Source: an uncultured Candidatus Saccharibacteria bacterium
GTDB lineage: Bacteria > Patescibacteriota > CALEFQ01
Assembly (NCBI GenBank): GCA_965230955.1
Contig: OZ246404.1
Coordinates: 161,184-225,183 of the forward strand
Length of the DNA: 64,000 nucleotides
Direction: 5' to 3'
Shown here: positions 1 to 64,000 of the stretch, piece after piece
How positions within the stretch are numbered: the stretch's first letter is position 1
How the letters are laid out: the number at the start of each line of letters is the position of its first letter
Translations under genes and position numbers: made by a program
The notes under the pieces: generated by a model
The model's database searches: none
Seen by the model: the letters and a program-made list of their open reading frames with translations, nothing else
What the model was told of the DNA's origin: nothing

Positions 1-1
1 T

Positions 2-1966
2 TTTGATCGGATTGCCGGCGCTTTTTGGGACAAAGAGGAAAATGATCAATCCAGTCCCGCGCTTGATTTAAAATTATCGCCGACCAACGTGACGAAGGGC
101 GGAGAACTGAATGTCACCGTCTCGCCCCAAAACTTTCGCACGATGGTTCGGAATTTGTATTTGAACTGGTGCCTGACTAACGGCGAAACCGGCGCCACCA
201 AGAGTTATAATGAAGTGATCGCGGGCGGCAAACCGGCGCAAACGTACGCTCAAGCCGGCTGGGCCGCCGGCGGCTGTTGCTCGCCGCTGACTCGGTCGGT
301 GACTTCTGACACCGACAACGACGGTATGGATGATCAGTGGGAACGGAATAATTTTTTGGGCCGGGAAGTAAACGGCGTGTTGGTGACCGAAAGCAATATC
401 GATACCGTCATCCAGCCCGGTGATGATTTGGATCACGACGGATACTACGCCCGTAAATTTGTAAACAAAGAAGGCCGGCCGGTGACGGCCGCGCCGGCGT
501 TGATTGATCATTTGGGCCGGATTTATTATCCCGGCGCCGGCGATACGCGTTTGACCAATGTCGAAGAATTTATTTTAGGCACTGATCCGATGGATGGCGA
601 TACCGATAACGACGGTTGGGGCGATGAGATGGACTATATGGGAATCGGCGCGACCACTTTTTCTTTCCCGGTGGAATTGGCACCCGGACCGAGCGGTTAT
701 TACCTGATCACATCGATCGCGGCCGGTATAAACAGCAACGGTGAGGTTTCGGTGGCGGCGCGCAGTAAGCGCTTTGATGTTTCCGAGGGTGAAAATTTGG
801 AAGTGTCGCTGTCCAGTCCGCAAACGAGCATGATTATCGATGAGCAGCCGCCGGGAGGATTTATCAAACTGAATGTCAGTATTGCGGGCGGGGAAGTCGA
901 GCCGGAAGATTTATATTTTGAATGGTTTTTCAACGGTCAGCCGGTTTGTGATTCGGATAAATACCGTGATTTTTGCCAGATGGGGCGGGATAGTATTGAA
1001 CTGGGCGGGGACGGGAAAGCGCTGATTGATTTGCCGGGCCTGGACGGGAAAGCGATCAATTTACAGCCCGGCACTCCGTATCTTTTTGCGGTCCGGGTCA
1101 CGGATCCGGCCTCTCGTCGGAGCGCCGACGCTGCTTTATACGTGCCGTTGGCTCAAGCTTTGCATCTCACCACTGCTTGTTCGGCCGGCGCCACCGACTC
1201 TTCCGCTATCCCGACGGATTCCGGCGAAACGACGACTATTTGCGTCGAGGAGTTCCAGGCGGGTAGTACCACGGCGGCCGGTTTCACCAAAGCCAATTGG
1301 CAGTGGTCGTTGGACGATGTCAGCGTCCAGGAACAATCCGGTATCGGCAAAAGCACGTTGACTATTACCGAGTCGGAATTAGCCGGCGGACAGCCCAAAG
1401 TGGTAGCCGAAATATTTGATGTAGCGGCGGGCGGTTTACTGGCTCGGGCGGCGCGGGATTTCGCGACTACCGGTCCGACCGTCGAAATTACTGAGCCGGT
1501 ATCGGAATACTACGGCGGCGGACGAGGGACCGACAATCGACTGGTTCACGGTCAACCCGGCGAGACTCTCCGTTTTGTTGCCACGGCCGTAAATTTCCCG
1601 GTCACCGGCGAAATCAATTTTTCCTGGCAGGCGGGCGGAGCCCAAAGCCAAGGTGTTGGTTTGTCGACTTTTGAATATACGATTCCTCTGGACGCCAAAG
1701 CGGGCCAAGATATTCCGGTGACCATCATGGCGCAAACCCGGTCTGCGACCGGACAAACGCTCATGGCTGAAGATAATATTACCCTCTTGGTCGGCGCGAC
1801 TTCCGGGGTGGCGGGATTGGGCGAAAAATTTCAAGCCGGGCTGGCCAAGGTGGCGAATTTGATCCCGGCCAGCTATCGCCTGGCTTTCACGATAGTAATT
1901 TCCGGCGCATTAATCGCCGGGCTGGCTTGGTTGGTCATGCGTTTATTGAAAATCGGTTCACTATAA
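2..1966 (+). CDS. Giant surface protein paralog A, 5'-truncated by the window edge. It carries TSP3-like Ca-binding DxDxDG repeats and a C-terminal TM anchor.
   Basis: The frame is open back to the window start (GTG at 89 is only the first start the ORF finder could call). Motifs NLYLNWCL, AGGKPAQ, GGCCSP and DTDNDGMDDQWERNNFLGREVNG align to internal regions of the two downstream paralogs. It ends with a hydrophobic helix plus a basic tail. Confidence 0.8.
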   Translation, partial: FDRIAGAFWDKEENDQSSPALDLKLSPTNVTKGGELNVTVSPQNFRTMVRNLYLNWCLTNGETGATKSYNEVIAGGKPAQTYAQAGWAAGGCCSPLTRSVTSDTDNDGMDDQWERNNFLGREVNGVLVTESNIDTVIQPGDDLDHDGYYARKFVNKEGRPVTAAPALIDHLGRIYYPGAGDTRLTNVEEFILGTDPMDGDTDNDGWGDEMDYMGIGATTFSFPVELAPGPSGYYLITSIAAGINSNGEVSVAARSKRFDVSEGENLEVSLSSPQTSMIIDEQPPGGFIKLNVSIAGGEVEPEDLYFEWFFNGQPVCDSDKYRDFCQMGRDSIELGGDGKALIDLPGLDGKAINLQPGTPYLFAVRVTDPASRRSADAALYVPLAQALHLTTACSAGATDSSAIPTDSGETTTICVEEFQAGSTTAAGFTKANWQWSLDDVSVQEQSGIGKSTLTITESELAGGQPKVVAEIFDVAAGGLLARAARDFATTGPTVEITEPVSEYYGGGRGTDNRLVHGQPGETLRFVATAVNFPVTGEINFSWQAGGAQSQGVGLSTFEYTIPLDAKAGQDIPVTIMAQTRSATGQTLMAEDNITLLVGATSGVAGLGEKFQAGLAKVANLIPASYRLAFTIVISGALIAGLAWLVMRLLKIGSL

Positions 1967-1972
1967 GCAATA

Positions 1973-4960
1973 ATGAATTTCCACACGCTTAAATCTGCCA
2001 GATTGATTTACGGGTTGATTGCCGGCGGTTTTTTCTTTTTATTTTTCTGTCTGCCTCAGCTGGCGTCGGCGTATAGTTTTGATCTGAGTTTGTCCGGTGG
2101 AGAATCGGCCGCTAGCGCCGAGCTTTCTTCGGAGATCGGCAATTGGGAAGTTAACGGCGGAGAATTTGTGAGCGACGGATATTTGTTAAGTACGAGCAGT
2201 CTGATTCGGTTGAAATTACCGAATAACTTGCCGGTAGGCCATGTCAAAATCAGATTTGAAGCGAAGGGCATTGATAATGATGTCAAAGCTTTGCCGGCGG
2301 GAGCCCAAGACGGATACATGTTCAGTCTTGGAAATGAGTGGTGCAATCCTTGCCCCCAGGAGGGTTATAATCAGGGCTGTGACGCGGCCAATTTCGGAGT
2401 CAGCCTGAAGAAATGGCCCGCTAATATGGGAGGAGACGCCTATTCAAATAGTATTTTGGCTCAAGGCTGGAGCGGCTTATTTAATGGCACGGCGGTTCCC
2501 GGAGCGGGCGTAGGCGATCAGTTTAATTGGGAAGATTATACCGGTTTCTATACGGTGGAATTGGATTTACATGCCGGCAGTAGCAGCGGAACGTTGAGTG
2601 TCTGGAAAGGAGATCCCAATGCCGGGGCGGCGCCGGTTCTAAATTCACCGAGCGGAGTACCTTATGGTTTATTGAAGTATGATAATCGAGATGATCTCAA
2701 AGTCGGTATCGGCGCGGAAGCGCCGGGCGAACCGTCGTATGGGGGAGTGACGATCCGCAATGTCAGTTTGCTGATGGAAGAAGAAGCTGCTCCGGCCGGT
2801 CATCCCACGTATCCGACGCAATGCGCGAATGAGGATCCGGAAGATAATATTTACGGAGTGTGTTCGTGCGTGGGCGGATCGCTATCCGATCCGGTGCCTT
2901 GCGAGGACACATATGTCGCCGGAGACAAACGCAAAGCGACGGTAATGAATCAATTCCCGTTTGAATTCGATCATTGGAAAATTGCTTGGGATCCAACCTG
3001 GACCATCAAAAGCATGATGAAAGAATTTGAGGCCAAGGATAAAGAAACGCAGATGCCGGCTTCGGTCGAAGTGCAATTTACTCCGCCGTCGCCCAAGGAA
3101 GGCGATCAAGCCGGGGCGGTCGCGACCGCTCTTAATTTCCGGACCCGGCCCAATAATTTGTATTACGCCTGGTGTCTGGTTGATGGCGACAGAGTTTGGC
3201 CGATGAACAGCGTGGTGGCGGGCGGCACCAGGCCGGAAAACGCTTCCGACAAACCATTTGATGAAAAAGGCTGCTGTGGTCCGATTACCCGGACGCCGAC
3301 GGTTGATAAAGATAACGACGGGATGGATGATAATTGGGAAATAGAAAAATTCATTGGACGGGCAGGGACCAATTACACTTCGATCGAAGAAGTCCGTCCG
3401 GGCGATGATCCGGATTCTGACGGATTTAAAGCCAGTAATTTCAAAAATGAAAACGGGCAGACTTTGACGGTGGCACCGGGGATGAGAGACAGTAAGGGTA
3501 ACGGTTATGTTACCGGCCAGACCGGTTCTTTCGCCAATATTGAGGAATACATTGCCGGCACCGATCCGCTTAACGGCGATACGGACGGTGACGGATTCGG
3601 CGATGAAATGGATTACGTGGGAGTGGGGCAATCAAATCTGCCTTTTGATATTGAGAAATCAGCCGGGCCGAACGGATACTATGATGTCGGAGTGTCGGTA
3701 GTGGGAATCGATAGCCGGAAAAAAACGGCTTTGACCAGTTCCAAACAGCGGATATTTATCGGCGACGATGATCAGTTGGAAGTTACATTGGACGCCGACA
3801 AAGAAGTTCTGACCTTTGGCTCCGATCAATCACTGGTGATTCAAGCCGATACGATCGCCGGATCGGAAACAAATCGAATTTTGTATTACGAATGGTCGCT
3901 AAACGGCGACTCAGCTTGCGATAAGTACGGCTACGAAAACGAAGACCTGTGCGATGTCGGCAAAGATGAACTAAAAATCGGCGCGGGCGGAATCAGTCCT
4001 TTGGATTTGCCGGCACCGACCTCGGAAGATTATACGATTGGGGTCAAGGTGCGCGACCAGGCGAGCCGCGATGAAGCCGAAGCGACTCTGGTCTTGCCGG
4101 TGGCTTACGCCGTCACTCTGACCACGGTTTGCAATGGACAAACCCAAGAGATAAATTCATTACCGGTAAACAGCGGGGACACTTTAGGGATTTGCATCGC
4201 CGAAATTGATGAAATCACGGCGGAGATGGAAGCGGCCAAATTGAATTTTGTTTGGAGTTATGATGGCGTCAATGTGGCTGAACAATCCGGCTTAGGGAAA
4301 ACACAATTTACCTTGGTGGCGGATGGTGATGCCGGCGCGACTCATACCGTGGCGGTCAGGATAAAAGATCCCAATCGCGCCCGGGAATTCGCCAATGGTT
4401 CTCGCCAGTTTGGCGTCGGCGGGCCGCGTGTCTCCATTGTGGAGCCGGCTGATCGGATCACTTTCAGTGACCAGGTTGTTCCCGGGGAGACGCGTTTTAT
4501 CGCTGTTCGGCCCGGAGAAAAATTACCCTTGGGCGCGAACCAGGAGAACTTTATTGGCACTCAGGGTTGGGTTGTGAACTGGCAGATCAATGGTGCGGCG
4601 GCTAATTCATACACCCTGTCGACTTTTGAACCAGGGGAAAAGCACTTGTTCACGTTCGATGTGCCGGCGGAGGCTCGGGACGGGCAAGTTTATACGATTA
4701 ATTTTTCCATTACCGCTATCGATAATGATCCGCCGGAATCGGCCAGTGACTCGATCAAGGTTGTCGTCGGTCCGGAGTCCGGCGTCCTGGGGCGGGCTAA
4801 TCCTTTTTTCAGCACGATGGCGGCGGTATTCAATCAAGTGCCGGAAATATTCAGACAGCTGATCACTTATGCCGGTATTTTGGCCGCGGTCTTTTTCGCC
4901 CTGGTTTTTCTTTACCCGAAGGTCAGCCGCTTTTTAGAAAACCGTCAGTCGAAAAAATAA
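1973..4960 (+). CDS. Giant surface protein paralog B (995 aa). It has a signal peptide, a Cys-containing N-terminal region, TSP3/dockerin-like Ca-binding repeats, Ig-like beta repeats, and a C-terminal TM plus basic tail.
   Basis: The N-terminal signal peptide is followed by the conserved core LNFRTRPNNLYYAWCLVDGD...KGCCGPITRTPTVDKDNDGMDDNWE and GTDPLNGDTDGDGFGDEMDY. The C-terminus reads ...PEIFRQLITYAGILAAVFFALVFLYPKVSRFLENRQSKK. Confidence 0.85.
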   Translation: MNFHTLKSARLIYGLIAGGFFFLFFCLPQLASAYSFDLSLSGGESAASAELSSEIGNWEVNGGEFVSDGYLLSTSSLIRLKLPNNLPVGHVKIRFEAKGIDNDVKALPAGAQDGYMFSLGNEWCNPCPQEGYNQGCDAANFGVSLKKWPANMGGDAYSNSILAQGWSGLFNGTAVPGAGVGDQFNWEDYTGFYTVELDLHAGSSSGTLSVWKGDPNAGAAPVLNSPSGVPYGLLKYDNRDDLKVGIGAEAPGEPSYGGVTIRNVSLLMEEEAAPAGHPTYPTQCANEDPEDNIYGVCSCVGGSLSDPVPCEDTYVAGDKRKATVMNQFPFEFDHWKIAWDPTWTIKSMMKEFEAKDKETQMPASVEVQFTPPSPKEGDQAGAVATALNFRTRPNNLYYAWCLVDGDRVWPMNSVVAGGTRPENASDKPFDEKGCCGPITRTPTVDKDNDGMDDNWEIEKFIGRAGTNYTSIEEVRPGDDPDSDGFKASNFKNENGQTLTVAPGMRDSKGNGYVTGQTGSFANIEEYIAGTDPLNGDTDGDGFGDEMDYVGVGQSNLPFDIEKSAGPNGYYDVGVSVVGIDSRKKTALTSSKQRIFIGDDDQLEVTLDADKEVLTFGSDQSLVIQADTIAGSETNRILYYEWSLNGDSACDKYGYENEDLCDVGKDELKIGAGGISPLDLPAPTSEDYTIGVKVRDQASRDEAEATLVLPVAYAVTLTTVCNGQTQEINSLPVNSGDTLGICIAEIDEITAEMEAAKLNFVWSYDGVNVAEQSGLGKTQFTLVADGDAGATHTVAVRIKDPNRAREFANGSRQFGVGGPRVSIVEPADRITFSDQVVPGETRFIAVRPGEKLPLGANQENFIGTQGWVVNWQINGAAANSYTLSTFEPGEKHLFTFDVPAEARDGQVYTINFSITAIDNDPPESASDSIKVVVGPESGVLGRANPFFSTMAAVFNQVPEIFRQLITYAGILAAVFFALVFLYPKVSRFLENRQSKK

Positions 4961-4970
4961 TTTTCTAATC

Positions 4971-7802
4971 GTGAAGTGTCTAATTTTTTTATTTCATCGT
5001 CTGTTTTTTTTCACCGCGGTGGTTGCGGGCGCTTTTGTAATTTGGTTTTGCTGCCCAATGTCGGCCAAAGCCGAGATTTTGACCTACCCATCTTTTAGCA
5101 CGCCTTCGGAAACCTCCGGACAGGAATGGAAAGTGGGGGAGGCGGCCGGCGGCGCGATTGTCATCGGATCATTGGAATTTGATGTGTCCGATTTGAGTCA
5201 AGCCAATCTCCTCAAGCACCAGATTTTCGCTATGTTTGATGCCTCTCAGCCTACTGCCTTTGCCAATCACGGTTACTGGATTCATTTTCGGAAACGCGCC
5301 GAGTTACCTTTCGACGGCCCGGGTTTCCAGTTTAAATTACAGGTGGATTGCTCGTGGGATGATGAGAACGTCAAAATCGATCCGGCGGGCTGGATGCCGG
5401 ATCGCACTTATCATTTTACTTTTTCTTGGGATCGCGATTCGACTAAGGTGGAAGTCTTTGATCCCGTCACCGGCCAGTCGGAAATATCGGAATTGCCTTT
5501 GCCCTCGCCCTTCAAAGCCCAGGATCAAGCGATTGTTTTCGGGGTGGCGGGTTTGGCCAATAGCGCCGCTTTTCCGGCCGAGCCGGGCGCGCATTATAGC
5601 AATATCACTTTGAATGCCCAAGAAGTCATCGCGGAGTTTGACGATTTCAATGGTTATCCGGCCTGTGAATTTGACGGAGGATGCGGGTGCGTCACCGAAG
5701 GCGATCCTTTTTCGGCTCCTTGTTCCGAGGCCAGCAGTACTCGGCCGCCGGAACCGGCCGATGATCCTTTCACCACTTCACTAAAGAGCGGACTGAAATG
5801 GAATTGGAAGATGAAAGATATGGCCGATTATTTATCCTGGCGCGAGAATAACGACCAAGATAATCCCGATGTCGAGATCCAGTCGATGACGCCGGGTTTG
5901 CCGCGCGGCGAAAAAGCGTCTTTTACCGCGGTTGCCCAGAATTACCGAACTCGAACAGATAATATATATTATTCCTGGTGCGTGCGCGACAGTTTGACCG
6001 GCAAAACCGCCAATTACAATAGCGTCATGGCCGGCGGTTTGTTGGCCGAAACATCCGATCTGAAACAGCCGGATGGTCATGGCCAGTGTTGCCAATGGAT
6101 CACTCGCCGGCCAACCGTCGATTTGGATGATACCAACGGCGACGGCCGGCCCGAAGGCGACGGGATGGATGATAATTGGGAGCGTCAGAAATTTGTCGGC
6201 CGGGAGGTGAATGGCCGGACTTATAATACGATTGAAGAAGTATTGCCGGATGATGATCCCGATCAGGACGGCACGGTGATGAATCGTTTCATCAATGCCG
6301 ATGAAGGCGTCCCGGTGACGGTGGTGGCCGGCCTGGTGGATTCGCTGGGAAATAAATATATCGCGGGCGGATCTGCGGGAAAACTTCGAAATGTGGAAGA
6401 ATATATTTTAGGAACCGATCCGCTCAACGGCGACACCGACGGCGACGGTTATGCCGACGAGGCGGATTATCTAGGCGAAGGCCAGAGCGTTCTGGAATTC
6501 GTGCCGGAGCAAGCGGTCGGAACCGGGTTTTACGAGGTCCAGGTTTCGACAGTGGGACTGAGCTCTCGGAAGAAAACTTATGTGGCTCTCGCTACGCGCC
6601 GAGTTTATCCCAGCCTCAAAGAACAGTTCAGTATTTCATTATCTTCCGATCGGAATGTGATCCCGGTGGGCTCAAATGATTCCACCAAAGTTAATTTGAT
6701 CGTCAATGTGCTGGGCGGCGATGCCAGTGGCGCTCAACTGGATTTCAGCTGGACTTTCCAGGGTGAAAGCGTCTGCGATGCGCAAAAATATCCAGAGTTG
6801 AGCAAGTTTTGCGATTTCAATCAGGGCCGGATATCTCTCGGAGGAAACGGCGCGCTGGCTTTTAAAGATTTACCGGGGATGGATCAGGTGCCGGAAGGGG
6901 GAGACTATATCATCGGTGTTCGAGCCGTCGATAGTGCGTCGCGCCAGGATGCCAGCGCCGAACTTCGTTTGAAAAAGGGCTCGGCTCTGACGTTGACGCC
7001 GGCTTGCGACGGAGCGCGCGACGAGACGGTCAGCGTGCCGGCCAACGGCGGATCGACAGTCATTTGCATCAGTGAATACGGAGTGGCCGATTTGGATCCA
7101 GCCGGTGCCGCTTTTAATTGGGCGATCGACGGTGTGATTGATCAGAATCAGAGCGGTCTGGGTCGGGACCATTTTACTTTATGGGCGACCAAGCCGGCCG
7201 GGTCAAGCCAACAGGTTGATTTAAAAATATTGTACGGCTCCAGTTTGGAGCGGGAATTGCTGGGATCAATCAACGTGCCGGTCGTCGGTGCGCTGGTAGA
7301 AATAAATAAGCCGGCGGATCGGATTGAGCCCGGCGATGGCAATGTTCCCCAAGCTACTCGCCTGATACGCGTGGCTCCGGGGGAGACGATTACTCTGGGC
7401 GCGCGCGCGGAGGCTTTTGGAGCAATTGATTCCTATCAGTGGTCGTGGCAGGCGGGCGAAAGCTCAAGTAGTACCGAAGGGGCAAACTCCGAATCTGATT
7501 TTACTTATTCCGTGCCGGTTGGGGCCTCGATAGGGGAAGTGATACCGGTCTCGGTCACGGCGCGCGGGCAAAATCAAACCGGCCGAATCACGGATGCCGG
7601 CGATACCATTTCGTTGCTGGTCGGTAGCGGTAGCGGGCGACTCGGCGCGGGAGGCGGATTGTCGCGGACCTTCGCCGCTTTATCGGCGGTGATACCGGCT
7701 CAGTATCGGGCGAGTTTTCAATTAATCGCACTGGTGGCCGGGGCACTGGGTGTGCTATTGGCCGGATTATATTTTTATAGTCGAATGACTTCCAAGAGAT
7801 GA
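4971..7802 (+). CDS. Giant surface protein paralog C (943 aa; GTG start) with the same core module and C-terminal anchor.
   Basis: Signal peptide. Conserved motifs NYRTRTDNIYYSWCVRD, GQCCQWITRRPTVDLDD, GDGMDDNWERQKFVGREVNG and GTDPLNGDTDGDGYADEADY. C-terminus reads IPAQYRASFQLIALVAGALGVLLAGLYFYSRMTSKR. Confidence 0.85.
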   Translation: MKCLIFLFHRLFFFTAVVAGAFVIWFCCPMSAKAEILTYPSFSTPSETSGQEWKVGEAAGGAIVIGSLEFDVSDLSQANLLKHQIFAMFDASQPTAFANHGYWIHFRKRAELPFDGPGFQFKLQVDCSWDDENVKIDPAGWMPDRTYHFTFSWDRDSTKVEVFDPVTGQSEISELPLPSPFKAQDQAIVFGVAGLANSAAFPAEPGAHYSNITLNAQEVIAEFDDFNGYPACEFDGGCGCVTEGDPFSAPCSEASSTRPPEPADDPFTTSLKSGLKWNWKMKDMADYLSWRENNDQDNPDVEIQSMTPGLPRGEKASFTAVAQNYRTRTDNIYYSWCVRDSLTGKTANYNSVMAGGLLAETSDLKQPDGHGQCCQWITRRPTVDLDDTNGDGRPEGDGMDDNWERQKFVGREVNGRTYNTIEEVLPDDDPDQDGTVMNRFINADEGVPVTVVAGLVDSLGNKYIAGGSAGKLRNVEEYILGTDPLNGDTDGDGYADEADYLGEGQSVLEFVPEQAVGTGFYEVQVSTVGLSSRKKTYVALATRRVYPSLKEQFSISLSSDRNVIPVGSNDSTKVNLIVNVLGGDASGAQLDFSWTFQGESVCDAQKYPELSKFCDFNQGRISLGGNGALAFKDLPGMDQVPEGGDYIIGVRAVDSASRQDASAELRLKKGSALTLTPACDGARDETVSVPANGGSTVICISEYGVADLDPAGAAFNWAIDGVIDQNQSGLGRDHFTLWATKPAGSSQQVDLKILYGSSLERELLGSINVPVVGALVEINKPADRIEPGDGNVPQATRLIRVAPGETITLGARAEAFGAIDSYQWSWQAGESSSSTEGANSESDFTYSVPVGASIGEVIPVSVTARGQNQTGRITDAGDTISLLVGSGSGRLGAGGGLSRTFAALSAVIPAQYRASFQLIALVAGALGVLLAGLYFYSRMTSKR

Positions 7803-8773
7803 AAATTATTAACTTTTTTTCACAATTCAACGGTCGGACGGCAGTATTGCTCGGTCTGATAGTTTTGGGCTGTTTGCTGGCGGGCATGCCTTTCTTGACT
7901 CAGGCCGGGACGGTGAATCTGGAAGTAGGGATCGGTACCAACACCACGACCGAAGGTATATCGTTTTATATCGGCATGATTTATCGTTTTGCCGCGGCGA
8001 TCGTCGGGGTGATCGCGGTGATCATGATCATCATCGGTGGGATCCAGTATTCCGCTTCGGCCGGCAATCCCGCCGCCTTGGGTTCGGCCAAGGAGACGAT
8101 TACCAGTGCGATTATCGGCCTGGTGATTGTGTTGATGTCTTATTTGATTTTAGGTGTTTTCAGTTCGCGTTTCACGAATTTGTCCGAGCCGGTTTTGGAT
8201 CCGGTTGATATTCCCGCGACGGATAAACCGGCGAATGATCCCACCGGAGCCAATTGTCCGGGAACGTCAATGACCGATGCCAGGACAAATCTGGATTTGG
8301 ATGAAACGTGCACCAGTATCTGTCGTTTTGGGAAATACAGTGCTAAGTCGTATAAACCGAACGTAAATACCGTTTGCTGTATTTGCACGGCCGGTGGGAC
8401 TTGCCCCGGTGGATATATATATTCTCAAGATCGAAGCCAGTGTGATATGTTTTGTCGGCAGAATTTGAATATAGGAGTTGAGGATTATAAGGCTAATTGC
8501 TGCAAATGCCGTTCCTGTCCGGCCGGAAGCCGGCGAATATCCGATTTGGGCGGGCAGTCTTGCAGTCAAGCATGCGGCACCTTGGGGGTAGCCCAGGAAA
8601 CAGCCGAGTGTTGTACCTGTAATGCGGAGTCTCAATTACCATGCCAGATTGACGGCGCTTACTATTGTAATGCCGACAAAAAAAGCGTGGATAGTTTTTG
8701 TCAGACCTCGTTTTCGCCGGATCAAAATTGTAGAGTATCCCAAGAAGGCAGCCAATGGTGTTGTCGGCCTTGA
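7799..8773 (+). CDS. VirB2/TrbC-like two-helix pilin-domain membrane protein fused to a Cys-rich C-terminal ectodomain (24 Cys in about 180 aa).
   Basis: It overlaps the upstream stop by ATGA. After the signal peptide come two hydrophobic helices separated by a short polar loop (AIVGVIAVIMIIIGGIQYSASAGNPAALGSAKETITSAIIGLVIVLMSYLIL), typical of conjugative T4SS pilins. The C-terminal region carries CC dipeptides (VCCIC, NCCKC, ECCTC, WCCRP). Confidence 0.7.
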   Translation: MKIINFFSQFNGRTAVLLGLIVLGCLLAGMPFLTQAGTVNLEVGIGTNTTTEGISFYIGMIYRFAAAIVGVIAVIMIIIGGIQYSASAGNPAALGSAKETITSAIIGLVIVLMSYLILGVFSSRFTNLSEPVLDPVDIPATDKPANDPTGANCPGTSMTDARTNLDLDETCTSICRFGKYSAKSYKPNVNTVCCICTAGGTCPGGYIYSQDRSQCDMFCRQNLNIGVEDYKANCCKCRSCPAGSRRISDLGGQSCSQACGTLGVAQETAECCTCNAESQLPCQIDGAYYCNADKKSVDSFCQTSFSPDQNCRVSQEGSQWCCRP

Positions 8774-8816
8774 TCTCGCTGGGCTAATGCCGGTGAATTT
8801 GCTATTATGGTAAATA

Positions 8817-9782
8817 ATGAATACTTTTTCTAAAAAACTGATTTGGCTGGTCATCGTTTTAATGGCGGTGGTTTGGTTTAGTCCTTTTTGGGTTCAGGCC
8901 GAGACGACGAGAATCGTTCCGAAAAATGCGGTCAATTTGGAAGTGGGAATCGGCGGTTTCAATCAAGTGAAGGGCGGAATTGTTGACTACATCGGCCAGA
9001 TTTACATTTTTGCTACGGCAATTGTCGGCGGTTTGGCGGTGGTGATGATTATCATCGGCGCGGTGCAGTATTCCTCTTCAGCCGGCAACAAGGCGGCCAT
9101 GGGCTCCGCCAAAGAAACAATTACCAGCGCGATTATCGGATTGGTGATTGTGCTTATGGCGTATTTGATCCTTGGGACATTTAGCGGAGATTTTGTGAAT
9201 TTGGTGAATCCGAGGCTGGAGGTTCTGGATATTTCCGATCAGGCGCCAGGCAAAGCGGGTTGTTCTTGGCAAACCGGTACCTCTTGCTCTGATCCTGTCA
9301 ATTTCAGGCAAGGTGATGCGGTAGAGTGTGGCGGTACGGCCGAGGCAGGAAAAGTTTGTTGTTGTCAAAGAGTTGATACTCTTCCGGGAACGTGTTTTGA
9401 TTTTTCCGCGGATAAAAATTCCTGTGATCCAGACAACGGGAAAAGAAATTGCTTTAAGCCGATAAGTGGACCATATAATAGTTTGACCGGTTGTACGGTT
9501 AATTGTACCAATAAAAACCCAGCTAATTTCTGTAAGGAGTCACCAGTAGCTGATGGCCAGCAATCTTCAGCGTATTGTTGTTATGAAGATGTTACTCCTC
9601 CTCCTTCTGGTGTCCCAGAGTGTCCGGCCGATACCACGACCGGGCGAATGTATGACTATTACGACCAATGCAAGCGAGCTTGTGGTGTGGCGGGCGATAA
9701 ATGTTGTCGAGCGGCAGATTTGACCACGTGTGTAGCGGCTAGTAGCTCGGACAAGAATTGGTGCTGTATGCTAAATCCGTAA
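8817..9782 (+). CDS. Paralog of the previous protein: a VirB2/TrbC-like pilin-domain membrane protein with a divergent Cys-rich ectodomain (22 Cys).
   Basis: The N-terminal 120 aa are nearly identical in pattern (NLEVGIGG...AIVGGLAVVMIIIGAVQYSSSAGNKAAMGSAKETITSAIIGLVIVLMAYLILG). The C-terminus is Cys-rich and divergent (VCCCQ, YCCYE, KCCRA, WCCML). Confidence 0.7.
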   Translation: MNTFSKKLIWLVIVLMAVVWFSPFWVQAETTRIVPKNAVNLEVGIGGFNQVKGGIVDYIGQIYIFATAIVGGLAVVMIIIGAVQYSSSAGNKAAMGSAKETITSAIIGLVIVLMAYLILGTFSGDFVNLVNPRLEVLDISDQAPGKAGCSWQTGTSCSDPVNFRQGDAVECGGTAEAGKVCCCQRVDTLPGTCFDFSADKNSCDPDNGKRNCFKPISGPYNSLTGCTVNCTNKNPANFCKESPVADGQQSSAYCCYEDVTPPPSGVPECPADTTTGRMYDYYDQCKRACGVAGDKCCRAADLTTCVAASSSDKNWCCMLNP

Positions 9783-9785
9783 TTT

Positions 9786-11018
9786 ATGAAGAAAATAGTT
9801 TTATTGATTATCATTGCCTCGTCTGCTTTTGTGGGGATTTTGGTGTTTTTTCTGTTTTTCCGTTCGGCCGGTACTGTCCCGCCAGCCGGGAGCTCTGTCA
9901 CATCTGCGTCTGATTCTAGTAATCCAGCTTCGGGTCTTAATCGATTCCCGATTGATAGTCAATCCAATACGGCGGGGAGTACTGAGGAAATGCTGGTGGT
10001 GACGACGGAAAGCGCCTTGCGCGATCGTTTTGTCATGAAAAAAATCATAAACACAAAGACGGAGGGAGCGACGCTGTCGGCTGATGGAAACAGAATCCTA
10101 TACTACGATATTTTAGATCCGGTTTTGGCTTCGGTAAATTTTTTAGGAGCCGATCCCAGAGAATTGGCTGATTTGCCGAGTAATGTCGAAGAAATAATTT
10201 GGGCTCCCGATAAAGACAAGATAGTTTATCGTGACGATGCCGCCAATATTACGTATTTTGAAATTGCTGGCAAAAAAGAGAGAAGGCTGAACCCAAATAT
10301 AAAGAGCGTCGTTTTTACTTCCGATAGTCAAAAGATTTGCTACCAATATAGCAATGATAAAAATAGCCAAAAGACTATCAATATCGCGACTCCCGGCTTG
10401 GACCTGACCGATTTCAAAGTATTGGTACGTGGTCTCGGTGATTATCAATTACGATCGATTCCGATGACAACTAAGCTGGCTTATTTTTTAACGCCGAGTC
10501 TTAAACGCAGTTCCATCGCTTATTCTATAAATACTTCTGATGGAAATAGGGAGATTTTAGTGGGCGAGACACTTGGTTTAGACGCACGCTGGTCGCCTGA
10601 TGGGAAAAAGATGGTTTTTACCCAGCTGGTTGAAAATGGACGATTGGCTTTGTTGCTGGCGCCTAGCACGGGGCTAAATCCGTCGGATCTTAAACTGTAT
10701 ACTTACGTAGATAAAACGGCTTGGCATCCAAATGGTTCCGAAGTATATGTTGCCGAGCCGCAGCAGTGGGTTTCGCTTGAGGATTATTACTCCGGCAACG
10801 TCAAAACAAACGATATTCTGTATAAGGTGAATATAAACACTGGTGAAAAAACGGAATTACTGAATCTTTTCAATGTCGTCGGCTCTAAAGTCGATTTCAG
10901 AGATGGATTTTTCACGTCCGATGGAAAGATTCTTTTTTTCACCAACGCGGTTGATCAGTCTGTTTACATGATCGATGTTGAAGATGTTAATTTGACCGCC
11001 GCGGATAATATCAGATAA
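9786..11018 (+). CDS. Membrane-anchored secreted protein with a TolB/PD40-like beta-propeller repeat signature.
   Basis: N-terminal TM (MKKIVLLIIIASSAFVGILVFFLFF). Repeated W-x-PDG motifs (WAPDKDKIVY, WSPDGKKMVF, WHPNGSEVYV) typical of PD40/TolB-like blades. Confidence 0.55.
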   Translation: MKKIVLLIIIASSAFVGILVFFLFFRSAGTVPPAGSSVTSASDSSNPASGLNRFPIDSQSNTAGSTEEMLVVTTESALRDRFVMKKIINTKTEGATLSADGNRILYYDILDPVLASVNFLGADPRELADLPSNVEEIIWAPDKDKIVYRDDAANITYFEIAGKKERRLNPNIKSVVFTSDSQKICYQYSNDKNSQKTINIATPGLDLTDFKVLVRGLGDYQLRSIPMTTKLAYFLTPSLKRSSIAYSINTSDGNREILVGETLGLDARWSPDGKKMVFTQLVENGRLALLLAPSTGLNPSDLKLYTYVDKTAWHPNGSEVYVAEPQQWVSLEDYYSGNVKTNDILYKVNINTGEKTELLNLFNVVGSKVDFRDGFFTSDGKILFFTNAVDQSVYMIDVEDVNLTAADNIR

Positions 11019-11020
11019 TT

Positions 11021-12415
11021 ATGCCCAAACCCAAAACAACTTACGAGTGCACTAATTGCGGAGCGCAGTTCCCGGGCTGGCTCGGGCGCTGTACCGAATG
11101 CGGCGCTTGGAATACGGTTGAGGAAACCGCGGTTTTGCCGGAAAAACAAACGGCGACCGGCGCGTCCTATACGCCCAGCCGGCCGAGCCAAATGAGCAAG
11201 ATTGCTAGTGTCGGCTCCGAGGCCATGCTGACCGGGATCGGCGAGTTTGATCATGTTATCGGCGGGGGAATCATTCCCGGCGGAGTGATTTTGATCGGCG
11301 GCGATCCGGGGATCGGGAAATCGACTTTGGTGATGCAGATTTGTGCCGGATTCCTGAAAACCAATACCAGTAAAAAATTGCTCTATGTTTCCGGCGAGGA
11401 ATCGCTCGGCCAGATCAAGATGCGAGCGGATCGTATCGGCATCACCGGCGATTCAATCGAATTTTTGACCGAGACCGGCGTGGAATATATTATTTCGGTC
11501 ATTTCCAAACAAAAGCCCGCGCTGGTGGTGATCGATTCAATTCAGACCATGTATACGAATGAAGCGCCCGGGGGAGCCGGCAGTATTTCGCAGGTGCGGG
11601 GAGCTACCGGAAAACTCATGGAAGTGGCCAAGCGTTTCAATGTCGCGCTGATCTTGATCGGTCATGTGACCAAAGAAGGAGCCGTGGCCGGACCGCGCAC
11701 CTTGGAACATTTGGTTGATACCGTTTTATATCTCGAGGGCGATCGCTATCAGGCTTTCCGGATTTTGCGCGGAGTCAAGAATCGTTTCGGCTCGACCAAT
11801 GAAACCGGCGTGTTTGAAATGCGGGATGAGGGCTTGGTGGAAGTCAAAGATCCTTCGGGAATTTTCTTGCAAGAGCGCCTAACCGATGTTTCCGGCTCGG
11901 TGATCGGCGTGACGGTGGAAGGCAATCGGCCATTTTTGATCGAAGTTCAAGCGTTAACGACTACGACGCCTTTCGGCTATCCCAAACGAACTTCTTCCGG
12001 CATCGATTTTAATCGCTTGTCGCTTTTGATTGCCGTTCTGATGAAACGGGCGGGGCTGAATCTTTCTTCGCAAGACGTCTTTGTTAATATCGTCGGCGGT
12101 TTTCGGATCAAGGAACCGGCGGTTGATTTGGCCGTCTGCCTGGCTGTCGCCTCCGCTTTTCTGGACAAACCGATCGCTCCCCAAACGGTGGTGGTCGGCG
12201 AAGTTGGTTTGGCGGGCGATGTCCGCCCGGTCGCGCTGATGGATCGGCGGGTAATGGAAGCGTCGAAACTCGGTTTCACCACGATTCTGGTGCCAAAAAT
12301 GGCCAATGGCAATCTCAAAGTTCAAAATAACGGCAACAGCAAATTGGTGCCGGTGGCGAATTTGACCGAGGCGATCACGGCCGTGCTGGGACCGGTAAAA
12401 CGGTACCGCAAATAA
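11021..12415 (+). CDS. radA: DNA repair protein RadA/Sms
   Basis: N-terminal C4 zinc finger (CTNCGAQFPGWLGRCTECGAW), Walker A GDPGIGKST, KNRFG motif, and a Lon-like C-terminal domain. Confidence 0.95.
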   Translation: MPKPKTTYECTNCGAQFPGWLGRCTECGAWNTVEETAVLPEKQTATGASYTPSRPSQMSKIASVGSEAMLTGIGEFDHVIGGGIIPGGVILIGGDPGIGKSTLVMQICAGFLKTNTSKKLLYVSGEESLGQIKMRADRIGITGDSIEFLTETGVEYIISVISKQKPALVVIDSIQTMYTNEAPGGAGSISQVRGATGKLMEVAKRFNVALILIGHVTKEGAVAGPRTLEHLVDTVLYLEGDRYQAFRILRGVKNRFGSTNETGVFEMRDEGLVEVKDPSGIFLQERLTDVSGSVIGVTVEGNRPFLIEVQALTTTTPFGYPKRTSSGIDFNRLSLLIAVLMKRAGLNLSSQDVFVNIVGGFRIKEPAVDLAVCLAVASAFLDKPIAPQTVVVGEVGLAGDVRPVALMDRRVMEASKLGFTTILVPKMANGNLKVQNNGNSKLVPVANLTEAITAVLGPVKRYRK

Positions 12416-12979
12416 ATGGCCCGCCTGCCCCGAAAATTTTACGAACGTTCGACTCTAAAAGTTGCTCCGGAGTTACTGGGGCATTTTTTAGTGAGACAAG
12501 GAACAGGTAACAAGGAACAAGTAACAAAAAGGAAAACGATAATTACGGATGTGGAGGCGTATGTGGGAGAGGGGGATCCGGCTTGCCATGCCAGTCGGGG
12601 ACAGACCGAGCGCAACAAAATTATGTATGGCCGGGCCGGCCACGCTTACGTTTATTTTATTTATGGAATGTATCACTGTTTGAATGTGGTTACGGAGAGG
12701 GAAGGTTTTCCGGCGGCAGTGCTAATACGCGGCGTAAGTAACAAGGAACAGGGAACAAGTAACAAAAGGGAAATATTAAATGGCCCGGGGAAGTTGTGTC
12801 GGGAACTGAGGATAACTAAGGGGCTAAATGGTACTGATTTAGTTATGGGGCAAGAACTGTGGATCGAAAAAAATCCCGAGCGAAATAATTTTTTACGATC
12901 TCGCAAAATCAAAAAAACCCCGCGCGTCGGTATTAGCGCGGGGCGAGATAAATTGTGGCGCTGGGTGATCGAATCGTAG
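12416..12979 (+). CDS. mpg: DNA-3-methyladenine glycosylase (Mpg/AAG family)
   Basis: Motifs VEAYVGEGDPACHASRGQTERNKIMYGRAGHAYVYFIYGMYHCLNVV...AAVLIRG...NGPGKLC. Two loop regions are encoded by GTAACAAG-type repeat DNA (see findings). Confidence 0.85.
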   Translation: MARLPRKFYERSTLKVAPELLGHFLVRQGTGNKEQVTKRKTIITDVEAYVGEGDPACHASRGQTERNKIMYGRAGHAYVYFIYGMYHCLNVVTEREGFPAAVLIRGVSNKEQGTSNKREILNGPGKLCRELRITKGLNGTDLVMGQELWIEKNPERNNFLRSRKIKKTPRVGISAGRDKLWRWVIES

Positions 12980-12983
12980 CGAG

Positions 12984-13355
12984 TCAGCCGGCAGGTTCTT
13001 TGGTCTGGCGACGTTTGGCCAGGGCGCAGTCCGCACAGATAGTGGTTGTCGGCGCTTTTAACAGGCGAGTCAGGCCGATGGGTCGGGCGCATTGATGACA
13101 TTGATCATCAAATGTGCCGGTCTGAATTTGATGGATCCTGGCGTAGAGGCGGAGAAGTTTTTGCGACAATCTCGCCAGCTTGGTCCGGTTTGTTTCCTCG
13201 GGGTAAATCGCGATTTCCGTGGTGGCAGCGTTTTGGTCGGCCTCAACCTTCGGTGATAGAGGGGGACGGAGCTGGTTTAGAAGTTCGATCTCGGCGGCGA
13301 GGTCGAACTTTTTATTCCGGAGCACTGCTAACAAGTTTTGCCAATTTCCCTCCAT
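12984..13355 (-). CDS. DksA/TraR-family C4 zinc-finger protein
   Basis: Coiled-coil N-terminus and a C-terminal CxxC...CxxC (CHQCARPIG...CADCA) in the arrangement typical of the DksA/TraR family. Confidence 0.6.
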   Translation of the reverse strand: MEGNWQNLLAVLRNKKFDLAAEIELLNQLRPPLSPKVEADQNAATTEIAIYPEETNRTKLARLSQKLLRLYARIHQIQTGTFDDQCHQCARPIGLTRLLKAPTTTICADCALAKRRQTKEPAG

Positions 13356-13478
13356 AAATATCCTCCTTTCTGTCTTCGGTTCTCTTTGATTAGTAGGATC
13401 CTAGCAGTAGGTATAAAAACAGTCAATAAAAAAACAGAGAAGCATGCTTCTCTGTTTTGCGTCTGGATGGTCCTCCGT

Positions 13479-13824
13479 CTACATTTCCGGCGAGGTGCGT
13501 CCGCCGGTGTGCCTGGCGAAATTTACGTTCTTTTGATGCCCGATCGAAGGTCTCCCAGTGCCTGTCGGTTTATTCTTGCAGGTTTCGCACAGGCTTGTTC
13601 CACGGTGGACGGTGGTGTTTTTTTTGAGGGTCAGAAATTCTTCCAGTAATTTCGACCCTGTGTCAACACCTTGTTTGTGCCGTTCCGCTGAGCAAAAATC
13701 GCAGATCGTTTGTTGGCGATAACCCAGTTTCCGAATCTCTGCAACCATCTCTTCTTCGCCCATTTGCACCTTTTCTTGCGCACTTTTTTTCGCACTTCCT
13801 TTCGCGCGTACTTCTGATGCCATC
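13479..13824 (-). CDS. Hypothetical small zinc-ribbon protein (CDFC...CETC)
   Basis: Strong RBS (GGAGG 6 nt upstream of ATG at 13824, minus strand). Two CxxC pairs. A bidirectional terminator lies downstream at about 13428..13459. Confidence 0.5.
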
Positions 13825-13987
13825 CTATGCCTCCTAGATAGTATGAAATTTTTCCACCCCAGCCCTCCGTACAATGGCTAGATAATAGCAAGTCTATTGG
13901 TTTTGTCAAGCCTCTTTAACAAATGCCGGCTGTGAATAAATGACAAAATAAAACACCCGCCGGAGCAGGTGTTGAACGAAACATTGT

Positions 13988-14257
13988 TTAGATCTCGATT
14001 CCTCGTTTTATGACCAGTTTCACGATTGGATTGTCGCTGATCGCGGACCCGTCCGGAAAGCTGACGGCCTCTTTTATATCTTCCTTGAGAAAATGTGCCA
14101 GAGCAACTCGGGAAATGTCCTGATCCGTGAGATTTCCCGGATTTGCCTGAAACAAACGCGCCATTTCACTTTCCGTAAGACGTCTGGGGCGCGTTCGAGC
14201 CTTGTACACGAGTTCTGCCAACGATGGTTTGGGGGTGCATTTTCTGCCCGATTTCAA
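13988..14257 (-). CDS. Hypothetical small protein (about 90 aa). Likely TTG start after an AAGGAGG RBS.
   Basis: AAGGAGG followed by a 6-nt spacer and TTG on the minus strand at 14257. The longer ORF extension reported by the finder (to 14365) has no RBS. Confidence 0.4.
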   Translation of the reverse strand: MKSGRKCTPKPSLAELVYKARTRPRRLTESEMARLFQANPGNLTDQDISRVALAHFLKEDIKEAVSFPDGSAISDNPIVKLVIKRGIEI

Positions 14258-14392
14258 TGAAGACCTCCTTGGGTTTGGATATACTGCCCTGGGCGGTATA
14301 TCGTGATGAAACATTCCCTCACAGATCAATGGCCAGAGGATACCGAAAAAAATCATAATTGTCAAGGCTAGCTAACAAACTTGATAATTGAA

Positions 14393-16456
14393 CTACTCCC
14401 AATGTATTTTCTTTTGCCAGGCGGCGCTTTTTTCTTTGAGTAGTGGATACTTGTTCAGCCCTTCCGCGATTAGTTGAGCGGCTTCCGCGCGGGCGGATTT
14501 TATCAAGGGCAAGTCGGTCAGGCTGGCCACTTTGAGGTCGGGAAAACCTGATTGTCGGGTGCCGAAGACATCGCCCGGTCCGCGTTGTTGCAAGTCTTGT
14601 TCCGCCAGGGCGAAGCCGTCTCGGCTTTTGACCAGGGTTTCCAGACGTTTTTTCGTATTGTCGGTGTTGGAATCGGTAAAAAGAAAACAATAAGATTGGT
14701 GCGCGCCTCGACCGACGCGTCCGCGGAACTGGTGCAGTTGCGCCAGTCCAAATCGGTCGGCTCCTTCGATGAGCATGACCGTGGCGTTCGGCACGTCGAC
14801 GCCGACTTCGACCACGGCCGTCGCTACCAGAATGTCGGTTTTACCGGCGACGAAATTCTTCATTGCCCGGTTTTTTATTTCCGGTTTTAATTGTCCGTGG
14901 AGTAGGCCGATTTTCAGATCGGGGAAAATTTGCCGGCTTAATTTTTCTTGCTCCCGAGTGGCGGCGTGCGCGCCCAGCTTGTCTGATTCTTCGATCAGGG
15001 GGCAGATGACAAATGCCTGACGTCCGGCTTTTATTTCGCTTCTGATAAAGTCATACGCCCCGGAGCGTTTGGCCGGGGGAACGTAAAATGTCTTGATTAA
15101 CCGGCGTTCTTTGGGCATCTCATTGAGCAGTGAGATATCCAGATCGCCGTAAAGCGTAAGTGACAGGGTGCGGGGGATCGGGGTGGCGGTCATGGAGAGG
15201 AAGTGGGGAATTTGATCGGGAGTTTTGTCGTGGAGTGCCTGGCGTTGTTTGACGCCGAAGCGGTGCTGTTCGTCGACAATTACCAAAGCCAGATCGCGAT
15301 AGTTTACTTTGTCTTGGATGAGTGCGTGAGTGCCGATGATGATATCGATCGCTCCGCGGCTGGCCGAAGTGCGAATCCGCGGGGCGTCGCTGATCTGGCC
15401 GCGCCGGGCGGTTTTCTGATAAGCACCCGTCATCAGGCCGACAGTCACCTCGTATTTGGCGAAAAGTTTGGCCAGTTTCTCGAAATGCTGATAGGCCAAG
15501 ACTTCGGTCGGAGCCATCAATACGCCTTGCTTTTCAGTCCGCGCCACTTCCAGCAGGGCGAGCGCCGCCACGACTGTTTTGCCGGAGCCGACGTCGCCTT
15601 CGAGCAGGCGATTCATCGGCGTCTTTTTCTCGAGATCCTGCAAAATTTCCCAGGCGGAGTTTTTTTGGGCGGTGGTCAGTTCAAAGGGCAGAGAGGCGAC
15701 AAAATTACGAACAAAAGTTTTCTGGAAGGGAATAGCTGGCGCGCTATATTGCTGGAGTTCTTTCTTTTTTTTCAGGGCGATGATTTGGAGCAAAAATAAT
15801 TCGTCAAAGGCCAGGCGTTTTTTGGCCGCTTTTTGACTGGCCAAGGAATCGGGGAAGTGGATTTGCGAGAGAGCTTCGGATAGCGCCGGGAGTTTTTGGC
15901 GTTTTTTTATTTGTTCGGGCAGCCAGTCGTGGAGGCGGGCGGTAAAAGGCAAAACTTGCTTGATCAAAAAACGGAGGAATTTTGAGGTCAGTTTCCCGCT
16001 CAGCGGATAAATCGGGACAATCCGGGCGGCGTGAGTGGTGTCGGCTTTGACCGGCTCGGCGTTCGGGCTGATCAATTGCAATCCGCGGGGGCCGAGCTGG
16101 GTTTTGCCGGTGAAATAATATTCGCGCCCGGGCTCGAGTGATTTCATCAGATAGGGCTGATTAAACCAGACTGCGGGTAGGGAGTTTGCACCGTCGGTGA
16201 TTATACCTTCCGTGATAGTCATTCGGCGGCGATGGGCGCTTTTGTTGGCAATGGTTTGAAGTATCGCCCGCACGGTGACGAGGGAATTCGGCTGGAGCTG
16301 ATTAAGCTTTGTTATTTTTGACAAATCCTGATAGCCGGCGGGCATGTGCCAGAGCAGATCCGTGATAGAGTAAATCCCGAGATTATGAAAATACCGTTCG
16401 GTGGCAGGGCCGACTTTGGGCAGAGTGCTTATGGGATCGGATAATTTAATAGCCAT
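14393..16456 (-). CDS. recG: ATP-dependent DNA helicase RecG
   Basis: Wedge domain plus superfamily 2 helicase motifs (GDVGSGKTVVA, DEQHRFG, TATPIPRTL). Confidence 0.95.
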   Translation of the reverse strand: MAIKLSDPISTLPKVGPATERYFHNLGIYSITDLLWHMPAGYQDLSKITKLNQLQPNSLVTVRAILQTIANKSAHRRRMTITEGIITDGANSLPAVWFNQPYLMKSLEPGREYYFTGKTQLGPRGLQLISPNAEPVKADTTHAARIVPIYPLSGKLTSKFLRFLIKQVLPFTARLHDWLPEQIKKRQKLPALSEALSQIHFPDSLASQKAAKKRLAFDELFLLQIIALKKKKELQQYSAPAIPFQKTFVRNFVASLPFELTTAQKNSAWEILQDLEKKTPMNRLLEGDVGSGKTVVAALALLEVARTEKQGVLMAPTEVLAYQHFEKLAKLFAKYEVTVGLMTGAYQKTARRGQISDAPRIRTSASRGAIDIIIGTHALIQDKVNYRDLALVIVDEQHRFGVKQRQALHDKTPDQIPHFLSMTATPIPRTLSLTLYGDLDISLLNEMPKERRLIKTFYVPPAKRSGAYDFIRSEIKAGRQAFVICPLIEESDKLGAHAATREQEKLSRQIFPDLKIGLLHGQLKPEIKNRAMKNFVAGKTDILVATAVVEVGVDVPNATVMLIEGADRFGLAQLHQFRGRVGRGAHQSYCFLFTDSNTDNTKKRLETLVKSRDGFALAEQDLQQRGPGDVFGTRQSGFPDLKVASLTDLPLIKSARAEAAQLIAEGLNKYPLLKEKSAAWQKKIHWE

Positions 16457-16561
16457 AATGATAGTTTAGCAGGGGAGAGATAAGACGTAAAATAATAAGA
16501 ACGTGGAATAATAAAAAAATAACCCCTCGAGATGAATCTCGAAGGGTAGATGGTGGGGGGA

Positions 16562-16807
16562 TCATGATGAGGGGTGAGAGCGAAAAACTGCAATTGAGAC
16601 GAAAAACCAAATGACGGCAGCGTAGGGAGAAAAGGAACTCCCCCCGCTTATGGCGACATAGGTCCAGCCGATGGAAGCGATTATGCCCGCGAAAGTCACA
16701 AGTAGTTTTGTATGCACGCTTCGACAGCGGATGAATAGTATCAGTATGCCTAAGCCAAAAGCTGAAAGCCCGAAGGTAATGATATCTTTGAATTCTATCA
16801 TATTCAT
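16562..16807 (-). CDS. Small integral membrane protein (81 aa)
   Basis: GGAGGG RBS upstream of ATG. Two predicted TM helices. Confidence 0.55.
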   Translation of the reverse strand: MNMIEFKDIITFGLSAFGLGILILFIRCRSVHTKLLVTFAGIIASIGWTYVAISGGSSFSPYAAVIWFFVSIAVFRSHPSS

Positions 16808-16991
16808 TTTAAACCCTCCTATGGTGTTGTCAGTTTAGCATGATTTTTTTTTGTGTCAAATATGTTGAAAACAAAAAACCGCCCTTTGATTCGCGGGGCC
16901 GTTTTGATATTAGTCTTTTAACTTTAATTTTTTTTGGATTTACGATTTTGAATTTTGGGTTTCCACCGCCGCCATTAGGCGGCGTGTGGGC

Positions 16992-17068
16992 TGGTGACCT
17001 CGGCAGGACTCGAACCTGCGATCTCAAGCTCCGCAAGCTTGCGCTTTATCCAGCTAAGCTACGAGGCC
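16992..17068 (-). tRNA. tRNA-Arg, with the anticodon read as GCG from the sequence.
   Basis: The minus strand folds as a cloverleaf. Acceptor GGCCTCG/CGAGGTC, D-loop AGCTGGATA with A20, anticodon stem CAAGC/GCTTG with loop TTGCGGA, T-arm GCAGG-TTCGAGT-CCTGC, and a 3' ACCA. Confidence 0.75.
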
Positions 17069-17182
17069 CTACCCCGCCAAGGGCGGGAAAATCCAAAACT
17101 CAAAATCTAAAGTTCAAAGGAAGTTCAAAGCAAAAACATAAATCACTAAATGAGTTTAGCGGATATAATGGGAAATTGCAAG

Positions 17183-17815
17183 CTAGAAGCGGATGCGGCG
17201 GGTAAAATGATCTACGGCGCCTTCTTCTAATTTTTCATCTTCCGGTAATTCTTCTATCAAGACTCTGCGCATTTCCACCGGATCCTGGTCGGTCAGAATG
17301 ATGCTGAGTTTCGGTATCGTCAGGTATTTTGTCCCGATATTTAAAAACTTCAAGTGCGGCGGCTCATAGGTAATCCAGAAACCGCGCAGATCTTCATAAG
17401 GAAAGAATCGATCGTGATACTGTATGCCGCGGTCGGTAATTGCGATATTCATCGTGACGGGCTTTTTTTGAGCGTAGAGGTAGAAAATCGCGCCGGCGAC
17501 AAAAAAAGCGATCCCCATCAAAAAGCTTTTGGAGAAAATCGCGAAGGCGATTAGCGCAGCAAAAATAATCACAACGACCAAATACCAGGTGCGTGATTTT
17601 TCGTAGTAAACGAATTCCGGCGCTTGCCACTTCATGAAAACCTTATCTGGACGGAAGTTTTTCTTGCGCTCGGCTTCCATTTCGCTTATTGTACCTGGCG
17701 TGCTGTTTTCCGGCGGATTGACGTTTGTCCCGGCGGGGATAACGGTTTTGGGGTCGCGCATTACTGCTTTGCGATGAGCGCGCAGTGCTTGTTGTTTTGT
17801 TTCTTCATCATTCAT
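17183..17815 (-). CDS. Hypothetical membrane protein (210 aa)
   Basis: Long ORF with two central TM helices. TATAAT lies immediately upstream of the ATG, so the mRNA may be leaderless. Confidence 0.5.
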   Translation of the reverse strand: MNDEETKQQALRAHRKAVMRDPKTVIPAGTNVNPPENSTPGTISEMEAERKKNFRPDKVFMKWQAPEFVYYEKSRTWYLVVVIIFAALIAFAIFSKSFLMGIAFFVAGAIFYLYAQKKPVTMNIAITDRGIQYHDRFFPYEDLRGFWITYEPPHLKFLNIGTKYLTIPKLSIILTDQDPVEMRRVLIEELPEDEKLEEGAVDHFTRRIRF

Positions 17816-17921
17816 ATGAAAAGATTATAGCATACAATTCTGTTTGGCCATAGGCTTGACGTTGTGGTCTTAAAATGCTAGTTTCATTTGACCGGCTAAA
17901 CAATTTGCCAAGGAGGAAGCT

Positions 17922-18470
17922 ATGAAAAAGCCGTTCTATTTGGGTGTTTTTCTGCTTGTGGTGCTGGGAATCGTGGCGATTGCCGCCGAGCCTAAATTGG
18001 AGGTCAAGGGCGAGGTAACGCGGGAATCATACAATAACATGGGACTGGGAGGGGGGATGACTTTACCGGTGGCCTACCATGTCAAAGTCACTGTCAAAAA
18101 TCTCGGGCCGGAATTTTCTTGCGATACCGTTTTGGGGAGATTTGCTCCGATGCGTGGAAAAGAGCTCAATTGCGTGTCCTCCAAAGTTGATCCCAATGAT
18201 CCCGGTGGTGAGAAAACAATCCCCTGGAAGTTTGCGACCGGACAACCATTGGAGTTTGAGTTTTCGACCAATGGTTATACCCAATCATTGCTCAATTTTT
18301 CCGGTAGCGAACCTTTGCAGTTTCATTTACTTCTGGGTTTGCTGGGGGAAAAACAAGCGGTGATGTATACGGCTGATTTGCCGCCATTAAAAGATCTGCC
18401 GATGTACGAACTGACTCTGGTGGGCGAAGCCAAGGCTCTGCCGTTAATTTTACAAAACAAGCCCCGCTGA
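17922..18470 (+). CDS. Hypothetical secreted protein (signal peptide)
   Basis: AAGGAGG RBS. N-terminal signal peptide MKKPFYLGVFLLVVLGIVAIAA. Confidence 0.6.
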   Translation: MKKPFYLGVFLLVVLGIVAIAAEPKLEVKGEVTRESYNNMGLGGGMTLPVAYHVKVTVKNLGPEFSCDTVLGRFAPMRGKELNCVSSKVDPNDPGGEKTIPWKFATGQPLEFEFSTNGYTQSLLNFSGSEPLQFHLLLGLLGEKQAVMYTADLPPLKDLPMYELTLVGEAKALPLILQNKPR

Positions 18471-18490
18471 GCAGGCGAAATTCAGCAAGC

Positions 18491-18523
18491 AAAAGAGGAT
18501 GAGTAAAATCATCCTCTTTTTTC
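18491..18523. terminator. Bidirectional Rho-independent terminator between convergent genes
   Basis: AAGAGGATGAGTAAAATCATCCTCTT hairpin flanked by an A-run and a T-run. Confidence 0.6.
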
Positions 18524-18552
18524 ATAGGGACAAGTGAGTGATTTGTTGGCTC

Positions 18553-19020
18553 TCAGTCTGGTTTGGGCACTGGGCCGAGTTGTGCTTGCTTGAGTCGCCG
18601 CAATCTCCTCTTCTGGAGCGAATTGATAAACAGGATAACCAGGAGGCTGGTGATAATGGCGACGATGGCGTAGGGGATAGTGGAATTGTATATCTCGGTT
18701 TGCAGAGCATGGTTTTCGACCATGTTCTTTTTGATAAAAATGTAATCGTCGAGTACCAGTCCGGTGCCGATAGCGGCAACAATCAAATAGAAATCGTGAT
18801 GTTCCTGGTTACCGAAAAGCAAAAGGAGCACGGCGATTATCAACATGATAATTCCATAATCGAAGTGATGCAGTTCGAATCCCAGGAGGACTGGATTGGG
18901 ATTGTAAAATTGGACCGAGAGGCGAACAAAAAGAACCGTCGCCAGCATGATTAGGGAAAAGAATAAAATATGATGGTGGGTTCTGAAATTGCCGATTTTT
19001 TTTAATAGGCCGTCTGCCAT
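18553..19020 (-). CDS. Hypothetical polytopic membrane protein (155 aa)
   Basis: Four predicted TM helices. The ORF lies in a region free of other candidate genes. Confidence 0.5.
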   Translation of the reverse strand: MADGLLKKIGNFRTHHHILFFSLIMLATVLFVRLSVQFYNPNPVLLGFELHHFDYGIIMLIIAVLLLLFGNQEHHDFYLIVAAIGTGLVLDDYIFIKKNMVENHALQTEIYNSTIPYAIVAIITSLLVILFINSLQKRRLRRLKQAQLGPVPKPD

Positions 19021-19086
19021 AGGAGAATTGTTTTAAAGTATTGTGTACTGCCGCTATTTTTGAAAATTTGCGTAGAGGGTGAGATT

Positions 19087-19126
19087 CGCCCGGTCATTCG
19101 GCCGGGCGCCGGGTCGAATGACCCGG
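19087..19126 (-). repeat. 40-nt GC-rich hairpin element (copy 1). It is inserted at the TTCG^AATC position of a partial tRNA-Ser(TGA) 3'-end copy.
   Basis: CCGGGTCATTCGACCCGGCGCCCGGCCGAATGACCGGGCG on the minus strand. It is preceded by TGGTTCG and followed by AATCTCACCCTCTACGC, a copy of the tRNA 3' end. Confidence 0.7.
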
Positions 19127-19133
19127 CGAACCA

Positions 19134-19223
19134 TGGCGGAGAGGGTGAGATTCGAACTCACGAGGCCCCGAAGGACCTGCCGGTTTTCAAGACCGGTGCC
19201 TTAGACCACTCAGCCACCTCTCC
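19134..19223 (-). tRNA. tRNA-Ser(TGA)
   Basis: Acceptor GGAGAGG/CCTCTCC, anticodon stem CCGGT/ACCGG with loop CTTGAAA, a long variable arm, T-arm GTGAG-TTCGAAT-CTCAC, and a 3' GCCA. Confidence 0.9.
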
Positions 19224-19378
19224 GGGAAAATTCAAAAATAAAAGCTAAAAATCTAAAAGAGTACTAAAATCTAAAAATTAAATACTTTAATATTTAGATT
19301 TTAAATTTTTTTTTAAACTTTTAAGCTTTAATTTTTAAAGCTTCGCCTATGGCGGGTCATGGCGGAGAGTAGAGGATT

Positions 19379-19418
19379 CGCCCGGCCATGCGTCCGGGCG
19401 CCGGGTCGAATGACCCGG
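19379..19418 (-). repeat. 40-nt GC-rich hairpin element (copy 2). It follows a partial duplicate of the tRNA-Ser(GCT) 3' end.
   Basis: CCGGGTCATTCGACCCGGCGCCCGGACGCATGGCCGGGCG on the minus strand. It is flanked by GATTATTTTGGTTCG and AATCCTCTACTCTCCGCCAT. Confidence 0.7.
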
Positions 19419-19433
19419 CGAACCAAAATAATC

Positions 19434-19526
19434 TGGCGGAGAGTAGAGGATTCGAACCTCTGCGGGGCTTTTGAGGTCCCCAACGGTTTAGCAAACCGTC
19501 GCCTTAAGCCACTCGGCCAACTCTCC
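19434..19526 (-). tRNA. tRNA-Ser(GCT)
   Basis: Acceptor GGAGAGT/ACTCTCC, anticodon stem ACGGT/ACCGT with loop TTGCTAA, a long variable arm, T-arm AGAGG-TTCGAAT-CCTCT, and a 3' GCCA. Confidence 0.9.
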
Positions 19527-19533
19527 ATGTCGA

Positions 19534-19800
19534 TTATGCATTTAAATTGAGTTCCTTCAAAATGTCTCGAATTTGCTGTCTAAGTAATCGTCTTCCTTCG
19601 GTGGTTTTTAGGAACATCTCTCGACGAGAAGCATCGCTTTTCTTTAGATAGGATTCCTCGTGAATTAGTTTGACAGGACGATGGTTTTTGGTTGAGGAAA
19701 CTTGTCCGTGCTGGTGCTCGGCAATTCTTCTTCGCAGATCATTGGTACTGCCTTTATAAAGACTATGATTACTTAATAAAAGAACATAGACGTGGAACAT
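19534..19800 (-). CDS. GIY-YIG nuclease family protein (88 aa)
   Basis: AAGGAGGG RBS. N-terminal VYVLLLSNHSLYKGSTNDLRRRIAEHQHG matches the GIY...YIG motif spacing of small standalone GIY-YIG proteins. Confidence 0.75.
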   Translation of the reverse strand: MFHVYVLLLSNHSLYKGSTNDLRRRIAEHQHGQVSSTKNHRPVKLIHEESYLKKSDASRREMFLKTTEGRRLLRQQIRDILKELNLNA

Positions 19801-19828
19801 GACGATCCCTCCTTGTTTTTAGTGGATT

Positions 19829-19868
19829 CGCCCGGTTATTCGACCGGGCGCCGGATCGGATGATCCGG
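19829..19868 (-). repeat. 40-nt GC-rich hairpin element (copy 3). It interrupts the T-loop of a tRNA-Ser(GCT) pseudogene.
   Basis: CCGGATCATCCGATCCGGCGCCCGGTCGAATAACCGGGCG sits directly after GGTTCG of the tRNA fragment and before AATCCAC. Confidence 0.7.
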
Positions 19869-19942
19869 CGAACCTCTGCGGGGCTTTTGATGTCCCCAAT
19901 GGTTTAGCAAACCGTCGCCTTAAGCCACTCGGCCAACTCTCC
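19869..19942 (-). pseudogene. tRNA-Ser(GCT) 5' fragment (about 95% identical to positions 1 to about 67 of the intact gene). It is truncated in the T-loop by the hairpin element.
   Basis: GGAGAGTTGGCCGAGTGGCTTAAGGCGACGGTTTGCTAAACCATTGGGGACATCAAAAGCCCCGCAGAGGTTCG, with no 3' acceptor strand. A further decayed 5' fragment carrying an internal insertion lies at about 20030..20096. Confidence 0.7.
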
Positions 19943-20160
19943 GTAGGAAATATAGTTTCGAAATGTGCTCAGTAAGATTTGTGCGAATGTTGTTGAGCCA
20001 TCCACCGCTACGTTTCGCGTCTGGCGGGAAGCCACTCGGCCTGCCCTCCCGTAGCCCGAGACATCGAGGGCGAAGGAGGGCCAACTCTCCGTGATTAGTC
20101 TTTGGTCGTTAGTCCTTGGCCTTCTGCCAACAGAAGAACAACAAGATTGTAACTATTTGT

Positions 20161-20297
20161 AAGTCAAAAGTCAAAGGTCAAAAGTCGAAAATATCCTAGC
20201 CCGGCTTTCTACCGGCTGATCACGCCCCACCGAAAGCGAGACTTCTTTATAGCCTTGATCGAGTAAAGCTGTCTTCTGACCTTTGACTTTTGACTTA
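20161..20297. repeat. Period-7/8 repeat hairpin, GTCAAAAG family. Its arms are separated by about 80 nt.
   Basis: AAGTCAAAAGTCAAAGGTCAAAAGTCG ... CTTCTGACCTTTGACTTTTGACTT. A GTCTTTGG-type unit sits just upstream (20098..20125). Confidence 0.7.
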
Positions 20298-20963
20298 TTT
20301 CGCACTATGCGCTACCACGATGGCATTAATGCTTTGGGGTTGGCCGTGAGCGAGAGCTTGGGCGCATTCTTGCAAAGTCGCGCCGGTAGTCAGCACGTCG
20401 TCAACCAAGAAAATAGTCTTTCCCTTGATAAGTCCCGGATCAATTAGCTTGAAAGCATCTTTTATATTCTGCTGACGCGCGGCGCGCCGGAGCGACATTT
20501 GTGGTTTGGTGTGCTGAATTCTGGCCAAAGCATTTATTACCATGGGAAATTTATAATGCCGTGCCAGTGCTTGTGCCATTAATTCCGACTGATTGAATCC
20601 TCGTTCTTTCTGGCGGGAGCGATGGAGCGGAACCGGGACAAAAATTGATTCCGGTGGAAACTCTCGCGTTTCCATTCGGGCGATAATTAATTCCGATAAA
20701 CGCCCGGCTAAATCCCGGACCATTTTGTATTTCATGGTATGGATGCTTTTGGCAATCAGCGGATCCAGGTAATCCGCCGCCACGAAAATATCCGTACAGC
20801 CTTTGATTTTTAGCGCGCTCGCTTTTCCGGGCGGAAATGGCGCTATCGTTCGGAGGCAGGCCTGGCAAATCCAGGCGCCTTCTTTTTTGCATCGCAGGCA
20901 CTCGATCGGAAAGAGCAGGTCGAGCAGAAAGCGATAAATCTCAACTAAAAATTTTGGTAACAT
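20295..20963 (-). CDS. comFC: ComF-family protein (phosphoribosyltransferase domain, competence ComFC-like)
   Basis: N-terminal CxxC...CxxC zinc finger, a PRTase fold, and a C-terminal LVDDVLTTGAT motif. Confidence 0.8.
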   Translation of the reverse strand: MLPKFLVEIYRFLLDLLFPIECLRCKKEGAWICQACLRTIAPFPPGKASALKIKGCTDIFVAADYLDPLIAKSIHTMKYKMVRDLAGRLSELIIARMETREFPPESIFVPVPLHRSRQKERGFNQSELMAQALARHYKFPMVINALARIQHTKPQMSLRRAARQQNIKDAFKLIDPGLIKGKTIFLVDDVLTTGATLQECAQALAHGQPQSINAIVVAHSAK

Positions 20964-20974
20964 AAAACCCTCCT

Positions 20975-21011
20975 AAAAATAAGTCAAAAGTCAAAGGTCA
21001 AAAGTCAAAAG
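20975..21011. repeat. GTCAAAAG-family direct-repeat arm. Nested GC hairpins follow it and likely form the clpC terminator.
   Basis: AAGTCAAAAGTCAAAGGTCAAAAGTCAAAAG, then GCCCCGCTTCGCGGGGC and CCGCCGTATCGGCGG. Confidence 0.6.
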
Positions 21012-21098
21012 TTGAGCCCCGCTTCGCGGGGCGAAACCCCGTACCCGAGTCCGCCGTATCGGCGGGCGAGTGGTATGGGGTCAAAAGTGGCGACAGAA

Positions 21099-23726
21099 TC
21101 ACTTTTCTATTTTTACCGCAATCTTGTCATTTTCTTTGACCAGTGTGACTTTGTGGCCGCGGGTGATTTCGCCGGCGAGCAATTTCTCGGCCAGTAAATC
21201 TTCGATTTGTTCCTGGATGGTGCGTCGGATCGGTCGCGCCCCGCGTTTGGGATCAAATCCGATATTGGCGATATGCTGGATCATCGATTGATGCAATTTG
21301 AGCTCGACTTCTTTTTCTTTTTGCAGGCGATCTTGGAGCTGGCTGAATTGCAGGCGCACGATTCGGCGGACAGCATCTCTTGTTAACGGTTTAAAAACCA
21401 GGGTCTTGTCGATTCGATTGAGCAATTCCGGTCGTAACTGTTTTTCCAGTTCGCGTTTGACGTCGCTTTCCAGCGCCTGAAATTCTTCCGGACTGACTTC
21501 TTGTCCCTGCTCTTCTTTTTGGAACCCGATGACGGCGGCATCGGTAAATTCCCGAGTGCCGATATTTGAAGTCATGATTACGATCGTGTTTTTGAAATTT
21601 ACTTTGCGTCCTTTGTTGTCGGTCAGAACGCCGTCTTCCAAAATTTGCAATAAAATATTGAAAATGTCGGGGTGGGCTTTTTCGATCTCGTCAAAGAGTA
21701 CGACCGAGTAAGGCTTGCGCCGGACTTCTTCGGTCAGTTTCCCGCCCTCATCGTAGCCGACATAGCCCGCGGCCGCGCCGACGAGCCGCGAAACGTTGAA
21801 TTTTTCCATAAATTCAGACATGTCGATCTTGATCAGCGCGTCTTCGTTGTTGTAAACCTCGCGGGCGATTACTTTAGCCAGCTCGGTTTTGCCGACGCCG
21901 GAAGGCCCCAAGAAAATGAAAGAGCCCAGTGGCCGGCGGGGATCGCCGATGCCGGCGCGGGCGCGCTTGATAGCGCGGGAAATCTCTCGGGTCGCTTCGT
22001 CTTGGCCGATGACTCTCGTGTTGAGCCGCTTTTCCAGGTCGAGCAGGTTTTTCTGGTTTTCTTCTTCCAGTTCGGCCAGGGGGATTCGCGTCATCGCCTG
22101 GATGACTCGGGCGATATCCAGTGCGGTTATTTTTCCTTGCGGAGTGGCGGTGAATTTTGCCTGCTTCTTTCGCAATTCAGACAATTTTTTATTGGTTTCC
22201 TTTTCGGCCGCCCGAAGGCTGTATGCCGCCTGAAAATTTTGTTGTCCGACGGCGGCTTGCTTGTCTTTGTTTATTTTGACCAGTTGGTCTTGTAATTTTT
22301 TGACTTCCTTCAAAATAGGGGAGGCGGGCAGGTCGATCTTGAGGTGCGAAGCCGCTTCGTCGATCAAGTCCAGGGCTTTGTCCGGCAGAAAACGATCGGG
22401 CAGATAGCGCTCGCTCAGTTTGACGGCGGCCGCGATGGCTTCGGGCGTGATCTCGATTCGATGAAAAGATTCGTAATTCCGGCGCACTCCTTCCAGTATT
22501 TTTTTCGTTTCCTCGGCCGAAGATTCTTCGACCAAAACAGGCTGGAAGCGCCGCTCCAGCGCGGAATCTTTTTCGATGTTTTTGCGGTATTCTTCCAGTG
22601 TGGTGGCGCCGATAACTTTAAACTCCCCGCGCGCCAGCGCCGGTTTGATGATATTGGCGGCGTCCATCGTACCGGCTCCGGCGGTTCCGGCTCCGACGAT
22701 GGTATGGATCTCGTCGATAAATAAAATTATGTTCGGGTCGCGGCAAACTTCCTCGATCACTTGTTTTAGCCGTCCCTCGAATTCGCCGCGGTAAACAGTC
22801 CCGGCGATCAGTAACGGCAGGTCGAGCGTCACTATTCGCTTGTTTTTAAGATAATCGGGGACGTCGTCTTGGGCTATTTTTTTGGCCAGGCCTTCGACAA
22901 TAGCGGTTTTGCCGACACCGGCTTCGCCGATCAGCACCGGATTGTTTTTGGATCGGCGGCCGAGAATGTTGATGATGCGCCTGATTTCCTTGGTCCGGCC
23001 GATTACCGGGTCAACCTTTTTCTGATAGTTGGCGGCGGTCAGGTCTTTTCCGAAGGATTCTAATAATGATTTTTTTTCTTTGGCGTTCATATCCAGCGGG
23101 GCGCCCATCATCGGCATTCCGCCGGGAGCGGGCGGCATCATCTGGTCGTCCATTATTTCTCCGTCGCCCATTTGATTCAGCATTTTAAAAACGTCAGTCA
23201 GAGAAGGAAATTTGGCCGTGCTTTTGAAAACATTGGTCAGTTGCTGCTTGAGGCGGTCGGTGCCGACTTTGGCCTGCTTGAGCAAGCGCTCGGCGCGGGA
23301 GTCTTTGACGGTCAGGATCCCGTAGAGCAGATGTTCGGTGCCGATATATTTGTGTTTGAATTGATAGGCCAGCTGGACCGCGGCTTCCAACGCGCTTTTG
23401 GCTTCCTCGGACAAATTTTTGAAGTCGAAATCCTTAGGTTTGGTCGCCACCCCGCCTTTTTTCACTGGCGGCAGGGGAACATCGCCGCGCGCGGGGTCTT
23501 TTTTCGGCATCAGAAAATTGGCCGCGATTTCTGGGGTGAATTTGAAGCCCATTAAGACTTCCCGGGCAATTCCGCCTTCCTCTTTGGCCAGGCCGTAGAG
23601 GAGATGGGCGGTATCAATAAAATGGTCGCCGGAACGATCGGTGATGTGCTGGGCGCTGGTCAGTACGTGTTTGAGCCGGGTGGAAAATTTATCGCCAATC
23701 GGCTGGGTGGATTGTTTGTTTTTCAT
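21099..23726 (-). CDS. clpC: Class I Clp/Hsp100 AAA+ chaperone (ClpC-like)
   Basis: Clp_N repeats and two AAA+ modules ([31 protein letters not shown]). An IGF-like loop (AVIGFQ) suggests ClpP docking. Confidence 0.85.
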
Positions 23727-23882
23727 AGGTGATAGTTTTATACTTATTAGATAGTATAGAGTACAAAAGGGCGAGAGGCAAGGAGGAAGATAAATCCGAA
23801 ATCCGAAATTCGAAACAAATACAAAATTTCAAACCATAATATCAAAACTTTAATAATTTAGGGCTTCGGATTTAATAACTTT

Positions 23883-24371
23883 ATGGACGATCAATATAAA
23901 AAAGCTAAATTATCGGCTATCCGTTTCCTGGGATTCCGATCGCAGACGGTCGCGGAAATGCAACAGAAATTAACGCGCCAGGGTTTTGACCAGCGGACGG
24001 TCTTGCAAGTGGTCAATGAATTGCGCAATACCGGCTATCTCAATGACGAGCGCTTTACCCAGGAATTTATCCGCTACCAGCTGATGCGGAAGCCGACGGG
24101 GCGTTTTCTGATGACGGCCAAATTAAAAGAGCATGGCGTCAGTGAAGACGTGATTAATCGTATCATCGCCCGGGAATTATCCGAGGATAAAGAAAAAGAG
24201 CTGGCACTGGCGGTAGCCGAAGAAAAAAAGAAGGAATTGCGCATTAAATTAGCGAAGCTTTCTTCGTTGCAAAAACAAAAAATCGGGCAATACCTCAGTA
24301 GCCGTGGCTTTGCTTCGGACGTAGTTTGGGAAACGATTGACTTGCTCGATAAAGGAGGGAGGGAGTGGTAA
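23883..24371 (+). CDS. recX: Recombination regulator RecX
   Basis: Three-helix-repeat architecture. Motifs FLGFRSQTVAEMQQKL and LRNTGYLNDERF. Confidence 0.75.
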   Translation: MDDQYKKAKLSAIRFLGFRSQTVAEMQQKLTRQGFDQRTVLQVVNELRNTGYLNDERFTQEFIRYQLMRKPTGRFLMTAKLKEHGVSEDVINRIIARELSEDKEKELALAVAEEKKKELRIKLAKLSSLQKQKIGQYLSSRGFASDVVWETIDLLDKGGREW

Positions 24372-24377
24372 GAAATA

Positions 24378-24540
24378 ACAAATAACCAATCACAAATATC
24401 CAATAAAATCCAAACTTGCTTGCGCAAGCAAGCTCCAATTACAAATAATCGCTTAGATATTGTAAATTGAATTTTATTTGATATTTGTGATTGGTTATTT
24501 GTTATTACTTTTAGTGTATAACCCGATTGCGCTTGAGGGG
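24378..24540. repeat. Long palindrome of the AATAACAAATAACCAAT family
   Basis: AATAACAAATAACCAATCACAAATATC ... GATATTTGTGATTGGTTATTTGTTATT. Related copies lie at 63085..63225 and 63815..63935. Confidence 0.7.
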
Positions 24541-24602
24541 TAAAATATGTTAAAATAAATAGAGTTAAAAAGGTAAAAACACCCCAATATTTGGGGTAAG
24601 TT

Positions 24603-27600
24603 TTGGCTAAAATGCCCGTGCCTAAAAGCAATTGGCCCATCAAAAAGACTACCGTGGTCCTCATCGCGACGGTAGCTTTTATTATTTCGGCGGCGATTTT
24701 ACTGCCTAATCGGGAAATTATCCCGACTTATGCCGCCGGTGGCGAAATGTCAGTGACGCTGGAGGGTTACTGGTGGGCACCGAACGGCGGCTGGATTAAT
24801 TTACAATGGGATACTGTTGGAGAAAACGGTGTTCGGGTTGATAAAAGCTCTTTTACCGGCAAACCATTCTTTGATGGTTTTGCTTGGGGACCGAATATCG
24901 GCTGGATCAGTATGCGCGATACTTCCGGCGCCGGCCAATATGGGGTAGTAGTGCGTGAGCCGATAAATCCTACGCCGGCCGGTGGCGTCTGGCATGTCGA
25001 TAATTATGCCTGGGGTCCGAATATTGGCTGGTTGAATTTTGACGCTATTGATAGCGGAGCAAATTCGGCCCAACAGCCTCGGATAGTGATGGAAAATTTG
25101 GGAGTACCCGGATCGGAGGTCTCGGAAGACGCGCGCCTAAAAGGCTATGCCTGGTCGCCGAATATCGGATGGATCAAATTGGATTCCGATTTGCCGGGCT
25201 GGAAAGATACAAACGATCCGGTGCTGAAATATTTCGATGTTTTGCCGGAAGTCATGCCGCCTTTGCCTTCAGAAAAATACGCGTCCGGGGTTTATAAAGA
25301 CAGTTATGATTGCTGTGGCGGAACATTGAATACTTTCGCGGCCGGCCACATGGTGTGGGTGCGCCCGGCGGTGGAATTCAAAGCAACCATGCATAGCCAG
25401 GACAATCGTACGCGCTGGCACGATTTGAATATTTCCGCGGTGACTGCCAATCCCCAGACGATCCCGGAGCTCTATCTTTGGAAAGATCGTTTGCGTTTTC
25501 GGCCGGGACTAGAGCCGTCCTCGATTGGAAATGTGAACGCGTATGATGCCGCGCTGAATGAATTCTTGCCCAATCCCGATTTTGCCGCCGGATCTAATCC
25601 CAATGTGCCGATGACTGGGGGAGAGGTCAAGGTGCCGTCAGAAGAAGACATCAATGGCGACGGCAAAAACGAAATTATTTGGAAAAGCACTTCACATTTC
25701 TTGTCAGGCACGCCCGGAGCGAATAATTATGTTTTACGTGAATTCCGATACAATGTTCGCGATGCTGGTGGTAATTATGCTTGTCCCGACGCGGAGCCGG
25801 CGACCTTTGATTGGAGTACTGGACAGGGCTGTATTATTCCGAGTTTACCTTCGCCCTATAGCCCAATGACCGGGCGGGTGGGAGTGGCCGTGGATAAAAT
25901 CCAGCCGTCCGGATCGCTCTTTATCAATGATACCGAATTTACCGAATCAGAGACGGTCAAGGTCAGTGCCACGGCCAAAATAGATTTCAAGGTGGAATAT
26001 ATTGATACCGAATCTGGATCGTATCACGTGATTTTGGATTATCGGCGCAAAGCCGGTAATGCCTGGCCGCTGGTTTGGAGCGATCCGATCGGTGAGCGCC
26101 GCTGGAATCTAGGCCGGGAAGCTGTCACTTGGAATATTGATGGCAACATTGACCTGGGAGCGGAAACCGAAAAAGAAACTCCGCTAAATACCAGCGACTG
26201 GGCTGACGGGCAGGAATTCCAATTGCGTTTGCGAGTGATTGATAATGTTGGCAATGTACGAGAGCGAATTTTGCCGGCGGTGATCAATCGGACTCCGCCG
26301 ACGGGAGTATTCACCGCCGCTGATCCGATTGATCGCGATCCAAACCGGACGCGCTATGACGCGGTGGATTTGTATTTACCGCCCAGCGCGACCATTAAAA
26401 CTATGCAATTTGCGAATACCCCTGATGGTTTCGGAAGTGAATTTGAACCGTACCCTTGGTTGAACGGTGGCTGGAGGGAGGGTCACTGGTCGCTAGAAAT
26501 TGTCCAAGGGGAAGAAGTTACAGGTGGCCTGAAATCCATCTACGCCAATTTCTGCGACGGGACTATTCCCGAGGCGGTATGTACCCATGACCAAAATAAA
26601 GAAATAAAGGCTCAAATTGCCGCCCCGTGGTTTGAAGGAGCGCAGGGCGATGTTTATGCCGGGTCGGGGATCGGGACGCGCAGTGCCCAGTTCAACGGGA
26701 TCGCACCGTATTTGACTGTCGGCGTCCAGAAATATAACGCCACTTACCGGATCACGTCTGACGGTGAGATAAAACCTCAGATCACTTCGGAGCGCGGCTG
26801 GTCCGAAGGGGACTACCAAAATTTTGGTTATCCCGGGATAGGTGGCACCATCGCGCCGATCGATTTTGAATCCCTCCGGCTTCAGGCCGATATTCAGACG
26901 GATGATGAGATTGCTCAGGCGGGGGAATTAGATTTCACTCAGAGTACCAACGGAATAATTTTATTACAAAGCGGCTCGTCGAAATCGGATGCGTCTTTGG
27001 GAAGCAACGGGGACCGATTAATAGTCCGCGGAACCGGCACCTTGCTGGTGGATGGCAATCTGCGAATTTTAAAAGATTTATACTATGCCGATTCATTGGC
27101 GGATCAACCCACTCCGGAAATTGATTCCATGGCGGTTTTGACGCGCCGGAGTAGTGCGGATTCACGGGGCAATGTTTATGTCGGCGAAAATGTTCGCCAT
27201 ATGGTCGGCGCCTACATCGTCGGCTTAGGCAATTGTTTTCAGGCTAAATGTCCGAATGACTCGCTGGGAACCGGAGTTTTCCATTCTTCCGCCGATTTCT
27301 CCGCCGGTATCGGAACTGATCCGAATCTAAAAGCCTCGAAATACGAACTGGTGGTCGAAGGCATGGTGGCCGCGCGCGATTTTGATCTGGGGCGATATAG
27401 TACCGGCAATCAGAATTTCCTTACTAACGCCGATCTCGAACCGAGCGTCTCTGAAGTTCCCAAGAGTTGTTTGGTCGGTTGGACTTGTGACCCGGCTGAT
27501 CCTAATATATTTCAGGCCAGTGACAAAGATGTCGTATCGGGCAAGCAAAAACTGCAAATATCACTCAAACCGGGCCAAAAGGGTAATTTGTTGCAGTCTA

Positions 27601-28034
27601 ATATTTTTATTAACCTCCAGGGAGAATCAACTCTGAGCTTGTCGGGATATTTACGGTCGACGATTGCCGGTTTACCGGTGCCGCAAACCATTGATTTGGC
27701 GATTGGCGGGCAAACTTGTACGTTACAACCATCGGATATCGATTCTCAATGGCGGCGATTTCAGTGTTCGGTCAAGGTATTGGGCGAAGCCAAGAGTATT
27801 GATTTGCGGATAACGGCGATTAATTTTTTGAAGGAAGACGGTTTCACCCTGGACCTTGATGCCCTACAGTTGGAAGCCGGCAATGAAGCGACGGAGTGGC
27901 ACAATAAGTTTGAAGGCGATACCAATTATATGGCTTCGGAGCGTTTCTATTACGATGGCCGAGTGATCTTGAATACTCCACCGGGATTGGCGTCTTTGAC
28001 CAGTCCGGCCTGGGGAGAAACGATCGCCGATTAG
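24603..28034 (+). CDS. Giant secreted/membrane-anchored repeat protein (1143 aa) immediately upstream of the pilus operon
   Basis: N-terminal TM, then tandem WGPNIGWI-containing repeats (AWGPNIGWISM, AWGPNIGWLNF, AWSPNIGWIKLD), and a long beta-rich C-terminal region. Confidence 0.7.
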   Translation: MAKMPVPKSNWPIKKTTVVLIATVAFIISAAILLPNREIIPTYAAGGEMSVTLEGYWWAPNGGWINLQWDTVGENGVRVDKSSFTGKPFFDGFAWGPNIGWISMRDTSGAGQYGVVVREPINPTPAGGVWHVDNYAWGPNIGWLNFDAIDSGANSAQQPRIVMENLGVPGSEVSEDARLKGYAWSPNIGWIKLDSDLPGWKDTNDPVLKYFDVLPEVMPPLPSEKYASGVYKDSYDCCGGTLNTFAAGHMVWVRPAVEFKATMHSQDNRTRWHDLNISAVTANPQTIPELYLWKDRLRFRPGLEPSSIGNVNAYDAALNEFLPNPDFAAGSNPNVPMTGGEVKVPSEEDINGDGKNEIIWKSTSHFLSGTPGANNYVLREFRYNVRDAGGNYACPDAEPATFDWSTGQGCIIPSLPSPYSPMTGRVGVAVDKIQPSGSLFINDTEFTESETVKVSATAKIDFKVEYIDTESGSYHVILDYRRKAGNAWPLVWSDPIGERRWNLGREAVTWNIDGNIDLGAETEKETPLNTSDWADGQEFQLRLRVIDNVGNVRERILPAVINRTPPTGVFTAADPIDRDPNRTRYDAVDLYLPPSATIKTMQFANTPDGFGSEFEPYPWLNGGWREGHWSLEIVQGEEVTGGLKSIYANFCDGTIPEAVCTHDQNKEIKAQIAAPWFEGAQGDVYAGSGIGTRSAQFNGIAPYLTVGVQKYNATYRITSDGEIKPQITSERGWSEGDYQNFGYPGIGGTIAPIDFESLRLQADIQTDDEIAQAGELDFTQSTNGIILLQSGSSKSDASLGSNGDRLIVRGTGTLLVDGNLRILKDLYYADSLADQPTPEIDSMAVLTRRSSADSRGNVYVGENVRHMVGAYIVGLGNCFQAKCPNDSLGTGVFHSSADFSAGIGTDPNLKASKYELVVEGMVAARDFDLGRYSTGNQNFLTNADLEPSVSEVPKSCLVGWTCDPADPNIFQASDKDVVSGKQKLQISLKPGQKGNLLQSNIFINLQGESTLSLSGYLRSTIAGLPVPQTIDLAIGGQTCTLQPSDIDSQWRRFQCSVKVLGEAKSIDLRITAINFLKEDGFTLDLDALQLEAGNEATEWHNKFEGDTNYMASERFYYDGRVILNTPPGLASLTSPAWGETIAD

Positions 28035-28084
28035 CTTTCGCGCGCCAGTCGAGTGTGGTATAATAACAAGCACTAATTTAGTTT

Positions 28085-29158
28085 TTGAATCGGGTGATTA
28101 TGTCTTGGTTCCAAACAAACAATTGCGTTGGAGTGGATGTTGGCACCGCCAGTGTCAAAGTTGTTGAATTGGAGCGGGGAGCGAATGGTCCGCGTCTGGC
28201 GACCTACGGTTTGATTGAATTGGAGAGCGATCTCGTCAGCAACAACTCGGCTGATATGCAACAGGTCGTTTCCCGGGCGATCACCGAAATTTCCAAACAA
28301 GCGCAAGTCCAATCAAAGCGGGCGGTTTCTTCTCTGCCCGGCTTTTCTGTTTTTACCTCTTTGATTGATCTGCCGAAAATGAATGACAAAGAGCTGTCTC
28401 AGGCCATCAAATACGAAGCCAAACGATACGTACCTATCTCGCTCGATAATATGGTTCTGGATTGGAAAGTGGTCAATGTTCGCGATGTTTCGACCAAAGA
28501 AGGTCTGGGCTCGACCAGCATGCAGGTTCTGCTCACCGCGGCGCCGAAAGCGCTGGTTGATCGCTATGTCGGAATTTTCCGCGGAACGGAGCTGAAATTA
28601 GTCGGACTGGAAACCGAAGCTTTTGCCCTGACGCGCTCGCTGGTGGGCAATGACCGCGCGCCAATTTTAGTGCTTGATATCGGCGCTTCCGCGACGGATG
28701 TGATCGTGGTGGCCAACGGGTTCCCGATTCTGAATCGGACGCTCGAAGTTGGCGGCCAAGTGCTGACCGAAACCATCGCCCAAAGCTTGAATGTCAGCCT
28801 GGGACGAGCGGAACAATTCAAGCGCGATTTGGGCGTGCGCCAGCACGGCCAAGCGATGCCGCCGGCGATCCAATCGGTGCTCAATCGTATTGTCAGCGAA
28901 GTGCAAAATACCCTGAAGCTTTATTACGCCAAGCAACAGCAAAAAATAGTGAAAATTGTTCTGACCGGGGGAGCGGCTCAGCTCGGCGGTTTATCAAATT
29001 ACCTGGAAAGTGAAATTAATATCAAAACTTTCATGGGTAATCCCTGGGCGAGAATTTCCTATCCGCAAAATCTGGCGGCCACGCTCCAGGAAATCGGGCC
29101 GAATTTCGCCGTTGCTATCGGTTTGGCGATGAGGGAGATGGTGGGGGCGCCTAAATAG
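28085..29158 (+). CDS. pilM: Type IV pilus assembly protein PilM (actin-like ATPase)
   Basis: GVDVGTASVKVVELE start and the architecture of the PilM/FtsA-like family. Confidence 0.85.
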   Translation: MNRVIMSWFQTNNCVGVDVGTASVKVVELERGANGPRLATYGLIELESDLVSNNSADMQQVVSRAITEISKQAQVQSKRAVSSLPGFSVFTSLIDLPKMNDKELSQAIKYEAKRYVPISLDNMVLDWKVVNVRDVSTKEGLGSTSMQVLLTAAPKALVDRYVGIFRGTELKLVGLETEAFALTRSLVGNDRAPILVLDIGASATDVIVVANGFPILNRTLEVGGQVLTETIAQSLNVSLGRAEQFKRDLGVRQHGQAMPPAIQSVLNRIVSEVQNTLKLYYAKQQQKIVKIVLTGGAAQLGGLSNYLESEINIKTFMGNPWARISYPQNLAATLQEIGPNFAVAIGLAMREMVGAPK

Positions 29159-29163
29159 TCTAC

Positions 29164-29243
29164 AGTCTTTGGTCTTTGGTCTTTAGTCTTTAGAAGTAGG
29201 GGATTCTAAAGGCTGGTGACTAATAACTAATAACTAATTTATG
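29164..29243. repeat. GTCTTTGG-family period-7 repeat. The partner arm is degenerate and TAATAAC-rich.
   Basis: GTCTTTGGTCTTTGGTCTTTAGTCTTTAG ... CTAAAGG ... TAATAACTAATAACTAA, between pilM and pilN. Confidence 0.6.
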
Positions 29244-29888
29244 GCGAATATTAATCTGATTCCCCAAAACCAGCTAAAGGCTCAAGCGCCGAATCACTCA
29301 TTGATGCTGGGTTTGATTTTTGCGATTATCGCGGTAGCGGCGATGTTCGGCGGCTTTTTCATCTTCGGCTTGGTCATGGATCAAAACAAGAAACAGGCGG
29401 AAGCGGACAAACTGGTGGTCATGCGGGAAAAGGAATCCTATGCCGATGTATCCGCTGACGCGAAACTTCTGCAGAAACAATTGAGCAGTCTCAAAACTGT
29501 TCTCGATAAGCATATTTACTGGTCGCAATTGCTCTGGAATTTGGAAGACCGCACCCTCAAAACAGTATCGATCAGCAGTTTTTCCGCGGCCGTGCCGGGG
29601 CAAGTTGAATTGGAAGCGGTCGCGCCCCAATACGGCGAAGTGGCCAAGCAAATCCAGGCTTATATTCAGGATCCGTTTTTCGCCAGTTACCGTCTCAATC
29701 GCGCCTCGCTGGCGGCGACCGCGGACGGTAAAACCAAGGTGGTTTTCAGTCTCAGTTTGCAACTGGCCAACGACGCCTTGTTGCAAACCGATCAACAGTT
29801 GATTCAAAACAGTCAGCGCTCGCTGGAATTGACCGTGCCGGTCGTGACTCCGGCGACAACGCCGACAGTGACCGCCGTGAATCCTTAA
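29241..29888 (+). CDS. pilN: Type IV pilus assembly protein PilN
   Basis: INLIP motif at the N-terminus, a single TM, and a coiled coil. Confidence 0.75.
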   Translation: MANINLIPQNQLKAQAPNHSLMLGLIFAIIAVAAMFGGFFIFGLVMDQNKKQAEADKLVVMREKESYADVSADAKLLQKQLSSLKTVLDKHIYWSQLLWNLEDRTLKTVSISSFSAAVPGQVELEAVAPQYGEVAKQIQAYIQDPFFASYRLNRASLAATADGKTKVVFSLSLQLANDALLQTDQQLIQNSQRSLELTVPVVTPATTPTVTAVNP

Positions 29889-29915
29889 TCGATATATTTC
29901 TAAAAATATAAATAT

Positions 29916-30476
29916 ATGGCGCTTAATCTCCGATCACAAAAATTAATCTATGTCGCGGTGATTGTAGTCATCGTTTTGATCGCGATATTTTTCGGCTATA
30001 CCCAGTACCAGACCGCCGCCTCGAAGTGGAAATCAGCCCAGCTGGCCGGTTTGGAAGTGAAAACACTGAAGCAGGAAGTGGTCGATCTCCAAAAACTGAA
30101 AGCGGAGCTGGATAAATCCGCTGCGGAAATTTCCTCCGTCGAAAAAGCTTTGCCGCCGGGATTGGCGATGCCGGAACTGCTGACCAATCTGGAAGCCATC
30201 GCTATCAAAAGTGAAATGACTTTCAATTCGGTCGATGTCGCCGGCGGAAAGAGCAAAACGGCTACCACGGCCAAGGCGGCCGCGGCTGCGGCCGAGTCAA
30301 AAGTCGCCGGGCTTCAAGAATTGCCGGTGACCGTTTCCGTGACGGGCGGATATGCCAATTTGAAAATGTATTTGGACAGCCTGGAACACAATCTTCGCTT
30401 GGTTGATGTCCAGTCGATCAATATGGAAGCTGCGGGCACTTACACCATCGCTCTCAAGGCTTATTACGTCGAATAA
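29916..30476 (+). CDS. pilO: Type IV pilus assembly protein PilO
   Basis: N-terminal TM plus coiled coil, followed by an alpha/beta domain, in the position conserved after pilN. Confidence 0.7.
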   Translation: MALNLRSQKLIYVAVIVVIVLIAIFFGYTQYQTAASKWKSAQLAGLEVKTLKQEVVDLQKLKAELDKSAAEISSVEKALPPGLAMPELLTNLEAIAIKSEMTFNSVDVAGGKSKTATTAKAAAAAAESKVAGLQELPVTVSVTGGYANLKMYLDSLEHNLRLVDVQSINMEAAGTYTIALKAYYVE

Positions 30477-30493
30477 AAATCTAAAATAAACAT

Positions 30494-30769
30494 ATGAAAA
30501 AACGCGAAACTATTTTACTGGCCGTGCTGGGGGTGGTGGTCGTGGTGGCGATAATTATTTTCTTCGCGGCGTCTCAACCGGCGGTCACGCCGGAGAATTC
30601 GGTGTCTAAAACCGAAGTTTCCACCGAATCGGTGATGACTTCGCTGGCCGGAGTCCAGGCCGTCATGAACAGCGACAAATTCGCGACTCTGTCGACCTAC
30701 GGAAAAATTCCGGTAGTGGTCGAGCCGTTTGAAATGGGAAATAAAAACCCGCTCAATCCTTCTCGTTAA
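30494..30769 (+). CDS. Small membrane protein in the pilus operon (possibly a PilP-like accessory protein)
   Basis: Single N-terminal TM. It sits between pilO and pilB. Confidence 0.45.
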   Translation: MKKRETILLAVLGVVVVVAIIIFFAASQPAVTPENSVSKTEVSTESVMTSLAGVQAVMNSDKFATLSTYGKIPVVVEPFEMGNKNPLNPSR

Positions 30770-30774
30770 TTATT

Positions 30775-32583
30775 ATGGCCGATAATCCCAATCCAATTTC
30801 TCCCGTGCGCGGCATTGAACCGTCCGCCGGCCGTGGCGTCAATCTGACGCCTTCCGAAGCGCCAAGCATCGTGCAGATTCTGCAGGATGACGGTTTGATT
30901 ACCGGGGAGCAGGTAAAAATTTTGCAAGATGAAAGCCAGCGTTCCGGCCGAAGTATCGATGAAATATTATTGGAATTGAGATTTGTCACCGATGATTCCT
31001 TGGCTCAGGCCAAAGCCAAACAGCTGGGCTTGCCGTTTGTCGATTTGCGCGACAAGACCATCCCGAAAGAATTGCTGGATATCATCCCGGGTGACGCGGC
31101 GCGTAATTACCGTTTTGTGGTTTTTGAGCGTGACGGCAAGACGCTGAAAGTCGCCCTGACCGATCCGCAGAATTTTCAGGCGCTGGAAGCTCTGGATTTT
31201 ATCGTTCGCCGGGACAATTACGAGAGCCAGCTCTATGTGACCACTTATGGCGGCATGGATCAGGCGCTCAAACAATACGGCGGAATGACCGAGGAAGTGG
31301 GGCAGGCGCTTAAAACCGCCAAACTGGAATTGGAAGAAGAACCCGGCGGAAAACTCGGCGGCGAGGAGCTGGCGCGCTATGTGGAACAAGCGCCGGTTTC
31401 CAAAGCGGTCAGCGTGATTATCCAGAATGCCGTCAATGATCGCGCCAGTGATATACATATTGAGCCGGAAGATGTCGAAGTCCGGATCCGCTACCGTATT
31501 GACGGGGTCTTGCGCACCGTCTTGACGCTGTCGCGCCAGGTACACGCGGCGATCGTTTCCCGTATCAAAATTATGGCGGGCCTGAAAATCGACGAAACGC
31601 GGATTCCTCAGGATGGGCGTTTTCACCTGAAATTGTCCGATCGGGAAATTGATTTTCGTATTTCCACTTTGCCGACTATTAACGGTGAAAAAGTCGTCCT
31701 GCGTATTTTGGATCGTTCCGCCGGGGTGCTGAAGCTGGAAACTCTCGGGCTGAACGGCCTGCGCTTGGACGGCGTGAAAAAAGCCATCCGCAAAAGCCAC
31801 GGCATGTTTCTGGTTACCGGCCCGACCGGCGCCGGAAAATCGACGACGCTGTATTCGGTGCTCGGCATTTTGAACGAACCGGAAGTCAATATTGTGACGC
31901 TCGAAGATCCGGTGGAGTATTTTATGCAGGGTATTTCGCAATCACAAATCAATCCCGAAGTCGGTTTGTCTTTTGCTTCCGGTTTGCGTTCGATTTTGCG
32001 CCAGGATCCGGATATCATCATGGTCGGCGAAATTCGCGATCGGGAAACGGCGGCCATGGCGGTGCACGCGGCTCTGACCGGCCATATTGTCCTTTCTACT
32101 TTGCATACCAATAGTTCGTACGGAGCGATCCCGAGGCTGGTTGATATGGGTATCGAGCCTTTCTTGCTGGCTTCGTCCCTGAATGTCATCGTGGCTCAGC
32201 GCCTGGTGCGCCAGCTGTGTCCGGATTGCCGGCAACAAGCTCCGGCCACGGCCGAAGAAAGCGCGATGATTATGAAAGAGTGGGGGGCGATTCCGGCCGA
32301 TGAAAAAAAGAACCTAAAGCTGAAAATAGACGATCCGATCAAAATCTGGCACGCGCGCGGTTGTCCAAAATGCAAAGACGGCTATCGCGGCCGAATCGGT
32401 ATATTTGAAGTTATGCTGGTAGATAGCCGGATCCGGGATGCCATGCTCCAGCGCGCTTCGGAAACCAAGCTCAAAACCATCGCTCGAGAAAACGGCTTGA
32501 TCACAATGATGGAAGACGGCGTGATTAAAATTTTGCAGGGCCGAACCACGACCGAAGAAGTCCTGCGTACGACGCAAGATTAA
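30775..32583 (+). CDS. pilB: Type IV pilus assembly ATPase PilB (GspE family)
   Basis: N-terminal GspII_E_N domain, Walker A GPTGAGKSTT, and a C-terminal tetracysteine CPDC...CPKC. Confidence 0.9.
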   Translation: MADNPNPISPVRGIEPSAGRGVNLTPSEAPSIVQILQDDGLITGEQVKILQDESQRSGRSIDEILLELRFVTDDSLAQAKAKQLGLPFVDLRDKTIPKELLDIIPGDAARNYRFVVFERDGKTLKVALTDPQNFQALEALDFIVRRDNYESQLYVTTYGGMDQALKQYGGMTEEVGQALKTAKLELEEEPGGKLGGEELARYVEQAPVSKAVSVIIQNAVNDRASDIHIEPEDVEVRIRYRIDGVLRTVLTLSRQVHAAIVSRIKIMAGLKIDETRIPQDGRFHLKLSDREIDFRISTLPTINGEKVVLRILDRSAGVLKLETLGLNGLRLDGVKKAIRKSHGMFLVTGPTGAGKSTTLYSVLGILNEPEVNIVTLEDPVEYFMQGISQSQINPEVGLSFASGLRSILRQDPDIIMVGEIRDRETAAMAVHAALTGHIVLSTLHTNSSYGAIPRLVDMGIEPFLLASSLNVIVAQRLVRQLCPDCRQQAPATAEESAMIMKEWGAIPADEKKNLKLKIDDPIKIWHARGCPKCKDGYRGRIGIFEVMLVDSRIRDAMLQRASETKLKTIARENGLITMMEDGVIKILQGRTTTEEVLRTTQD

Positions 32584-32587
32584 AAGG

Positions 32588-32654
32588 GTCTTTGGTCTTT
32601 TGTCTTTAGTCTCGGCTAAAGACAAAGGACTAAAGACTAAAGACTAAAGACTAA
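32588..32654. repeat. GTCTTTGG-family period-7 inverted-repeat hairpin between pilB and pilT
   Basis: GTCTTTGGTCTTTTGTCTTTAGTC tcgg CTAAAGACAAAGGACTAAAGACTAAAGAC. Confidence 0.75.
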
Positions 32655-32657
32655 TTT

Positions 32658-33731
32658 ATGGCTACTTCCGAAAAACTAAATCTCGATAAACTATTTGACG
32701 TGGTGTTGGATCGTAACGCTTCCGATTTGCATCTGACGGTCGGACGCGCGCCCACTATTAGGGTGGATCGAAAACTGATTCCGATTCCCGGGGAGCAGAT
32801 TTTGACCGCGGATGCAGCCAAATCGCTGGTCAATGCTTTACTGACCGAAAAACAACGCCAGGTATTTGAAGCCCAGTGGGAACTTGATCTGTCCTATGCC
32901 TACGGCGACAAAGCGCGATTTAGGATCAACGTTTTTCACCAGAAAGGCTGTGTCGGTGCGGCGATGCGCCTGATCCCGCGCAAAATTCGCACGGTGGAAG
33001 AATTGGGCTTGCCTCCCATTCTTAAAAATTTTACCAAAGAATCGCAAGGTTTGGTGTTGATGGTCGGTCCGACCGGGCACGGCAAATCGACAACACTGGC
33101 GGCGATGGTGGACTTGATCAATCACGAACGGGCGGAGCACATTATCACCATCGAAGATCCGATCGAATATTTATTCACCGGTGACAAGTCGATTATCGAC
33201 CAGCGGGAGGTCAATCAAGATACGATGTCATTCACCAAGGCTCTGCGCTCGGCTTTGCGCGAGGATCCAAACGTTGCGATGGTCGGCGAAATGCGCGATC
33301 TTGATACGATCGCGACCACGATTACGGTGGCCGAAACCGGGCACTTGGTTTTCGCGACACTGCATACTAATAATGCCGCTCAGACGGTGGATCGTATCAT
33401 TGACGCTTTTCCGTCGCACCAGCAAAATCAGATTAAAACTCAGCTGGCTTCGATTCTCACGGCCGTGGTTTCTCAGCGCTTGATTCCCAAAATCGGCGGG
33501 GGGCGAATCGTGGCGTCGGAAATTATGATGGCGACGCCGGCCGTCCGCAACCTGATTCGCGAAAACAAAGCTTACCAGATCGACAGCGTGATCCAGACCA
33601 GCGCCGAAGAGGGGATGATTTCTCTGGACAATTCACTGGCCGGCCTGGTGAAAGGGCAGCAAATTACCATGGAAGACGCGCTGATGTTCGCCTCGGATCC
33701 CAAAAACCTCTCGGCTTTGCTGCGGTCATAA
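32658..33731 (+). CDS. pilT: Twitching motility/pilus retraction ATPase PilT
   Basis: Walker A GPTGHGKSTT, the PilT signature, and a length of about 357 aa. Confidence 0.9.
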   Translation: MATSEKLNLDKLFDVVLDRNASDLHLTVGRAPTIRVDRKLIPIPGEQILTADAAKSLVNALLTEKQRQVFEAQWELDLSYAYGDKARFRINVFHQKGCVGAAMRLIPRKIRTVEELGLPPILKNFTKESQGLVLMVGPTGHGKSTTLAAMVDLINHERAEHIITIEDPIEYLFTGDKSIIDQREVNQDTMSFTKALRSALREDPNVAMVGEMRDLDTIATTITVAETGHLVFATLHTNNAAQTVDRIIDAFPSHQQNQIKTQLASILTAVVSQRLIPKIGGGRIVASEIMMATPAVRNLIRENKAYQIDSVIQTSAEEGMISLDNSLAGLVKGQQITMEDALMFASDPKNLSALLRS

Positions 33732-33752
33732 TCAACGACGATAATAAGTATC

Positions 33753-33830
33753 AGGTAACATGTAACAAGTAACAAATAGGAAATTATCTATTCCATTTTG
33801 TTACCTGTTCCCTGTTACTTGTTACTTGAA
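33753..33830. repeat. GTAACAAG-family period-7 inverted-repeat hairpin between pilT and pilC
   Basis: GTAACATGTAACAAGTAACAAATAGGAAA ... TTTGTTACCTGTTCCCTGTTACTTGTTAC. Confidence 0.75.
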
Positions 33831-33838
33831 TACTCCAT

Positions 33839-35047
33839 ATGCCTATCTACAATTATCGCGCGAAAACTTTTAAGGGCGAAGTCCAGGCGGGGACCGTGGA
33901 TGCCGCCAGTCCGCAATCCGCGGCTGACGTGTTACGCAGCCATAATTTGGTCGTGGTGGAATTAAACGAAGAAGGCACGCAAGCCGGTCTACAGAGCCGT
34001 CTTAAGATTTTTGACCGGGTCCATCCGCGCGATATCGTGATTTTTTCCCGGCAACTCTCGACTATGATTTCCGCTACTTTGCCGCTGGTCCAGGGTTTGC
34101 GCGTCTTGTCTGAACAACAGCAAAATCCTCTTTTCAAAAAAATAATGGAAGATATTACCGCCCGGGTTGACGGCGGAGCGCGCCTGTCGGTGGCGATGAA
34201 CCAGTATCCGGATACTTTTTCCAATTTTTTTGTCAGCGTGGTGCAGACGGGGGAGACCAGCGGTAAATTGGATGAATCGCTGAATTACCTGGCCGATCAG
34301 CTGGAAAAAGACTACGACCTGACGTCGAAAATTCGCTCGGCCATGTATTACCCGGCCTTTATCCTCGGCGGGATCGTGGTGGTGGCGATTATCATGGTGA
34401 CGTATGTCATCCCGCAATTGGAATCAGTGCTGATCGGCATGCAGGCGAATCTGCCCTGGTCGACCAAAGCTCTGCTCGGCGCCAGCAATTTTTTCCGCGA
34501 CTATTGGTGGATCATTTTGATCGTCGGCGTTTTGATTTTCTGGTGGCTTCGATCCTGGAGCCGGACGATGGATGGGAAGCGGAAACTGGATCAAATGAAA
34601 CTGAAATTGCCTATTTTCGGCAAGCTTTTTCGCTGGGTCTATATCACCAGAATGTCGCGCACTCTCTACACCTTGCTCGTCGGCGGAGTGAAAATCATTG
34701 AAGCGCTCGGCGTCACGGCTTCGGTTATCGGCAATTCGGTCTACAGTGATATCATAAAAAAAGCGGCTCAGCGCGTGGAATCCGGCGATTCGATCTCGAC
34801 CGTCTTGCGCCAGGAAAAGGAAGTGCCGCTGATGGTCTCGCAGGTGATCGAAGTGGGGGAGAAAACCGGCAAACTGCCCTTTACCCTGCAAAAAATTTCC
34901 GAATTCTACGGCCGAGAGCTGGATAATGCCGTCAAAGGCTTGTCCTCTTTGCTGGAGCCGATAATTATGGTAGTATTAGGCATCGGTGTCGGGATTCTCA
35001 TGGCCGCTGTTATTATGCCTATCTACAATATTAGTTCGATGATGTAG
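33839..35047 (+). CDS. pilC: Type IV pilus platform protein PilC (GspF family)
   Basis: Two T2SSF repeats and three TM segments. Confidence 0.9.
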   Translation: MPIYNYRAKTFKGEVQAGTVDAASPQSAADVLRSHNLVVVELNEEGTQAGLQSRLKIFDRVHPRDIVIFSRQLSTMISATLPLVQGLRVLSEQQQNPLFKKIMEDITARVDGGARLSVAMNQYPDTFSNFFVSVVQTGETSGKLDESLNYLADQLEKDYDLTSKIRSAMYYPAFILGGIVVVAIIMVTYVIPQLESVLIGMQANLPWSTKALLGASNFFRDYWWIILIVGVLIFWWLRSWSRTMDGKRKLDQMKLKLPIFGKLFRWVYITRMSRTLYTLLVGGVKIIEALGVTASVIGNSVYSDIIKKAAQRVESGDSISTVLRQEKEVPLMVSQVIEVGEKTGKLPFTLQKISEFYGRELDNAVKGLSSLLEPIIMVVLGIGVGILMAAVIMPIYNISSMM

Positions 35048-35490
35048 TAACAAGTAACAGGTAACAGAGAACAAGTAACAAATCGGAAAACTATTAATAT
35101 AAAAGGGAGGGATATGAGGGAGGGGATTAGGTTTAGAAGCAGAAAATTTGCTTTGATGGTCATAAGGCTGGTGGCAGATTTCTTAAAAAACAAAGAAGCA
35201 TATATCATTGGCAGTCAGTTGATCCGATCGGCGACATCTATCGGCGCTAATTTGGCGGAAGCGTATGTGGCACGTTCCCGTTCGGAATTTCGGAGTATAA
35301 ATAATATTGCTCTTCGCGAGAGCGAAGAAACTAAGTACTGGTTGGAACTAGCCCGAGATGCATTTCTCGTCGACGAATCAAAGCTTGCCCCGGTTCTCCG
35401 AGAGGCTAAAGAAATTTGCAAAATCTTGGCTACAATTGTTATAAAATGTAAAAACTAATTCCTATTTGTTACTTGTTACATGTTACTTGC
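35047..35490. mobile_element. Candidate cassette: a four-helix-bundle protein gene bracketed by GTAACAAG-family inverted repeats, inserted between pilC and pilA.
   Basis: Left arm GTAACAAGTAACAGGTAACAGAGAACAAGTAACAAATCGGAAAA (35047..35095). The right arm is the reverse complement, GCAAGTAACATGTAACAAGTAACAAATAGGAATT (35457..35490). The same arm pair with only a 20-nt loop occurs at 33753..33830. Confidence 0.45.
35114..35458 (+). CDS. Four-helix-bundle protein (23S rRNA intervening-sequence protein / Avd-like family)
   Basis: LIRSATSIGANLAEAYVARSRSEFRSINNIALRESEETKYWLELARDA matches the hallmark region of this family. Confidence 0.8.
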   Translation: MREGIRFRSRKFALMVIRLVADFLKNKEAYIIGSQLIRSATSIGANLAEAYVARSRSEFRSINNIALRESEETKYWLELARDAFLVDESKLAPVLREAKEICKILATIVIKCKN

Positions 35491-35534
35491 TTTTAAATGA
35501 TGTTTAAATAAAATTATGGAAAGGGGGTGAGTCT

Positions 35535-35960
35535 ATGTCAAAACAAAAAGGTTTTACGCTCATTGAGCTCTTGGTCGTCATCGCCATTATCGCCATCTTG
35601 GCGGCTGTGGTTTTGGTGGCTTTGGGTAATGCCGCTCAGTCGGCACGCGATTCCACCCGGAAGGCCGACCTCAACAGTGTTATGACTGCTATGGAGTTAT
35701 ATAACACTACTAATGGCGCTTTCCCGGCGGCCGGTGTTTGTGCGGCGAATGGAGTCATTGCAGCTGCATCAGGCGGCACGATTTGTAACGGCTCTCCGTT
35801 ATCTGATGGCACTACCACCTATATCGCTGTGTTACCAACCGATCCTAATGGTACTCAAACTTATACTTGGACCGGTGATGCGACAACCTATCAACTTGAT
35901 GTGGGTTTGGAAGGTGGCGGAACATTCCGCTGCACGAATGGTTCTTGTTACACCCCATAA
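35535..35960 (+). CDS. pilA: Type IV major pilin (prepilin with class III signal)
   Basis: MSKQKGFTLIELLVVIAIIAILAA N-terminus, strong RBS, and a C-terminal Cys pair. Confidence 0.9.
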   Translation: MSKQKGFTLIELLVVIAIIAILAAVVLVALGNAAQSARDSTRKADLNSVMTAMELYNTTNGAFPAAGVCAANGVIAAASGGTICNGSPLSDGTTTYIAVLPTDPNGTQTYTWTGDATTYQLDVGLEGGGTFRCTNGSCYTP

Positions 35961-36101
35961 GTTTATAGTTTGCTGATCTACCCCCACGCTCGAAGGTCGA
36001 GAGTGGGGGCGATGAGCAAATATTATTATCGCGGGAGCAATGTTAACTTCGGCGGAACTCGATCCGCCGAAGCCCCGTTTCGGGGCGAAGGTAGATAAAT
36101 T

Positions 36102-36887
36102 ATGATCTCGCTTTGGTCAGTTATCGTTTTTTTTCTCGGCCTCTGTGTGGGCAGTTTTTTAAATGCGCTGATTTTTCGGCTACATTCCGGCGAATCGGTG
36201 GCTAAGGGGCGCTCGAAGTGCCCCAAATGCCAACACCAACTCAGTGACTGGGATTTAATTCCGGTCATTAGCTTTATCGCCCTGCGCGGAAAGTGCCGTT
36301 ATTGCCACGCCCCGATTTCTTGGCAGTACCCGACAGTGGAATTGGTGACGGCGATTTTATTTGTCCTGGTCTATCTGTATCTGATACCTTCGACGCAAGT
36401 TGGGACGATGACCGGGATTTTTTATTTGGCCTTTCTTTGGTTTATCGTCAGTGTGTCGATTATCGTTTTTGTCTACGACCTGAAGCATTACTTGATTCTC
36501 GACAAAGTCATTTATCCCGCTCTGGCGGTGACTTTTATCGCCGTTTTATTTTTGCCGCAATTTGATTTTTGGCGCGCGCTGATCGGGAGCGGGGTGGTTG
36601 GCGGGTTTTTCCTAATTTTGGTATTATTATCAAAAGAGACTTGGATGGGTTGGGGGGATGTGAAGCTGGGATTTTTGCTGGGCTTGGTGGTCGGCTGGCC
36701 GCTCTGTCTGCCTCTGTTCTTGATCGCTTTCGTCGGCGGCTCGGCCGTCGCGCTTCTCCTGATGGGTCTGAAACTAAAAGGCTGGAAAGACTCGGTGCCG
36801 TTCGGCACGATGCTCACTGCGGCAGCGGTGATAACACTATTTGTGGGGCAAAAATTGATTGATTGGTACTTTGGACTATTGGTATAA
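36102..36887 (+). CDS. pilD: Prepilin peptidase PilD (A24 family)
   Basis: Tetracysteine CPKC...CRYC, a DUF1232-like N-domain, and A24 peptidase TM helices. Confidence 0.9.
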   Translation: MISLWSVIVFFLGLCVGSFLNALIFRLHSGESVAKGRSKCPKCQHQLSDWDLIPVISFIALRGKCRYCHAPISWQYPTVELVTAILFVLVYLYLIPSTQVGTMTGIFYLAFLWFIVSVSIIVFVYDLKHYLILDKVIYPALAVTFIAVLFLPQFDFWRALIGSGVVGGFFLILVLLSKETWMGWGDVKLGFLLGLVVGWPLCLPLFLIAFVGGSAVALLLMGLKLKGWKDSVPFGTMLTAAAVITLFVGQKLIDWYFGLLV

Positions 36888-36889
36888 GT

Positions 36890-36960
36890 TAAAAGTCAAA
36901 AATCAAAAGTCAAAAGTTTCTTGTTGCTACTTTTGACCTTTGACCTTTGACTTTTGACTT
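36890..36960. repeat. GTCAAAAG-family period-7 inverted-repeat hairpin between pilD and the minor pilins
   Basis: AAGTCAAAAATCAAAAGTCAAAAG tttcttgttgctac TTTTGACCTTTGACCTTTGACTTTTGACTT. Confidence 0.75.
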
Positions 36961-37542
36961 ATGTCAAAAGTTTCCCATCAACGCGGTTTTACCCTGATCG
37001 AGATGCTCGTCACCATCTCTATTTTGGTTTTGTTGAGCGCGATGGTGGTGGTCAATTTCCGCGATGCCGAAAAGGGGAACGCGGTGCGGCTCGGGGCGGA
37101 GCAGTTTGTCGGTGTGTTACGCGAGGCGCAGAATTACGCTTTGGCGCAAAAGCGGGTAGTGGTCGGAAAAGACAGTATTGTACCGGCCGGCTACGGCGTT
37201 TATATCAAACTGGTGAAAGGCCAGACTACGGAAGCCGTTTTTTTCGCCGACACCGGGCCGAAGCTCGGTTTGTATGAGCCGAAAGAAGACCTCGAGATCC
37301 GCACGGAAGAGCTCCCGCGGTACGCGGTTTTCTCTTCGTTACTTGGCGGGGCCACGGATGAATTAAGCCTTATTTTTTCTCCTCCGGACGGCGCTGTAAA
37401 TTTCGGAAATCTCCCGGCGGAATTATCGGCCACGGAGGTAGCGGTGGTGATTCAGCTTTATCTGGGCGGCGAGGTCGGCGGTACCGCCAAGAGCGTCATT
37501 GTAAATTCACTGACTTCATTGATTGAAATAAAAGATTTCTAA
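36961..37542 (+). CDS. Minor pilin / pseudopilin (GspH/FimT-like)
   Basis: Prepilin motif QRGFTLIEMLVTISILVLL. Confidence 0.8.
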   Translation: MSKVSHQRGFTLIEMLVTISILVLLSAMVVVNFRDAEKGNAVRLGAEQFVGVLREAQNYALAQKRVVVGKDSIVPAGYGVYIKLVKGQTTEAVFFADTGPKLGLYEPKEDLEIRTEELPRYAVFSSLLGGATDELSLIFSPPDGAVNFGNLPAELSATEVAVVIQLYLGGEVGGTAKSVIVNSLTSLIEIKDF

Positions 37543-37543
37543 T

Positions 37544-38110
37544 ATGCAGGCTTCACGCGGACAATCCTTGATTGAAACTCTGGTGGCCCTATCGGTCATG
37601 GTCATTGGTATTGCCGGCGCGGTGTCGCTCGGAATCATTTCCATCCGTGCGGGGCAGACCAGCCAATTGGACGTGGTGGCGGAAAATCTGGCGCGGGAGG
37701 GGATAGAGGCGGCGCGTTCGGTGCGGGATGCCAATTGGCGAGAGGGACAAGCCTGGAATGCCGGCCTGGCCGATGGTTCATACCGAGTGATAGTTGGTAT
37801 CGCGGACGATCCGGCTGATCAGCCGATTACTTTAGAACCGGTTGATGACACCCAACCCCTATCCGGTTTTAATTACAAAATTTGTTTGACGCCGATCGGA
37901 CAATATTTGTCCCCGACAAATTTGACTACGCCGGACGCCGAATGTTCGTCGCAAAATCCGGCTTGGGAAAATACGGCCTTTCACCGGCGCGTGACGGTGA
38001 AAGAAATCAGTGCCGTGCAGATTCAGATTACTTGCGAAGTCCTGCGCAGCGGCGGCGTGGGGAGTGTCACTTATACCGTGGCGGAGGATTTGTATGATTG
38101 GCATGAATAG
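37544..38110 (+). CDS. Minor pilin (PilV-like)
   Basis: Prepilin motif RGQSLIETLVALSVMVIGIAG. Confidence 0.75.
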   Translation: MQASRGQSLIETLVALSVMVIGIAGAVSLGIISIRAGQTSQLDVVAENLAREGIEAARSVRDANWREGQAWNAGLADGSYRVIVGIADDPADQPITLEPVDDTQPLSGFNYKICLTPIGQYLSPTNLTTPDAECSSQNPAWENTAFHRRVTVKEISAVQIQITCEVLRSGGVGSVTYTVAEDLYDWHE

Positions 38111-38111
38111 A

Positions 38112-38172
38112 AGAGTCTTTGGTCGTTGGTCTTTGGTCTTTCGCGAAAGACTAAAGACTAAAGACTAAAGAC
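38112..38172. repeat. GTCTTTGG-family period-7 inverted-repeat hairpin between minor pilin genes
   Basis: AGTCTTTGGTCGTTGGTCTTTGGTCTTTCGCGAAAGACTAAAGACTAAAGACTAAAGAC. Confidence 0.75.
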
Positions 38173-38174
38173 AG

Positions 38175-38705
38175 ATGCTCTCTAATCCCAAACAATCCGG
38201 CTTTACCCTCATCGAAGCGCTGGTATCGGTCGCGATTTTTGCCGTGGTGGTCTCGATGGCGGCGGTTTTGTTTTTGTCCACTTCCAATGCCCAGCGTAAG
38301 GCGACCAACCAGGAAAAAGTTATGCGCGAAGTGCGCCAGACGATGGAATCTATCTCCCGGCTGGTGCGAATGTCGGCGGTTGATTATGATCGATATGACG
38401 CGGAGGGCATGGAAATCAGCGGGGGACCATCGGTGCTCTACCTGATGAATAACAACGCGCCCGTCAGTTTTTCGCTGGTGGGAGGCCAGATTTTTTATGA
38501 GCGCGGCGGAGCCGGCGGCGTCATGACCGGGGAAGATATCGACGTTACAAACTTGCAATTTTTTATCGGGCCGGCGGATCCGGACACCAGTACCGATTGG
38601 CCGACCCAAGTAACGGTCTTGCTGACTACGGAGCGCGAAGGCGAGCGCGGTTCGGCTGATATTTTGAAAACTCAGACGACTATCGTGACCAGGCAATATG
38701 AATAA
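38175..38705 (+). CDS. Minor pilin (PilW-like)
   Basis: Prepilin motif KQSGFTLIEALVSVAIFAVVV. Confidence 0.75.
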   Translation: MLSNPKQSGFTLIEALVSVAIFAVVVSMAAVLFLSTSNAQRKATNQEKVMREVRQTMESISRLVRMSAVDYDRYDAEGMEISGGPSVLYLMNNNAPVSFSLVGGQIFYERGGAGGVMTGEDIDVTNLQFFIGPADPDTSTDWPTQVTVLLTTEREGERGSADILKTQTTIVTRQYE

Positions 38706-39597
38706 GATAAAGTCAAAAAATAATCGGCGGGAACGAGGCATCACTTTGGTGCTGGCTTTACTGCTTACCGGCACCGTGACGGTGGCGGCTTTGATTGTCG
38801 CCGGCTTGCTGGTACGGGAGTTGCGTTTGACGGACAATATCCGCAAATCGTTGATCGCTTATTATGGAGCGGAATCCGGTTTGGAATCGGCGCTGTATGA
38901 CTATTATCACGGCGGTGTCGTGGAGACTCAATCCGGCGACGTGGGCAAGGTGGCCAGTTGGGAGATTAATTCCAATCCCAGCCAGACGGAAATGGCCGTC
39001 CCGCTGCCTTGGGAAACGACCAAAGAAATACCGTTGTATGATCTGGACGATTCCAGCTCGTTTAATGTTGCCGCAATTAATTTCAGTTGGCTAGAAAGTG
39101 TCTCAAAACCTATTGATCTGGAGTGGACGATCCTCACCCTGAGCCGGGATGGTACCGGTACCTGGCTGGAACCGGGTCCGCGCGGTTCGAAAATTACCAA
39201 GGATATTATCAATTGCCAGTTGGCGGTGGCCGATCAGACGACGATAAAGTTGTCTGATTATGACTTGGCTCCGGGTGATCAGCATATTTTGCGATTCAAG
39301 CATGTCAATGGGACGGGCAGCACGGTTGATTTCCGGATCACCATGACGGACGAAAAGGGAAATGAAATTGCTTTCAATCAGCAAACCGCTTTGAAAGTGA
39401 CCGGTACGGCGGGGGGAGTCGGGGGCGATGTCAGTCGGGCGCTGGAGGTGGCTATCCCGCTCAAGTCGCCGGCCTATGATGTTTTTGATTATGTTATTTT
39501 CAGCGATACTTATGTGGGAAAAGATTACAGCACTATGACTCCTTTCCCGTCTATTACTCCATTGCCGACGCCGACCGGGATCCGACCGAGACCGTGA
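38698..39597 (+). CDS. PilX-like pilus assembly protein
   Basis: N-terminal ERGITLVLALLLTGTVTVAALIVAG pseudo-prepilin segment. It overlaps the upstream gene by 8 nt. Confidence 0.65.
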   Translation: MNKIKSKNNRRERGITLVLALLLTGTVTVAALIVAGLLVRELRLTDNIRKSLIAYYGAESGLESALYDYYHGGVVETQSGDVGKVASWEINSNPSQTEMAVPLPWETTKEIPLYDLDDSSSFNVAAINFSWLESVSKPIDLEWTILTLSRDGTGTWLEPGPRGSKITKDIINCQLAVADQTTIKLSDYDLAPGDQHILRFKHVNGTGSTVDFRITMTDEKGNEIAFNQQTALKVTGTAGGVGGDVSRALEVAIPLKSPAYDVFDYVIFSDTYVGKDYSTMTPFPSITPLPTPTGIRPRP

Positions 39598-39621
39598 AAT
39601 TGCTGATTAGGCATTGACATA

Positions 39622-39667
39622 TAAAAACAGGTGCGGCCTGCCGAATCGGCAGGCCGCACCTGTTTTG
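39622..39667. terminator. Bidirectional Rho-independent terminator
   Basis: AAAAACAGGTGCGGCCTGCCGAATCGGCAGGCCGCACCTGTTTT between convergent genes. Confidence 0.75.
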
Positions 39668-39676
39668 GTATCGTGA

Positions 39677-40513
39677 TTATTCCGCCACGGTTTTCAGCGA
39701 GACATAGTGATTTTTGTACGTCTCGGGGTAGACATCGACTTTCAGGTAGTGATTGTCGGGATCGAGTCCGAATTGGGGGCTGGAGCCGCCGCCGCCCGTG
39801 ACGACCACGGGAATGCCGCTCAGTTCATAATTGAGATAGCCGTGAAAATGGCCGGTGTAAATCTGATTTACTTGGTAGCGCCGGAGGATTTCAATAAATT
39901 TATTGTTTTGGACGGTGGCGGTCTCGTTGGTTTCGGAAGAATCGCTCAGCGGCACATTGATGGGGACATGCATCACCAAAAACTTCAGTTTTTTATCGGT
40001 TTTTTTCAAGTCCGACTCCAGCCACGACAGTTCGGCATCGCTGAAACTGTTTTTTTCATCCGTGCTTTCAAATATAGTGATATGACTGTTTTGCCAGTCG
40101 AAAGATTCTTTGGTGGCGCCGAAGGTTTGAGTGAAAGCGGCGTCCGTTCGCTGGCCGGTTTTATCAACCACGTAATCATTATCGCCGATGGCGACATAAT
40201 ACGGTTTATCCAAATGCCGGTCGAGGTACTTTTTTGCCGCCTGCAGGTCGGTCAGGCTTTTGCCGTCGGTGATGTCGCCGGTGCTGATCAGAAAAGAGAT
40301 GTCGGGATTTCCCGCTTCGGCGACAATTTTTTCGAAAATCGGATTGATGGTGCCGTTATCGCCGTAAACGATAAAAGAAAACAACGGCTCGCCTTTGGGA
40401 GTGGCAGAGGCGGTCAAATTCGATAAATTTAAAACACTATCATCCTCGGTGCAAGCGCTGAAACCGAGCACGGTTATGAGCAAAAGTGTCAGTAGAAGAA
40501 GCTTTGATTTCAT
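39677..40513 (-). CDS. Calcineurin-like metallophosphoesterase lipoprotein
   Basis: MKSKLLLLTLLLITVLGFSAC lipobox. Motifs GDNG, GDITDG, GDNDY and GHFHGY. The longer finder ORF extends into the repeat hairpin and lacks an RBS. Confidence 0.8.
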   Translation of the reverse strand: MKSKLLLLTLLLITVLGFSACTEDDSVLNLSNLTASATPKGEPLFSFIVYGDNGTINPIFEKIVAEAGNPDISFLISTGDITDGKSLTDLQAAKKYLDRHLDKPYYVAIGDNDYVVDKTGQRTDAAFTQTFGATKESFDWQNSHITIFESTDEKNSFSDAELSWLESDLKKTDKKLKFLVMHVPINVPLSDSSETNETATVQNNKFIEILRRYQVNQIYTGHFHGYLNYELSGIPVVVTGGGGSSPQFGLDPDNHYLKVDVYPETYKNHYVSLKTVAE

Positions 40514-40529
40514 GGGGGGAATTGCTATA

Positions 40530-40635
40530 ATAAGTAACAGGTAACAAGGAACAAGGAACAAATAGGAAAAGATTCATTCCAATTTGTTACCTGTTACCTG
40601 TTACTTGTTACCTGTCATCGTTACCGGGTACTTGC
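40530..40635. repeat. GTAACAAG-family period-7 inverted-repeat hairpin
   Basis: GTAACAGGTAACAAGGAACAAGGAACAAATAGGAAAAG ... TTTGTTACCTGTTACCTGTTACTTGTTACCTG. Confidence 0.75.
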
Positions 40636-40666
40636 TATATTACCTGATCTCTCGGATTTTTCAACC

Positions 40667-42748
40667 ATGCCTAAATTAACTAAAACCGAAGCGTCCGAGC
40701 GTGTGGCGAAGTTACGGCGGGAAATCGATTATCACCGCTATCTTTATCATGTTTTGGATAAACAGGAGATTTCCGACGCGGCCAATGACTCGCTCAAAAA
40801 CGAATTGAAACGATTGGAAGAAGAGTTCCCCGATTTACTCACCCCTGATTCGCCGACGCAGAGAGTGGCCGGGACGGTTTCAAAGGGTTTCCAAAAAATA
40901 AAACATACCCAGCCGGTTTTGTCGCTGGAAGATACTTTTTCACTCGAGGAAGTAAAAGACTGGGAAACTCGGGTGAAGAAATTAGTGGGCGGGAAGCCGC
41001 TGTCTTATTTCGTGGAGTTAAAGTTAGACGGGCTGTCGGCTGTTTTGCGCTATGAAAAAGGAGTATTGGTTCGCGGATTGACCCGTGGCGACGGAAAATA
41101 CGGCGAGGACGTGACGCAGAATTTGAAAACGATCGAAAGCATTCCTCTTAAACTCGAAATCCGTAAAAACCAATATAATCTTCCCCGCAAGATACTTAAT
41201 CGCTGTCTGAGCGGGATTCTGGAAATTCGGGGAGAAGTCTTGATGACCAAAAGCCAACTCGCCATTCTGAACGCTCAACAAAAGAAAAAAGGCCTGCCGG
41301 AATTCGCTAATCCGCGCAACGTGGCGGCCGGCAGTATCCGTCAGCTAGATCCGAAAATCACTCGCTCGAGAAAACTCTGGTGTATCGTTTATCAGATTAT
41401 GAATGATGTCGGGCAGACTTCGCATGAGCAGACTCATCAGATTTTGGAAACTCTCGGTTTCCGCGTCAATAATTGGTCGCAGCCGTGCGCCGATCTCGAG
41501 GCGGTGGGTAAATACCTGGAAACTTGGGAAACCAAACGAAAAAAACTGCCGATCGATACCGACGGGATGGTGATAATCGTTGATGCGGTGGATTTGGCGC
41601 GGCGCATGGGCTCTGTCGGTAAAGCGGAACGCTGGATGGTGGCCTACAAGTTCAAGGCCGAGGAAGCGGTGACGGTCGTGGAAGATATCATCGTCCAAGT
41701 CGGCCGAACTGGCACGCTGACGCCGGTGGCGGTCTTGCGCCCGGTGCTGGTGGCCGGCTCGACGATTTCTCGCGCCACTTTGCATAATGCCGATCAGATC
41801 AAGAAACTTGATGTTCAAATCGGCGATACGGTGGTGATTCACAAGGCCGGGGACGTGATTCCGGAAGTGGTCAGTGTCATGAAACGCTTACGTCCGAAAA
41901 ACGCGGCTCCTTTCGTGATGCCGAAAAAATGTCCGGTTTGCGGCTCGGCGGTCAGCCGGTCCGGCGCGGAGGTGGCTTTTCGGTGCACCAATAAGAAATG
42001 CTTCGCCACTCAGCGGGAGCGCTTGATTCATTTTGTTTCCAAGAAAGGCTTTGATATTGACGGGGTCGGTCCGAAAGTTATCGACCAGCTGATCGCCAAT
42101 GAACTGATTCATGACGCCTCTGATCTTTTCGACCTGACGGTCGGCGATCTCCAGCCGCTGGATCGTTTTGCCGAGAAATCGGCGCAAAATATTGTGGCGG
42201 CGGTGCAAGCCGGCCGGACGGTCACTTTACCGCGGCTATTATTCGCGTTAGGGATTCGCTACGTCGGAGAAGAAAACGCGACATTGCTGGCGAATGCCTT
42301 GGTAAAAAAACAGCGCTCATTGGCGGATGTCTCGGCGGTTTTGTCGGATCTGCGGTCTTTCCGTATCGAGGACCTCAATCTGATCGAAGGCATCGGCGAA
42401 AAAGTGGCGCAAAGTATTTATGATTTTGTCCGCGACCCGGTTGAGGATAAATTTTTACGGCAGTTATCCGAGAAAAAAATAGCCGTCGCGCCTTATCGGA
42501 TCGTGGGGGAGACGGGGAAACTAAAAGGAAAAGTGTTTGTTTTGACCGGGGAGTTAAAATCACTGACTCGAGATGAAGCCAAGTCGGAGATCAAAAAACG
42601 CGGCGGTTCGGTCAGCGGGGCGGTGAGCCGGCAGACCGATTACGTGGTGGCGGGAGCGGAGCCGGGATCAAAATACGATAAGGCGAAAAAGTTCGGGATA
42701 AAAATACTTAATGAAGCCGGTTTTAAAAAATTATTGACCGATGGATGA
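40667..42748 (+). CDS. ligA: NAD-dependent DNA ligase LigA
   Basis: KxDG adenylation motif (ELKLDGLS), the OB fold, a Zn finger (CPVCGS...C), HhH repeats, and a BRCT domain. Confidence 0.95.
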   Translation: MPKLTKTEASERVAKLRREIDYHRYLYHVLDKQEISDAANDSLKNELKRLEEEFPDLLTPDSPTQRVAGTVSKGFQKIKHTQPVLSLEDTFSLEEVKDWETRVKKLVGGKPLSYFVELKLDGLSAVLRYEKGVLVRGLTRGDGKYGEDVTQNLKTIESIPLKLEIRKNQYNLPRKILNRCLSGILEIRGEVLMTKSQLAILNAQQKKKGLPEFANPRNVAAGSIRQLDPKITRSRKLWCIVYQIMNDVGQTSHEQTHQILETLGFRVNNWSQPCADLEAVGKYLETWETKRKKLPIDTDGMVIIVDAVDLARRMGSVGKAERWMVAYKFKAEEAVTVVEDIIVQVGRTGTLTPVAVLRPVLVAGSTISRATLHNADQIKKLDVQIGDTVVIHKAGDVIPEVVSVMKRLRPKNAAPFVMPKKCPVCGSAVSRSGAEVAFRCTNKKCFATQRERLIHFVSKKGFDIDGVGPKVIDQLIANELIHDASDLFDLTVGDLQPLDRFAEKSAQNIVAAVQAGRTVTLPRLLFALGIRYVGEENATLLANALVKKQRSLADVSAVLSDLRSFRIEDLNLIEGIGEKVAQSIYDFVRDPVEDKFLRQLSEKKIAVAPYRIVGETGKLKGKVFVLTGELKSLTRDEAKSEIKKRGGSVSGAVSRQTDYVVAGAEPGSKYDKAKKFGIKILNEAGFKKLLTDG

Positions 42749-42977
42749 TTTTGCATTTCTAAAAAGCGTAATGGACTTACCGCCGCGTCGGCGCGAGCGG
42801 CTTTTGCGTCTATTTGCCCGGCATCCCGATTTGCAGATTTCAGCGGCCAAGCTTTTTGATGACAAGGTACGCCTGCAAAAAACCGATGAGCCGATGCTGT
42901 CCGAGAAAATACTCACGGCCGAGCGCGAGACGATCGATAATATCCTTAATCAAAAGGCGGACCATGGCGGAAAGTGA
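42741..42977 (+). CDS. Small hypothetical protein (78 aa) overlapping the ligA stop (ATGGATGA)
   Basis: The ATG overlaps the ligA stop, as in translational coupling. Its content is charged and helical. The only support is the ORF and its position. Confidence 0.35.
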   Translation: MDDFAFLKSVMDLPPRRRERLLRLFARHPDLQISAAKLFDDKVRLQKTDEPMLSEKILTAERETIDNILNQKADHGGK

Positions 42978-44478
42978 ATTTTCTCCGGATGAGCAAAACG
43001 AGCGGCGGGAAAACCCGCTCGGTGATTTAGCGCAAAAAGAAACGGCGTTGCAGTCGGAAATATCCGATTCTTTGGCGCGACCTGCCTGGGAGCGTGGTCC
43101 GAATAAGTCTCGCTGGGAAAAAGCGGTGGCTCTTTCCTCGATGTTGTTTTTATATGGTGTGACGACCGAAATGGCGTCGAATTATGTTGCGGCTCAAAGC
43201 GCCAACCAAATTGAGACAACCGTACCGGCCGATTCGAAATCAGCCGAGGAACGTCTGGTGCCCGAGCAACCGGCGATGAATCGGGAGCTTGATCCCGATA
43301 CCAAAACAGCGTTGGCGGCAATATTGTCTCACAATAATGGCGAACATCCGGGCTTGTTTGTGAAAATGATCAGTCCCGAGGCGGACTTTCTTGACTTGGA
43401 CACACGGCAATCTCATAGTTACGACAAGAAAGATTTGGCGAATATTTCAAGCCCCTTGGATTTGCCGGCGGAACAGTTAGACTCGGTTTCATTTTTTTTG
43501 AAATATGCCAAAGATCAATGGGAGGCGCAGAACACGGGTCAGACGCACGCCAACAGGGGCGAGGGAGAATCGGTGGTGGTAAATCGCGCGAAAGATAAGT
43601 ATAATAACACCTTGATCCGATCGTATCGCGTAAATGATGCCGACAATACCGTCAGCGAGTATATCAGTATTAATCCGCCGTTTCTGGGCGCTGAGCCGGA
43701 GCAGGCTCAGCCTCAGCCCTGGAATTTCGATTTGAGCCCCTTTGGCTTACCCGAGGTCAAAGGTCTGTTGGATATCCGTCCTTGGCCGAAGAATAGAAAA
43801 ATCGGGGAGTACGATTTATATACCCAGCAGCCCGGCAAGGAATTATCGGAAACCCAGCTTCAGTGGCTGACGGAAGTCGGTCGGGGACAAGAAGCGGCCG
43901 AAAAATTATTTGGCGCCAAAGCCGGGGAGCAGGTAAAGAATATGCTTCTGATTCATTCCGAGGAAAAACACGGCGAAGCGGAAGGATATTTGCTTGATGA
44001 TACGACTATATATTCCGACACTCTGATGGATACCGAAAATCGAAATGTTCAGCTGATCGGGGCGCATGAAGCTTTCCACGTTATCGGCAAAAACCTGGAA
44101 TTGAGCGATCAGGGAATCGAGAATGAAATCTCAAAATTTTACTACCAGGAAATGTTTACGGATTTTCTGCCCAAATTAAGTGAAAGCAATTTCGAAAAAG
44201 GGCTGGAGGAAACCGAATACGGTCACGCGCAAGATAATCCCGAGGAATTATTTGCCAGCCTGCTTAATTCGGTACGCAGTGAAAATTGGACGGAACGAAT
44301 GGCTCAGGCGGACCCGGAGTTTCGGCGTCGATATGTAGAGGCCTTGCAGGCCGTGACGCGCGATGTGAAGAAGTGCAAAAAAGTCAGTCCTTCCGCTCCG
44401 TTGCTGAAACTCTTGAAGCAAAGGATCTCGGCTCTGGCGCCCGCTTCGCCCAAACCGGCGGTTGCTCAGCCTCAATGA
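42964..44478 (+). CDS. Hypothetical protein with an HExxH motif (possible zinc metallopeptidase-like)
   Basis: The start at ATG 42964 (MAESEFSP) follows AAGGCGGA. GAHEAFHVIG contains HEAFH. Confidence 0.5.
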   Translation: MAESEFSPDEQNERRENPLGDLAQKETALQSEISDSLARPAWERGPNKSRWEKAVALSSMLFLYGVTTEMASNYVAAQSANQIETTVPADSKSAEERLVPEQPAMNRELDPDTKTALAAILSHNNGEHPGLFVKMISPEADFLDLDTRQSHSYDKKDLANISSPLDLPAEQLDSVSFFLKYAKDQWEAQNTGQTHANRGEGESVVVNRAKDKYNNTLIRSYRVNDADNTVSEYISINPPFLGAEPEQAQPQPWNFDLSPFGLPEVKGLLDIRPWPKNRKIGEYDLYTQQPGKELSETQLQWLTEVGRGQEAAEKLFGAKAGEQVKNMLLIHSEEKHGEAEGYLLDDTTIYSDTLMDTENRNVQLIGAHEAFHVIGKNLELSDQGIENEISKFYYQEMFTDFLPKLSESNFEKGLEETEYGHAQDNPEELFASLLNSVRSENWTERMAQADPEFRRRYVEALQAVTRDVKKCKKVSPSAPLLKLLKQRISALAPASPKPAVAQPQ

Positions 44479-44511
44479 TAGACCTCTCCCGATTATTGTG
44501 TTAAAATCACG

Positions 44512-44814
44512 TTGATGACAAAAAAAACCCTTACCATTGCCGAAGTCGAACACGTCGCCAAGCTGGCTCGGATCGAGCTTAGTGAGAGCGAAAAGAAAAA
44601 GTTCCAGCAACAGATGGCGACGATTTTGGATTATATCGATAAAATAAACGAAGTCGATACCGAAAAGGTGGAGCCGACTTGGCAGGTGACCGGCCTGGAA
44701 AATGTCCAGCGTCCGGACAAAGCGCAGGTTTTTATGGAAAACGAACGTTTGATTGACGCGGCTCCCGATAGCCAGGACCAACAGATCAAGGTTAAGGCGG
44801 TTTTCAGTAAGTAA
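44512..44814 (+). CDS. gatC: Glu-tRNA(Gln)/Asp-tRNA(Asn) amidotransferase subunit C
   Basis: IAEVEHVAKLARIELSESEKKKFQQQMATILDYIDKINEVDT, the typical GatC sequence. Confidence 0.85.
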   Translation: MMTKKTLTIAEVEHVAKLARIELSESEKKKFQQQMATILDYIDKINEVDTEKVEPTWQVTGLENVQRPDKAQVFMENERLIDAAPDSQDQQIKVKAVFSK

Positions 44815-44816
44815 TA

Positions 44817-44886
44817 AGTCAAAAATCAAAAGTCAAAAGTTAAGGACGATTCACTTTTGACTTTTGACTTTTAACTTTTGACTTTT
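44817..44886. repeat. GTCAAAAG-family period-7 inverted-repeat hairpin
   Basis: AAGTCAAAAATCAAAAGTCAAAAG ... CTTTTGACTTTTGACTTTTAACTTTTGACTTTT. Confidence 0.75.
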
Positions 44887-45552
44887 ATGATTAAGGTTAC
44901 CGTCAAAGATTTGGAGCGCGATGACATCGCCATGACTTATATCAATCGCGCCAATGAATACTTGAATGTATTGGGTTTTACCAGCCACGGCTTGCGCCAC
45001 GTTAAACTGGCTTCGGATATCGCCCGCAATGTTCTGTTGCGCTTGGGCTATTCCGCCGACGAAGCGGAGCTGGCGGCGGTAGCGGCTTTTTTGCACGATA
45101 TCGGGAATGTCTGCGGCCGAGATCATCACGAACAATCCGGAGCGTTGATGGCCAAAGCGGTGCTTGATCGGATGGGTTTTGAAGCCAAATACACGGCGGA
45201 AGTGATGTTGGCGATTGGTAATCACGAAGAGCGCACCGGGGCGCCCGTCAGTTTGACCAGCGCGGCCGTGATTTTGGCGGATAAAACCGATGTGCATCGC
45301 AGTCGCGTGCAGACCAAAGATCCGCTGGATTTCGATATCCACGACAAAGTAAATTACGCCGTGACTAAATCATTTTTGGATGTCAATAAAGCCCAGCGTT
45401 CTATTTCTCTGGAACTGACGATCGATACCGAAGTGGCGGGGATTGTCGAGTACTTCGAAATCTTTTTGGATCGCATGAAAATGGCTCGAATGGCGGCTCA
45501 GTTTTTGAAAACCAAATTCGAGTTGGAGATCAACGGAACGAAGTTAATGTAA
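44887..45552 (+). CDS. HD-domain phosphohydrolase inserted between gatC and gatA
   Basis: H...HD motif (HGLRHVKLASDIA ... AAFLHDIGN). Confidence 0.7.
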   Translation: MIKVTVKDLERDDIAMTYINRANEYLNVLGFTSHGLRHVKLASDIARNVLLRLGYSADEAELAAVAAFLHDIGNVCGRDHHEQSGALMAKAVLDRMGFEAKYTAEVMLAIGNHEERTGAPVSLTSAAVILADKTDVHRSRVQTKDPLDFDIHDKVNYAVTKSFLDVNKAQRSISLELTIDTEVAGIVEYFEIFLDRMKMARMAAQFLKTKFELEINGTKLM

Positions 45553-45565
45553 TAATCTTTTGGCG

Positions 45566-45636
45566 CCAGCCGGGATATCATTTTCACACCTGGAATCCCT
45601 TCGGGAACGGTGTGAAAATGATATTCCGGCTGGGCC
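45566..45636 (+). promoter_or_regulatory. Strong stem-loop of about 25 bp upstream of gatA. It is a candidate attenuator or processing site.
   Basis: GCCAGCCGGGATATCATTTTCACACC tggaatcccttcgggaac GGTGTGAAAATGATATTCCGGCTGGGC. No T-run follows it. Confidence 0.5.
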
Positions 45637-45654
45637 TAACTGATGTGTTAAATA

Positions 45655-47154
45655 ATGTTGTTAAACGATCTGACAATTTACGAAGCGCACCAGCAGTTGC
45701 AAGAGGGGAAGATCAAATCGGTTGATTTGGCCAAAGCCTGTTTCGCGCGGGTGAAAGAAGTTGACGATCGCGTCAAAGCTTTTTTGACTTTGACGGAGCG
45801 CGAGGCGCTGGATCAAGCGCAGGCGATTGACGATACCATTTCCGCCGGAAAAGAAATCGGTTTGCTGGCCGGAATTCCGGTCGGGATCAAAGATTTGCTT
45901 TGCACTGAAGGGGTGAAGACCACTGCGGCTTCGAATATTTTGAGAGAATATATTCCGCCCTATGACGCGACGGCGGTAAAATTATTGAAAGAGGCCGGGG
46001 CGGTGCTGATCGGAAAAACCAATCTGGACGCTTTTGCTCACGGTTCATCGACCGAAACTTCCGATTTCGGCCCCACTCATAATCCTTGGGATCTGGAACG
46101 GATTCCCGGCGGTTCTTCCGGCGGTTCGGCGGCGGCGGTGGCGGCGGGGGAAGTTCCCTTTGCCATCGGCACCGAGACCGGGGGTTCGATTCGCCAGCCG
46201 GCTTCGCTTTGCGGAATCGTCGGCTGGAAACCGACTTATGGCCGAGTCAGCCGTTATGGCGTGATTTCGATGGGCTCGTCGCTGGACTGTGTCGGAGCTT
46301 TCGCGCGCCGGGTTGAGGACGCGGCGGCGGTAGCCAGTGTCATAGCCGGCATCGATCGCCTGGATTCCACCACTTCCAGCGTCCCGGTGCCCGATTACCC
46401 CGGCGAACTGAAGAAAGGATTATTGGGATTGCGCATCGGAGTGCCCGGGGAATTATTTCCGCCGGGAATTAATCCGGCGGTGGAGCGTTTGGTGCGGGAA
46501 GCGATTGAATTGCTGACTAAGCACGGCGCCAAAATTGTGCCGGTCAATTTGCCGGTGGCTAAATATGCCTCGGCGGTCTACGCCGTGATCTGTACTTCGG
46601 AGGTCTCCTCCAACCTGGCTCGCTATGACGGCATTCGCTATGGCTATTCGGTGATCAACGATAAAAAAGTCAAAGATCAGCCCAAGGATCTATATGAGGT
46701 TTACGCCAAATCTCGCGCGCACGGTTTTGGCGACGAAGCGAAGCGCCGGATTATGACCGGCACCTACGCTTTATCGGCGGGATATTACGACGCCTATTAT
46801 TTAAAGGCGGCCAAAGTACGAACTTTGATTCGAAAAGACTGGCAAAATGCTTTTCAGGATGTCGATTTGGTCGTCGGACCGGCCTCGCCTTCGGTGGCGC
46901 AAAAAATTGGGAAAGCGGCCGATGATCCGCTCTTTGGTTATTTGTCTGACGAATTGATCAATCCCAGTTCCGTGGCCGGGTTGCCGGGTATTTCCGTCCC
47001 GTGCGGGTTTGCTCCGGCGGAAGACGGCAAAACACAACTGCCGGTCGGTTTGCAGATCGTCGGAAATTATTTCTGCGAGGATCAGGTATTTCGCGCCGCC
47101 TTCGCGTATCAATCGGCGACGAAGTGGCATGAGGCCCGGCCGAAATTAGATTAG
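45655..47154 (+). CDS. gatA: Glu-tRNA(Gln) amidotransferase subunit A (amidase signature family)
   Basis: Amidase signature [14 protein letters not shown] and the usual length of about 500 aa. Confidence 0.9.
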
Positions 47155-47304
47155 TTGCTCGCTCCCGCGTCCACGCCGGAGCTTGAATTACCGGCGGGGA
47201 CGGCCTGCCGGAGCTATATTCTATGCAACACCATCTTTGGTGTTTTTTTGATATTCGTTCCAAAATATGCTATAATTACAATAATCGTTTTAAAAAATAA
47301 AAAT

Positions 47305-50300
47305 ATGACAACCAACAGGATTTTTTTGGCGCTAACCTTGGGGCTAGCCTTGGTTTTTGCGTTAGTGCTGGCTTCTCCGGCCTCCGCGGCCTATGGCGAC
47401 GTCACCACTTTTGCCTCCGAACCATATTGGGGAGATGGATATAATGCCACCGAGGCATTTTTAGATTTCCCGGAAGGTCTGTCGCGCGATAGCGACGGCA
47501 ATTTTTATATCGCGGATACTTATAACAATGTCATTCGTAAAATCAAGAGCGACGGCAAGATAGTCACTTTAGCGGGCAGTGGTTCTTATGGCTTTAATGA
47601 AGCCAAAGGAGCGGCGGCGGAATTCGCCATGCCGCGCGGAGTGGCGGTTGATTCCAACGGCTATGTTTATGTCGGCGATACCGAAAACAATCGGATCCGA
47701 AAAATCGCGCCCGACGGCACCACTTCGACGCTGGTCAGTTCCGGGATCAAAACTCCCGCCGGTCTGTCGGTGAGCGGATCTAACTTATATTTCTGCGACA
47801 GCGGCAATGGCGCGGTCAAAGTGATGAAAACCAGCGGCGGCGCCGTCTCGACGCTAAAATCCGGCTTCAATAATCCTCAAGCGGTTCATGTTTCCGGCGA
47901 CTGGGCTTATATTTCCGATACCAATAATAATCGAGTGGTCAAAGTCCATTTAGGGAACAAGTCGCAGGAAACTATTGTTGATGAAGGTCTCAGTCGGCCG
48001 AACGGTTTGTGGAAAGACAGCAATTATCTTTATATTTCCGATGATTTGCATGACTCGGTAAAAAAAGTCCACTTGGATACCGGCGTAATGACGACTTTTT
48101 CCGACGATGACACCATGACCACCGTGAATTTTCCTCACGGAATAGTGGCGCATGACGGTTACGTCTATGTGATAAATACCGGTATCGGCACTCTGCAAAA
48201 ATTTCGCCAGAGCGACGGTTATACGACGGTTCCCAACGACACGGTCGCGGGAGCGGATCGTTTCAATTATCGCAACGGCAGTAACGGCGCGCTGACCATG
48301 CTGGGACGCCCGTATGTCATGGCCAAACATAGCAATACTCTTTATGTCGCGGAAAATAACAAAATTCGCATGGTGGATGTCGAGACCGGCGGATCTTCGT
48401 TCTTGATCGGCAATAGTGTCGATAATTACAAAGAAAGTACGGGATCCGATGCGCGTTTCAGTACGATCCAGGGTATCGCCGTGACGGACAATGGCCAGGA
48501 CTTATATGTGGCGGATCGTTTCAATAATCGTATCCGCCGGGTCAGCGTCGATGAAAAGAAATCATATCTTATTTCCGGCACGGGCGAGACAAATACCACC
48601 GGCCCGTCCAACGGGTATAAAGAAGGAAATGCCGATGAAGCCAAATTCGCCAATCCGACCGGGGTTGTTTTGTCCCATGACGGATCAACTCTCTATGTGG
48701 CTGACACCGGAAATAATCGTATTCGATCGGTCCGGCTGAGCGATGGCCGCACGGAATTGATCGCCGGCGACGGTACGGCCGGTTATCGCGATGGCGCCGG
48801 CAGTCAGGCGCGTTTCAACAAACCGGTTGGAATTGATTTGGATCGGGATGAAGGACGCTATCTCTATATCGCTGATACGAATAATCACCGGATTCGCGAG
48901 ATAGATCTGGATACCAATAAAGTACGGACAGTTGCCGGTTCCGGACAAGCGGGCTATAAAAATGCCACCGGCACCGCGGCTTATTTCTCTTACCCGGAGT
49001 ATTTGGCGGTCTCCAACGACGGCAAATTATATATTTCCGAAGTCGGTAGCCATCGGATCCGCTGGACTGACCCGGCCAGCGGCGAAGTGCGGTTGGTTGC
49101 CGGTAGCGGTAATCGCGGCTACAGAAACGGCAGCCGGACGTCGGCCGAATTTAATAATCCGAAAGGAATCGTGGCCGATGTCGATAACAAACGAATTTTT
49201 GTGGCCGACTCGTGGAATGACGTGATTCGCCGGGTAACAATCTCCAGCACTACGCCGCCGTATTCCGAATCGGCTCCCTCGGTCAGCTCTTGCGTACCGG
49301 CGACCAAAGTCCATGACGGAAATTTGACTTATACTTATATCAAAGTTTTGGGCAGTAATCTCCAGCACGGGGTGACGGTGAAATTCAATAATGTCAACGC
49401 CACGGCTTACTTGGTGAACAGCCAGGAACTGGTGGCAAAAATTCCTTTCGCGTCAATGCAGCCCGGCTGGTATCATGTCACGGCAAAAAATGTTGATGGA
49501 CAAACCGGGACAAAGAACATGGGTTTCGGTATTGCCAATACCGACGGCACTATTCCAAATGTTTTCCCCGGCGCGACAGACGAAACAATCAAGCCGGCGG
49601 CGAAAGGTTTCAGCTTTTACGCGTATTCGGCCGCTCTGCGCGGCGGGTTTTATTCGGCCGTGGGTAATGTGATGGGAGATTCGGCCGAAGAAATCGTCAC
49701 CGGGACTTCGTCCGGCATGGGACCGCAAGTGATGGTCTACGACAAAAACGGCAAACTTAAATCAAGTTTCTTTGTTTATGCCAAGCACTTGCGCAGTGGC
49801 GTGCGAGTGGCGGTGGGTGATGTTGACGGCGACGGCATGGGCGAAATTGTTGTCGGTCCCGGCTCGGGTGGCCGGCCGCATATCAGAATTTTCAACGGCT
49901 ACGGCCAAGCTGAATATCCCGGTTATTTCGCGCTGGACAAAAAATTCACCGGCGGCGTCTGGGTGGCGACCGGCGATGTCAATGGCGACAGCAAAGAAGA
50001 AATTATCGTGACGCCGGCCAAAGGCGGCGGCCCGCAAGTGACGATTCACGACCAGTACGGAAAAATTTTGGGAAATTTCTTCGCTTATGCCAAAGGTTAT
50101 CGTGACGGGGTTCATGTGGCGGCGGCGGATACCGACGGCGATGGAGTGGATGAGATCGTAACCGCGCCGGATTTTGGCGGACGAGTATCGGTGCGGATCT
50201 TTAAGCGCAACGGTATTCAGGTCGGCGGATTCTATCCTTTCGGTGTCGGCTTTGGGGGCGGTATCAGCGTGGCCGGGGGAGATATTGACGCCAACGGCAA

Positions 50301-50529
50301 AGACGAGGTCATTGTCGGTGCCGGACCGGGCGGTGGTCCGCTGGTGCGAGTGCTTAATCAGAGCGGAACGTCAGTGACGCCAAACTTCTACATGTATCCT
50401 TCCAATTTCCGCGGGGGAGTGAATGTGTCGGCCGGCGATGTGGACAAGGACGGCAAAGCCGAAATTATCGGCGCGCCGGCCTATGGCGGCGGGCCAAACT
50501 TCAGAGTAATTAATCCCGACGATTTGTAA
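47305..50529 (+). CDS. Giant secreted protein with NHL repeats, an IPT/TIG-like domain and FG-GAP/VCBS-like repeats
   Basis: Signal peptide MTTNRIFLALTLGLALVFALVLASPASA. Multiple NHL repeats (YIADTYNNVIRKI and variants), then GDVDGDGMGEIVVGPGSGG-type FG-GAP repeats. Confidence 0.75.
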   Translation: MTTNRIFLALTLGLALVFALVLASPASAAYGDVTTFASEPYWGDGYNATEAFLDFPEGLSRDSDGNFYIADTYNNVIRKIKSDGKIVTLAGSGSYGFNEAKGAAAEFAMPRGVAVDSNGYVYVGDTENNRIRKIAPDGTTSTLVSSGIKTPAGLSVSGSNLYFCDSGNGAVKVMKTSGGAVSTLKSGFNNPQAVHVSGDWAYISDTNNNRVVKVHLGNKSQETIVDEGLSRPNGLWKDSNYLYISDDLHDSVKKVHLDTGVMTTFSDDDTMTTVNFPHGIVAHDGYVYVINTGIGTLQKFRQSDGYTTVPNDTVAGADRFNYRNGSNGALTMLGRPYVMAKHSNTLYVAENNKIRMVDVETGGSSFLIGNSVDNYKESTGSDARFSTIQGIAVTDNGQDLYVADRFNNRIRRVSVDEKKSYLISGTGETNTTGPSNGYKEGNADEAKFANPTGVVLSHDGSTLYVADTGNNRIRSVRLSDGRTELIAGDGTAGYRDGAGSQARFNKPVGIDLDRDEGRYLYIADTNNHRIREIDLDTNKVRTVAGSGQAGYKNATGTAAYFSYPEYLAVSNDGKLYISEVGSHRIRWTDPASGEVRLVAGSGNRGYRNGSRTSAEFNNPKGIVADVDNKRIFVADSWNDVIRRVTISSTTPPYSESAPSVSSCVPATKVHDGNLTYTYIKVLGSNLQHGVTVKFNNVNATAYLVNSQELVAKIPFASMQPGWYHVTAKNVDGQTGTKNMGFGIANTDGTIPNVFPGATDETIKPAAKGFSFYAYSAALRGGFYSAVGNVMGDSAEEIVTGTSSGMGPQVMVYDKNGKLKSSFFVYAKHLRSGVRVAVGDVDGDGMGEIVVGPGSGGRPHIRIFNGYGQAEYPGYFALDKKFTGGVWVATGDVNGDSKEEIIVTPAKGGGPQVTIHDQYGKILGNFFAYAKGYRDGVHVAAADTDGDGVDEIVTAPDFGGRVSVRIFKRNGIQVGGFYPFGVGFGGGISVAGGDIDANGKDEVIVGAGPGGGPLVRVLNQSGTSVTPNFYMYPSNFRGGVNVSAGDVDKDGKAEIIGAPAYGGGPNFRVINPDDL

Positions 50530-50537
50530 ATAATTAA

Positions 50538-50605
50538 CCCCCCGTCTTCAGGCGGGGGTTTTGGCAATAAAAAGTAAACCCCGGTCGCGGTGCGATCGGG
50601 GTTTT
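50538..50605. terminator. Pair of Rho-independent terminators
   Basis: CCCCCGTCTTCAGGCGGGGGTTTT and CCCCGGTCGCGGTGCGATCGGGGTTTTT. Confidence 0.75.
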
Positions 50606-50632
50606 TGGGGGGAAATTGGCTGTCAGTTTTAA

Positions 50633-50851
50633 TCAGGCGGGATTCATGGTCAATTGACCATTTTCGACCAGAATTTCGGTGGCAGCGCTAAATTTCCCTT
50701 TGATCACTTGCTGAATTCCCGGATAAAGCGAGATGTCGGGCGTATTGTCCGGATCACCCGTTTGATTAACCATGAGTAATCCGTTTTCACCCCAACCTAT
50801 CTGATAGAAAATTCCGGGATGCAGTATGTATGAGATTCCTTCAAATGCCAT
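50633..50851 (-). CDS. Hypothetical small protein (72 aa)
   Basis: AGGAGG RBS upstream of ATG. It ends just before the terminators. Confidence 0.5.
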   Translation of the reverse strand: MAFEGISYILHPGIFYQIGWGENGLLMVNQTGDPDNTPDISLYPGIQQVIKGKFSAATEILVENGQLTMNPA

Positions 50852-50959
50852 AATCTACCTCCTGAGCATTGTTGATGGATTCAGTGTAGTCGGTATTTCG
50901 AAAATGTCAATAAAAAATCCCCTTACGCTAGGCGCAAGGGGATTGGTGTTCGGTGCGAT

Positions 50960-51811
50960 TTATTCGATGACGGGCTTGAGAGTTGGTGATACGGAGTTGG
51001 TGTCGGTAGTGGAAAGGTGTATGGATTCGAGGGAATCCAAGAAAGCCGGGACATCTTTAGAGAGGCGTGTATTTCCGTCGCCACCGGTGGGATCCGAAAT
51101 TCTCTCGAGAATATTCTTGGCATACGTGAAGATTTGGCGAATCCGGCCGATTTCGTGTACGTTTTCCGGAAATGGGATAAGCGCGTTGAGCTTGAATTGT
51201 GGACCGGGTGTAAACACCAGTTTCGGACTGGTCGAAGAGAAACGGATTTGAAAGTGTTCTTTCCCCAGTTGGAAACATATAATCCTGCCTCCATCCGGGT
51301 TCGGAAAAACTTCATACCGCTGAGGATTGCCCTCGATTTCCAAGGGGAGTACCTTCAAGTGCCGAGAGATCAGCCTGGTCATTAATTGTGCCATGGGAGT
51401 GATGACTTGCATTTGGCCGGCCATTTTGGCGTTCTCGTTAGAGACTGCCAATTCCTTTTCATGTTTTGCCAGCAGGTCAGTAGTCGATTTCTCGTAGTCG
51501 CCTTTCAGTGCTTCGATGTGATTTTCATGTTGCTTTTCCGTTTCGCCTAAATCCAGATCGGATTGGAGAATAGTATCCGAAATGAATTTTTTCACCTGGT
51601 TTTTGGTTGCAAAGTACATAATAAGGAAGGCGATAACCATAGCCATTAGAACTTGTGCCGGCCATTCGGCTTTTAGCAGATTGCCAATTTCTCCCGGAGT
51701 CAGTGTGTGCAAACCGGAGTAGAAGAAGCGAAATACAAAGCCAATCGCGACACAAAACACACCCCAGAACAGAGACATCAATGCATTTTTCTGAATACTT
51801 ATACTTTTCAT
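50960..51811 (-). CDS. Hypothetical membrane protein
   Basis: GAGGAGG RBS before ATG at 51811 (MKSISIQ). N-terminal TM helices. Confidence 0.55.
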   Translation of the reverse strand: MKSISIQKNALMSLFWGVFCVAIGFVFRFFYSGLHTLTPGEIGNLLKAEWPAQVLMAMVIAFLIMYFATKNQVKKFISDTILQSDLDLGETEKQHENHIEALKGDYEKSTTDLLAKHEKELAVSNENAKMAGQMQVITPMAQLMTRLISRHLKVLPLEIEGNPQRYEVFPNPDGGRIICFQLGKEHFQIRFSSTSPKLVFTPGPQFKLNALIPFPENVHEIGRIRQIFTYAKNILERISDPTGGDGNTRLSKDVPAFLDSLESIHLSTTDTNSVSPTLKPVIE

Positions 51812-52027
51812 TTTTTCCTCCTCAGGAAAAGTGTTTGAGAGTACCGAACTGCAAATAATACTGTTTTTCCTGCTGTTTGTCAATGATTCTGGGCCAGTTG
51901 GGTAAGTCTTTCGTCTTTTTGATAATTTTGCTATACTGATATAGTAATAATCAAAAACAACCAGCGTTTAGTTTCTGTAACTAACGCCCGGAGGCTCTTC
52001 GGAGCTTTCGGGAACAAAAAGAAAACT

Positions 52028-52786
52028 ATGACCCAATCACTAAAAGTGATGCTCGTCGCGTCTCTCTGCGCCGCTTTTGCGGTCGGAACGACGTACGTGG
52101 TCTTTGCGGCTTCATCGGTCGGCGATGCGGCTTCTCGTAGCGAAGACAATGTCTTCACCTCTATCACCAACTGGTTCAAAAAAGGAATCAAAATCGGTGA
52201 GCAGGGGACCGGCGGTGTGACGTACTACAATGGTACGATCGTCAACAACACCACTAATACCAGTGGCAACGACAATCCCGTCACGGTCGGTGACAGCATG
52301 CGCGTTGATGGCATGTTATATCGCATCGAAGTCGGTGGAACTTACCCGCTCAAAATCGCGGACAGTATTGTTCCCAACACGAGCGCAACTTACTCTCTCG
52401 GCACCTCGACCTATCAATGGAAGGATCTTCATATGAGCGGTGACGCGACCATTCACGGCGGTGTGACTCAGGATCGAGCAGATTTTGGCACCGCTAAAGC
52501 CGCGGCGACTATCGCTTCCGGCGCGACCGTCACTCGCAGTGTCGAAAATATCGCTGATGGCGATCATGTCGCCAGCGTGTCCAGTTCTTTGACCGGCGTC
52601 TATATTGTCGATTTCAACTTCACGGTTGATGATCGCTATATCGTCGTGACTCCTCACGGCGCGGCGGCTGGTGTTTATCCGGCGGCGACTTACTCGGCTT
52701 CCGGCGAAACAGTGACTGTCAGTATCGCTAATGTAGCGGCTGGTGGAGCCTTGGTTGCCAGTGGTTTCGACATCGTCGTTTACTAA
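52028..52786 (+). CDS. Hypothetical secreted beta-rich protein
   Basis: Signal peptide MTQSLKVMLVASLCAAFAVGTTYVVFAA. Thr/Gly/Val-rich composition. Confidence 0.55.
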   Translation: MTQSLKVMLVASLCAAFAVGTTYVVFAASSVGDAASRSEDNVFTSITNWFKKGIKIGEQGTGGVTYYNGTIVNNTTNTSGNDNPVTVGDSMRVDGMLYRIEVGGTYPLKIADSIVPNTSATYSLGTSTYQWKDLHMSGDATIHGGVTQDRADFGTAKAAATIASGATVTRSVENIADGDHVASVSSSLTGVYIVDFNFTVDDRYIVVTPHGAAAGVYPAATYSASGETVTVSIANVAAGGALVASGFDIVVY

Positions 52787-52805
52787 TTCTGTTTTCAGGA
52801 TCGAT

Positions 52806-52839
52806 AAAACCCCTGCGCTATCATGCGCAGGGGTTTTTG
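52806..52839 (+). terminator. Rho-independent terminator
   Basis: AAAACCCCTGCGCTATCATGCGCAGGGGTTTTTG. Confidence 0.8.
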
Positions 52840-52919
52840 TGTTGTGGGGTCGCAGTTTGCAATAATTATCGACTATGCTATTCTGTAAAAAATCTCTGAC
52901 AGGTGGAAAGGAGGTTCGT

Positions 52920-53153
52920 ATGTTAGAGAATATCGTTTGGTGGCAATACTTAATCTGGTTTGGAGCGGGTATTCTCATGGTCCGGCTTTGGTTCTTTACG
53001 CTGGATAATGAAGGTATCGTGAAGGGCTCTTTTTCCTCGGTCTGCCGTTCGGCACCGTTCAAAGCTGCGGTTTGCATCTCCTTGTGTGTTTTGTTTGGTC
53101 CGTTTTCCTTTGTGCTGTTCTGTATTTTCTGGATTGTCCTGGCCAACCGATGA
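52920..53153 (+). CDS. Small membrane protein (77 aa)
   Basis: GGAAAGGAGG RBS. Two TM helices. Confidence 0.5.
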   Translation: MLENIVWWQYLIWFGAGILMVRLWFFTLDNEGIVKGSFSSVCRSAPFKAAVCISLCVLFGPFSFVLFCIFWIVLANR

Positions 53154-53565
53154 GCTTGTGTTACCGGTGTTTGGATTATTTCCAAACGCCGGTTTTTAAA
53201 AACCCTCAGCTTTTTGCCGAGGGTTTGTGTGTTCCCGGTTTACCGGGCTTTGATGGGAAATGATCGGGATGTGTCTTCCCGCGGTGGTTTGGGAGCTGCT
53301 AAGGCTCGGACGAGAGAGATAAAAAGCCAAGTGCAACTCAGCAACACGAAAACAACCATCGGTATGCGCCACCAGAATTCAGTGAACCAGGTCCATTCCA
53401 TAGGTCACCTCCTGAATAGGGGAATGATCGTATCTAATCAAATAAAATAGAAAAAGTCAAGTCGAAATTTTTTATACCGGCCTTGAGCATATCAAAAACC
53501 CGCCCCGCCGAATTGGCGGGTGGCGGGAATGATTTGCGGGATTAGATAAGTTTCTCAAAAAATAC

Positions 53566-53642
53566 TGGCGGAGCGGACGGGACTCGAACCCGTGACCTCT
53601 GCCGTGACAGGGCAGCGTTCTAACCAACTGAACTACCGCTCC
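53566..53642 (-). tRNA. tRNA-Asp(GTC)
   Basis: GGAGCGGTAGTTCAGTTGGTTAGAACGCTGCCCTGTCACGGCAGAGGTCACGGGTTCGAGTCCCGTCCGCTCCGCCA, with anticodon loop CTGTCAC. Confidence 0.9.
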
Positions 53643-53652
53643 AAATTTTAAA

Positions 53653-53728
53653 TGGTGACGGGGGCCGGGATTGAACCGGCGACCTAGGGCTTATGAGTCC
53701 CTCGCTCTGCCAACTGAGCTACCCCGCC
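53653..53728 (-). tRNA. tRNA-Met(CAT) elongator type, or tRNA-Ile2 if the C34 is lysidinylated
   Basis: GGCGGGGTAGCTCAGTTGGCAGAGCGAGGGACTCATAAGCCCTAGGTCGCCGGTTCAATCCCGGCCCCCGTCACCA. G1-C72 is paired. Confidence 0.8.
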
Positions 53729-53928
53729 TTCGTCCGCCGTAGCCCGCCGAATCGGGGGGCGAGGTGGACTTCGGCGGTCGGGCCCGCCAAACTAAACACG
53801 AGCTTCCGCCATTTGTTTTGAACCAGGCCTTCGCCTCTCGAAGACTTGAGGCTTTTGCCTGCAAGCTCCACATTTGAAATTTAGGAGTTTGCCGGCTGTA
53901 GCCCAAATAGAAGTGAGGGACAAGGGCT

Positions 53929-54003
53929 TGGTTGCGGGGGCCGGATTCGAACCGGCGACCTCAAGGTTATGAGCCTTGCGAGCTGCCTCTGCTCTACCCC
54001 GCG
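53929..54003 (-). tRNA. Initiator tRNA-fMet(CAT)
   Basis: CGCGGGGTAGAGCAGAGGCAGCTCGCAAGGCTCATAACCTTGAGGTCGCCGGTTCGAATCCGGCCCCCGCAACCA. It has a C1·A72 mismatch and is close to E. coli tRNA-fMet. Confidence 0.85.
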
Positions 54004-54154
54004 ATATTTTATACTTGTAAAGTATATACGGAAATAGAACATTTGGCAAGTAGGCGTACCATATTCAATAAATGCCGAAAGCAGGAGGCAGGTGTAGTTG
54101 TTTGACAGGTCACAAAAGGAGGTATAAGGTCTCAGTAACTGGGAGGGCAAAACA

Positions 54155-54418
54155 ATGAAAAAGAAACTTTGGCTGTGGTGTGTGATGTGTTTGATCCTGG
54201 TTGCTTGTGATGAAGGCTCGGAATCAAACATACTCGAAATTGCCGGTCCGTTGGATTCCGGCAGGCCGGGATTGAGTTTGTCGTTTGTCCCGGTCATCGG
54301 TCAAGCGGATTATGATACCGGCGATTGGTATTGGCATTTCCAGCTGATTCTGTCGTCTTTTAGTTCTGAGACCATTTACATTACTGGAGTGTATGCCATT
54401 ACCACTTTCGATTCCTGA
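54155..54418 (+). CDS. Small lipoprotein (possibly frameshifted or truncated)
   Basis: GGGAGGG RBS. Lipobox LILVAC. The terminator is only reached at 54647..54681, after about 230 nt with overlapping ORFs in other frames. Confidence 0.5.
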   Translation: MKKKLWLWCVMCLILVACDEGSESNILEIAGPLDSGRPGLSLSFVPVIGQADYDTGDWYWHFQLILSSFSSETIYITGVYAITTFDS

Positions 54419-54646
54419 CATTGTCCGCGTGATAACCAGTTTGGTTGTCAGGAAATGCATTACTTCTGGTCGGATTTGGGTGTCGGTTGTCAATTGGCAC
54501 CCAGGCAGACCTGCGTTTGGGTGGGGTGGTGGGAAGTCGGTTTCCCCGATGGCGATCTGGATTTTATCGTCACGGGCGAAACGACTTCCGGAATTGATCT
54601 GACTGCCACCGCTCATTTTCGGGGGCACTCTTAGTCAAAATCTGAT

Positions 54647-54681
54647 AATCTCCTTTGGCCACCGGCGGAAGGAGATTTTTT
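54647..54681 (+). terminator. Rho-independent terminator
   Basis: ATCTCCTTTGGCCACCGGCGGAAGGAGATTTTTTC. Confidence 0.7.
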
Positions 54682-54816
54682 CTTGGGCGAATTATCGGTT
54701 ATCCGTAACTTGCCTAAACGGTGGATGAGAAAGAAGGGGTTAATGGTTTTTCGGAGGGCAACGTTAGTTGACGATATCGTCTATTTACAGTAGTTTTGAG
54801 GTATAAGCATAATGAT

Positions 54817-55287
54817 ATGAAAATTCTTGTTACCTTTTATTCCCGCACCGGGACCACAAGAAAAGTGGCTCAGCGACTGAGTCAGGAGCTTGGGGCGGAC
54901 AGCGAAGAAATTATCGATCTAAAAAAACGAGCCGGTTTGGGCGGATTTTTTAGCTCGGGTTTCGATGCCGTTCGGAAAAACAAAGCTTCGATTGATTCAT
55001 TGGAAAATGATCCGGTTGAATATGATTTGGTCGTGGTCGGAACGCCGATTTGGGCCGGTCAGATTGCTCCGGCTATCCGGACATATTTGACCGCCAACCG
55101 CAGTAAAATAAAAAAAGTCGCATTTTTTTCTACCGGCAGTGAAGCGGATCATGAAAAAACTTGGCCCGATATGCGCGAGGCGTGCGGGCAGGCTCCGGTG
55201 GCGACCTTGGCGCTATCGGCCAAGTCGGTCGTGAGCGGAGAATATTTCTCGCGGCTGAAAGATTTTGTGGCCAAGCTCCATGAGTAG
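54817..55287 (+). CDS. Flavodoxin-like fold protein
   Basis: MKILVTFYSRTGTTRKVA N-terminus and VVGTPIWAGQIAP motif. Confidence 0.7.
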   Translation: MKILVTFYSRTGTTRKVAQRLSQELGADSEEIIDLKKRAGLGGFFSSGFDAVRKNKASIDSLENDPVEYDLVVVGTPIWAGQIAPAIRTYLTANRSKIKKVAFFSTGSEADHEKTWPDMREACGQAPVATLALSAKSVVSGEYFSRLKDFVAKLHE

Positions 55288-56914
55288 GAAAATTGCCACA
55301 ATTATTCTCTGGTCACTGATCATCGGCGCCGTAGCGGTTAATCTCGTTTGGATCAGCCTTAATCAAAGTCCGCCGCTTTGGGACATTGCCGGCCATTCGA
55401 ACCGCAGTGCTTATTTCGCCCAGCTTTTGAGTCAAGGTGAGCTTGGGGCGATTTTTAATTTTCAGACGATTTATCCGCCGTTCACTTATTTGGTGACGGC
55501 CTTTTTATTTTTGATCGGCGGATGGTCGGCGCTGATTCCCGCCCTGTCGCTGATACCGTTCTTGATCTTGTTTATTTTGGCCACTTACAGCCTGGCCTAT
55601 AGTTTATTCCAAAAGCGCGAATTGGCCTTATCCGCCGCCGCGCTGTCTTTGGCTTACCCGTTGCTGGCTCATTTCACCCGGATTTACGACCTGGATTTTC
55701 CCCAAGTGGCGCTGACGACCGCGGCGATCGCAGCTTTGTTAAAGACCAAGCACCTGACCGAACGCTGGTGGGTGATTTGGAGCGCGCTTTTAATCGCCCT
55801 GGCGATTTTGACTAAATGGACCGCGGTACTGTTTGTCGCTGTCCCGTTTGTCTGGGAACTGTGTGCCGCCATCAAAAACAGAGTCGGGTGGAAAAAACTT
55901 CTGGTTAATCTGGCGATCGGTTTGGGTTTCATCCTCGCCATCGCTTTGCCTTGGTACTTGGTGCATGGCCGAGAAATATATAATTCCTCGATCGCGACGC
56001 GGAATAATATTTTTTCCGTGCCTTTTGAAAATCTTTGGTCCTGGGGAAATCTGAGTTTTTATGCCGATCAGACGATACGGGGGATTACTTGGCCGCTGGC
56101 CATCGCGTTTATCGTCGGCTTGATTTGCCTCGGGTGGAAATATAAAAAACAATTCTGGTATTTGCTGGCGGCGATCATGCTGCCGTATTTATTTTTGACT
56201 TTTGCCCTTTATTCAAAAGAGAGCCGCTACTTTTTACCAATTTTCCCGTTCCTGGCGATCGTGACGGTGGCGATATTTTTGGTCTGGCGGAATAAGCTGT
56301 GCCTGATTGGGGGAGCGGTGCTGGCCGCGGTCTCGACAGTTTTTTGGCTTCAGACTTCTTTTGGTCTGCCGATAATTTCTCCGACTGCACAAACTGATTG
56401 GAAACTGGCGACCACGTACGGTTTGCAAAAAGTGACGGCGGATAAACCGTATTTCGGATTTACTTATCCCACTCGGTATCAATCAAACGTGCCGGAAATA
56501 ATTGATACGTTAAAGCAAGAAATAGAAAGTACGGCTACTCCCGGGCAGACCATAAAAGTGGCCGTCGTGCCTAATAGCATTTTTTTGAGCGGCCAGCCGC
56601 TGGAATTTTATTCTCGTCTGAACGGGCTGAATGAGCCCAATGGGAAATACCGCCTGGATTTTTCCTACAGTAGCAAGGTGCGGGGAGCGGATTGGCGTGA
56701 TCAAATTGTTCAAGCTGATTATCTGATAACAAAAACCGGCGACCAGGGGCCATTGGTCTGGGGGCCGATACTGCCGGAAATCCGGGAAGCGGAAGCTGGC
56801 GGGGATTCGATTTTTAGCGATAATTTTGAGTTGGTGAAAACTTGGCCGCTAAACGGCATTGAGGGAGAGGATCAGGAGGCGAGGCTGTATCGAAGAATAA
56901 TTGATATAAAATAG
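55265..56914 (+). CDS. Polytopic membrane protein, GT-C-like (ArnT/PMT-type glycosyltransferase fold) with a C-terminal extracytoplasmic domain
   Basis: At least 11 predicted TM helices, followed by a soluble C-terminal domain of about 170 aa. The assignment rests on architecture only. Confidence 0.45.
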   Translation: MWPSSMSRKIATIILWSLIIGAVAVNLVWISLNQSPPLWDIAGHSNRSAYFAQLLSQGELGAIFNFQTIYPPFTYLVTAFLFLIGGWSALIPALSLIPFLILFILATYSLAYSLFQKRELALSAAALSLAYPLLAHFTRIYDLDFPQVALTTAAIAALLKTKHLTERWWVIWSALLIALAILTKWTAVLFVAVPFVWELCAAIKNRVGWKKLLVNLAIGLGFILAIALPWYLVHGREIYNSSIATRNNIFSVPFENLWSWGNLSFYADQTIRGITWPLAIAFIVGLICLGWKYKKQFWYLLAAIMLPYLFLTFALYSKESRYFLPIFPFLAIVTVAIFLVWRNKLCLIGGAVLAAVSTVFWLQTSFGLPIISPTAQTDWKLATTYGLQKVTADKPYFGFTYPTRYQSNVPEIIDTLKQEIESTATPGQTIKVAVVPNSIFLSGQPLEFYSRLNGLNEPNGKYRLDFSYSSKVRGADWRDQIVQADYLITKTGDQGPLVWGPILPEIREAEAGGDSIFSDNFELVKTWPLNGIEGEDQEARLYRRIIDIK

Positions 56915-56998
56915 GTACAGACCGATGAACCCTTGATTTTTAGTGTTTAATTGGTATGATTCCAGTCAGCAACAGTGTTCAGCCACAAGGAGGAAATT

Positions 56999-57298
56999 GT
57001 GAAAACATCGAAAAAGTGCGATGGATACAGCTTGATAGAAATGTTCGTTGTCATCCAGTTGGTCGTGATCGGAGCTGTTTTATGCCCTGTCGTTATGGGG
57101 AATTTCTGGGTAGGGGAAGTTTCGGCGCTGAGAGCTATAAAGCAAGCGGATCCGACCATGGTCGAGCTGGTTATGCTGGAACGCAGGATTTTGTACAGCA
57201 GCCTAGCGGTTGCCCGAGATAAGGATCGACAAGAAAAGACATTTCTGCTTGATGCCAATATTTTGAACCGTGTTGTCGCCACGCTAGAGGAGGACTAG
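56999..57298 (+). CDS. Orphan prepilin-like protein (class III signal G-Y-S-L-I-E)
   Basis: AGGAGG RBS, then GTG. N-terminus KKCDGYSLIEMFVVIQLVVIGAVL matches the prepilin cleavage/methylation motif. Confidence 0.55.
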   Translation: MKTSKKCDGYSLIEMFVVIQLVVIGAVLCPVVMGNFWVGEVSALRAIKQADPTMVELVMLERRILYSSLAVARDKDRQEKTFLLDANILNRVVATLEED

Positions 57299-57358
57299 TT
57301 CGTATAAAATGCCCGAGAGGATCTAGCTCTCCGGCATTTTTTTATAGGTTCGGACGGT

Positions 57359-57799
57359 TTATTCCTTCGTAAATCCCAGCGGCAGCAATTCGGCGGTATC
57401 CGCGACAATAATCTTATCTTTCCGACTGTTAGACATGATCACATTAATGGGATGCTTTTGCCGCATGGCGGCTTGCGCCAAGTACTGCCGGCATTGGCCG
57501 CAGGGGGAGATGGGTTCGGCAATCTCGCCTTCGCGCTTACCGGCGTAAACAGCCAGTTCGGTAATATCAGTTTCGCCGGCGGCGTTAGCGGATGCGAGTG
57601 CGACTTGTTCGGCGCAGATCGAGTCATAGGCCATGTTTTCATAATTGGCGCCGAGGAAAATTTTGCCGCTCGCCGCGCGTAAAGCCGCGCCGACGCAGTA
57701 GCCGGAGTTGGTGTTGTAGGCGCGAGGTGCGACGGCCTCCGCTGATTTTAAGAGCTCTTGTTGGAGGGAAGTGAGCTGGGAGTGAGTGATGGTCTTCAT
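57359..57799 (-). CDS. cdd: Cytidine deaminase
   Basis: Zinc ligands C/H-A-E ... PCGQCRQ (CAEQVA...SPCGQCRQYL). Confidence 0.85.
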   Translation of the reverse strand: MKTITHSQLTSLQQELLKSAEAVAPRAYNTNSGYCVGAALRAASGKIFLGANYENMAYDSICAEQVALASANAAGETDITELAVYAGKREGEIAEPISPCGQCRQYLAQAAMRQKHPINVIMSNSRKDKIIVADTAELLPLGFTKE

Positions 57800-57983
57800 A
57801 AAATTAAAAATTTAAAGAAGAAAATTTAAAAGAAATTTAAAGTTAAAAATTTAAAATGCTTTAATTTTTTCAACTTAGATTTCTTTTCAATTTTAAGCTT
57901 TTATTTTTGGATTTTCTCCTGGGATAAATATTAGCACGAACCTGAAGTTCATGCTATAGTGTATCGATATAATAATAATCTCT

Positions 57984-58988
57984 ATGGACAACAGTGTTTA
58001 CATAATTATCGCGGTGGTAGTGGCGGTTTTTGTTGTGATGATGATTTGGCAGCAGCGGCGGTTTAAGGAGCTGAAAGACGGGGGAAAGGTCGACGAGAAT
58101 CTCAAAAACTGGATCGAAGGAACGAAAAAAGACATGGATACCCTCCGGCACGAAGTCCGGGGCGGATTGGATAAAAACACGGAGACTCTTCAGCATCAGC
58201 TGGGCGTGACCAACCAGTCAATCAATGAACGTTTGGATAAAGCCGCGATGTTCATGAAAACGATCGGGCACGAAGTGGGTCAGATGCGGGAACTGGGCAA
58301 GAGCATGAAAGATCTGCAGGATTTCTTGCAATCGCCCAAACTGCGCGGTAATATCGGCGAAGAAATTTTGAAAGATCTGCTCAATCAAGTTCTGCCCACG
58401 TCCAATTTCGCCATTCAGTATAAATTCAAAGAAGGGCAAACGGTCGACGCGATTATCAAAACCGACAACGGCCTAATTCCGGTTGACTCCAAATTCCCGA
58501 TGGAAAATGCCAAAAAACTTTTCGCGACGGAAAACGAAAAAGACAAGGCGGCAGTCAAGAACGAGTTCGGGAAAGATGTGCGCAAGCATATCGGCGATAT
58601 TTCGCGCAAGTATATTTTGCCTTCCGAGGGTACGGTGGATTTCGCAATCATGTACGTGCCGTCCGAATCGGTTTACTACGAAGTGGTGACCAATTGCCAA
58701 GAAGTGATCGATTACGGTCAGACGAAAAAAGTTTTTCTGGTCTCGCCCAACAGTTTTTATTATTTTTTGCAGGCCATCATGCTCGGACTGCGCGGTAAAA
58801 AAATCGAAGAAAAAGCCAAGCAGATTATGGATACCCTGGGGATGATTCAGCAAGAATCGGTGAAATTCGGCGAATCGCTCGGAGTGCTGGATCGACATTT
58901 GACCAACGCCAAAAACGCCATGGAAGGCGTGACTTCGAAATATAGCAAGCTGAGCGGGAAGATCGATAGCGTCAAACTGCTGAAATAA
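57984..58988 (+). CDS. rmuC: DNA recombination protein RmuC
   Basis: N-terminal TM, a long coiled coil, and a RmuC C-terminal nuclease-like domain (DAIIKTDNGLIPVDSKFP). Confidence 0.85.
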   Translation: MDNSVYIIIAVVVAVFVVMMIWQQRRFKELKDGGKVDENLKNWIEGTKKDMDTLRHEVRGGLDKNTETLQHQLGVTNQSINERLDKAAMFMKTIGHEVGQMRELGKSMKDLQDFLQSPKLRGNIGEEILKDLLNQVLPTSNFAIQYKFKEGQTVDAIIKTDNGLIPVDSKFPMENAKKLFATENEKDKAAVKNEFGKDVRKHIGDISRKYILPSEGTVDFAIMYVPSESVYYEVVTNCQEVIDYGQTKKVFLVSPNSFYYFLQAIMLGLRGKKIEEKAKQIMDTLGMIQQESVKFGESLGVLDRHLTNAKNAMEGVTSKYSKLSGKIDSVKLLK

Positions 58989-59047
58989 AAATCAAAAGAC
59001 ACATTATTTTAAAAGCTCTTTCCTCGGGGAAAGAGCTTTTGGGAACA

Positions 59048-59497
59048 TCAGTTCAGCTTTAAGCGGAAAACGTTGGTGTCGCGCAGTGTGAAACCCATCT
59101 TTTCGTACAGGCGATGTGCGGCTTGCCGGGTCGGGTTTGAGGTCAGGTCGATCAGTTGCGCTTGGCGGCGGACGGCGATTTTGATGGCCTGGTCGGTAAG
59201 CTTCTCGCCGATACCGAGACCACGAAAATCCGAGTCGACCACGACGTCTTCAATTTGCGCTTTGGACAGGGACAGAGTGTTGATCATGATGAGCATGGTC
59301 ATGCCGACGAGGGCTTCGCCCCGGTAGGCGAGCAATAAGTGGGTGTTCGGATCGGCGATGATTCTCTTGAGCTTCTCCGCGGTCAAGGGGAGCGCCTCCG
59401 GATCAAGCTGGAATAGCAATTTGTTCAGGGACGGCAGTAGTGCGGGATTGTCATCACTGATTTCGCTTATCGTTAGCGGAATGTTACTTTGGATCAT
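59048..59497 (-). CDS. GNAT family N-acetyltransferase
   Basis: AAGGAGG RBS before MIQSNIPL. Acetyl-CoA binding motif VVDSDFRGLGIGEKL. Confidence 0.8.
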   Translation of the reverse strand: MIQSNIPLTISEISDDNPALLPSLNKLLFQLDPEALPLTAEKLKRIIADPNTHLLLAYRGEALVGMTMLIMINTLSLSKAQIEDVVVDSDFRGLGIGEKLTDQAIKIAVRRQAQLIDLTSNPTRQAAHRLYEKMGFTLRDTNVFRLKLN

Positions 59498-59622
59498 AAG
59501 AACCTCCTTGGTTGATAACTTTACGCTACAAAAAAATAGAGTGATTGTCAACGGGTTGTTTTTAAAAATAAAAAAACCTTCCTCGGTGCGAGAAAGGCTC
59601 GGAGTTCAAAGTCGCAATTGAT

Positions 59623-60276
59623 CTAGAATTTGAACTCGACGAAACCGGAAATGTTTCCGGGCTTTATTTTTCCGGCCAGGCATTCCATCCAGACGAACAA
59701 TGCGGAAGGGAGTACGTCATTCTGGAGAAGAGGGAAGCTAAAACTTTTTTTCGTCACCAGGCGGAGGCAGGCTTTGGGGCCGCCGTTGTCCGGCCGAAGG
59801 AAAGCGTGATACCAAAAATAATTTTGGAAGGGAAAATAAGGATCCCAGGAAGGTGTGCTCGTAAATCTTTTGACGGTATTGGGAGGGGGCACGATGCCGA
59901 GAGGAAAGGGGGGGCTGAAAGGAGCGCTAATCGGGATTTCTTCGAACAGCTCCAGTCGGAAGTTGCAAAGGTGTTTCAGGGCAGGGTTGACACGATTGAT
60001 TCCGGAAAAGTTGTCCAGTACTGGATCGGGGAGATCGCGGTCGTCTAGAAGCTGAATCCATTCGTCCGAAAAAGGGGCCAGAGCTTTCTCGAGATCTTCC
60101 ATGATGCTGTGAACTGAGGGCTGGTAGTAGGTTCTTTCGGTTCTATTGGCGGTTGAAGGTGGCATGCTCCAATGAGAGAAATCTTCTTGCGGTTCGGGCA
60201 CTTGATCTCGGTCCAGGTGCTCTGCCAATCTTTTGACGGCTTCCGGGTCTATTAATAACTTTACTGAAACTCTCAT
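59623..60276 (-). CDS. Hypothetical protein, paralog 1 of a tandem pair
   Basis: AAGGAGG RBS. N-terminus MRVSVKLLID. The upstream leader of about 130 nt is duplicated at the next gene. Confidence 0.55.
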   Translation of the reverse strand: MRVSVKLLIDPEAVKRLAEHLDRDQVPEPQEDFSHWSMPPSTANRTERTYYQPSVHSIMEDLEKALAPFSDEWIQLLDDRDLPDPVLDNFSGINRVNPALKHLCNFRLELFEEIPISAPFSPPFPLGIVPPPNTVKRFTSTPSWDPYFPFQNYFWYHAFLRPDNGGPKACLRLVTKKSFSFPLLQNDVLPSALFVWMECLAGKIKPGNISGFVEFKF

Positions 60277-60472
60277 GATAATAATCCTCCTTATGTTTCA
60301 GCATTGTTAACGAACAATCCCCACCTTGGGGATTTTCTATTGGTAGGGTATGTTTTTTGATTGTTATTGTCAATGGTAGTATCAAATGTAGGGGCGCCCC
60401 CGTGTGGGCGCCCTTAAACATTTCAAAAAAAGCCCGACTCTAAAAGAAGAGTCGGGCGACGATGTTTTGTGT

Positions 60473-61186
60473 CTAGAAAACGATGAGGGGTATTACTCCC
60501 TTGGCCGGATCGGCTTTTCCGTGCTGTGTATGACGCTCTTTTATAGCTATTCCAGAGCTGGGGCTTATCAGTCGTTGCCAGTAGGAAATAAGTTCGATGG
60601 CCGAGAGAACGAAAGTCGGACTGTACAGCGGCTCAGGTTCGACCATTTTTAAGTGCAGGTGCTGGATGTCGGAAGAAACTGAATAGTGATGGTAGAAATA
60701 ACGTTCTTCCAGCAGGGCATCGCGATAGATCAATGGGCCGATCATGTTGCTTCGTCCGGATTCAATCGGAGTCATGGCGTGCCAAAGACTTTGATTATGG
60801 CCTTGGCCGGATAGTTTGTCGAAAAGGTGCCAAGTCCCGCCGCAAAAAAGGAACAATGGAAGGAATTCTTCACAGACCCGACGGTTCTTGGTGGTGATTC
60901 CTCGCACCCAGTTTGTAATATCTTGGGCAATCTGAGGGAGATCCGCTTCTGTGAGGATATCATGATCTTGCGCCAGAAAAGTATCGATTAGGAGGTCGTG
61001 GATTTTTTGCTCCAAAAAAGTTCGACTCCATTTTAGAAACCCTTGGTCCTTTTTGCGTGTTTTTGCTTCCAAATTCAAGAAGCACTGATTGATGCTCGGA
61101 TCAGGATGCGTTCCTGACTCCTTGAAGATCTGAAGTGCCGGCCAAAAAGAGTTCCAGTCAAACCATAACCTTACTGAAAGTTTCAT
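60473..61186 (-). CDS. Hypothetical protein, paralog 2 of a tandem pair
   Basis: AAGGAGAA RBS before MKLSVRLWFD at 61186. The leader is conserved with paralog 1. Confidence 0.55.
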   Translation of the reverse strand: MKLSVRLWFDWNSFWPALQIFKESGTHPDPSINQCFLNLEAKTRKKDQGFLKWSRTFLEQKIHDLLIDTFLAQDHDILTEADLPQIAQDITNWVRGITTKNRRVCEEFLPLFLFCGGTWHLFDKLSGQGHNQSLWHAMTPIESGRSNMIGPLIYRDALLEERYFYHHYSVSSDIQHLHLKMVEPEPLYSPTFVLSAIELISYWQRLISPSSGIAIKERHTQHGKADPAKGVIPLIVF

Positions 61187-61358
61187 GTGATGTTCTCCTT
61201 TGCTTCCAGTATTGTTAACGAACAATCCCCAGCTTGGGGATTTTCTATTGGTAGGGTAGGTTTTTTGATCGTTATTGTCAAGGGATGCCCCCACACTCAA
61301 GCAACTTGAATGTGGGGGCCCCTACACATTTTATTGAAATTACATTATAATAAAATCC

Positions 61359-62534
61359 ATGCGTACCACCATTGAAATCAGCCGTTCGGCGCTGACAGAC
61401 AATATTAAACTTTTCAAAAAGATTATCGGCCCACCTTCGTCCCGAGGAAGCCTCGGAACTGCGTCTGTGCCCGGCGGTCGTCTTTTGGGCGTCGCGGTGA
61501 AAGCCAATGCCTACGGCCATGGCTTGGTGGAAGCGTCGCAAATTTTTCTGGCGGCGGGAGCTGATTGGCTGATTGTCGATAGCGTGGAAGAGGGAATGGT
61601 TTTGCGAGAAAACGGTTTGCTGGCTCCGGTGTTGATTGTCGGCTATGTGCCGCTCCAGGATCTGGAAAAAGTTTTTGATTACGATTTCCGGCTGGTGGTT
61701 TACAACAAGCAAACGATAAAAAAACTGGAACAAATCTCCAAAAAGCGCCGGCAAGTCGTGCGCGTTCATCTGAAAATCGAAACCGGCACGATGCGGCAGG
61801 GGATCATGCCCAAAGAAGTGATTCCTTTGGTGCGATCGATCAAGTCCAAACTGATTGAAATCGAAGGCGCCTCAACTCATTTCGCTAATATCGAAGATGT
61901 CCTGGAGCACGATTTCGCCGCCAAGCAATTGGATACTTTCAGGGCGATCGTCGAATTGCTTAAAGCCAACAAAGTCCCGCTGAAATATATTCATTGTGCC
62001 AATTCGGCGGCGACGATTCTTTTTCCCAAAACATATTTCAACTTGGTTCGAATCGGTATTTCCGCCTACGGGCTTTGGCCGTCGTCGGAGACGAGATTGA
62101 GCGCCGTGAAAATGCACCGCAATCAATTGCATTTGGAGCCGGCGCTGTCGGTCAAATCTCTGGTGGCTCAAATCAAAGAAGTGCCGGCAGGTAGTTTCAT
62201 CGGCTACGGCTGTACCTATAAAACCACCAAAAAATCAAAAATTGCCGTGGTCCCGATCGGATACTATGACGGCTACGATCGCCGGCTGTCCAACACGGCC
62301 CATGTCTTGATTCACGGTCAGCGCGCGCCGGTACGGGGGAGAGTGTGCATGAACATGATGATGGCGGATATTTCCGATATTCCCAATGTCCGGCTGGAAG
62401 ATCCGGTGGTCGTTCTGGGAGTTCAGGGAAAAGAAGAAATAACGGCGGAACAATTGGCGGAATGGTCCGGGTCGATTAATTATGAAGTGGTGACGAGATG
62501 GAGAGAGACGCTGGAGAGAAAAATAAAAGCTTAA
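61359..62534 (+). CDS. alr: Alanine racemase
   Basis: PLP-lysine motif AVVKANAYGHG and the usual length of about 390 aa. Confidence 0.9.
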   Translation: MRTTIEISRSALTDNIKLFKKIIGPPSSRGSLGTASVPGGRLLGVAVKANAYGHGLVEASQIFLAAGADWLIVDSVEEGMVLRENGLLAPVLIVGYVPLQDLEKVFDYDFRLVVYNKQTIKKLEQISKKRRQVVRVHLKIETGTMRQGIMPKEVIPLVRSIKSKLIEIEGASTHFANIEDVLEHDFAAKQLDTFRAIVELLKANKVPLKYIHCANSAATILFPKTYFNLVRIGISAYGLWPSSETRLSAVKMHRNQLHLEPALSVKSLVAQIKEVPAGSFIGYGCTYKTTKKSKIAVVPIGYYDGYDRRLSNTAHVLIHGQRAPVRGRVCMNMMMADISDIPNVRLEDPVVVLGVQGKEEITAEQLAEWSGSINYEVVTRWRETLERKIKA

Positions 62535-62693
62535 AAATATCAAAATTCAAAAGAAATTGAAAATATAAATACTGTTATTTATATTTTCAGCTTTAAGTTT
62601 CTTTTGAATTTTTTGTTTTTATATTTTAGATTTTACTAAAATACCCCGCCGCGCCATTGGGCGAGCAGGGTATTTTCATTGAGAGAGGCAAAG

Positions 62694-63050
62694 CTAGAAA
62701 GGCAATTCGGCTTCAACTACGATGGGCGCGGTCAGGTCGGGTGCTTTTATTTCCACCAGGGCTTTGTTTGGAGTTCCCTTTACTATATAGAGGACCGCTT
62801 CGTGGTCTTTGGTGCCGGGTGAGAATCGGCCGCAGAATTCGGTGACGTAAAATTTACTCTCGACGCCGGCGGCGACTTTGCGGGCATCAATGTTTTCTAC
62901 ATTGACCGGCCCGTCCGGTCGGAAATCAGCTTCGACGCGCACAAAAGGTTCTGTGCCGCTGGCACCGCCAATTTTTTTGATGAAACGGATTGCTTTAGGC
63001 ACTTTGGCGCCAGAAGTTATCGCTTGTTCCTTGATAATTTCGTCGGCCAT
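62694..63050 (-). CDS. Hypothetical protein (about 118 aa)
   Basis: Internal ATG (MADEIIKE). The finder's upstream extension is read-through of an AT-rich palindrome. The exact start coordinate is uncertain by ±1. Confidence 0.45.
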   Translation of the reverse strand: MADEIIKEQAITSGAKVPKAIRFIKKIGGASGTEPFVRVEADFRPDGPVNVENIDARKVAAGVESKFYVTEFCGRFSPGTKDHEAVLYIVKGTPNKALVEIKAPDLTAPIVVEAELPF

Positions 63051-63290
63051 GTTTTTGATGTTAATGATAACAATAGTATTATAGCAAGAAAATATCCAAT
63101 CATAAATAACAAATATCAAATAAAATTCAAGCTCCAATTACCAATGAAATCATCCCCATCTTTGTAATTGAAGCTTTGTTGGTTATTTGTGATTGGATAT
63201 TACTGAAAAATGCCTTTCCCAATCTCTAAGGGAGCGAGGTTTTTTTTAAAAGAAAAAGCAGATGCCAAGGCATCTGCTGGGTGAAAGTTT

Positions 63291-63740
63291 TCAGTCGAAT
63301 AACAGGAATAACATTAAGACATACACGGTGGGGCCGATTTTTAATCGGATGGGCTCTTCCTCTTTGGTGTACGGCTGACATTGCAAGAGTTTTAAGCAAA
63401 CCCAGGCGGTGATCAGGCGTGACCGGAAAATGATAATGAAGATAAGGAAAAGTGCCAGAAATGACTGAAACAAGAATAGCACGCTGATGCTAAGTAGGGC
63501 CAAGCAGATTTCCAAATAAGTCATTAGAATTATTTGTATTTTCCTGGCCGGAATGAGGATGATCGAACATCCAATTAGCATCAGTAAAATGAAAATGCGA
63601 GTTGTTTGGTGAGCCAACGGGTTGGTTGCCGGTACGTGCGGCAGGATGAGGTAATTGATTGCCAAAATGATACCTCCGATAATCACCAACGCTATGCCTG
63701 CGGTTTCCCGGAGCGAGAGTTCCCTCGACAAAATTTGCAT
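63291..63740 (-). CDS. Hypothetical polytopic membrane protein
   Basis: Start at MQILSRE. Four predicted TM helices. Confidence 0.5.
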   Translation of the reverse strand: MQILSRELSLRETAGIALVIIGGIILAINYLILPHVPATNPLAHQTTRIFILLMLIGCSIILIPARKIQIILMTYLEICLALLSISVLFLFQSFLALFLIFIIIFRSRLITAWVCLKLLQCQPYTKEEEPIRLKIGPTVYVLMLFLLFD

Positions 63741-63945
63741 ATACACCTCCTTGAAAGCAAATCCGGTAATTATATAGAAACAAAGCAAAAAGTCAAGCAT
63801 CAAGGAAATGTTAAATCACAAATAACCAATATCAAATAAAGCTCCAATAACCAAGATCGAAATGATCTTATTGGTAATTTGAGCTTTGATTTCATTTGTT
63901 ATTTGTTATTGGATATTGGTTATTATTTCTGTTATTATACATCCG

Positions 63946-64000
63946 ATGGATATGCTAAAAGACCTAAACGATGAACAGAAAAAAGCGGTCACGCACGGGA
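63946..64000 (+). CDS. UvrD/PcrA-like DNA helicase, N-terminal fragment (3'-truncated by the window edge)
   Basis: MDMLKDLNDEQKKAVTHG matches the conserved LNxEQxxAV start of UvrD/Rep/PcrA helicases. Confidence 0.5.
   Translation, partial: MDMLKDLNDEQKKAVTHG

Follow-up and report, generated by a model that had tools for sequence, protein, structure and literature searches.

Three consecutive genes at the left end of the window (the whole stretch of 64,000 nt analysed here, from an uncultured Candidatus Saccharibacteria bacterium) encode large proteins that finish in the same way: a short shared motif, a hydrophobic helix and a basic tail. They raise the question of whether this ending is an undescribed sorting signal, as the initial annotation proposed, or an ordinary membrane anchor, and of what part such proteins play in the cell. 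Patescibacteria, which live attached to host cells, account for a large part of the bacterial diversity that is still uncultivated.

The gene array and its T4SS cluster

The array and the genes that follow it are arranged as listed here.

2..1966, + strand: gene 1, paralog position 1; ORF open at the left end of the window, stop at 1966
1973..4960, + strand: gene 2, 995 aa, paralog position 2
4971..7802, + strand: gene 3, 943 aa, GTG start, paralog position 3
7799..8773, + strand: VirB2-like T4SS pilin (324 aa) with a long Cys-rich C-terminal extension (PF18895, 34.3 bits; synteny)
8817..9782, + strand: second VirB2-like T4SS pilin (321 aa) with a Cys-rich extension (PF18895, 38.6 bits)
9786..11018, + strand: PD40 / TolB-like beta-propeller protein, membrane-anchored (410 aa; PF07676)
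11021..12415, + strand: RadA, a conserved downstream neighbour that starts 2 nt past the PD40 gene

Spacers of 6 nt (1967-1972) and 10 nt (4961-4970) separate the three paralogs, the stop codon of gene 3 and the start codon of the following gene overlap (ATGA at 7799-7802), and the operon gaps are, in order, 6, 10, -4, 43, 3 and 2 nt. A terminator scan between the genes gave nothing convincing. The promoter matches found by scanning are consensus matches only.

The part of gene 1 inside the window comprises its C-terminal 654 codons, beginning at about residue 320. The gene is present whole, at 973 aa, on a 16-kb Logan contig and on a 1.136-Mb NCBI contig; the window portion is identical to the C-terminal part of this 973-aa protein (P0006), and its counterpart on locus L001 lies at L001:2338-5259. 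For gene 3, the NCBI gene call (P0046) also gives 943 aa, and a signal peptide is obtained from this start only, the 914-aa Logan call being one that would lack it. Pairwise identity amounts to 35% and 38% against gene 1 and to 32% between genes 2 and 3, and the array proteins score more than 900 bits with the family HMM, which rules out chance. The ORFs, these identities, the shared core and the C-terminal helix uphold the earlier description of three tandem paralogous surface proteins, exported and membrane-anchored.

Positions within the array are orthologous between genomes. Genes 1, 2 and 3 of the window correspond to the first, second and third array genes of L007, and the same one-to-one agreement holds for L010 and L014; the two visible genes of L013 match positions 2 and 3, and in L012 agreement is found at positions 2 and 3 only. 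Gene amplification of the antigenic-variation type was rejected as the origin of the array for this reason, and the three genes appear to be old, non-redundant paralogs.

The gene for VirB4 sits just left of the window, so that the T4SS context was invisible to the initial annotation. On the Logan contig, which carries identical proteins, a VirB4-like ATPase (PF19044, DUF87, AAA_10) and a 140-aa membrane protein are encoded directly upstream of the array. Eight loci (L001, L007-L012 and L014) share the gene order VirB4, (small membrane protein), two to five family members, one or more pilins and usually PD40 and RadA, and L013, which is cut before VirB4, has the same order from the array on; in the source records, the syntenic loci are labelled Saccharibacteria, Parcubacteria, Andersenbacteria or Patescibacteria. 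The small membrane protein between VirB4 and the array is poorly conserved and varies from 128 to 221 aa across loci, and a PD40 homolog is present in seven of the nine related genome loci checked and in many metagenomic VirB4 loci. In L007, a VirB6/TrbL-like gene (weak, 17 bits) lies upstream, together with PrgI and a gene whose product weakly matches the TraC N-terminal domain (TrsD-like by position). The array belongs to a Patescibacteria (MPF-FATA-like) T4SS gene cluster, an association conserved across lineages, and it is this synteny that suggests a functional link between array and T4SS. VirB4 is 63-85% identical across these loci as against 21-38% for the family members, a difference that fits surface exposure of the latter. 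The Patescibacteria T4SS is essential for epibiotic growth (PMC10633639, PMC11665869). In a 2025 survey, T4SS loci were linked with radA, recG and comF in class ABY1, with which the window agrees, and neither adhesins such as PrgB nor PrgB homologues were detected in Patescibacteria (PMC12102498).

The family is unnamed, has no Pfam or NCBIfam model and occurs between virB4 and pilin genes in several lineages; so far it appears to be confined to Patescibacteria. L005 excepted, every full-length member with enough flanking sequence sits in a locus of the VirB4-array-pilin type. Of the 31 metagenomic VirB4 loci in which 5 kb or more follow downstream, one or two encode a large family member, 19 a ~340-aa Ig-only relative alone, and 11 nothing detectable. 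The cultivated model Southlakia epibionticum has peptidoglycan hydrolases downstream of VirB4 and not this family, which is therefore not a universal T4SS part. A word-indexed homolog search with a broad family alignment was swamped by candidates sharing TSP3 words and missed known distant members, and it yields no family size.

Domain architecture of the array proteins

The domains in front of the C-terminal ending are listed for gene 3.

4971..5072, + strand: signal peptide (residues 1-34), with a hydrophobic segment at 1-32 and a helix at 3-26 in the AF2 model
5073..5645, + strand: N-terminal head (residues ~35-225), concanavalin-A-like lectin / LamG beta-sandwich fold
5856..6530, + strand: conserved core module (residues ~296-520), with a PKD-like domain, WC, AGG and CC..TR motifs and three TSP3-like DxDxDG loops
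6468..7625, + strand: stalk (residues ~500-885), about four Ig-like beta-sandwich domains in AF2 secondary structure, pLDDT mostly 75-92

Cleavage of the gene 3 signal peptide is predicted to occur after SAKA, following the AxA rule; the signal peptide of gene 2 ends with LASA, before YSF. Genes 1 and 3 share a homologous head (48% identity), with a two-sheet jelly-roll fold of the concanavalin-A-like lectin / LamG type that matches solved members. Identity to such modules in pilus-associated or phage receptor-binding proteins (S. sanguinis PilC, 7oa8; CBA120 TSP2 N-domain) is 5-16%, and a profile of the gene 3 head found nothing among PDB sequences under E=0.5. Unlike these lectin/LamG-like heads, that of gene 2 is of a different sequence type, with no detectable relationship to the other two (hhalign probability 3.5%). 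Pairwise column identity in the N-terminal regions is 0.22-0.38, and their earlier description as divergent is thus accurate.

The core module is the most conserved part of the family, with a pairwise column identity of 0.47-0.64. Its motifs, namely WC(L/V), AGG, CC..TR, D.DNDGMDDxWE and GTDP(M/L)(D/N)GDTDxDG..DE.DY, are all aligned in the three proteins and are kept in relatives at just 21-26% identity, confirming the common core that had been read from the window. Across 26 divergent members there are 18 invariant columns, nine of them Asp, of which eight fall within the three DxDxDG loops; W403, T482 and P484 are three further invariant columns inside the loop motifs, which hold 12 of the 18. 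Each protein has three loops (residues 384-404, 429-434 and 482-499 in gene 3), and their acidic positions are invariant or nearly so in the same 26 members. The proposed resemblance of these D-rich motifs to thrombospondin-type-3 repeats was well founded, in that they fit the DxDxDGxxDxxE pattern, and the D-rich stretch takes the family profile to PF18884-annotated proteins from other phyla. Scores with TSP3_bac (PF18884) are 12.9 bits for gene 1 and 16.8 bits for gene 3, both under the 25-bit gathering threshold, with none for gene 2; a neighbouring protein in L007 passes that threshold with 48.6 bits. The alternative identity of the loops as dockerin was rejected, there being no Pfam dockerin match and the TDPxxxDTDxDG spacing being that of bacterial TSP3 repeats. 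The loops are predicted to bind calcium; in the AF2 model of gene 3 (mean pLDDT 70), pLDDT in the calcium-type loop region is 35-57.

Gene 3 reaches 25.3 bits with PKD (PF00801; cut-off 23.5) without any single stretch passing, and its residues 296-351 form a beta-sandwich in the AF2 model; genes 1 and 2 have no PKD match. Searches of the array proteins with Pfam and NCBIfam gave no match beyond PKD and TSP3. With the whole gene 3 chain, Foldseek against the PDB returned generic multi-Ig or macroglobulin chains only (C3/C5, Hoc, MpIBP; TM ~0.14), a model-based result that indicates a string of beta-sandwiches and is uninformative beyond that. The last two Ig-like domains of gene 3 (residues ~683-890) are homologous to the ~340-aa proteins of other Patescibacteria VirB4 loci.

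The combination of DxDxDGxxDxxE loops (TDPxxxDTDxDG) with strings of Ig-like domains recalls PF18884 TSP3 proteins and calcium-stiffened Ig-repeat adhesins (MpIBP), with Foldseek matches to 4p99 and 5irb. In contrast to those proteins, the array proteins carry only three loops, set inside a family-specific module with WC, AGG and CC..TR. They also differ from RTX-type giant adhesins, being far smaller and not type I secretion substrates.

The common C-terminal ending

The ending comprises the following segments.

1877..1963, + strand: gene 1 C-terminal transmembrane helix and basic tail RLLKIGSL
4847..4957, + strand: gene 2 C-terminal transmembrane helix (residues ~959-985) and basic tail PKVSRFLENRQSKK
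7629..7706, + strand: gene 3 Gly-rich linker, amphipathic pre-membrane helix (LSRTFAALSAV) and IPAQYR, the 'motif' of the initial annotation
7707..7799, + strand: gene 3 C-terminal transmembrane helix (residues ~913-937) and basic tail SRMTSKR

The shared endings read LLVGATSGVAG...IPASYR in gene 1, VVVGPESGVLG...VPEIFR in gene 2 and LLVGSGSGRLG...IPAQYR in gene 3, and in every case a hydrophobic segment of 26-27 residues (Kyte-Doolittle mean > 2.2) comes next, and then the basic tail. What had been claimed of this ending stands in part: the common motif, helix and basic tail are found in all three proteins, but the interpretation as an undescribed sorting signal is not supported, the tail being confined to the family among the proteins searched and less conserved than the rest of the protein. 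In the gene 3 model, residues 887-919 have pLDDT < 50 with a short helix at 896-907. The amphipathic pre-membrane helix, whose hydrophobic moment of ~0.3-0.5 is reached by a median of 1.7% of shuffles, recurs across the family.

The tail is limited to this family. A profile of the last ~70 aa, searched against 1.84 billion representative proteins, matched family members or their fragments only, apart from one repeat artefact; all the short matches are truncated family members, and the sole non-family match (P0023) was dismissed because its score adds up from ten matches of 5 bits each to a repeat within the protein, VSGMAKVFSAIPSDRR, and the protein has no terminal helix. Among the ORFs of the window and of loci L001-L023 the profile again found the family only, barring a marginal match to a 204-aa L012 protein, which was discarded as a tail carrier in that the match covers a transmembrane helix only. 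No tail outside the family was detected in 80 VirB4 loci, and the other envelope proteins of the window lack it. Conservation of the tail is 0.29-0.32, against 0.36 for the whole protein and 0.47-0.64 for the core, and one column is invariant among 16 sequences; the IPxxYR motif is missing from the members in L009, L010, L012, L013 and L014, and the terminal helix is kept in distant relatives. With NCBIfam, neither the whole proteins nor their last 70-76 aa matched a CTERM or LPXTG model, the tails not even at E<=10; the sole tail match, to the SA1362 family, is noise at 16.6 bits against a 42-bit cut-off. An LPXTG-like pentapeptide was not found before the helix, IPASYR, VPEIFR and IPAQYR being without T-G at positions 4-5.

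No partner enzyme was found in the regions scanned. Pfam families of the sortase, exosortase or rhombosortase type were absent from the ~46 window ORFs scanned, the L007 flank and the conserved neighbourhood, and no candidate for the co-occurring membrane protease or transpeptidase that the initial annotation had envisaged was found in the conserved neighbourhood. No polytopic enzyme candidate is conserved beside the array, the neighbours being VirB4, the membrane protein, pilins, PD40 and RadA. Of the 1.136-Mb genome, the enzyme scans and the locus-level tail scans covered the 64-kb window; the other loci scanned were of ~20 kb.

It is very improbable that the ending is a new sorting signal, cleaved by a dedicated membrane protease or transpeptidase. 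Its three-part layout, present in all three proteins, is shared with the substrates of sortase (LPXTG), exosortase (PEP-CTERM), archaeosortase (PGF-CTERM) and rhombosortase (GlyGly-CTERM), which have a short semi-conserved segment, a hydrophobic helix and a basic cluster, and a few distant relatives again have an (I/V/F)Pxx(F/Y)R-like element (FPDKYR in L008, IPSVFR in L011, Y(L/V)P(A/S) in L047/L048); some described sorting systems, moreover, serve one substrate family only. However, the array tail matches no signature motif or model of those substrates, belongs to one homologous family, is less conserved than the body of the protein and has no partner enzyme in its neighbourhood, and a signal peptide followed by a C-terminal helix and a positive tail is the generic topology of type I membrane proteins as well. 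Because the motif is found only in these paralogs and their orthologs, the sorting-signal reading fails on the very point by which it had been proposed to judge it. The shared 'motif' is best read, from its distribution and conservation, as the family's own juxtamembrane segment and membrane anchor rather than as a signal for a sortase-like enzyme, and recognition of the tail as an ordinary anchor averts the creation of a spurious new "CTERM" class.

A possible role in the T4SS

With moderate confidence, the array proteins are regarded as membrane-anchored stalk or adhesin subunits of the T4SS, the tail serving as an ordinary anchor. Each protein would be exported by Sec with loss of its N-terminal signal peptide, and the mature protein would be held in the cytoplasmic membrane by one C-terminal stop-transfer helix, leaving a short positive tail in the cytoplasm (type I topology). 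Read outwards from the membrane, the ectodomain would consist of the Gly-rich linker and amphipathic pre-membrane helix, about four Ig-like domains, the conserved module with its three thrombospondin-type-3-like calcium loops and conserved cysteines, the PKD-like domain and, outermost in this lineage, the variable lectin-like head. A calcium-stiffened stalk may carry a binding head outwards from the T4SS, across the cell envelope, and act as the adhesin or host-contact part of the system, possibly assembled from the three paralogs.

Two further readings compete with this proposal. The proteins might be general-purpose host-attachment adhesins that are encoded in the same operon or neighbourhood as the T4SS genes yet work independently, which we consider unlikely. 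Patescibacteria commonly have large surface proteins that contain lectin, Ig-like and calcium-repeat domains, for which a host-binding function is routinely proposed (PMC13059738, PMC10633639), a lectin-like head and fast sequence evolution would suit a stand-alone adhesin, and the family is missing from many T4SS loci. Set against independence are the position between virB4 and the pilins, which eight divergent loci retain together with close or overlapping gene junctions, the occurrence in such loci of all full-length members with enough flank, and the homologous Ig-only protein found at this place in 19 of the 31 other VirB4 loci. Distant members of ~675 aa without any head domain are also common, and these fit a structural subunit better than an adhesin. 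Such subunits could belong to the envelope-spanning conduit or pilus base of the T4SS, for example as a heterotrimer replacing missing VirB8/9/10-type parts, with the lectin head a lineage-specific add-on. The conserved number and order of the paralogs with their positional orthology, conservation that resides in the core and Ig stalk and not in the head, and the recurrent pre-membrane helix are consistent with this, as is the rarity of VirB8 homologues in Patescibacteria reported in the 2025 survey (PMC12102498). A purely structural role is nevertheless doubtful to a similar degree: a copy number of two to five speaks against a machine part of fixed stoichiometry, many T4SS loci lack the family, among them that of the essential Southlakia system, and Foldseek against the PDB revealed no fold similarity to VirB8, VirB9 or VirB10.

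Within the favoured reading of the array as anchored T4SS stalk or adhesin subunits, a more specific version may be put forward tentatively, in which the array is an unrecognised extracellular part of the T4SS, a calcium-rigid anchored stalk assembled from paralogs of conserved array position, on which, in this lineage, exchangeable lectin-like heads set the host that is engaged while the family-specific pre-membrane helix docks on the T4SS membrane complex. The T4SS being essential in the one species tested, the family offers concrete candidates for its host-facing part and for host-range determinants, and the conserved core module could become an annotation profile for these loci.

Among the nearest known systems are the surface adhesins of Gram-positive conjugative T4SS (PrgB, PrgA and PrgC of pCF10, TraO of pIP501), which are also large, exported, C-terminally anchored and projecting proteins encoded in monoderm T4SS clusters and are thought to mediate contact with target cells. 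No sequence or domain homology to them was detected (Pfam and NCBIfam; no adhesin or polymer-adhesin domains, no LPXTG), and the array proteins would be anchored by a retained transmembrane helix and not, as in the PrgB type, by LPXTG and sortase. The array also comprises two to five paralogs beside VirB2-like pilins, whereas the Gram-positive systems are without such pilins. The small secreted Ig-like proteins (~240-390 aa) of other Patescibacteria T4SS loci occupy the same slot (VirB4, X, pilin, PD40) and are homologous to the last two Ig-like domains, but they are single copy and lack the core calcium module, the head and the C-terminal transmembrane anchor.

Tandem paralogs and their type IV secretion locus

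At the left end of the window are three tandem genes, the products of which, together with their relatives, are referred to here as the family:

Gene 1: open at the left window edge, stop at 1966, + strand, 654 codons in view
Gene 2: 1973..4960, + strand, 995 aa
Gene 3: 4971..7802, + strand, 943 aa, GTG start

The intergenic gaps are 6 nt and 10 nt, in agreement with the tiny spacing reported in the initial annotation. The full-length gene 1 protein P0006 (973 aa), encoded on two contigs, one of 16 kb (Logan) and one of 1.136 Mb (NCBI), has a C-terminal part identical to the visible gene 1, so gene 1 is complete elsewhere. NCBI likewise annotates gene 3 as 943 aa from the GTG at 4971 (P0046); the Logan assembly gives 914 aa from a shorter start, without a signal peptide, such that 4971-5057 of the window is in dispute. 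The paralogy and shared motifs proposed earlier stand: the three proteins are 32-38% identical across their entire shared length, and WC, AGG, CC..TR, D.DNDGMDDxWE and GTDPxxGDTDxDG..DE.DY, as well as LLVG..SG..G and (I/V)Pxx(Y/F)R, are present and aligned in all three, each of which ends in a 26-27-residue hydrophobic segment and a basic tail. In the source databases the proteins are hypothetical or nameless, and no description of the family was found in the literature searched.

Genes for a 140-aa membrane protein and a VirB4/TraC-type ATPase lie upstream of gene 1 on the Logan contig encoding identical proteins (L001). In the window, two genes for VirB2-like pilins (PF18895) of a type IV secretion system (T4SS) come after gene 3, the first sharing 4 nt with it, and are followed by a membrane-anchored PD40 beta-propeller and then RadA; all gene junctions from the array to RadA are tight. 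A pattern scan in which each species was represented by one genome yielded 13 loci with relatives, found by local HMM searches to be arrays of 2-5 tandem paralogs. The order is fixed, namely VirB4 (followed by a small membrane protein), two to five family members and one or more pilins, then usually PD40 and RadA. It is seen from VirB4 to pilin in L001, L007-L012 and L014, and from the array onward in L013, where the contig ends before VirB4; the source records label the syntenic loci Saccharibacteria, Parcubacteria, Andersenbacteria and Patescibacteria. Upstream genes in L007 encode a VirB6/TrbL-like protein (weak, 17 bits), PrgI (VirB3-like) and a protein weakly matching the TraC N-terminus, which we read by its position as TrsD-like, a set corresponding to the repertoire described for Patescibacteria T4SS (PMC12102498). 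In the window, radA, recG, a ComF-like gene and recX adjoin the T4SS genes, and the linkage of radA, recG and comF is the same as that reported for class ABY1 Patescibacteria (PMC12102498).

Window 11021-24371: DNA repair/competence cluster comprising RadA, methylpurine glycosylase, RecG (-), ComF-like phosphoribosyltransferase (-), ClpB (-) and RecX

The paralogs are positionally conserved, with window genes 1, 2 and 3 corresponding to the first, second and third in L007. L010 and L014 also match position by position, the two visible genes of L013 are the second and third, and L012 matches at the second and third. The paralogs are therefore old and non-redundant, and recent amplification as the origin of the array was rejected on the same grounds. 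Among syntenic loci VirB4 is 63-85% identical, versus 21-38% for family proteins, a fast divergence that would be expected of exposed surface proteins.

Several other proteins encoded in these loci may be mentioned. The small membrane protein (128-221 aa) always lies between virB4 and the first paralog, has no Pfam match and is barely conserved in sequence across lineages (phmmer finds L003 only). At the upstream edge of the L007 cluster a 353-aa protein carries bona fide bacterial TSP3 repeats (PF18884, 48.6 bits), which places calcium-loop proteins at both ends of that cluster. Both window pilins have a very Cys-rich C-terminal extension of ∼190 aa, including CC and CxC pairs, and relatives in related loci are mostly shorter (118-270 aa); large Cys-rich ectodomains are unusual in VirB2-type proteins. 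Further along the window, a complete type IV pilus cluster is immediately preceded by a 1143-aa ORF that lacks a Pfam match and has a membrane segment at its N-terminus, and a 1124-aa protein with N-terminal hydrophobic segments is probably another large surface protein. The N-terminus of a 554-aa ORF between LigA and GatA, which has neither a Pfam match nor a hydrophobic segment, is Arg/Cys-rich, so its true start may lie later.

Small membrane protein: L001:1900-2322; L007:9552-9938; L009:5388-6053; L012:7043-7657
L007:872-1933: 353-aa TSP3-repeat protein
Window 7799-8773 and 8817-9782: VirB2-like pilins, 324 and 321 aa
Window 24603-28034: 1143-aa ORF
Type IV pilus cluster in the window: PilM 28085, PilO 29916, PilB 30775, PilT 32658, PilC 33839, prepilin peptidase 36102, pilins 36961, 38175 and 38698
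Window 42814-44478: 554-aa ORF (TTG start)
Window 47155-50529: 1124-aa protein with NHL, FG-GAP and TIG repeats

Domain layout and putative calcium loops

The layout of the gene 3 protein was derived from an AF2 model (mean pLDDT 70) and a separate model of the head (pLDDT 90), which has a lectin-like fold:

N-terminal end: signal peptide (AF2-based layout)
Residues ~35-225: head, beta-sandwich (head model)
Between head and PKD-like domain: Cys-rich linker (AF2-based layout)
Residues ~296-351: PKD-like domain (AF2 model)
Residues ~351-500: conserved module with three DxDxDG loops (poorly modelled in AF2)
Residues ~500-885: about four Ig-like domains (AF2 model)
C-terminal end: linker, membrane helix and short basic tail (AF2 model)

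The gene 1 head is homologous to that of gene 3 (48% identity), no relation of the gene 2 head to either is detectable, and distant members of ∼675 aa are headless, beginning at the PKD-like domain. The core module, gene 3 residues ∼296-520 including the loops, is not covered by any Pfam or NCBIfam model. Across 26 divergent sequences, the three loop motifs hold 12 of the 18 invariant columns, eight of them Asp. The bacterial TSP3 pattern in its canonical form, TDPxxxDTDxDG, is found in the third loop, and by way of this stretch both tblastn and the family profile pick up proteins of unrelated phyla annotated with PF18884; the gene 1-3 proteins themselves score under the curated cut-off for PF18884. 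The loops are thus predicted, with good support from sequence, to bind calcium; if ions are required for their folding, the poor model of this module would be no surprise, as AF2 models none.

The C-terminal tail

The conserved C-terminal anchor had been proposed as a possible undescribed sorting signal. A tail profile of 71 positions was built from 16 family members, and an HMMER search of 1.84 billion representative proteins gave 19 matches at E<=0.001, of which 18 belong to the family, some of them as truncated gene calls, as judged by alignment to the full-length family profile; the short matches align from residue 1 onward to its C-terminal part. The other, P0023, was rejected as a tail bearer outside the family, its ten 5-bit matches being to an internal repeat without the terminal helix. 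The profile search suggested in the initial annotation has thus recovered the family only, apart from this repeat artefact. Among all ORFs of the window and L001-L023, only family proteins matched save one marginal case, a 204-aa L012 protein, likewise rejected because the match covers a transmembrane helix only. Eighty further VirB4 loci gave no match, and the tail is absent from the other window envelope proteins (the 1143-aa ORF, the 1124-aa NHL/FG-GAP protein, the PD40 protein and the pilins).

The tail is also less conserved than the rest of the protein, with a pairwise column identity of 0.29-0.32 versus 0.36 for the whole protein and 0.47-0.64 for the core, and only one column is invariant in the 16 aligned sequences. 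Distant members in L010, L012, L013 and L014 retain the terminal helix and basic tail and have lost IPxxYR. No NCBIfam LPXTG, PEP-CTERM, GlyGly-CTERM, PGF-CTERM or similar model matched at E<=10, even with isolated tails, nor was a sortase-type Pfam family found in the L007 flank or in any of the ∼46 ORFs scanned from the window. What can be discerned family-wide is a weak pattern in which a Gly-rich linker leads into an amphipathic helix (F..LAAVF; hydrophobic moment ∼0.4, matched by a median 1.7% of shuffles), often followed by Pro, and then into the membrane helix. In the gene 3 AF2 model, LLVG lies within the final beta-strand of the final Ig-like domain; the linker has pLDDT <50 and includes a short helix (residues 896-907), ahead of the membrane helix (913-942). 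We read the tail as the family's own juxtamembrane segment and the stop-transfer anchor of a predicted type I membrane protein; confined to one family and having the appearance of a plain anchor, it is most improbable as a real sorting signal, and this is the outcome that the initial annotation had itself named as refuting the idea.

In the L009 members the C-terminal end is a short amphipathic segment and the full helix is missing. The five-paralog array concerned (L009:6688-19217) has such termini (e.g. ...SVQASVGALFGKLSKLISW) in place of full-length transmembrane helices, and this lineage seems to have kept the pre-membrane helix and lost the anchor.

Proposed role and spread across Patescibacteria

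The role of the Patescibacteria T4SS was termed "completely unknown" in a 2024 review, and a 2025 survey, which includes ∼2,500 virB4-positive Patescibacteria genomes, detected no adhesins near Patescibacteria virB4 (PMC12102498). We lean slightly towards the gene 1-3 proteins being Sec-exported, anchored calcium stalks. After export their signal peptides would be cleaved and the C-terminal helix would hold them in the membrane with the basic tail facing inwards; a stalk made rigid by calcium in the three loops together with the Ig-like domains would project the head through the wall beside a VirB2-like pilus or channel. There they may contact the target cell or act as envelope-spanning accessories of the T4SS, possibly as hetero-oligomers of the positionally conserved paralogs.

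Adhesins working independently of the T4SS could also have a lectin-like head and diverge fast; set beside the fixed place of the arrays between virB4 and the pilin genes, this reading is unlikely. Structural subunits rather than adhesins would be compatible with conserved paralog order, and are no more probable. For the favored anchored stalk, the closest proteins in working are PrgB, PrgA and PrgC, adhesins of Gram-positive conjugative T4SS clusters; however, the gene 1-3 proteins lack homology to these and LPXTG, are arranged as paralog arrays and are not members of that group. Their component parts are similar to those of TSP3-repeat proteins and of Ig-repeat adhesins stiffened by calcium.

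A VirB4-profile scan of metagenome contigs gave 80 loci, of which 31 continue for 5 kb or more downstream of virB4 and were assessed. One of these (L047) has a large family member that includes both the core module and the C-terminal anchor; L048, with only 4.5 kb downstream and hence outside the 31, resembles it. No family relative is detectable downstream of virB4 in 11 of the 31, and in the cultivated model Southlakia epibionticum, for which the T4SS is essential, peptidoglycan hydrolases follow virB4 (PMC10633639 tables), as they do in Saccharimonadia. In the remaining 19, the gene directly after virB4, itself followed by pilin and PD40, encodes one secreted protein (∼240-390 aa) whose homology to the family is confined to the final pair of Ig-like domains of the latter (gene 3 residues ∼683-890). 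The large form is therefore a lineage-restricted elaboration of a T4SS operon slot, of which the Ig-like module is the more widespread occupant. The Ig-only relative looks like a widespread, unnamed T4SS-locus protein; examples are:

L059:11814-12851: Ig-only relative
L068:12287-13309: Ig-only relative
L074:11871-12926: Ig-only relative

Follow-up and report, generated by a model that had tools for sequence, protein, structure and literature searches.

Tandem VirB2-like pilin-family proteins with appended cysteine-rich domains at a Patescibacterial T4SS locus

Two adjacent genes of an uncultured Candidatus Saccharibacteria bacterium, a Patescibacterium (CPR) with a tiny genome, join a pilin-like membrane hairpin to a C-terminal domain crowded with cysteines. 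Whether such proteins belong to a T4SS, and what their appended domains do, are the questions raised by this locus, which lies in a 64,000-nucleotide stretch of DNA (the window). The original prediction saw either a new surface appendage that reuses a T4SS-pilin domain as an anchor or a secreted Cys-rich effector family. The genes are referred to here as pilin A and pilin B. The word pilin is a family name in this context; a T4SS pilus has never been observed in Patescibacteria.

The pilin, giant surface protein, and propeller genes described below lie on the + strand. Pilin A (7799..8773, 324 aa) starts with a predicted Sec signal peptide (7799..7906, aa 1-36), recognized by a hydrophobic stretch and an AXA-type site, with probable cleavage between TQA and GT. 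The conserved core follows (7910..8188, aa 38-130; 151 bits with the core HMM) and comprises an NLEVGIG motif, helix 1, a SAGN...SAKET loop, and helix 2. A Pro/Asp-rich linker and the Cys-rich ectodomain complete the protein (8189..8770, aa 131-324). Its paralog pilin B (8817..9782, 321 aa) has a core at 8928-9209, matched to the A core by alignment, and a linker with a Cys-rich ectodomain at 9210..9779 (aa 132-321), which includes a CCC run at 181-183 and the terminus WCCMLNP. Hydropathy identifies hydrophobic stretches at residues ~10-39 (signal peptide), 54-89, and 99-126 in protein A, and at ~3-29 (predicted signal peptide, ending in VQA before ET), 58-88, and 97-130 in protein B. AlphaFold2 models each hairpin as two long helices (54-87 and 91-125 in A, 55-87 and 92-130 in B; pLDDT ~70-82). 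Both approaches confirm the two-helix hairpin of the original prediction, and hydropathy agrees with its signal peptide, in ORFs at the positions given for them. The pilin-like parts had also been described as nearly identical, which overstates their similarity, as the cores share 72% identity (67/93).

Membership of the hairpin in a T4SS pilin family was assessed through profile searches. In Pfam, both proteins exceed the PF18895 (T4SS_pilin) gathering threshold of 26.6 bits, with 34.3 bits for A and 38.6 bits for B, and the same profile is matched by 86/87 related pilin-core ORFs. Each has the family layout, in which a short polar loop joins two hydrophobic helices behind a signal peptide. 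Both are far longer than VirB2-type pilins usually are (roughly 100-150 aa), with ~190 aa of sequence beyond the hairpin. The proposed VirB2-family resemblance holds with respect to PF18895. For the canonical TrbC/VirB2 family PF04956, neither A nor B gave a Pfam match at E<=1; two relatives match it below threshold (E = 4e-4 and 6.5e-3). Comparison by hhalign with four Rhizobiales VirB2/TrbC sequences is in register and weak (E = 2e-3, probability 12.6%). The best NCBIfam match is NF045849 (Mbov_0395 pilin-like), which covers the whole hairpin with E = 7.5e-6 and 6e-5 at scores of 25.5 and 22.6 bits, under its 40-bit cut-off. Searches of the PDB returned no sequence or fold match for A or B, and Foldseek gave nothing specific. 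Sequence evidence supports the assignment of the two-helix region in both proteins as a T4SS pilin-family domain. No N_methyl match, indicative of the type IV pilus N-methylation motif, was found in Pfam for A or B. Genuine T4P pilins of the window, encoded at 36961-38705, do match N_methyl.

The genomic neighborhood connects the pair to a secretion system. A public contig (L004) is 100% identical to window positions 1-12765 and reaches 3.3 kb further upstream. The tight operon originally described, with three giant surface proteins and a TolB-like propeller protein, was recovered from the ORFs. Giant surface protein 1 (L004:2338-5259, full length 973 aa) starts upstream of the window, in which its 3' part occupies 1..1966, and carries a signal peptide and a C-terminal TM anchor. 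Giant surface protein 2 (1973..4960, 995 aa) consists of a signal peptide, a ~900-aa ectodomain, and a C-terminal TM anchor, and is syntenic in the related loci L005/L007 (66-69% identical). Giant surface protein 3 (4971..7802, 943 aa) has a weak PKD match, and 4 nt are shared between its stop and the start of pilin A. The GTG start of giant 3 at 4971 provides a signal peptide that is missing from the public 914-aa call. The three giants are paralogs with 32-38% identity. The membrane-anchored PD40/TolB-like beta-propeller protein (9786..11018, 410 aa; Pfam PD40 30.6 bits, N-terminal TM) follows pilin B. Homologs of this propeller occur in 31 VirB4-anchored loci and stand directly after a pilin-core ORF in 18/31.

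The statement that the window lacks VirB4 is literally true, since no VirB4 or other T4SS ATPase was found among the scanned ORFs of the 64-kb window. It is nevertheless a window-edge effect, because L004:45-1880 encodes a 611-aa VirB4-type ATPase (P-loop_TraG 91.8 bits, AAA_10, DUF87). This gene stops ~1.4 kb short of the window and belongs to the same operon, in which an unbroken string of genes leads to pilin A 9.2 kb further downstream. The operon order is VirB4 ATPase, small membrane protein, three ~950-aa surface proteins, pilin A, pilin B, and PD40 propeller. Synteny from VirB4 to the pilins also appears in L005, L007, L008, and L011. In L008, the closest species representative (86%-identical), a PrgI/VirB3-like gene (41.5 bits) and a weak TrbL/VirB6 match are located just upstream of VirB4. 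With VirB4 upstream in the same gene string, the A/B pair represents the 3' end of a known Patescibacterial T4SS cluster. Neither the window nor the adjoining 3.3 kb upstream encodes a short 'major' pilin.

The appended domains are unusual in composition. Cysteine makes up 12.4% of the A tail and 11.6% of the B tail, compared with 0.81% in the window's other 41 large ORFs, an enrichment far beyond chance. Protein A contains 25 Cys, of which C25 falls in the signal peptide and 24 lie within residues 153-322, including four CC pairs. The 22 Cys of protein B all lie within residues 149-317, where three CC pairs accompany a single CCC run. These figures bear out the predicted counts of 24 and 22. 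The even numbers had been taken as a sign of a disulfide-knotted module. Across the family, C-terminal extensions of related ORFs carry an even Cys count in 33/38 cases and an odd count in 5 (p = 2e-6), which fits a disulfide-bonded extracellular module, with the extracytoplasmic side predicted from VirB2 topology. Together with conserved C-terminal CC motifs, the even counts indicate selection on the tail. The supply of oxidant for 11-12 disulfides is a difficulty: no thiol-disulfide oxidoreductase was found among the window ORFs scanned, and Patescibacteria are not known to possess quinone-linked respiration.

Within the A ectodomain, there are three C-x3-C...CC-x-C repeats (Cys171, 215, and 255), and the C-terminal part forms a helix-plus-hairpin module with the terminus WCCRP. 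AlphaFold2 places the first two C-x3-C elements in helices and the first CC-x-C in the following strand (pLDDT <55). The ectodomain models of both proteins have low confidence, too low for assignment of fold or binding. The two tails are divergent, as the original prediction noted; they align through scattered Cys only, and Cys spacing differs between the paralogs. Homologs beyond the proteins themselves were not recovered. The A tail found only itself in two whole-database searches (including 1.8 billion representative proteins) and had no Pfam match at E<=1, and the B tail found only itself in a word-indexed search of 5.8 billion proteins.

Comparison with relatives separates the history of core and tail. 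Between sister species, identity is 94-96% for VirB4, 88-91% for RadA, 66-72% for the giants, and 81-88% for the pilin cores (81-83% for the A core), in which the motifs LEVGIG, SAGN, and SAKET are invariant. In contrast, the Cys-rich tails of A and B have no match between sister species, in line with the suspected variability of this domain. DNA-level matches in the pilin genes are confined to core-coding segments of ~270-300 nt with sharp edges. The core is as conserved as a housekeeping gene, a level that points to specific protein contacts and away from passive anchoring. Three Logan metagenome assemblies are identical in sequence at A/B, indicating that variability arises between species and not rapidly within this population. 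A survey of 83 VirB4-anchored species loci identified 52 with pilin-core ORFs (88 such ORFs), and 65/88 of these ORFs across the 52 loci carry a Cys-rich N- or C-terminal extension (>=6 Cys). The core envelope remains constant at ~75-95 aa, with no insertion apparent inside the hairpin. Among 87 cores scanned, fusions include SLT (8), GDSL lipase (5), M15/VanY (2), and Amidase_2 (1), and only 14/87 ORFs have canonical pilin size (<=160 aa). Many loci combine one short and one long pilin. The enzyme fusions show that the N- and C-terminal extension positions carry extracellular, envelope-directed domains, and they strengthen the earlier idea that ectodomains use the hairpin as their platform or anchor.

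Several known systems share part of this design. VirB2-like (PF18895) pilins beside virB4, including tandem arrays, are published for Patescibacteria, and S. epibionticum cannot grow as an epibiont without its T4SS pilin arrays (PMC12102498, PMC10633639, PMC12857230). Hence, the proposal of an unknown kind of appendage is not supported. The published proteins (Quinonero-Coronel et al. 2025, PMC12102498; Wang et al. 2023, PMC10633639) resemble A and B in Pfam family and phylum-level context, in their tie to a VirB4/PrgI-type monoderm-like T4SS with no relaxase nearby, and in being tandem paralogs that diverge from each other. They are described as small, sequence-divergent arrays, whereas A and B keep a conserved core and diverge in a ~190-aa appended domain. 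In the literature found on Patescibacterial pilins, there is no mention of a Cys-rich or enzymatic ectodomain on the pilin core. Although both this family of pilins and the T4SS it serves were known before, the Cys-rich decorated architecture appears undescribed.

Canonical VirB2/TrbC/TraA pilins (PF04956 and relatives) share the signal peptide, two helices, polar loop, and nearby VirB4, but they belong to diderm T4SSs and measure ~70-120 aa without an ectodomain, while the organism that encodes A and B is monoderm. Canonical pilins polymerize, with phospholipid and in dependence on VirB4, into an extracellular pilus. In F and T pili, both pilin termini lie outside. The Mbov_0395 family of Mycoplasma ICEs likewise provides a pilin-like protein to a monoderm T4SS; its members, unlike A and B, are ~80 aa long without a Cys-rich domain. 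Work cited in PMC12102498 describes multicopy, tandem VirB2 paralogs in Bartonella and Anaplasma T4SSs that are thought to diversify the host-facing surface. Variation there resides inside the small pilin, whereas A and B keep a constant core and vary in a separate domain appended to it. Flagellin combines a conserved D0/D1 polymerization core with hypervariable, surface-exposed D2/D3 domains. The analogy is one of logic only, a conserved core with a variable outer domain; flagellin has no homology to A and B and uses another secretion and assembly machine, and polymerization of A and B is putative.

The observed domain architecture, family membership, T4SS linkage, contrast between core and tail conservation, and modularity across loci are best explained if A and B are VirB2-like T4SS_pilin subunits of a chromosomal T4SS that display swappable, disulfide-bonded, host-facing ectodomains. 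We hold this to be the case with a little more confidence than doubt. Both proteins would be exported by Sec and lose their signal peptides. The alpha-helical hairpin would then insert with its SAGN...SAKET loop turned toward the cytoplasm, or toward the lumen in the assembled state, and with both termini outside, as VirB2/TraA topology predicts. The ~190-aa C-terminal domain would thus lie outside the cell, where its 22-24 Cys may form 11-12 disulfides. As the constant part, the hairpin would dock with, or be polymerized by, the VirB4-driven machine. The disulfide-rich domain would be the variable, exchangeable part on a T4SS appendage or the cell surface and may contact the envelope of the host bacterium through adhesion or recognition; in relatives, envelope-attacking enzymes would occupy the same position. 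Some evidence weighs against this explanation. A 20-kDa domain on each subunit may be hard to pack in a VirB2-type filament, the VirB2/TrbC profile comparison is weak, and the locus lacks a short pilin.

A different account we regard as a serious though distinctly less probable candidate. The hairpin could be no more than a membrane anchor, or a tag for docking, associated with the T4SS, which would hold ectodomains at the cell surface beside the secretion channel without a filament, comparable to TM-anchored VirB1/PrgK-type hydrolases of Gram-positive T4SSs. The enzymes fused in relatives are bulky (220-375 aa) and unlikely to sit on every pilus subunit, pilins of canonical size are scarce among the related ORFs, the window has none, and no T4SS pilus is reported in Patescibacteria (PMC12857230). 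However, core conservation and the invariant motifs go far beyond the needs of a generic anchor, although docking to VirB6/VirB4 could explain them, and the short and long pilin pairs of many loci recall major/minor pilin systems.

Release of the Cys-rich domain by cleavage at the Pro/Asp-rich linker, yielding a disulfide-stabilized effector, bacteriocin, or defensin-like peptide directed at the host, seems improbable. The linkers are flexible, the A repeats resemble cysteine-stabilized alpha-beta peptides in low-confidence models, and one relative has a marginal AtDEF-like match (E = 9e-4). Yet neither A nor B matches a Pfam toxin or defensin family at E<=1, B lacks the repeat motif, and the family as a whole shows a modest excess of it (13 observed versus 6.3 +/- 2.4 in shuffles). 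The A tail shows no significant hhalign similarity to the N-terminal Cys-rich domains of relatives, and neither a protease site nor a dedicated protease was identified. The effector family named in the original prediction gained no positive evidence. Extracellular ligation of metals or clusters in place of disulfides is less probable still. Many of these organisms inhabit anoxic settings, in which disulfide formation is not trivial, and the Cys density is very high. Nevertheless, the preponderance of even counts fits pairing, A and B contain no regular CxxC/CxxCH pattern and match no Pfam metal-binding family, and the spacing is not conserved between them. Mis-assembly, or chance read-through from a small pilin gene into non-coding sequence, has nothing beyond the unusual composition in its favor and is effectively refuted. 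Protein A is identical in three independent metagenome assemblies (Logan) and a 1.136-Mb NCBI contig, at least 27 homologs share the architecture, and the tail bears the marks of selection.

A broader reading of the pilin-subunit explanation is offered here tentatively and is less likely right than wrong. The VirB2-like hairpin could be a universal display handle of an essential T4SS in much of Patescibacteria. VirB4 would assemble it into a filament or stalk, which would bear on its outer face, or at its tip, a combinatorial, rapidly exchanged repertoire of orphan disulfide-rich binding modules together with envelope-degrading enzymes (SLT, amidase, M15 peptidase, and GDSL lipase), and the conserved PD40 propeller next to the pilins may act as a dedicated assembly or folding partner. 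If this reading is true, the pilus itself would be the organ through which these epibionts recognize and breach their hosts, with host range determined by the Cys-rich domains that A and B carry.

The proteins encoded at window positions 7799-8773 (pilin A, 324 aa) and 8817-9782 (pilin B, 321 aa), both on the + strand, share an architecture that combines a pilin-like membrane hairpin with a large cysteine-rich tail. Protein A recurs unchanged in three independent metagenome assemblies and in a 1.136-Mb NCBI contig, which shows that the open reading frames are real. Each protein begins with a hydrophobic, signal-peptide-like segment which, as read from the sequence, ends in an AXA-type site (TQA followed by GT in A, VQA followed by ET in B). 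Two more hydrophobic stretches of ~30 residues each follow, separated by a short polar loop, and AlphaFold2 (AF2) models them as a helical hairpin (54-87/91-125 in A, 55-87/92-130 in B; pLDDT ~70-82). A Pro/Asp-rich linker then leads into ~190 further residues.

The paired arrangement of signal peptide, two helices and Cys-rich domain described in the original prediction is therefore real, as supported by the reading frames, hydropathy, AF2 hairpins and cysteine counts, although some of its details require adjustment. The proposed 22 to 24 cysteines per C-terminal domain hold (24 in A, 22 in B), and the total in A reaches 25 with one cysteine in the signal peptide. Both tails contain CC pairs, that of B also one CCC run, and their cysteine content of 12.4% (A) and 11.6% (B) compares with 0.81% in the 41 other large ORFs of the window. 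The hairpin cores, which had been called nearly identical, share 72% identity (67/93). The tails are as divergent as had been claimed, aligning via scattered cysteines only. The AF2 models, built from alignments of 20-21 sequences, have a mean pLDDT of 55.7 (A) and 54.2 (B) and are usable only over the hairpin, plus the ~35 C-terminal residues of A. Foldseek comparison with the PDB returned nothing but generic two-helix matches (E > 1), these low-confidence models yielded no annotation of the ectodomain fold, and sequence and profile searches of the PDB gave nothing relevant.

Both proteins belong to the T4SS_pilin family (PF18895), since their scores of 34.3 bits (A) and 38.6 bits (B) exceed the gathering threshold of 26.6. 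The top NCBIfam match of both cores, under its cut-off, is the Mbov_0395 pilin-like conjugal transfer protein of a Mycoplasma ICE (NF045849). Monoderm MPF_FATA systems have been described as devoid of VirB2 homologs (PMC12102498). The canonical TrbC/VirB2 family (PF04956) was not matched by A or B in the Pfam search; two relatives match it weakly, and hhalign places an A/B-type core in register, weakly, with four plasmid VirB2/TrbC sequences.

The pilin assignment is correct, and a type IV secretion system (T4SS) link, already known for the phylum, exists as well. The 64-kb window itself encodes no T4SS ATPase among its ORFs, as originally stated, but this absence is an effect of the window edge. 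The public contig L004 (16,058 bp) matches window 1-12765 at 100% identity and continues upstream for another 3,293 bp. This extension encodes a 611-aa VirB4-type ATPase (P-loop_TraG 91.8 bits, AAA_10, DUF87, weak TraC_F_IV), then a 140-aa membrane protein (p140) and the start of a 973-aa protein, the rest of which (its 3' part) forms the window's first ORF. Together, the extension and the window ORFs give the operon order VirB4, p140, three giant surface proteins, pilin A, pilin B, PD40 propeller and RadA. Intergenic gaps along this string measure 0-45 nt, in agreement with the tight operon proposed for the pilins, the giants and the TolB-like propeller. Terminator-like sites occur at chance level, and the scan revealed no convincing promoter or terminator between the genes.

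The same VirB4-to-RadA gene order is found in four related loci (L005, L007, L008 and L011). L008, the closest species representative, encodes the VirB4 with the highest identity among the GTDB representatives scanned (86%). Just upstream of it lie genes for a PrgI/VirB3-like protein (41.5 bits), a weak TrbL/VirB6 match and a TraC-N-like protein. The operon is the T4SS that Quinonero-Coronel et al. 2025 described from Patescibacteria; they reported PF18895/VirB2-like pilins in 1,948 assemblies, 1,135 of which have them near virB4, and counted 441 tandem arrays (PMC12102498).

The three giants (window 1-7802, + strand), located between virB4 and the pilins, are ~950-aa paralogs with 32-38% mutual identity. 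Each carries a signal peptide, a large ectodomain and a C-terminal TM anchor, and Pfam finds essentially no match in them. Two to three syntenic copies are present per relative, and these proteins may be surface or adhesin components of the T4SS. Public gene calls place the start of the third giant at an ATG inside the gene, giving 914 aa and no signal peptide (window 4971-5060); the GTG at 4971 (943 aa) provides one like that of its paralogs. On the other side of the pilins, the gene for a membrane-anchored PD40/TolB-like beta-propeller protein (9786-11018, + strand) is conserved right next to pilin-core genes. Homologs occur in 31 related loci; in 18 the propeller gene immediately follows a pilin-core gene, and in several others it immediately precedes one. 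L005 and L007 contain it twice, with a pilin-core gene right before each copy, and in L007 one such pair is located downstream of radA. The propeller may be a dedicated partner of the pilins.

The remainder of the window presents the chromosomal setting of a small genome, with RadA, MPG, RecG, a ClpB/ClpC-type ATPase, LigA and GatA among its ORFs. GC skew is positive in all 2-kb bins and the + strand holds most genes, which places the window inside one replichore; six tRNA genes, including two tRNA-Met and two tRNA-Ser, lie on the minus strand. Pfam identifies a complete type IV pilus cluster, distinct from the T4SS, at 28085-39597 (+ strand). It comprises PilM, a 215-aa ORF without Pfam match, PilO, PilB-like and PilT-like T2SSE ATPases, PilC (T2SSF), a prepilin peptidase, three N_methyl pilins and a PilX_N protein. 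Directly upstream of pilM, a 1143-aa ORF (24603-28034, +) has no Pfam or NCBIfam match. The gene directly after that of the GatA-like amidase (47155-50529, +) encodes a beta-propeller-rich surface protein of 1124 aa that has NHL, FG-GAP and TIG repeats.

Comparison with the sister species represented by L005 and L007 separates the two parts of the pilins. Identity amounts to 94-96% for VirB4, 88-91% for RadA, 66-72% for the giants and 81-88% for the pilin cores, whereas the Cys-rich tails find no match at E<1e-3. At the DNA level, only the core-coding segments of ~270-300 nt match (77-82%), with abrupt edges. A word-indexed search of 5.8 billion proteins with both tails recovered the query itself only, as did an exhaustive phmmer search of 1.84 billion representatives with the A tail, and no family could be assigned. 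The pattern of selection is one in which the core stays constant and the tail is replaced. No silent copies of tail-coding DNA occur elsewhere in the window, and a Neisseria-like silent-cassette system within it was rejected. Hypermutation or hypervariation within the population is unsupported because the three assemblies carry identical sequences. In the more distant relative L011 (OZ246411.1, 844-kb chromosome), the order VirB4, giants, pilin, PD40, RadA is kept with a short 149-aa pilin (18064-18513) that has no Cys-rich tail, which indicates that the tail is a lineage-variable add-on.

The architecture is general. In 83 VirB4-anchored loci of species-representative genomes, searched within 10 kb of virB4, pilin-core ORFs were present in 52. 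At least 6 cysteines in an N- or C-terminal extension were counted in 65/88 pilin-core ORFs, and 14/87 measured <=160 aa; many loci pair a short with a long pilin. The 72 extension domains fall into 37 BLAST clusters, with the A and B tails as singletons. In close homologs, the core can be flanked by a Cys-rich domain at either end, with up to 36 + 20 Cys in one protein. For example, P0006, P0007, P0008, P0010, P0011, P0017 and P0024 have a second one (26-36 Cys), made of C-x3-C...C-x-C repeats, between signal peptide and core. Hence, either hairpin terminus can bear a Cys-rich module, and the constant core envelope of ~75-95 aa throughout the family leaves no insertion apparent inside the hairpin. 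Enzyme domains can also occupy these positions on the core, namely SLT lytic transglycosylase (8 of 87 ORFs), GDSL lipase (5), Peptidase_M15/VanY (2) and Amidase_2 (1). Fusions of the hairpin to SLT, N-terminal GDSL lipase, Amidase_2 or VanY/Peptidase_M15 are located in other Patescibacterial T4SS loci at L016:16294-17943, L018:19008-20948, L072:13740-15173, L025:15098-16108 and L059:15710-16744. They are predicted to bring VirB1-like and lipolytic activities onto a VirB2-like core. The literature searched makes no mention of cysteine-rich or enzymatic fusions to T4SS_pilin-type pilins. As far as could be searched, the joining of a Cys-rich, orphan and swappable ectodomain to a VirB2-like core that is itself conserved appears undescribed, as do the sibling fusions to cell-wall hydrolases and lipases.

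With architecture, family, T4SS linkage and modularity established, a working model can be drawn from VirB2/TraA pilins, whose termini face outside and whose loop is inside or lumenal. By analogy, A and B would be exported through Sec, after which the hairpin would insert into the membrane and leave the C-terminal domain extracellular, held by 11-12 disulfides. The conserved core may engage the VirB4-driven machine, and the variable domain would be shown to the host cell. Cysteine counts are even in 33/38 C-terminal extensions (p = 2e-6), which is consistent with extracellular, fully disulfide-bonded domains; the same parity speaks against metal binding, and this role for the cysteines is disfavoured. 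The window ORFs scanned include no disulfide-forming enzymes, and Patescibacteria are not known to have quinone-linked respiration.

How such subunits would be deployed can be read in more than one way. In a polymerised pilus, A and B would serve as lateral decoration or as minor or tip subunits, and a specific assembly role is favoured by conservation of the core near housekeeping level and by the short-plus-long pilin pairs. Alternatively, they may act as membrane-anchored accessories or minor subunits, in line with the bulky enzyme fusions on the same core and with a window that contains no short pilin. Release of the Cys-rich domain as a toxin is a weaker proposal: A contains three C-x3-C...CC-x-C repeats and one relative has a marginal defensin-like match, but the alignment of these repeats with the N-terminal Cys-rich domains of relatives is not significant (hhalign E ~0.01, probability <5%).

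Sequence comparison thus depicts a pilin-like subunit that joins a strongly conserved core to large, probably disulfide-rich, species-specific ectodomains, replaced in relatives by cell-wall hydrolases or lipases. This combination points to the pilins themselves as the host-envelope interface. A, B and their relatives correct the assumption that Patescibacterial pilins are small and VirB2-sized, and they may help account for the dominance of PF18895 among freshwater-specific structure clusters (10.1101/2025.04.23.650224). Both the T4SS and the pilin array are essential in S. epibionticum. Few other systems have been shown to be indispensable to epibiotic life in a cultivated Patescibacterium, and the function of the T4SS is openly called unknown (PMC11665869, PMC12857230). 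The architecture described here bears on what that essential system does.

Follow-up and report, generated by a model that had tools for sequence, protein, structure and literature searches.

How does repeat DNA that otherwise lies between genes come to be read as part of a conserved enzyme, and does it do anything once it is there? The mpg gene of an uncultured Candidatus Saccharibacteria bacterium raises this question, and we approached it through a 64,000 nucleotide stretch of the genome (hereafter, the window). A first-pass annotation of the window, made from the sequence alone, had proposed that hairpin-repeat DNA is domesticated in frame at two places within mpg, and that the two copies are either tolerated or form a mutator switch. 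The gene and the two segments are as follows.

12416-12979, + strand: mpg, a 187 aa ORF for a 3-methyladenine / alkylpurine DNA glycosylase of the AAG family
12496-12537, + strand: site 1, an A-rich arm of the GTAACAA/GGAACAA hairpin family, present in full with four 7-nt units and a AAAAAGGAAAAC tail
12734-12775, + strand: site 2, another A-rich arm of the GTAACAA/GGAACAA family, likewise complete and oriented as site 1

Hairpin arms in the mpg reading frame

Both segments are present inside the ORF as quoted, and the two peptides reported for them, QGTGNKEQVTKRK and SNKEQGTSNKREI, are correctly translated. Over the arms defined here, the in-frame reading of site 1 is QGTGNKEQVTKRK (residues 28-40) and that of site 2 is VSNKEQGTSNKREI (residues 107-120). 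The layout is the same at both sites, with four 7-nt units of the form G[G/T]AACA[A/G] followed by AAAA(A/G)GGAA. They are indeed direct copies, with a start-to-start spacing of 238 nt and not the 240 nt originally given. An exact 16-mer, GGAACAAGTAACAAAA, is common to both sites at an offset of 238 (1 mod 3), so that it is read in different frames, and an exact 13-mer, GTAACAAGGAACA, is common to both at an offset of 231, which is in frame.

Elsewhere in the window, the full GTAACAA-type element is a hairpin of about 90 nt with four 7-nt units in each arm. The copies on which the argument draws are listed below, together with a hairpin of a sister family; L173 is a sister genome, the contig that carries the mpg orthologue L002.

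33741-33832, no strand assigned: GTAACAA hairpin between the pilB-like gene and pilC (MFE -32 kcal/mol, z -6.7), to which site 2 is most closely related; L173 has this family at the same spot
40527-40618, no strand assigned: GTAACAA hairpin upstream of ligA (MFE -35.5, z -7.0), again with the same family at the same spot in L173
35045-35491, + strand: split GTAACAA hairpin, with its A arm at 35045-35099 and its T arm at 35459-35491, enclosing the ORF at 35114-35458
36875-36971, no strand assigned: hairpin of the sister family with GTCAAAA units (MFE -41, z -10.9)

The hairpin at 40527-40618 is 88% identical to 33741-33828 over 88 nt, and further GTCAAAA copies lie at 20159-20296, 20978-21015 and 44806-44890. 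The ORF enclosed by the split hairpin encodes a 23S_rRNA_IVP four-helix-bundle protein (PF05635, E=4.7e-23), and the same arrangement is repeated in L173 and in a further relative, L174. The full hairpins fold into very stable structures (-27 to -41 kcal/mol, z -4 to -11). Rfam matches in the window were confined to tRNAs, with no known RNA family over the hairpins.

A period-7 scan of the window, in which an arm was called at a score of at least 17/21 and shuffled sequence gives none, returned 23 arms, of which 21 lie in the non-coding 9% of the sequence. The pair in mpg are the only arms inside a CDS. Nearly all of the intergenic arms are paired as hairpins, which take up the short spacers between genes of the same direction, and several heptamer families (GTAACAA, GTCAAAA, GACTAAA/GTCTTTG and ATAACAA) coexist. 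In the syntenic type IV pilus operon of L173, hairpins of the same families occupy the same spacers, with the exception of the peptidase|pilin spacer, where the window has a GTCAAAA hairpin and L173 a short one of the GTAACAA type. L174, whose PilC is 71% identical, carries hairpins in the same spacers as well, in this case of another family (TAGAAAT/GGAAATT) at all spots. What persists is therefore the position of a hairpin, its sequence being homogenised with others of the genome and replaced from one genome to the next.

The mpg segments are homologous to this dispersed intergenic hairpin family of their own genome. Allowing up to two mismatches, the 16-mer occurs seven times in the window against 0.07 expected from shuffled sequence, and all seven matches fall in mpg or in the hairpin family. 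The nine arms, mpg and intergenic, all align from the arm base (A/TAAG) to the GGAA apex. As loops rich in K, Q, E and N could in principle resemble an A-rich repeat through their codons, a doubt raised in the first-pass annotation itself, we used a codon-aware null in which the peptides were fixed, codons were resampled from window usage (n=2000) and the best 30-nt match to any intergenic arm was recorded. The observed best match is 28/30 at both sites; the null maximum was 26 at site 1 and 27 at site 2, and none of the 2000 resamplings reached 28. There is next to no chance, then, that the resemblance is a coincidence of low-complexity peptides dominated by A-rich codons, since it exceeds this null at each site and the seven 16-mer occurrences exceed the shuffled expectation, the common 16-mer is read in two different frames, and the homology extends over the non-periodic base and apex of the arm.

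Site 2 is complementary at 34 of 37 positions to the T-rich arm at 33791-33827. Its identity to that intergenic arm is 92%, against 79% to site 1, which makes the intergenic arm the closer relative and an origin of site 2 by intragenic duplication of site 1 unlikely. The tail of site 2, GGGAAATATTA, recurs in L173 as the apex of the orthologous hairpin between pilB and pilC (GGGAAATATTATTCC), a match that fits copying from the arm base to about the centre of the loop.

The earlier description of the segments as hairpin-repeat DNA holds for their family membership, but the copies in mpg are not themselves hairpins. The whole palindromic element is absent from the window mpg, which has a single arm at each site; each arm alone folds at about 0 kcal/mol, and no complementary partner was found in cis within 8-17 kb. 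Lacking both structure and partner, the arms are half-palindromes. In a perfect (GTAACAA)n array, one unit in three would bring TAA into frame. Both mpg arms have GGAACAA as the unit in this phase, and site 2 departs from the arm at 33791-33827 at three positions, among them a T-to-G change that removes the in-frame TAA.

The glycosylase, its loops and its orthologues

The mpg ATG comes immediately after the radA stop codon. The PF02245 (Pur_DNA_glyco) profile spans full-length Mpg (E=1.8e-57, 194 bits against a cut-off of 27), with residues 7-186 aligned to profile positions 1-178 of 181, and human AAG is its match in the PDB (E=3e-22). Among named organisms, the protein's nearest hits are in Patescibacteria and Parcubacteria. 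An AF2 model of the protein (pLDDT 90.1) was assigned the AAG fold by Foldseek, with a TM of 0.84 to 3uby/1f4r and of 0.81-0.84 (E about 1e-15) to human AAG-DNA complexes. The catalytic and base-pocket residues align to their human AAG counterparts; E47, Y49, H58, Y80, Y83, N90 and R105 show no variation across 22 aligned homologues and correspond to E125, Y127, H136, Y159, Y162, N169 and R182 in human numbering. With its catalytic residues invariant and an AAG fold predicted, Mpg looks functional, as had been supposed, and the enzyme core remains under purifying selection.

In the model, site 1 forms the distal part and tip of the beta-hairpin E24-31/E34-50, which leads into the catalytic Glu47. 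Site 2 forms the loop between Arg105 and the GPGK motif, where residues 112-117 have a pLDDT of less than 50. Among the 22 aligned homologues, gaps are most frequent in these two regions, and the suggestion that the repeats sit in variable loops of the AAG/Mpg family agrees with the family alignment, in which no other regions vary more in length. The expectation that they would map to surface loops likewise agrees with the structure model, with site 1 at a beta-hairpin tip and site 2 in a loop predicted to be disordered. Compared with human AAG, site 1 is just 4 residues longer and site 2 is shorter. Loop sequence is mostly replaced by the arms, with no domain added.

Orthologue DNA was fetched for seven and read at both mpg sites. 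In-frame 7-nt arrays are present in seven of seven, always with the A-rich strand as sense, and the heptamer varies; all 13 arrays have this A-rich, K-rich sense orientation. The arrays seen outside the window are given below, with the identity of each protein to the window Mpg.

L002, 74%: site 1 GGAACAA, orthologous to that of the window (37/42 identical); site 2 GCCAAAA/GTCAAAA, interrupted by the small GC hairpin TCGGCgagctcaGCCGA
L001, 70%: site 1 GTCAAAA; site 2 GTCAAAA
L005, 60%: site 1 GGCAAAA; site 2 GGCAAAA and further palindromes
L007, 62%: site 1 TGTAAAA; site 2 TGCAAAA/GGCAA and palindromes
L008, 67%: site 1 GGTAAAA and the GC palindrome CCTGCCtgccggtaGGCAGG; site 2 ATTCAAA and GC hairpins
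L009, 49%: site 1 ATGCAAA; site 2 canonical

That such a repeat can sit in coding DNA and be tolerated, the first of the two original proposals, is seen in seven orthologues. Small complete GC palindromes also lie in frame within mpg of L002, L005, L007 and L008. The occupant of both sites in L001 is the GTCAAAA family, and L001 site 2 has GTCAAAAATCAAAAGTCAAA in common with the window hairpins at 36881 and 44808, irregular unit included, which makes the families older than these species. A hairpin of the ATGCAAA/ATTCAGA type adjoins mpg in L007 and L008; this family also provides the arrays at L008 site 2 and L009 site 1, and the array at L007 site 1 differs from it by one base. L008 also has an IS insertion targeted to a hairpin repeat.

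A core tree, built on Mpg with sites 1 and 2 masked, groups the six two-site carriers in one clade and places L009 elsewhere, in a clade whose other members have short canonical loops. The tree implies ancestral occupancy of both sites and at least one independent gain at site 1, in L009. On the topology (window,(L002,L001)), site 1 would have switched family in L001; the switch at site 2 would fall on the branch to the window or on the stem shared by L002 and L001. No arrays were found in mpg of the sister clade (P0007-P0011 and P0013-P0018), nor in 80 distant genomic mpg loci scanned as a negative control. The idea that the segments are lineage-specific insertions is accordingly right in that sister clade and distant loci lack them, but they are not insertions into an empty site, as loop sequence was replaced. 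Nor can they be called simple lineage-specific insertions, given that arrays go back to the ancestor of the six-member clade and that other heptamer families have taken their place since.

Scans of genome and metagenome contigs for closer orthologues returned only Mpg proteins of 54% identity or less. Besides mpg, no coding copies of the arms were found in about 120 kb of close relatives. A peptide search with (GTRNKEQ)4(VKSQKSK)4 yielded only domain-less ORFs of fewer than 100 aa, spurious over intergenic arrays; as even the Mpg loops escaped it, the search carries no information on short arrays.

Passenger DNA as the probable reading, and its alternatives

We consider it probable that the arms are tolerated, entrenched and fast-turning-over passenger repeat DNA in two permissive Mpg loops, and not a regulatory switch. 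Complete single hairpin arms would have come to encode the two surface elements of Mpg that are most permissive, and heptamer arrays would already have held both sites in the ancestor of the six-member Patescibacteria clade. From then on the arrays may have been swapped repeatedly for other heptamer families, presumably by gene conversion or template switching from other genomic arms, with unit number altered by replication slippage and small GC palindromes also inserted into the arrays. This turnover would mirror that of the intergenic hairpins, in which positions are fixed and sequences are homogenised within genomes and turn over between them.

The form that survives would be the sense A-rich arm only, which gives hydrophilic K/N/Q/E/S/T/G peptides and is predicted to be unable to fold. 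A full hairpin would bring a stem of -30 to -40 kcal/mol, and the T arm would add hydrophobic or stop-containing peptides (the T-rich arm translates as hydrophobic LLLVTCY, and GTCAAAA-type T arms contain TGA), so that sense A-rich half-arms are all that is seen. The resulting peptides are probably near-neutral passengers, possibly of mild use as basic flexible loops.

Not every observation sits easily with passenger DNA. Generic tolerance should have left other proteins struck as well, yet mpg alone, among about 61 window genes, has intragenic arms, and it has two; nor did the 120 kb or so from close relatives yield another coding copy. In addition, the same family is found at both sites in two lineages independently (the window and L001), which could hint at selection or at intragenic conversion.

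Selection at the protein level would mean that the lysine-rich flexible arm peptides improve Mpg, for example in non-specific DNA binding or lesion search, and are kept for that reason. DNA binding is the enzyme's own property, both sites have kept arrays throughout a clade in which Mpg cores are now about 70% identical, L009 acquired its site 1 array independently, and 13 of 13 arrays are A-rich and K-rich in sense. Even so, we regard such adaptive domestication as unlikely. The array peptides vary between orthologues (GNKEQVT, VKSQRSK, AKGKRQK, CKIKNVK), site 2 is predicted to be disordered, nested palindromes with unrelated peptides (SLPAGRQ, GRRAQPS) are tolerated equally well, and sister clades manage without arrays. 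Selection against the hydrophobic or stop-containing translations of the T arm accounts equally well for the orientation bias.

Quite unlikely, in our judgement, is a more active arrangement in which the mpg loops are fixed cassette positions, with hairpin arms copied in as half-palindromes from base to loop centre, for example by apex cleavage or template switching. As the hairpins of such a system turned over, coding sequence would be rewritten along with them; the system would also supply rearrangement breakpoints, and there might be a functional tie between Mpg and the hairpins or the IVP protein. The extent of the site 2 tail is compatible with copying of this kind. A rearrangement is seen in L001, where a radA copy and the first 86 nt of mpg are duplicated upstream and the mpg homology stops exactly where the site 1 array starts. 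Where this duplication ends indicates that arrays can be breakpoints, and it provides one hint that they are recombinogenic. The relation of the split hairpin and its IVP gene to the mpg arms consists in common arm sequence only.

A role at the RNA level, in which the arms in mpg mRNA bind an RNA-binding protein or a partner RNA of the hairpin family (its T arms acting in trans) and so tie mpg expression to it, appears very unlikely. Paired with the T arm at 33791-33832, the arms are predicted to form a highly stable duplex (-44 to -49 kcal/mol), but no complementary partner lies in cis within the 8-17 kb already mentioned, and other T arms are sequestered in their own hairpins. G-U pairs make the sense strand clearly the more stable one in three of 11 hairpins (29150, 32580 and 38108), which points to a role as RNA in at least that family; the others are symmetric. 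Between the window and L002, nucleotide identity at site 1 (37/42, 88%) exceeds that of the core, which is 78% overall and 55% at third positions. This leaves room for a nucleotide-level role, but the excess is not significant (11/14 third positions), and sites 1 and 2 are of different families in three of the six two-site orthologues.

In a mutator switch, the direct repeats (the substrate named in the first-pass annotation) or the 7-nt arrays would drive high-frequency deletion or frameshift in mpg and so turn base-excision repair off in a subpopulation. Recombination between the 13-mers, 231 nt apart, would give an in-frame product without residues 31-107, and so without all of the catalytic residues, and recombination between the 16-mers, 238 nt apart, would shift the frame; gain or loss of a 7-nt unit would also cause a frameshift, as seven is not a multiple of three, and the L001 duplication suggests that arrays can serve as breakpoints. 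We nevertheless find the switch highly improbable. A contingency locus changes reversibly and at high frequency between on and off at a repeat tract, whereas the loss of 231 or 238 nt is irreversible and would amount to gene loss and not phase variation. The arrays themselves are short, with four imperfect units each, and no two adjacent units in the window are identical, which makes them a poor substrate for slippage. The layout is not conserved either: the longest direct repeat between the sites is 16 nt in the window, 14 in L001 and 13 in L005, and at most 8 nt in L002, L007, L008 and L009, so that repeats of at least 13 nt are found in three of seven orthologues only.

We also looked for variants, in a survey that took in about 24 contigs carrying P0002 together with 90% cluster members. 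No length or frameshift variants of mpg were found in about 30 assembled contigs of related strains, in which minority variants would be hidden by assembly and the window strain is represented by a single contig. Two shorter proteins, P0122 and P0124 (153 aa against 203 aa), were considered as N-terminal disruptions at site 1 and rejected; their DNA is identical to that of the full-length allele across the array, which identifies the 153-aa forms as gene-caller artefacts.

Meaning and comparison with known systems

The locus is a clean natural case of non-coding repeat DNA that became, and stayed, protein-coding in an essential-type enzyme, in the setting of very small Patescibacteria genomes, where such ‘junk’ is unexpected. 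The refilled loops of sister lineages provide a rare time series of the turnover, within a gene, of repeats that are selfish or generated by slippage. The locus also draws attention to 7-nt-periodic hairpins that hold conserved intercistronic positions and are homogenised in sequence in each genome. For annotation it carries a warning, as low-complexity, K-rich loops in these proteins can be derived from repeats, and gene callers may mis-start genes at such loops, as in the 153-aa calls. It offers no evidence for a new regulatory or mutator mechanism.

The intervening sequences (IVS) of 23S rRNA have a flanking inverted-repeat stem around a 23S_rRNA_IVP ORF. The element at 35045-35491 resembles them in that a long inverted-repeat stem encloses a PF05635 gene. 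It differs in its location, which is between protein genes of the type IV pilus operon and not in rRNA.

Among heptameric repeats, the cyanobacterial STRR sequences are intergenic. Intergenic TAACTGA repeats occur in Beggiatoaceae, Cyanobacteria and Bacteroidetes (PMC4679880), and in Xanthomonas, with its GGGAATC heptamers, heptameric repeats are over-represented and vary in length and sequence between close relatives (PMC4692102). The window shows the same tandem 7-nt periodicity with strong intergenic enrichment, and shares the frequent position near start or stop codons and the occasional inverted pairs. The known repeats are mostly of one heptamer per genome and form direct arrays, whereas here several families coexist as long hairpins with a common non-periodic base and apex. 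Heptameric repeats do occur occasionally within ORFs, where their orientation is constrained by stop codons (PMC4679880). The known cases of this kind lie at protein termini or in hypothetical ORFs, in contrast to the mpg copies, which form internal loops of a conserved enzyme.

REP/REPIN sequences and other small families of stem-loops are also short, dispersed intergenic palindromes that are homogenised within genomes, differ between them and serve as IS targets (PMC3116915, PMC3333891). REPs are GC-rich, 20-40 nt long, essentially extragenic and linked to RAYT (Y1) transposases (PMC3116915, PMC3333891). The arms in the window are, by contrast, AT-rich, 7-periodic and about 40 nt long, and two of them are intragenic.

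The Rickettsia palindromic elements (RPEs) are selfish palindromic repeats that lie in frame within genes for proteins (PMC10969869, which summarises Ogata et al. 2000 and 2002). They resemble the present case as a dispersed palindromic family that is both intergenic and in frame within conserved functional genes, with the inserted peptide placed compatibly with the fold and lineage-specific relative to distant orthologues. RPEs are about 150 bp long, are inserted whole and add 45-50 residues; each mpg site has one 40-nt arm, and the arms largely replace loop sequence. The mpg arms differ too in being built of 7-nt units, and in that the same two sites are refilled by different families in sister lineages. 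In the library searched, we found no paper on such hairpins in Patescibacteria, an absence that is not proof. Set against the known cases, mpg differs in that only half-palindromes are present, that the arms consist of 7-nt units, that two sites in one small enzyme are occupied, and that these sites are refilled by different families.

Heptamer arrays in unrelated genomes

Two unrelated genomes that entered the comparison as distant mpg loci, a Parcubacteria MAG (L026, 5906-19128) and a Verrucomicrobiia MAG (L050, 6132-19637), contained abundant intergenic heptamer arrays. Many different heptamers were represented, either as perfect direct arrays of 4-5 units or as hairpins, and 7-nt arrays therefore extend beyond the window's own clade.

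Rearrangements, repeats and gene calls around mpg

In contig L001, radA is followed immediately by a residual mpg 5′ end (codons 1-28), and the intact mpg is preceded by radA 5′/3′ remnants. This arrangement is a segmental duplication, the breakpoint of which falls at the start of the mpg site-1 array. In three further contigs, the mpg start was called at a GTG (Val51) 3′ of the site-1 array, even though the DNA is identical to that of the full-length allele; start prediction was probably misled by the repeat-derived low-complexity stretch and the GGAGGTGGAGG motif.

L001 6176-6262 and 8597-8733: mpg/radA duplication remnants
L090 3001-3462; L091 1738-2199; L092 1164-1625: mis-started mpg calls

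As well as the heptamer arrays, a second dispersed repeat was identified, the GC palindrome CTGCCTGCCGGNAGGCAGG. It is in frame within the site-1 array of one orthologue (L008 1480-1498), and is also found between genes on further Patescibacteria contigs (L174 11534-11646; L114 6730-6748). Downstream of mpg in L008, an IS element with its own terminal inverted repeats sits inside the loop of an ATTCAAA/ATGCAGA-type hairpin.

L008 2449-3807: IS element (DDE_Tnp_1) in hairpin loop

Further repeat-bearing regions of the window

Window 89-9782 contains three tandem paralogous ORFs of very large size (625, 995 and 943 aa), which carry internal 47-95-nt repeats (families D4 and D18) and are followed by paralogous 320-aa ORFs (repeat family D3); counterparts in contig L002 are annotated T4SS_pilin (PF18895). 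Elsewhere, two tRNA-Ser genes and a partial gct copy are each adjoined by a 64-nt repeat ending ...GGGTCGAATGACCCGGCGAACCA; this region (19070-19942) could represent an integration scar or tRNA-like fragments.

19134-19223, minus: tRNA-Ser (tga)
19434-19526, minus: tRNA-Ser (gct)
19869-19942: partial tRNA-Ser (gct) copy, 97% identical to the gene's first 74 nt

Hairpins of the type IV pilus operon

In the pilus operon, the spacers between genes are filled by hairpins of very high stability (-27 to -41 kcal/mol), which have 7-nt-periodic arms and frequently overlap stop and start codons. In three of these hairpins, of the GTCTTTG/GACTAAA type, G-U pairs make the sense-strand fold much more stable than the antisense one. 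The spacers of two relatives with a syntenic operon (L173 and L174) likewise hold 7-nt-periodic hairpins; across the three genomes the hairpin positions are conserved, whereas the heptamer family changes. A long hairpin with heptamer arms, located between pilC and the first of the pilin genes, encloses a 23S_rRNA_IVP gene (PF05635, Avd-like four-helix-bundle) in its loop, and both hairpin and enclosed gene are kept in the two relatives.

Window 29150-29242; 32580-32660; 33741-33832; 36875-36971; 38108-38180; 40527-40618; 44806-44890: intercistronic heptamer hairpins
Window 35045-35491: hairpin enclosing the 23S_rRNA_IVP gene (ORF 35114-35458)
L173 11210-11684: hairpin with 23S_rRNA_IVP gene
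L174 6058-6711: hairpin with 23S_rRNA_IVP gene

In carrying a 23S_rRNA_IVP gene in its loop, the window hairpin resembles an rRNA intervening sequence; unlike such a sequence, the element is located inside a type IV pilus operon.
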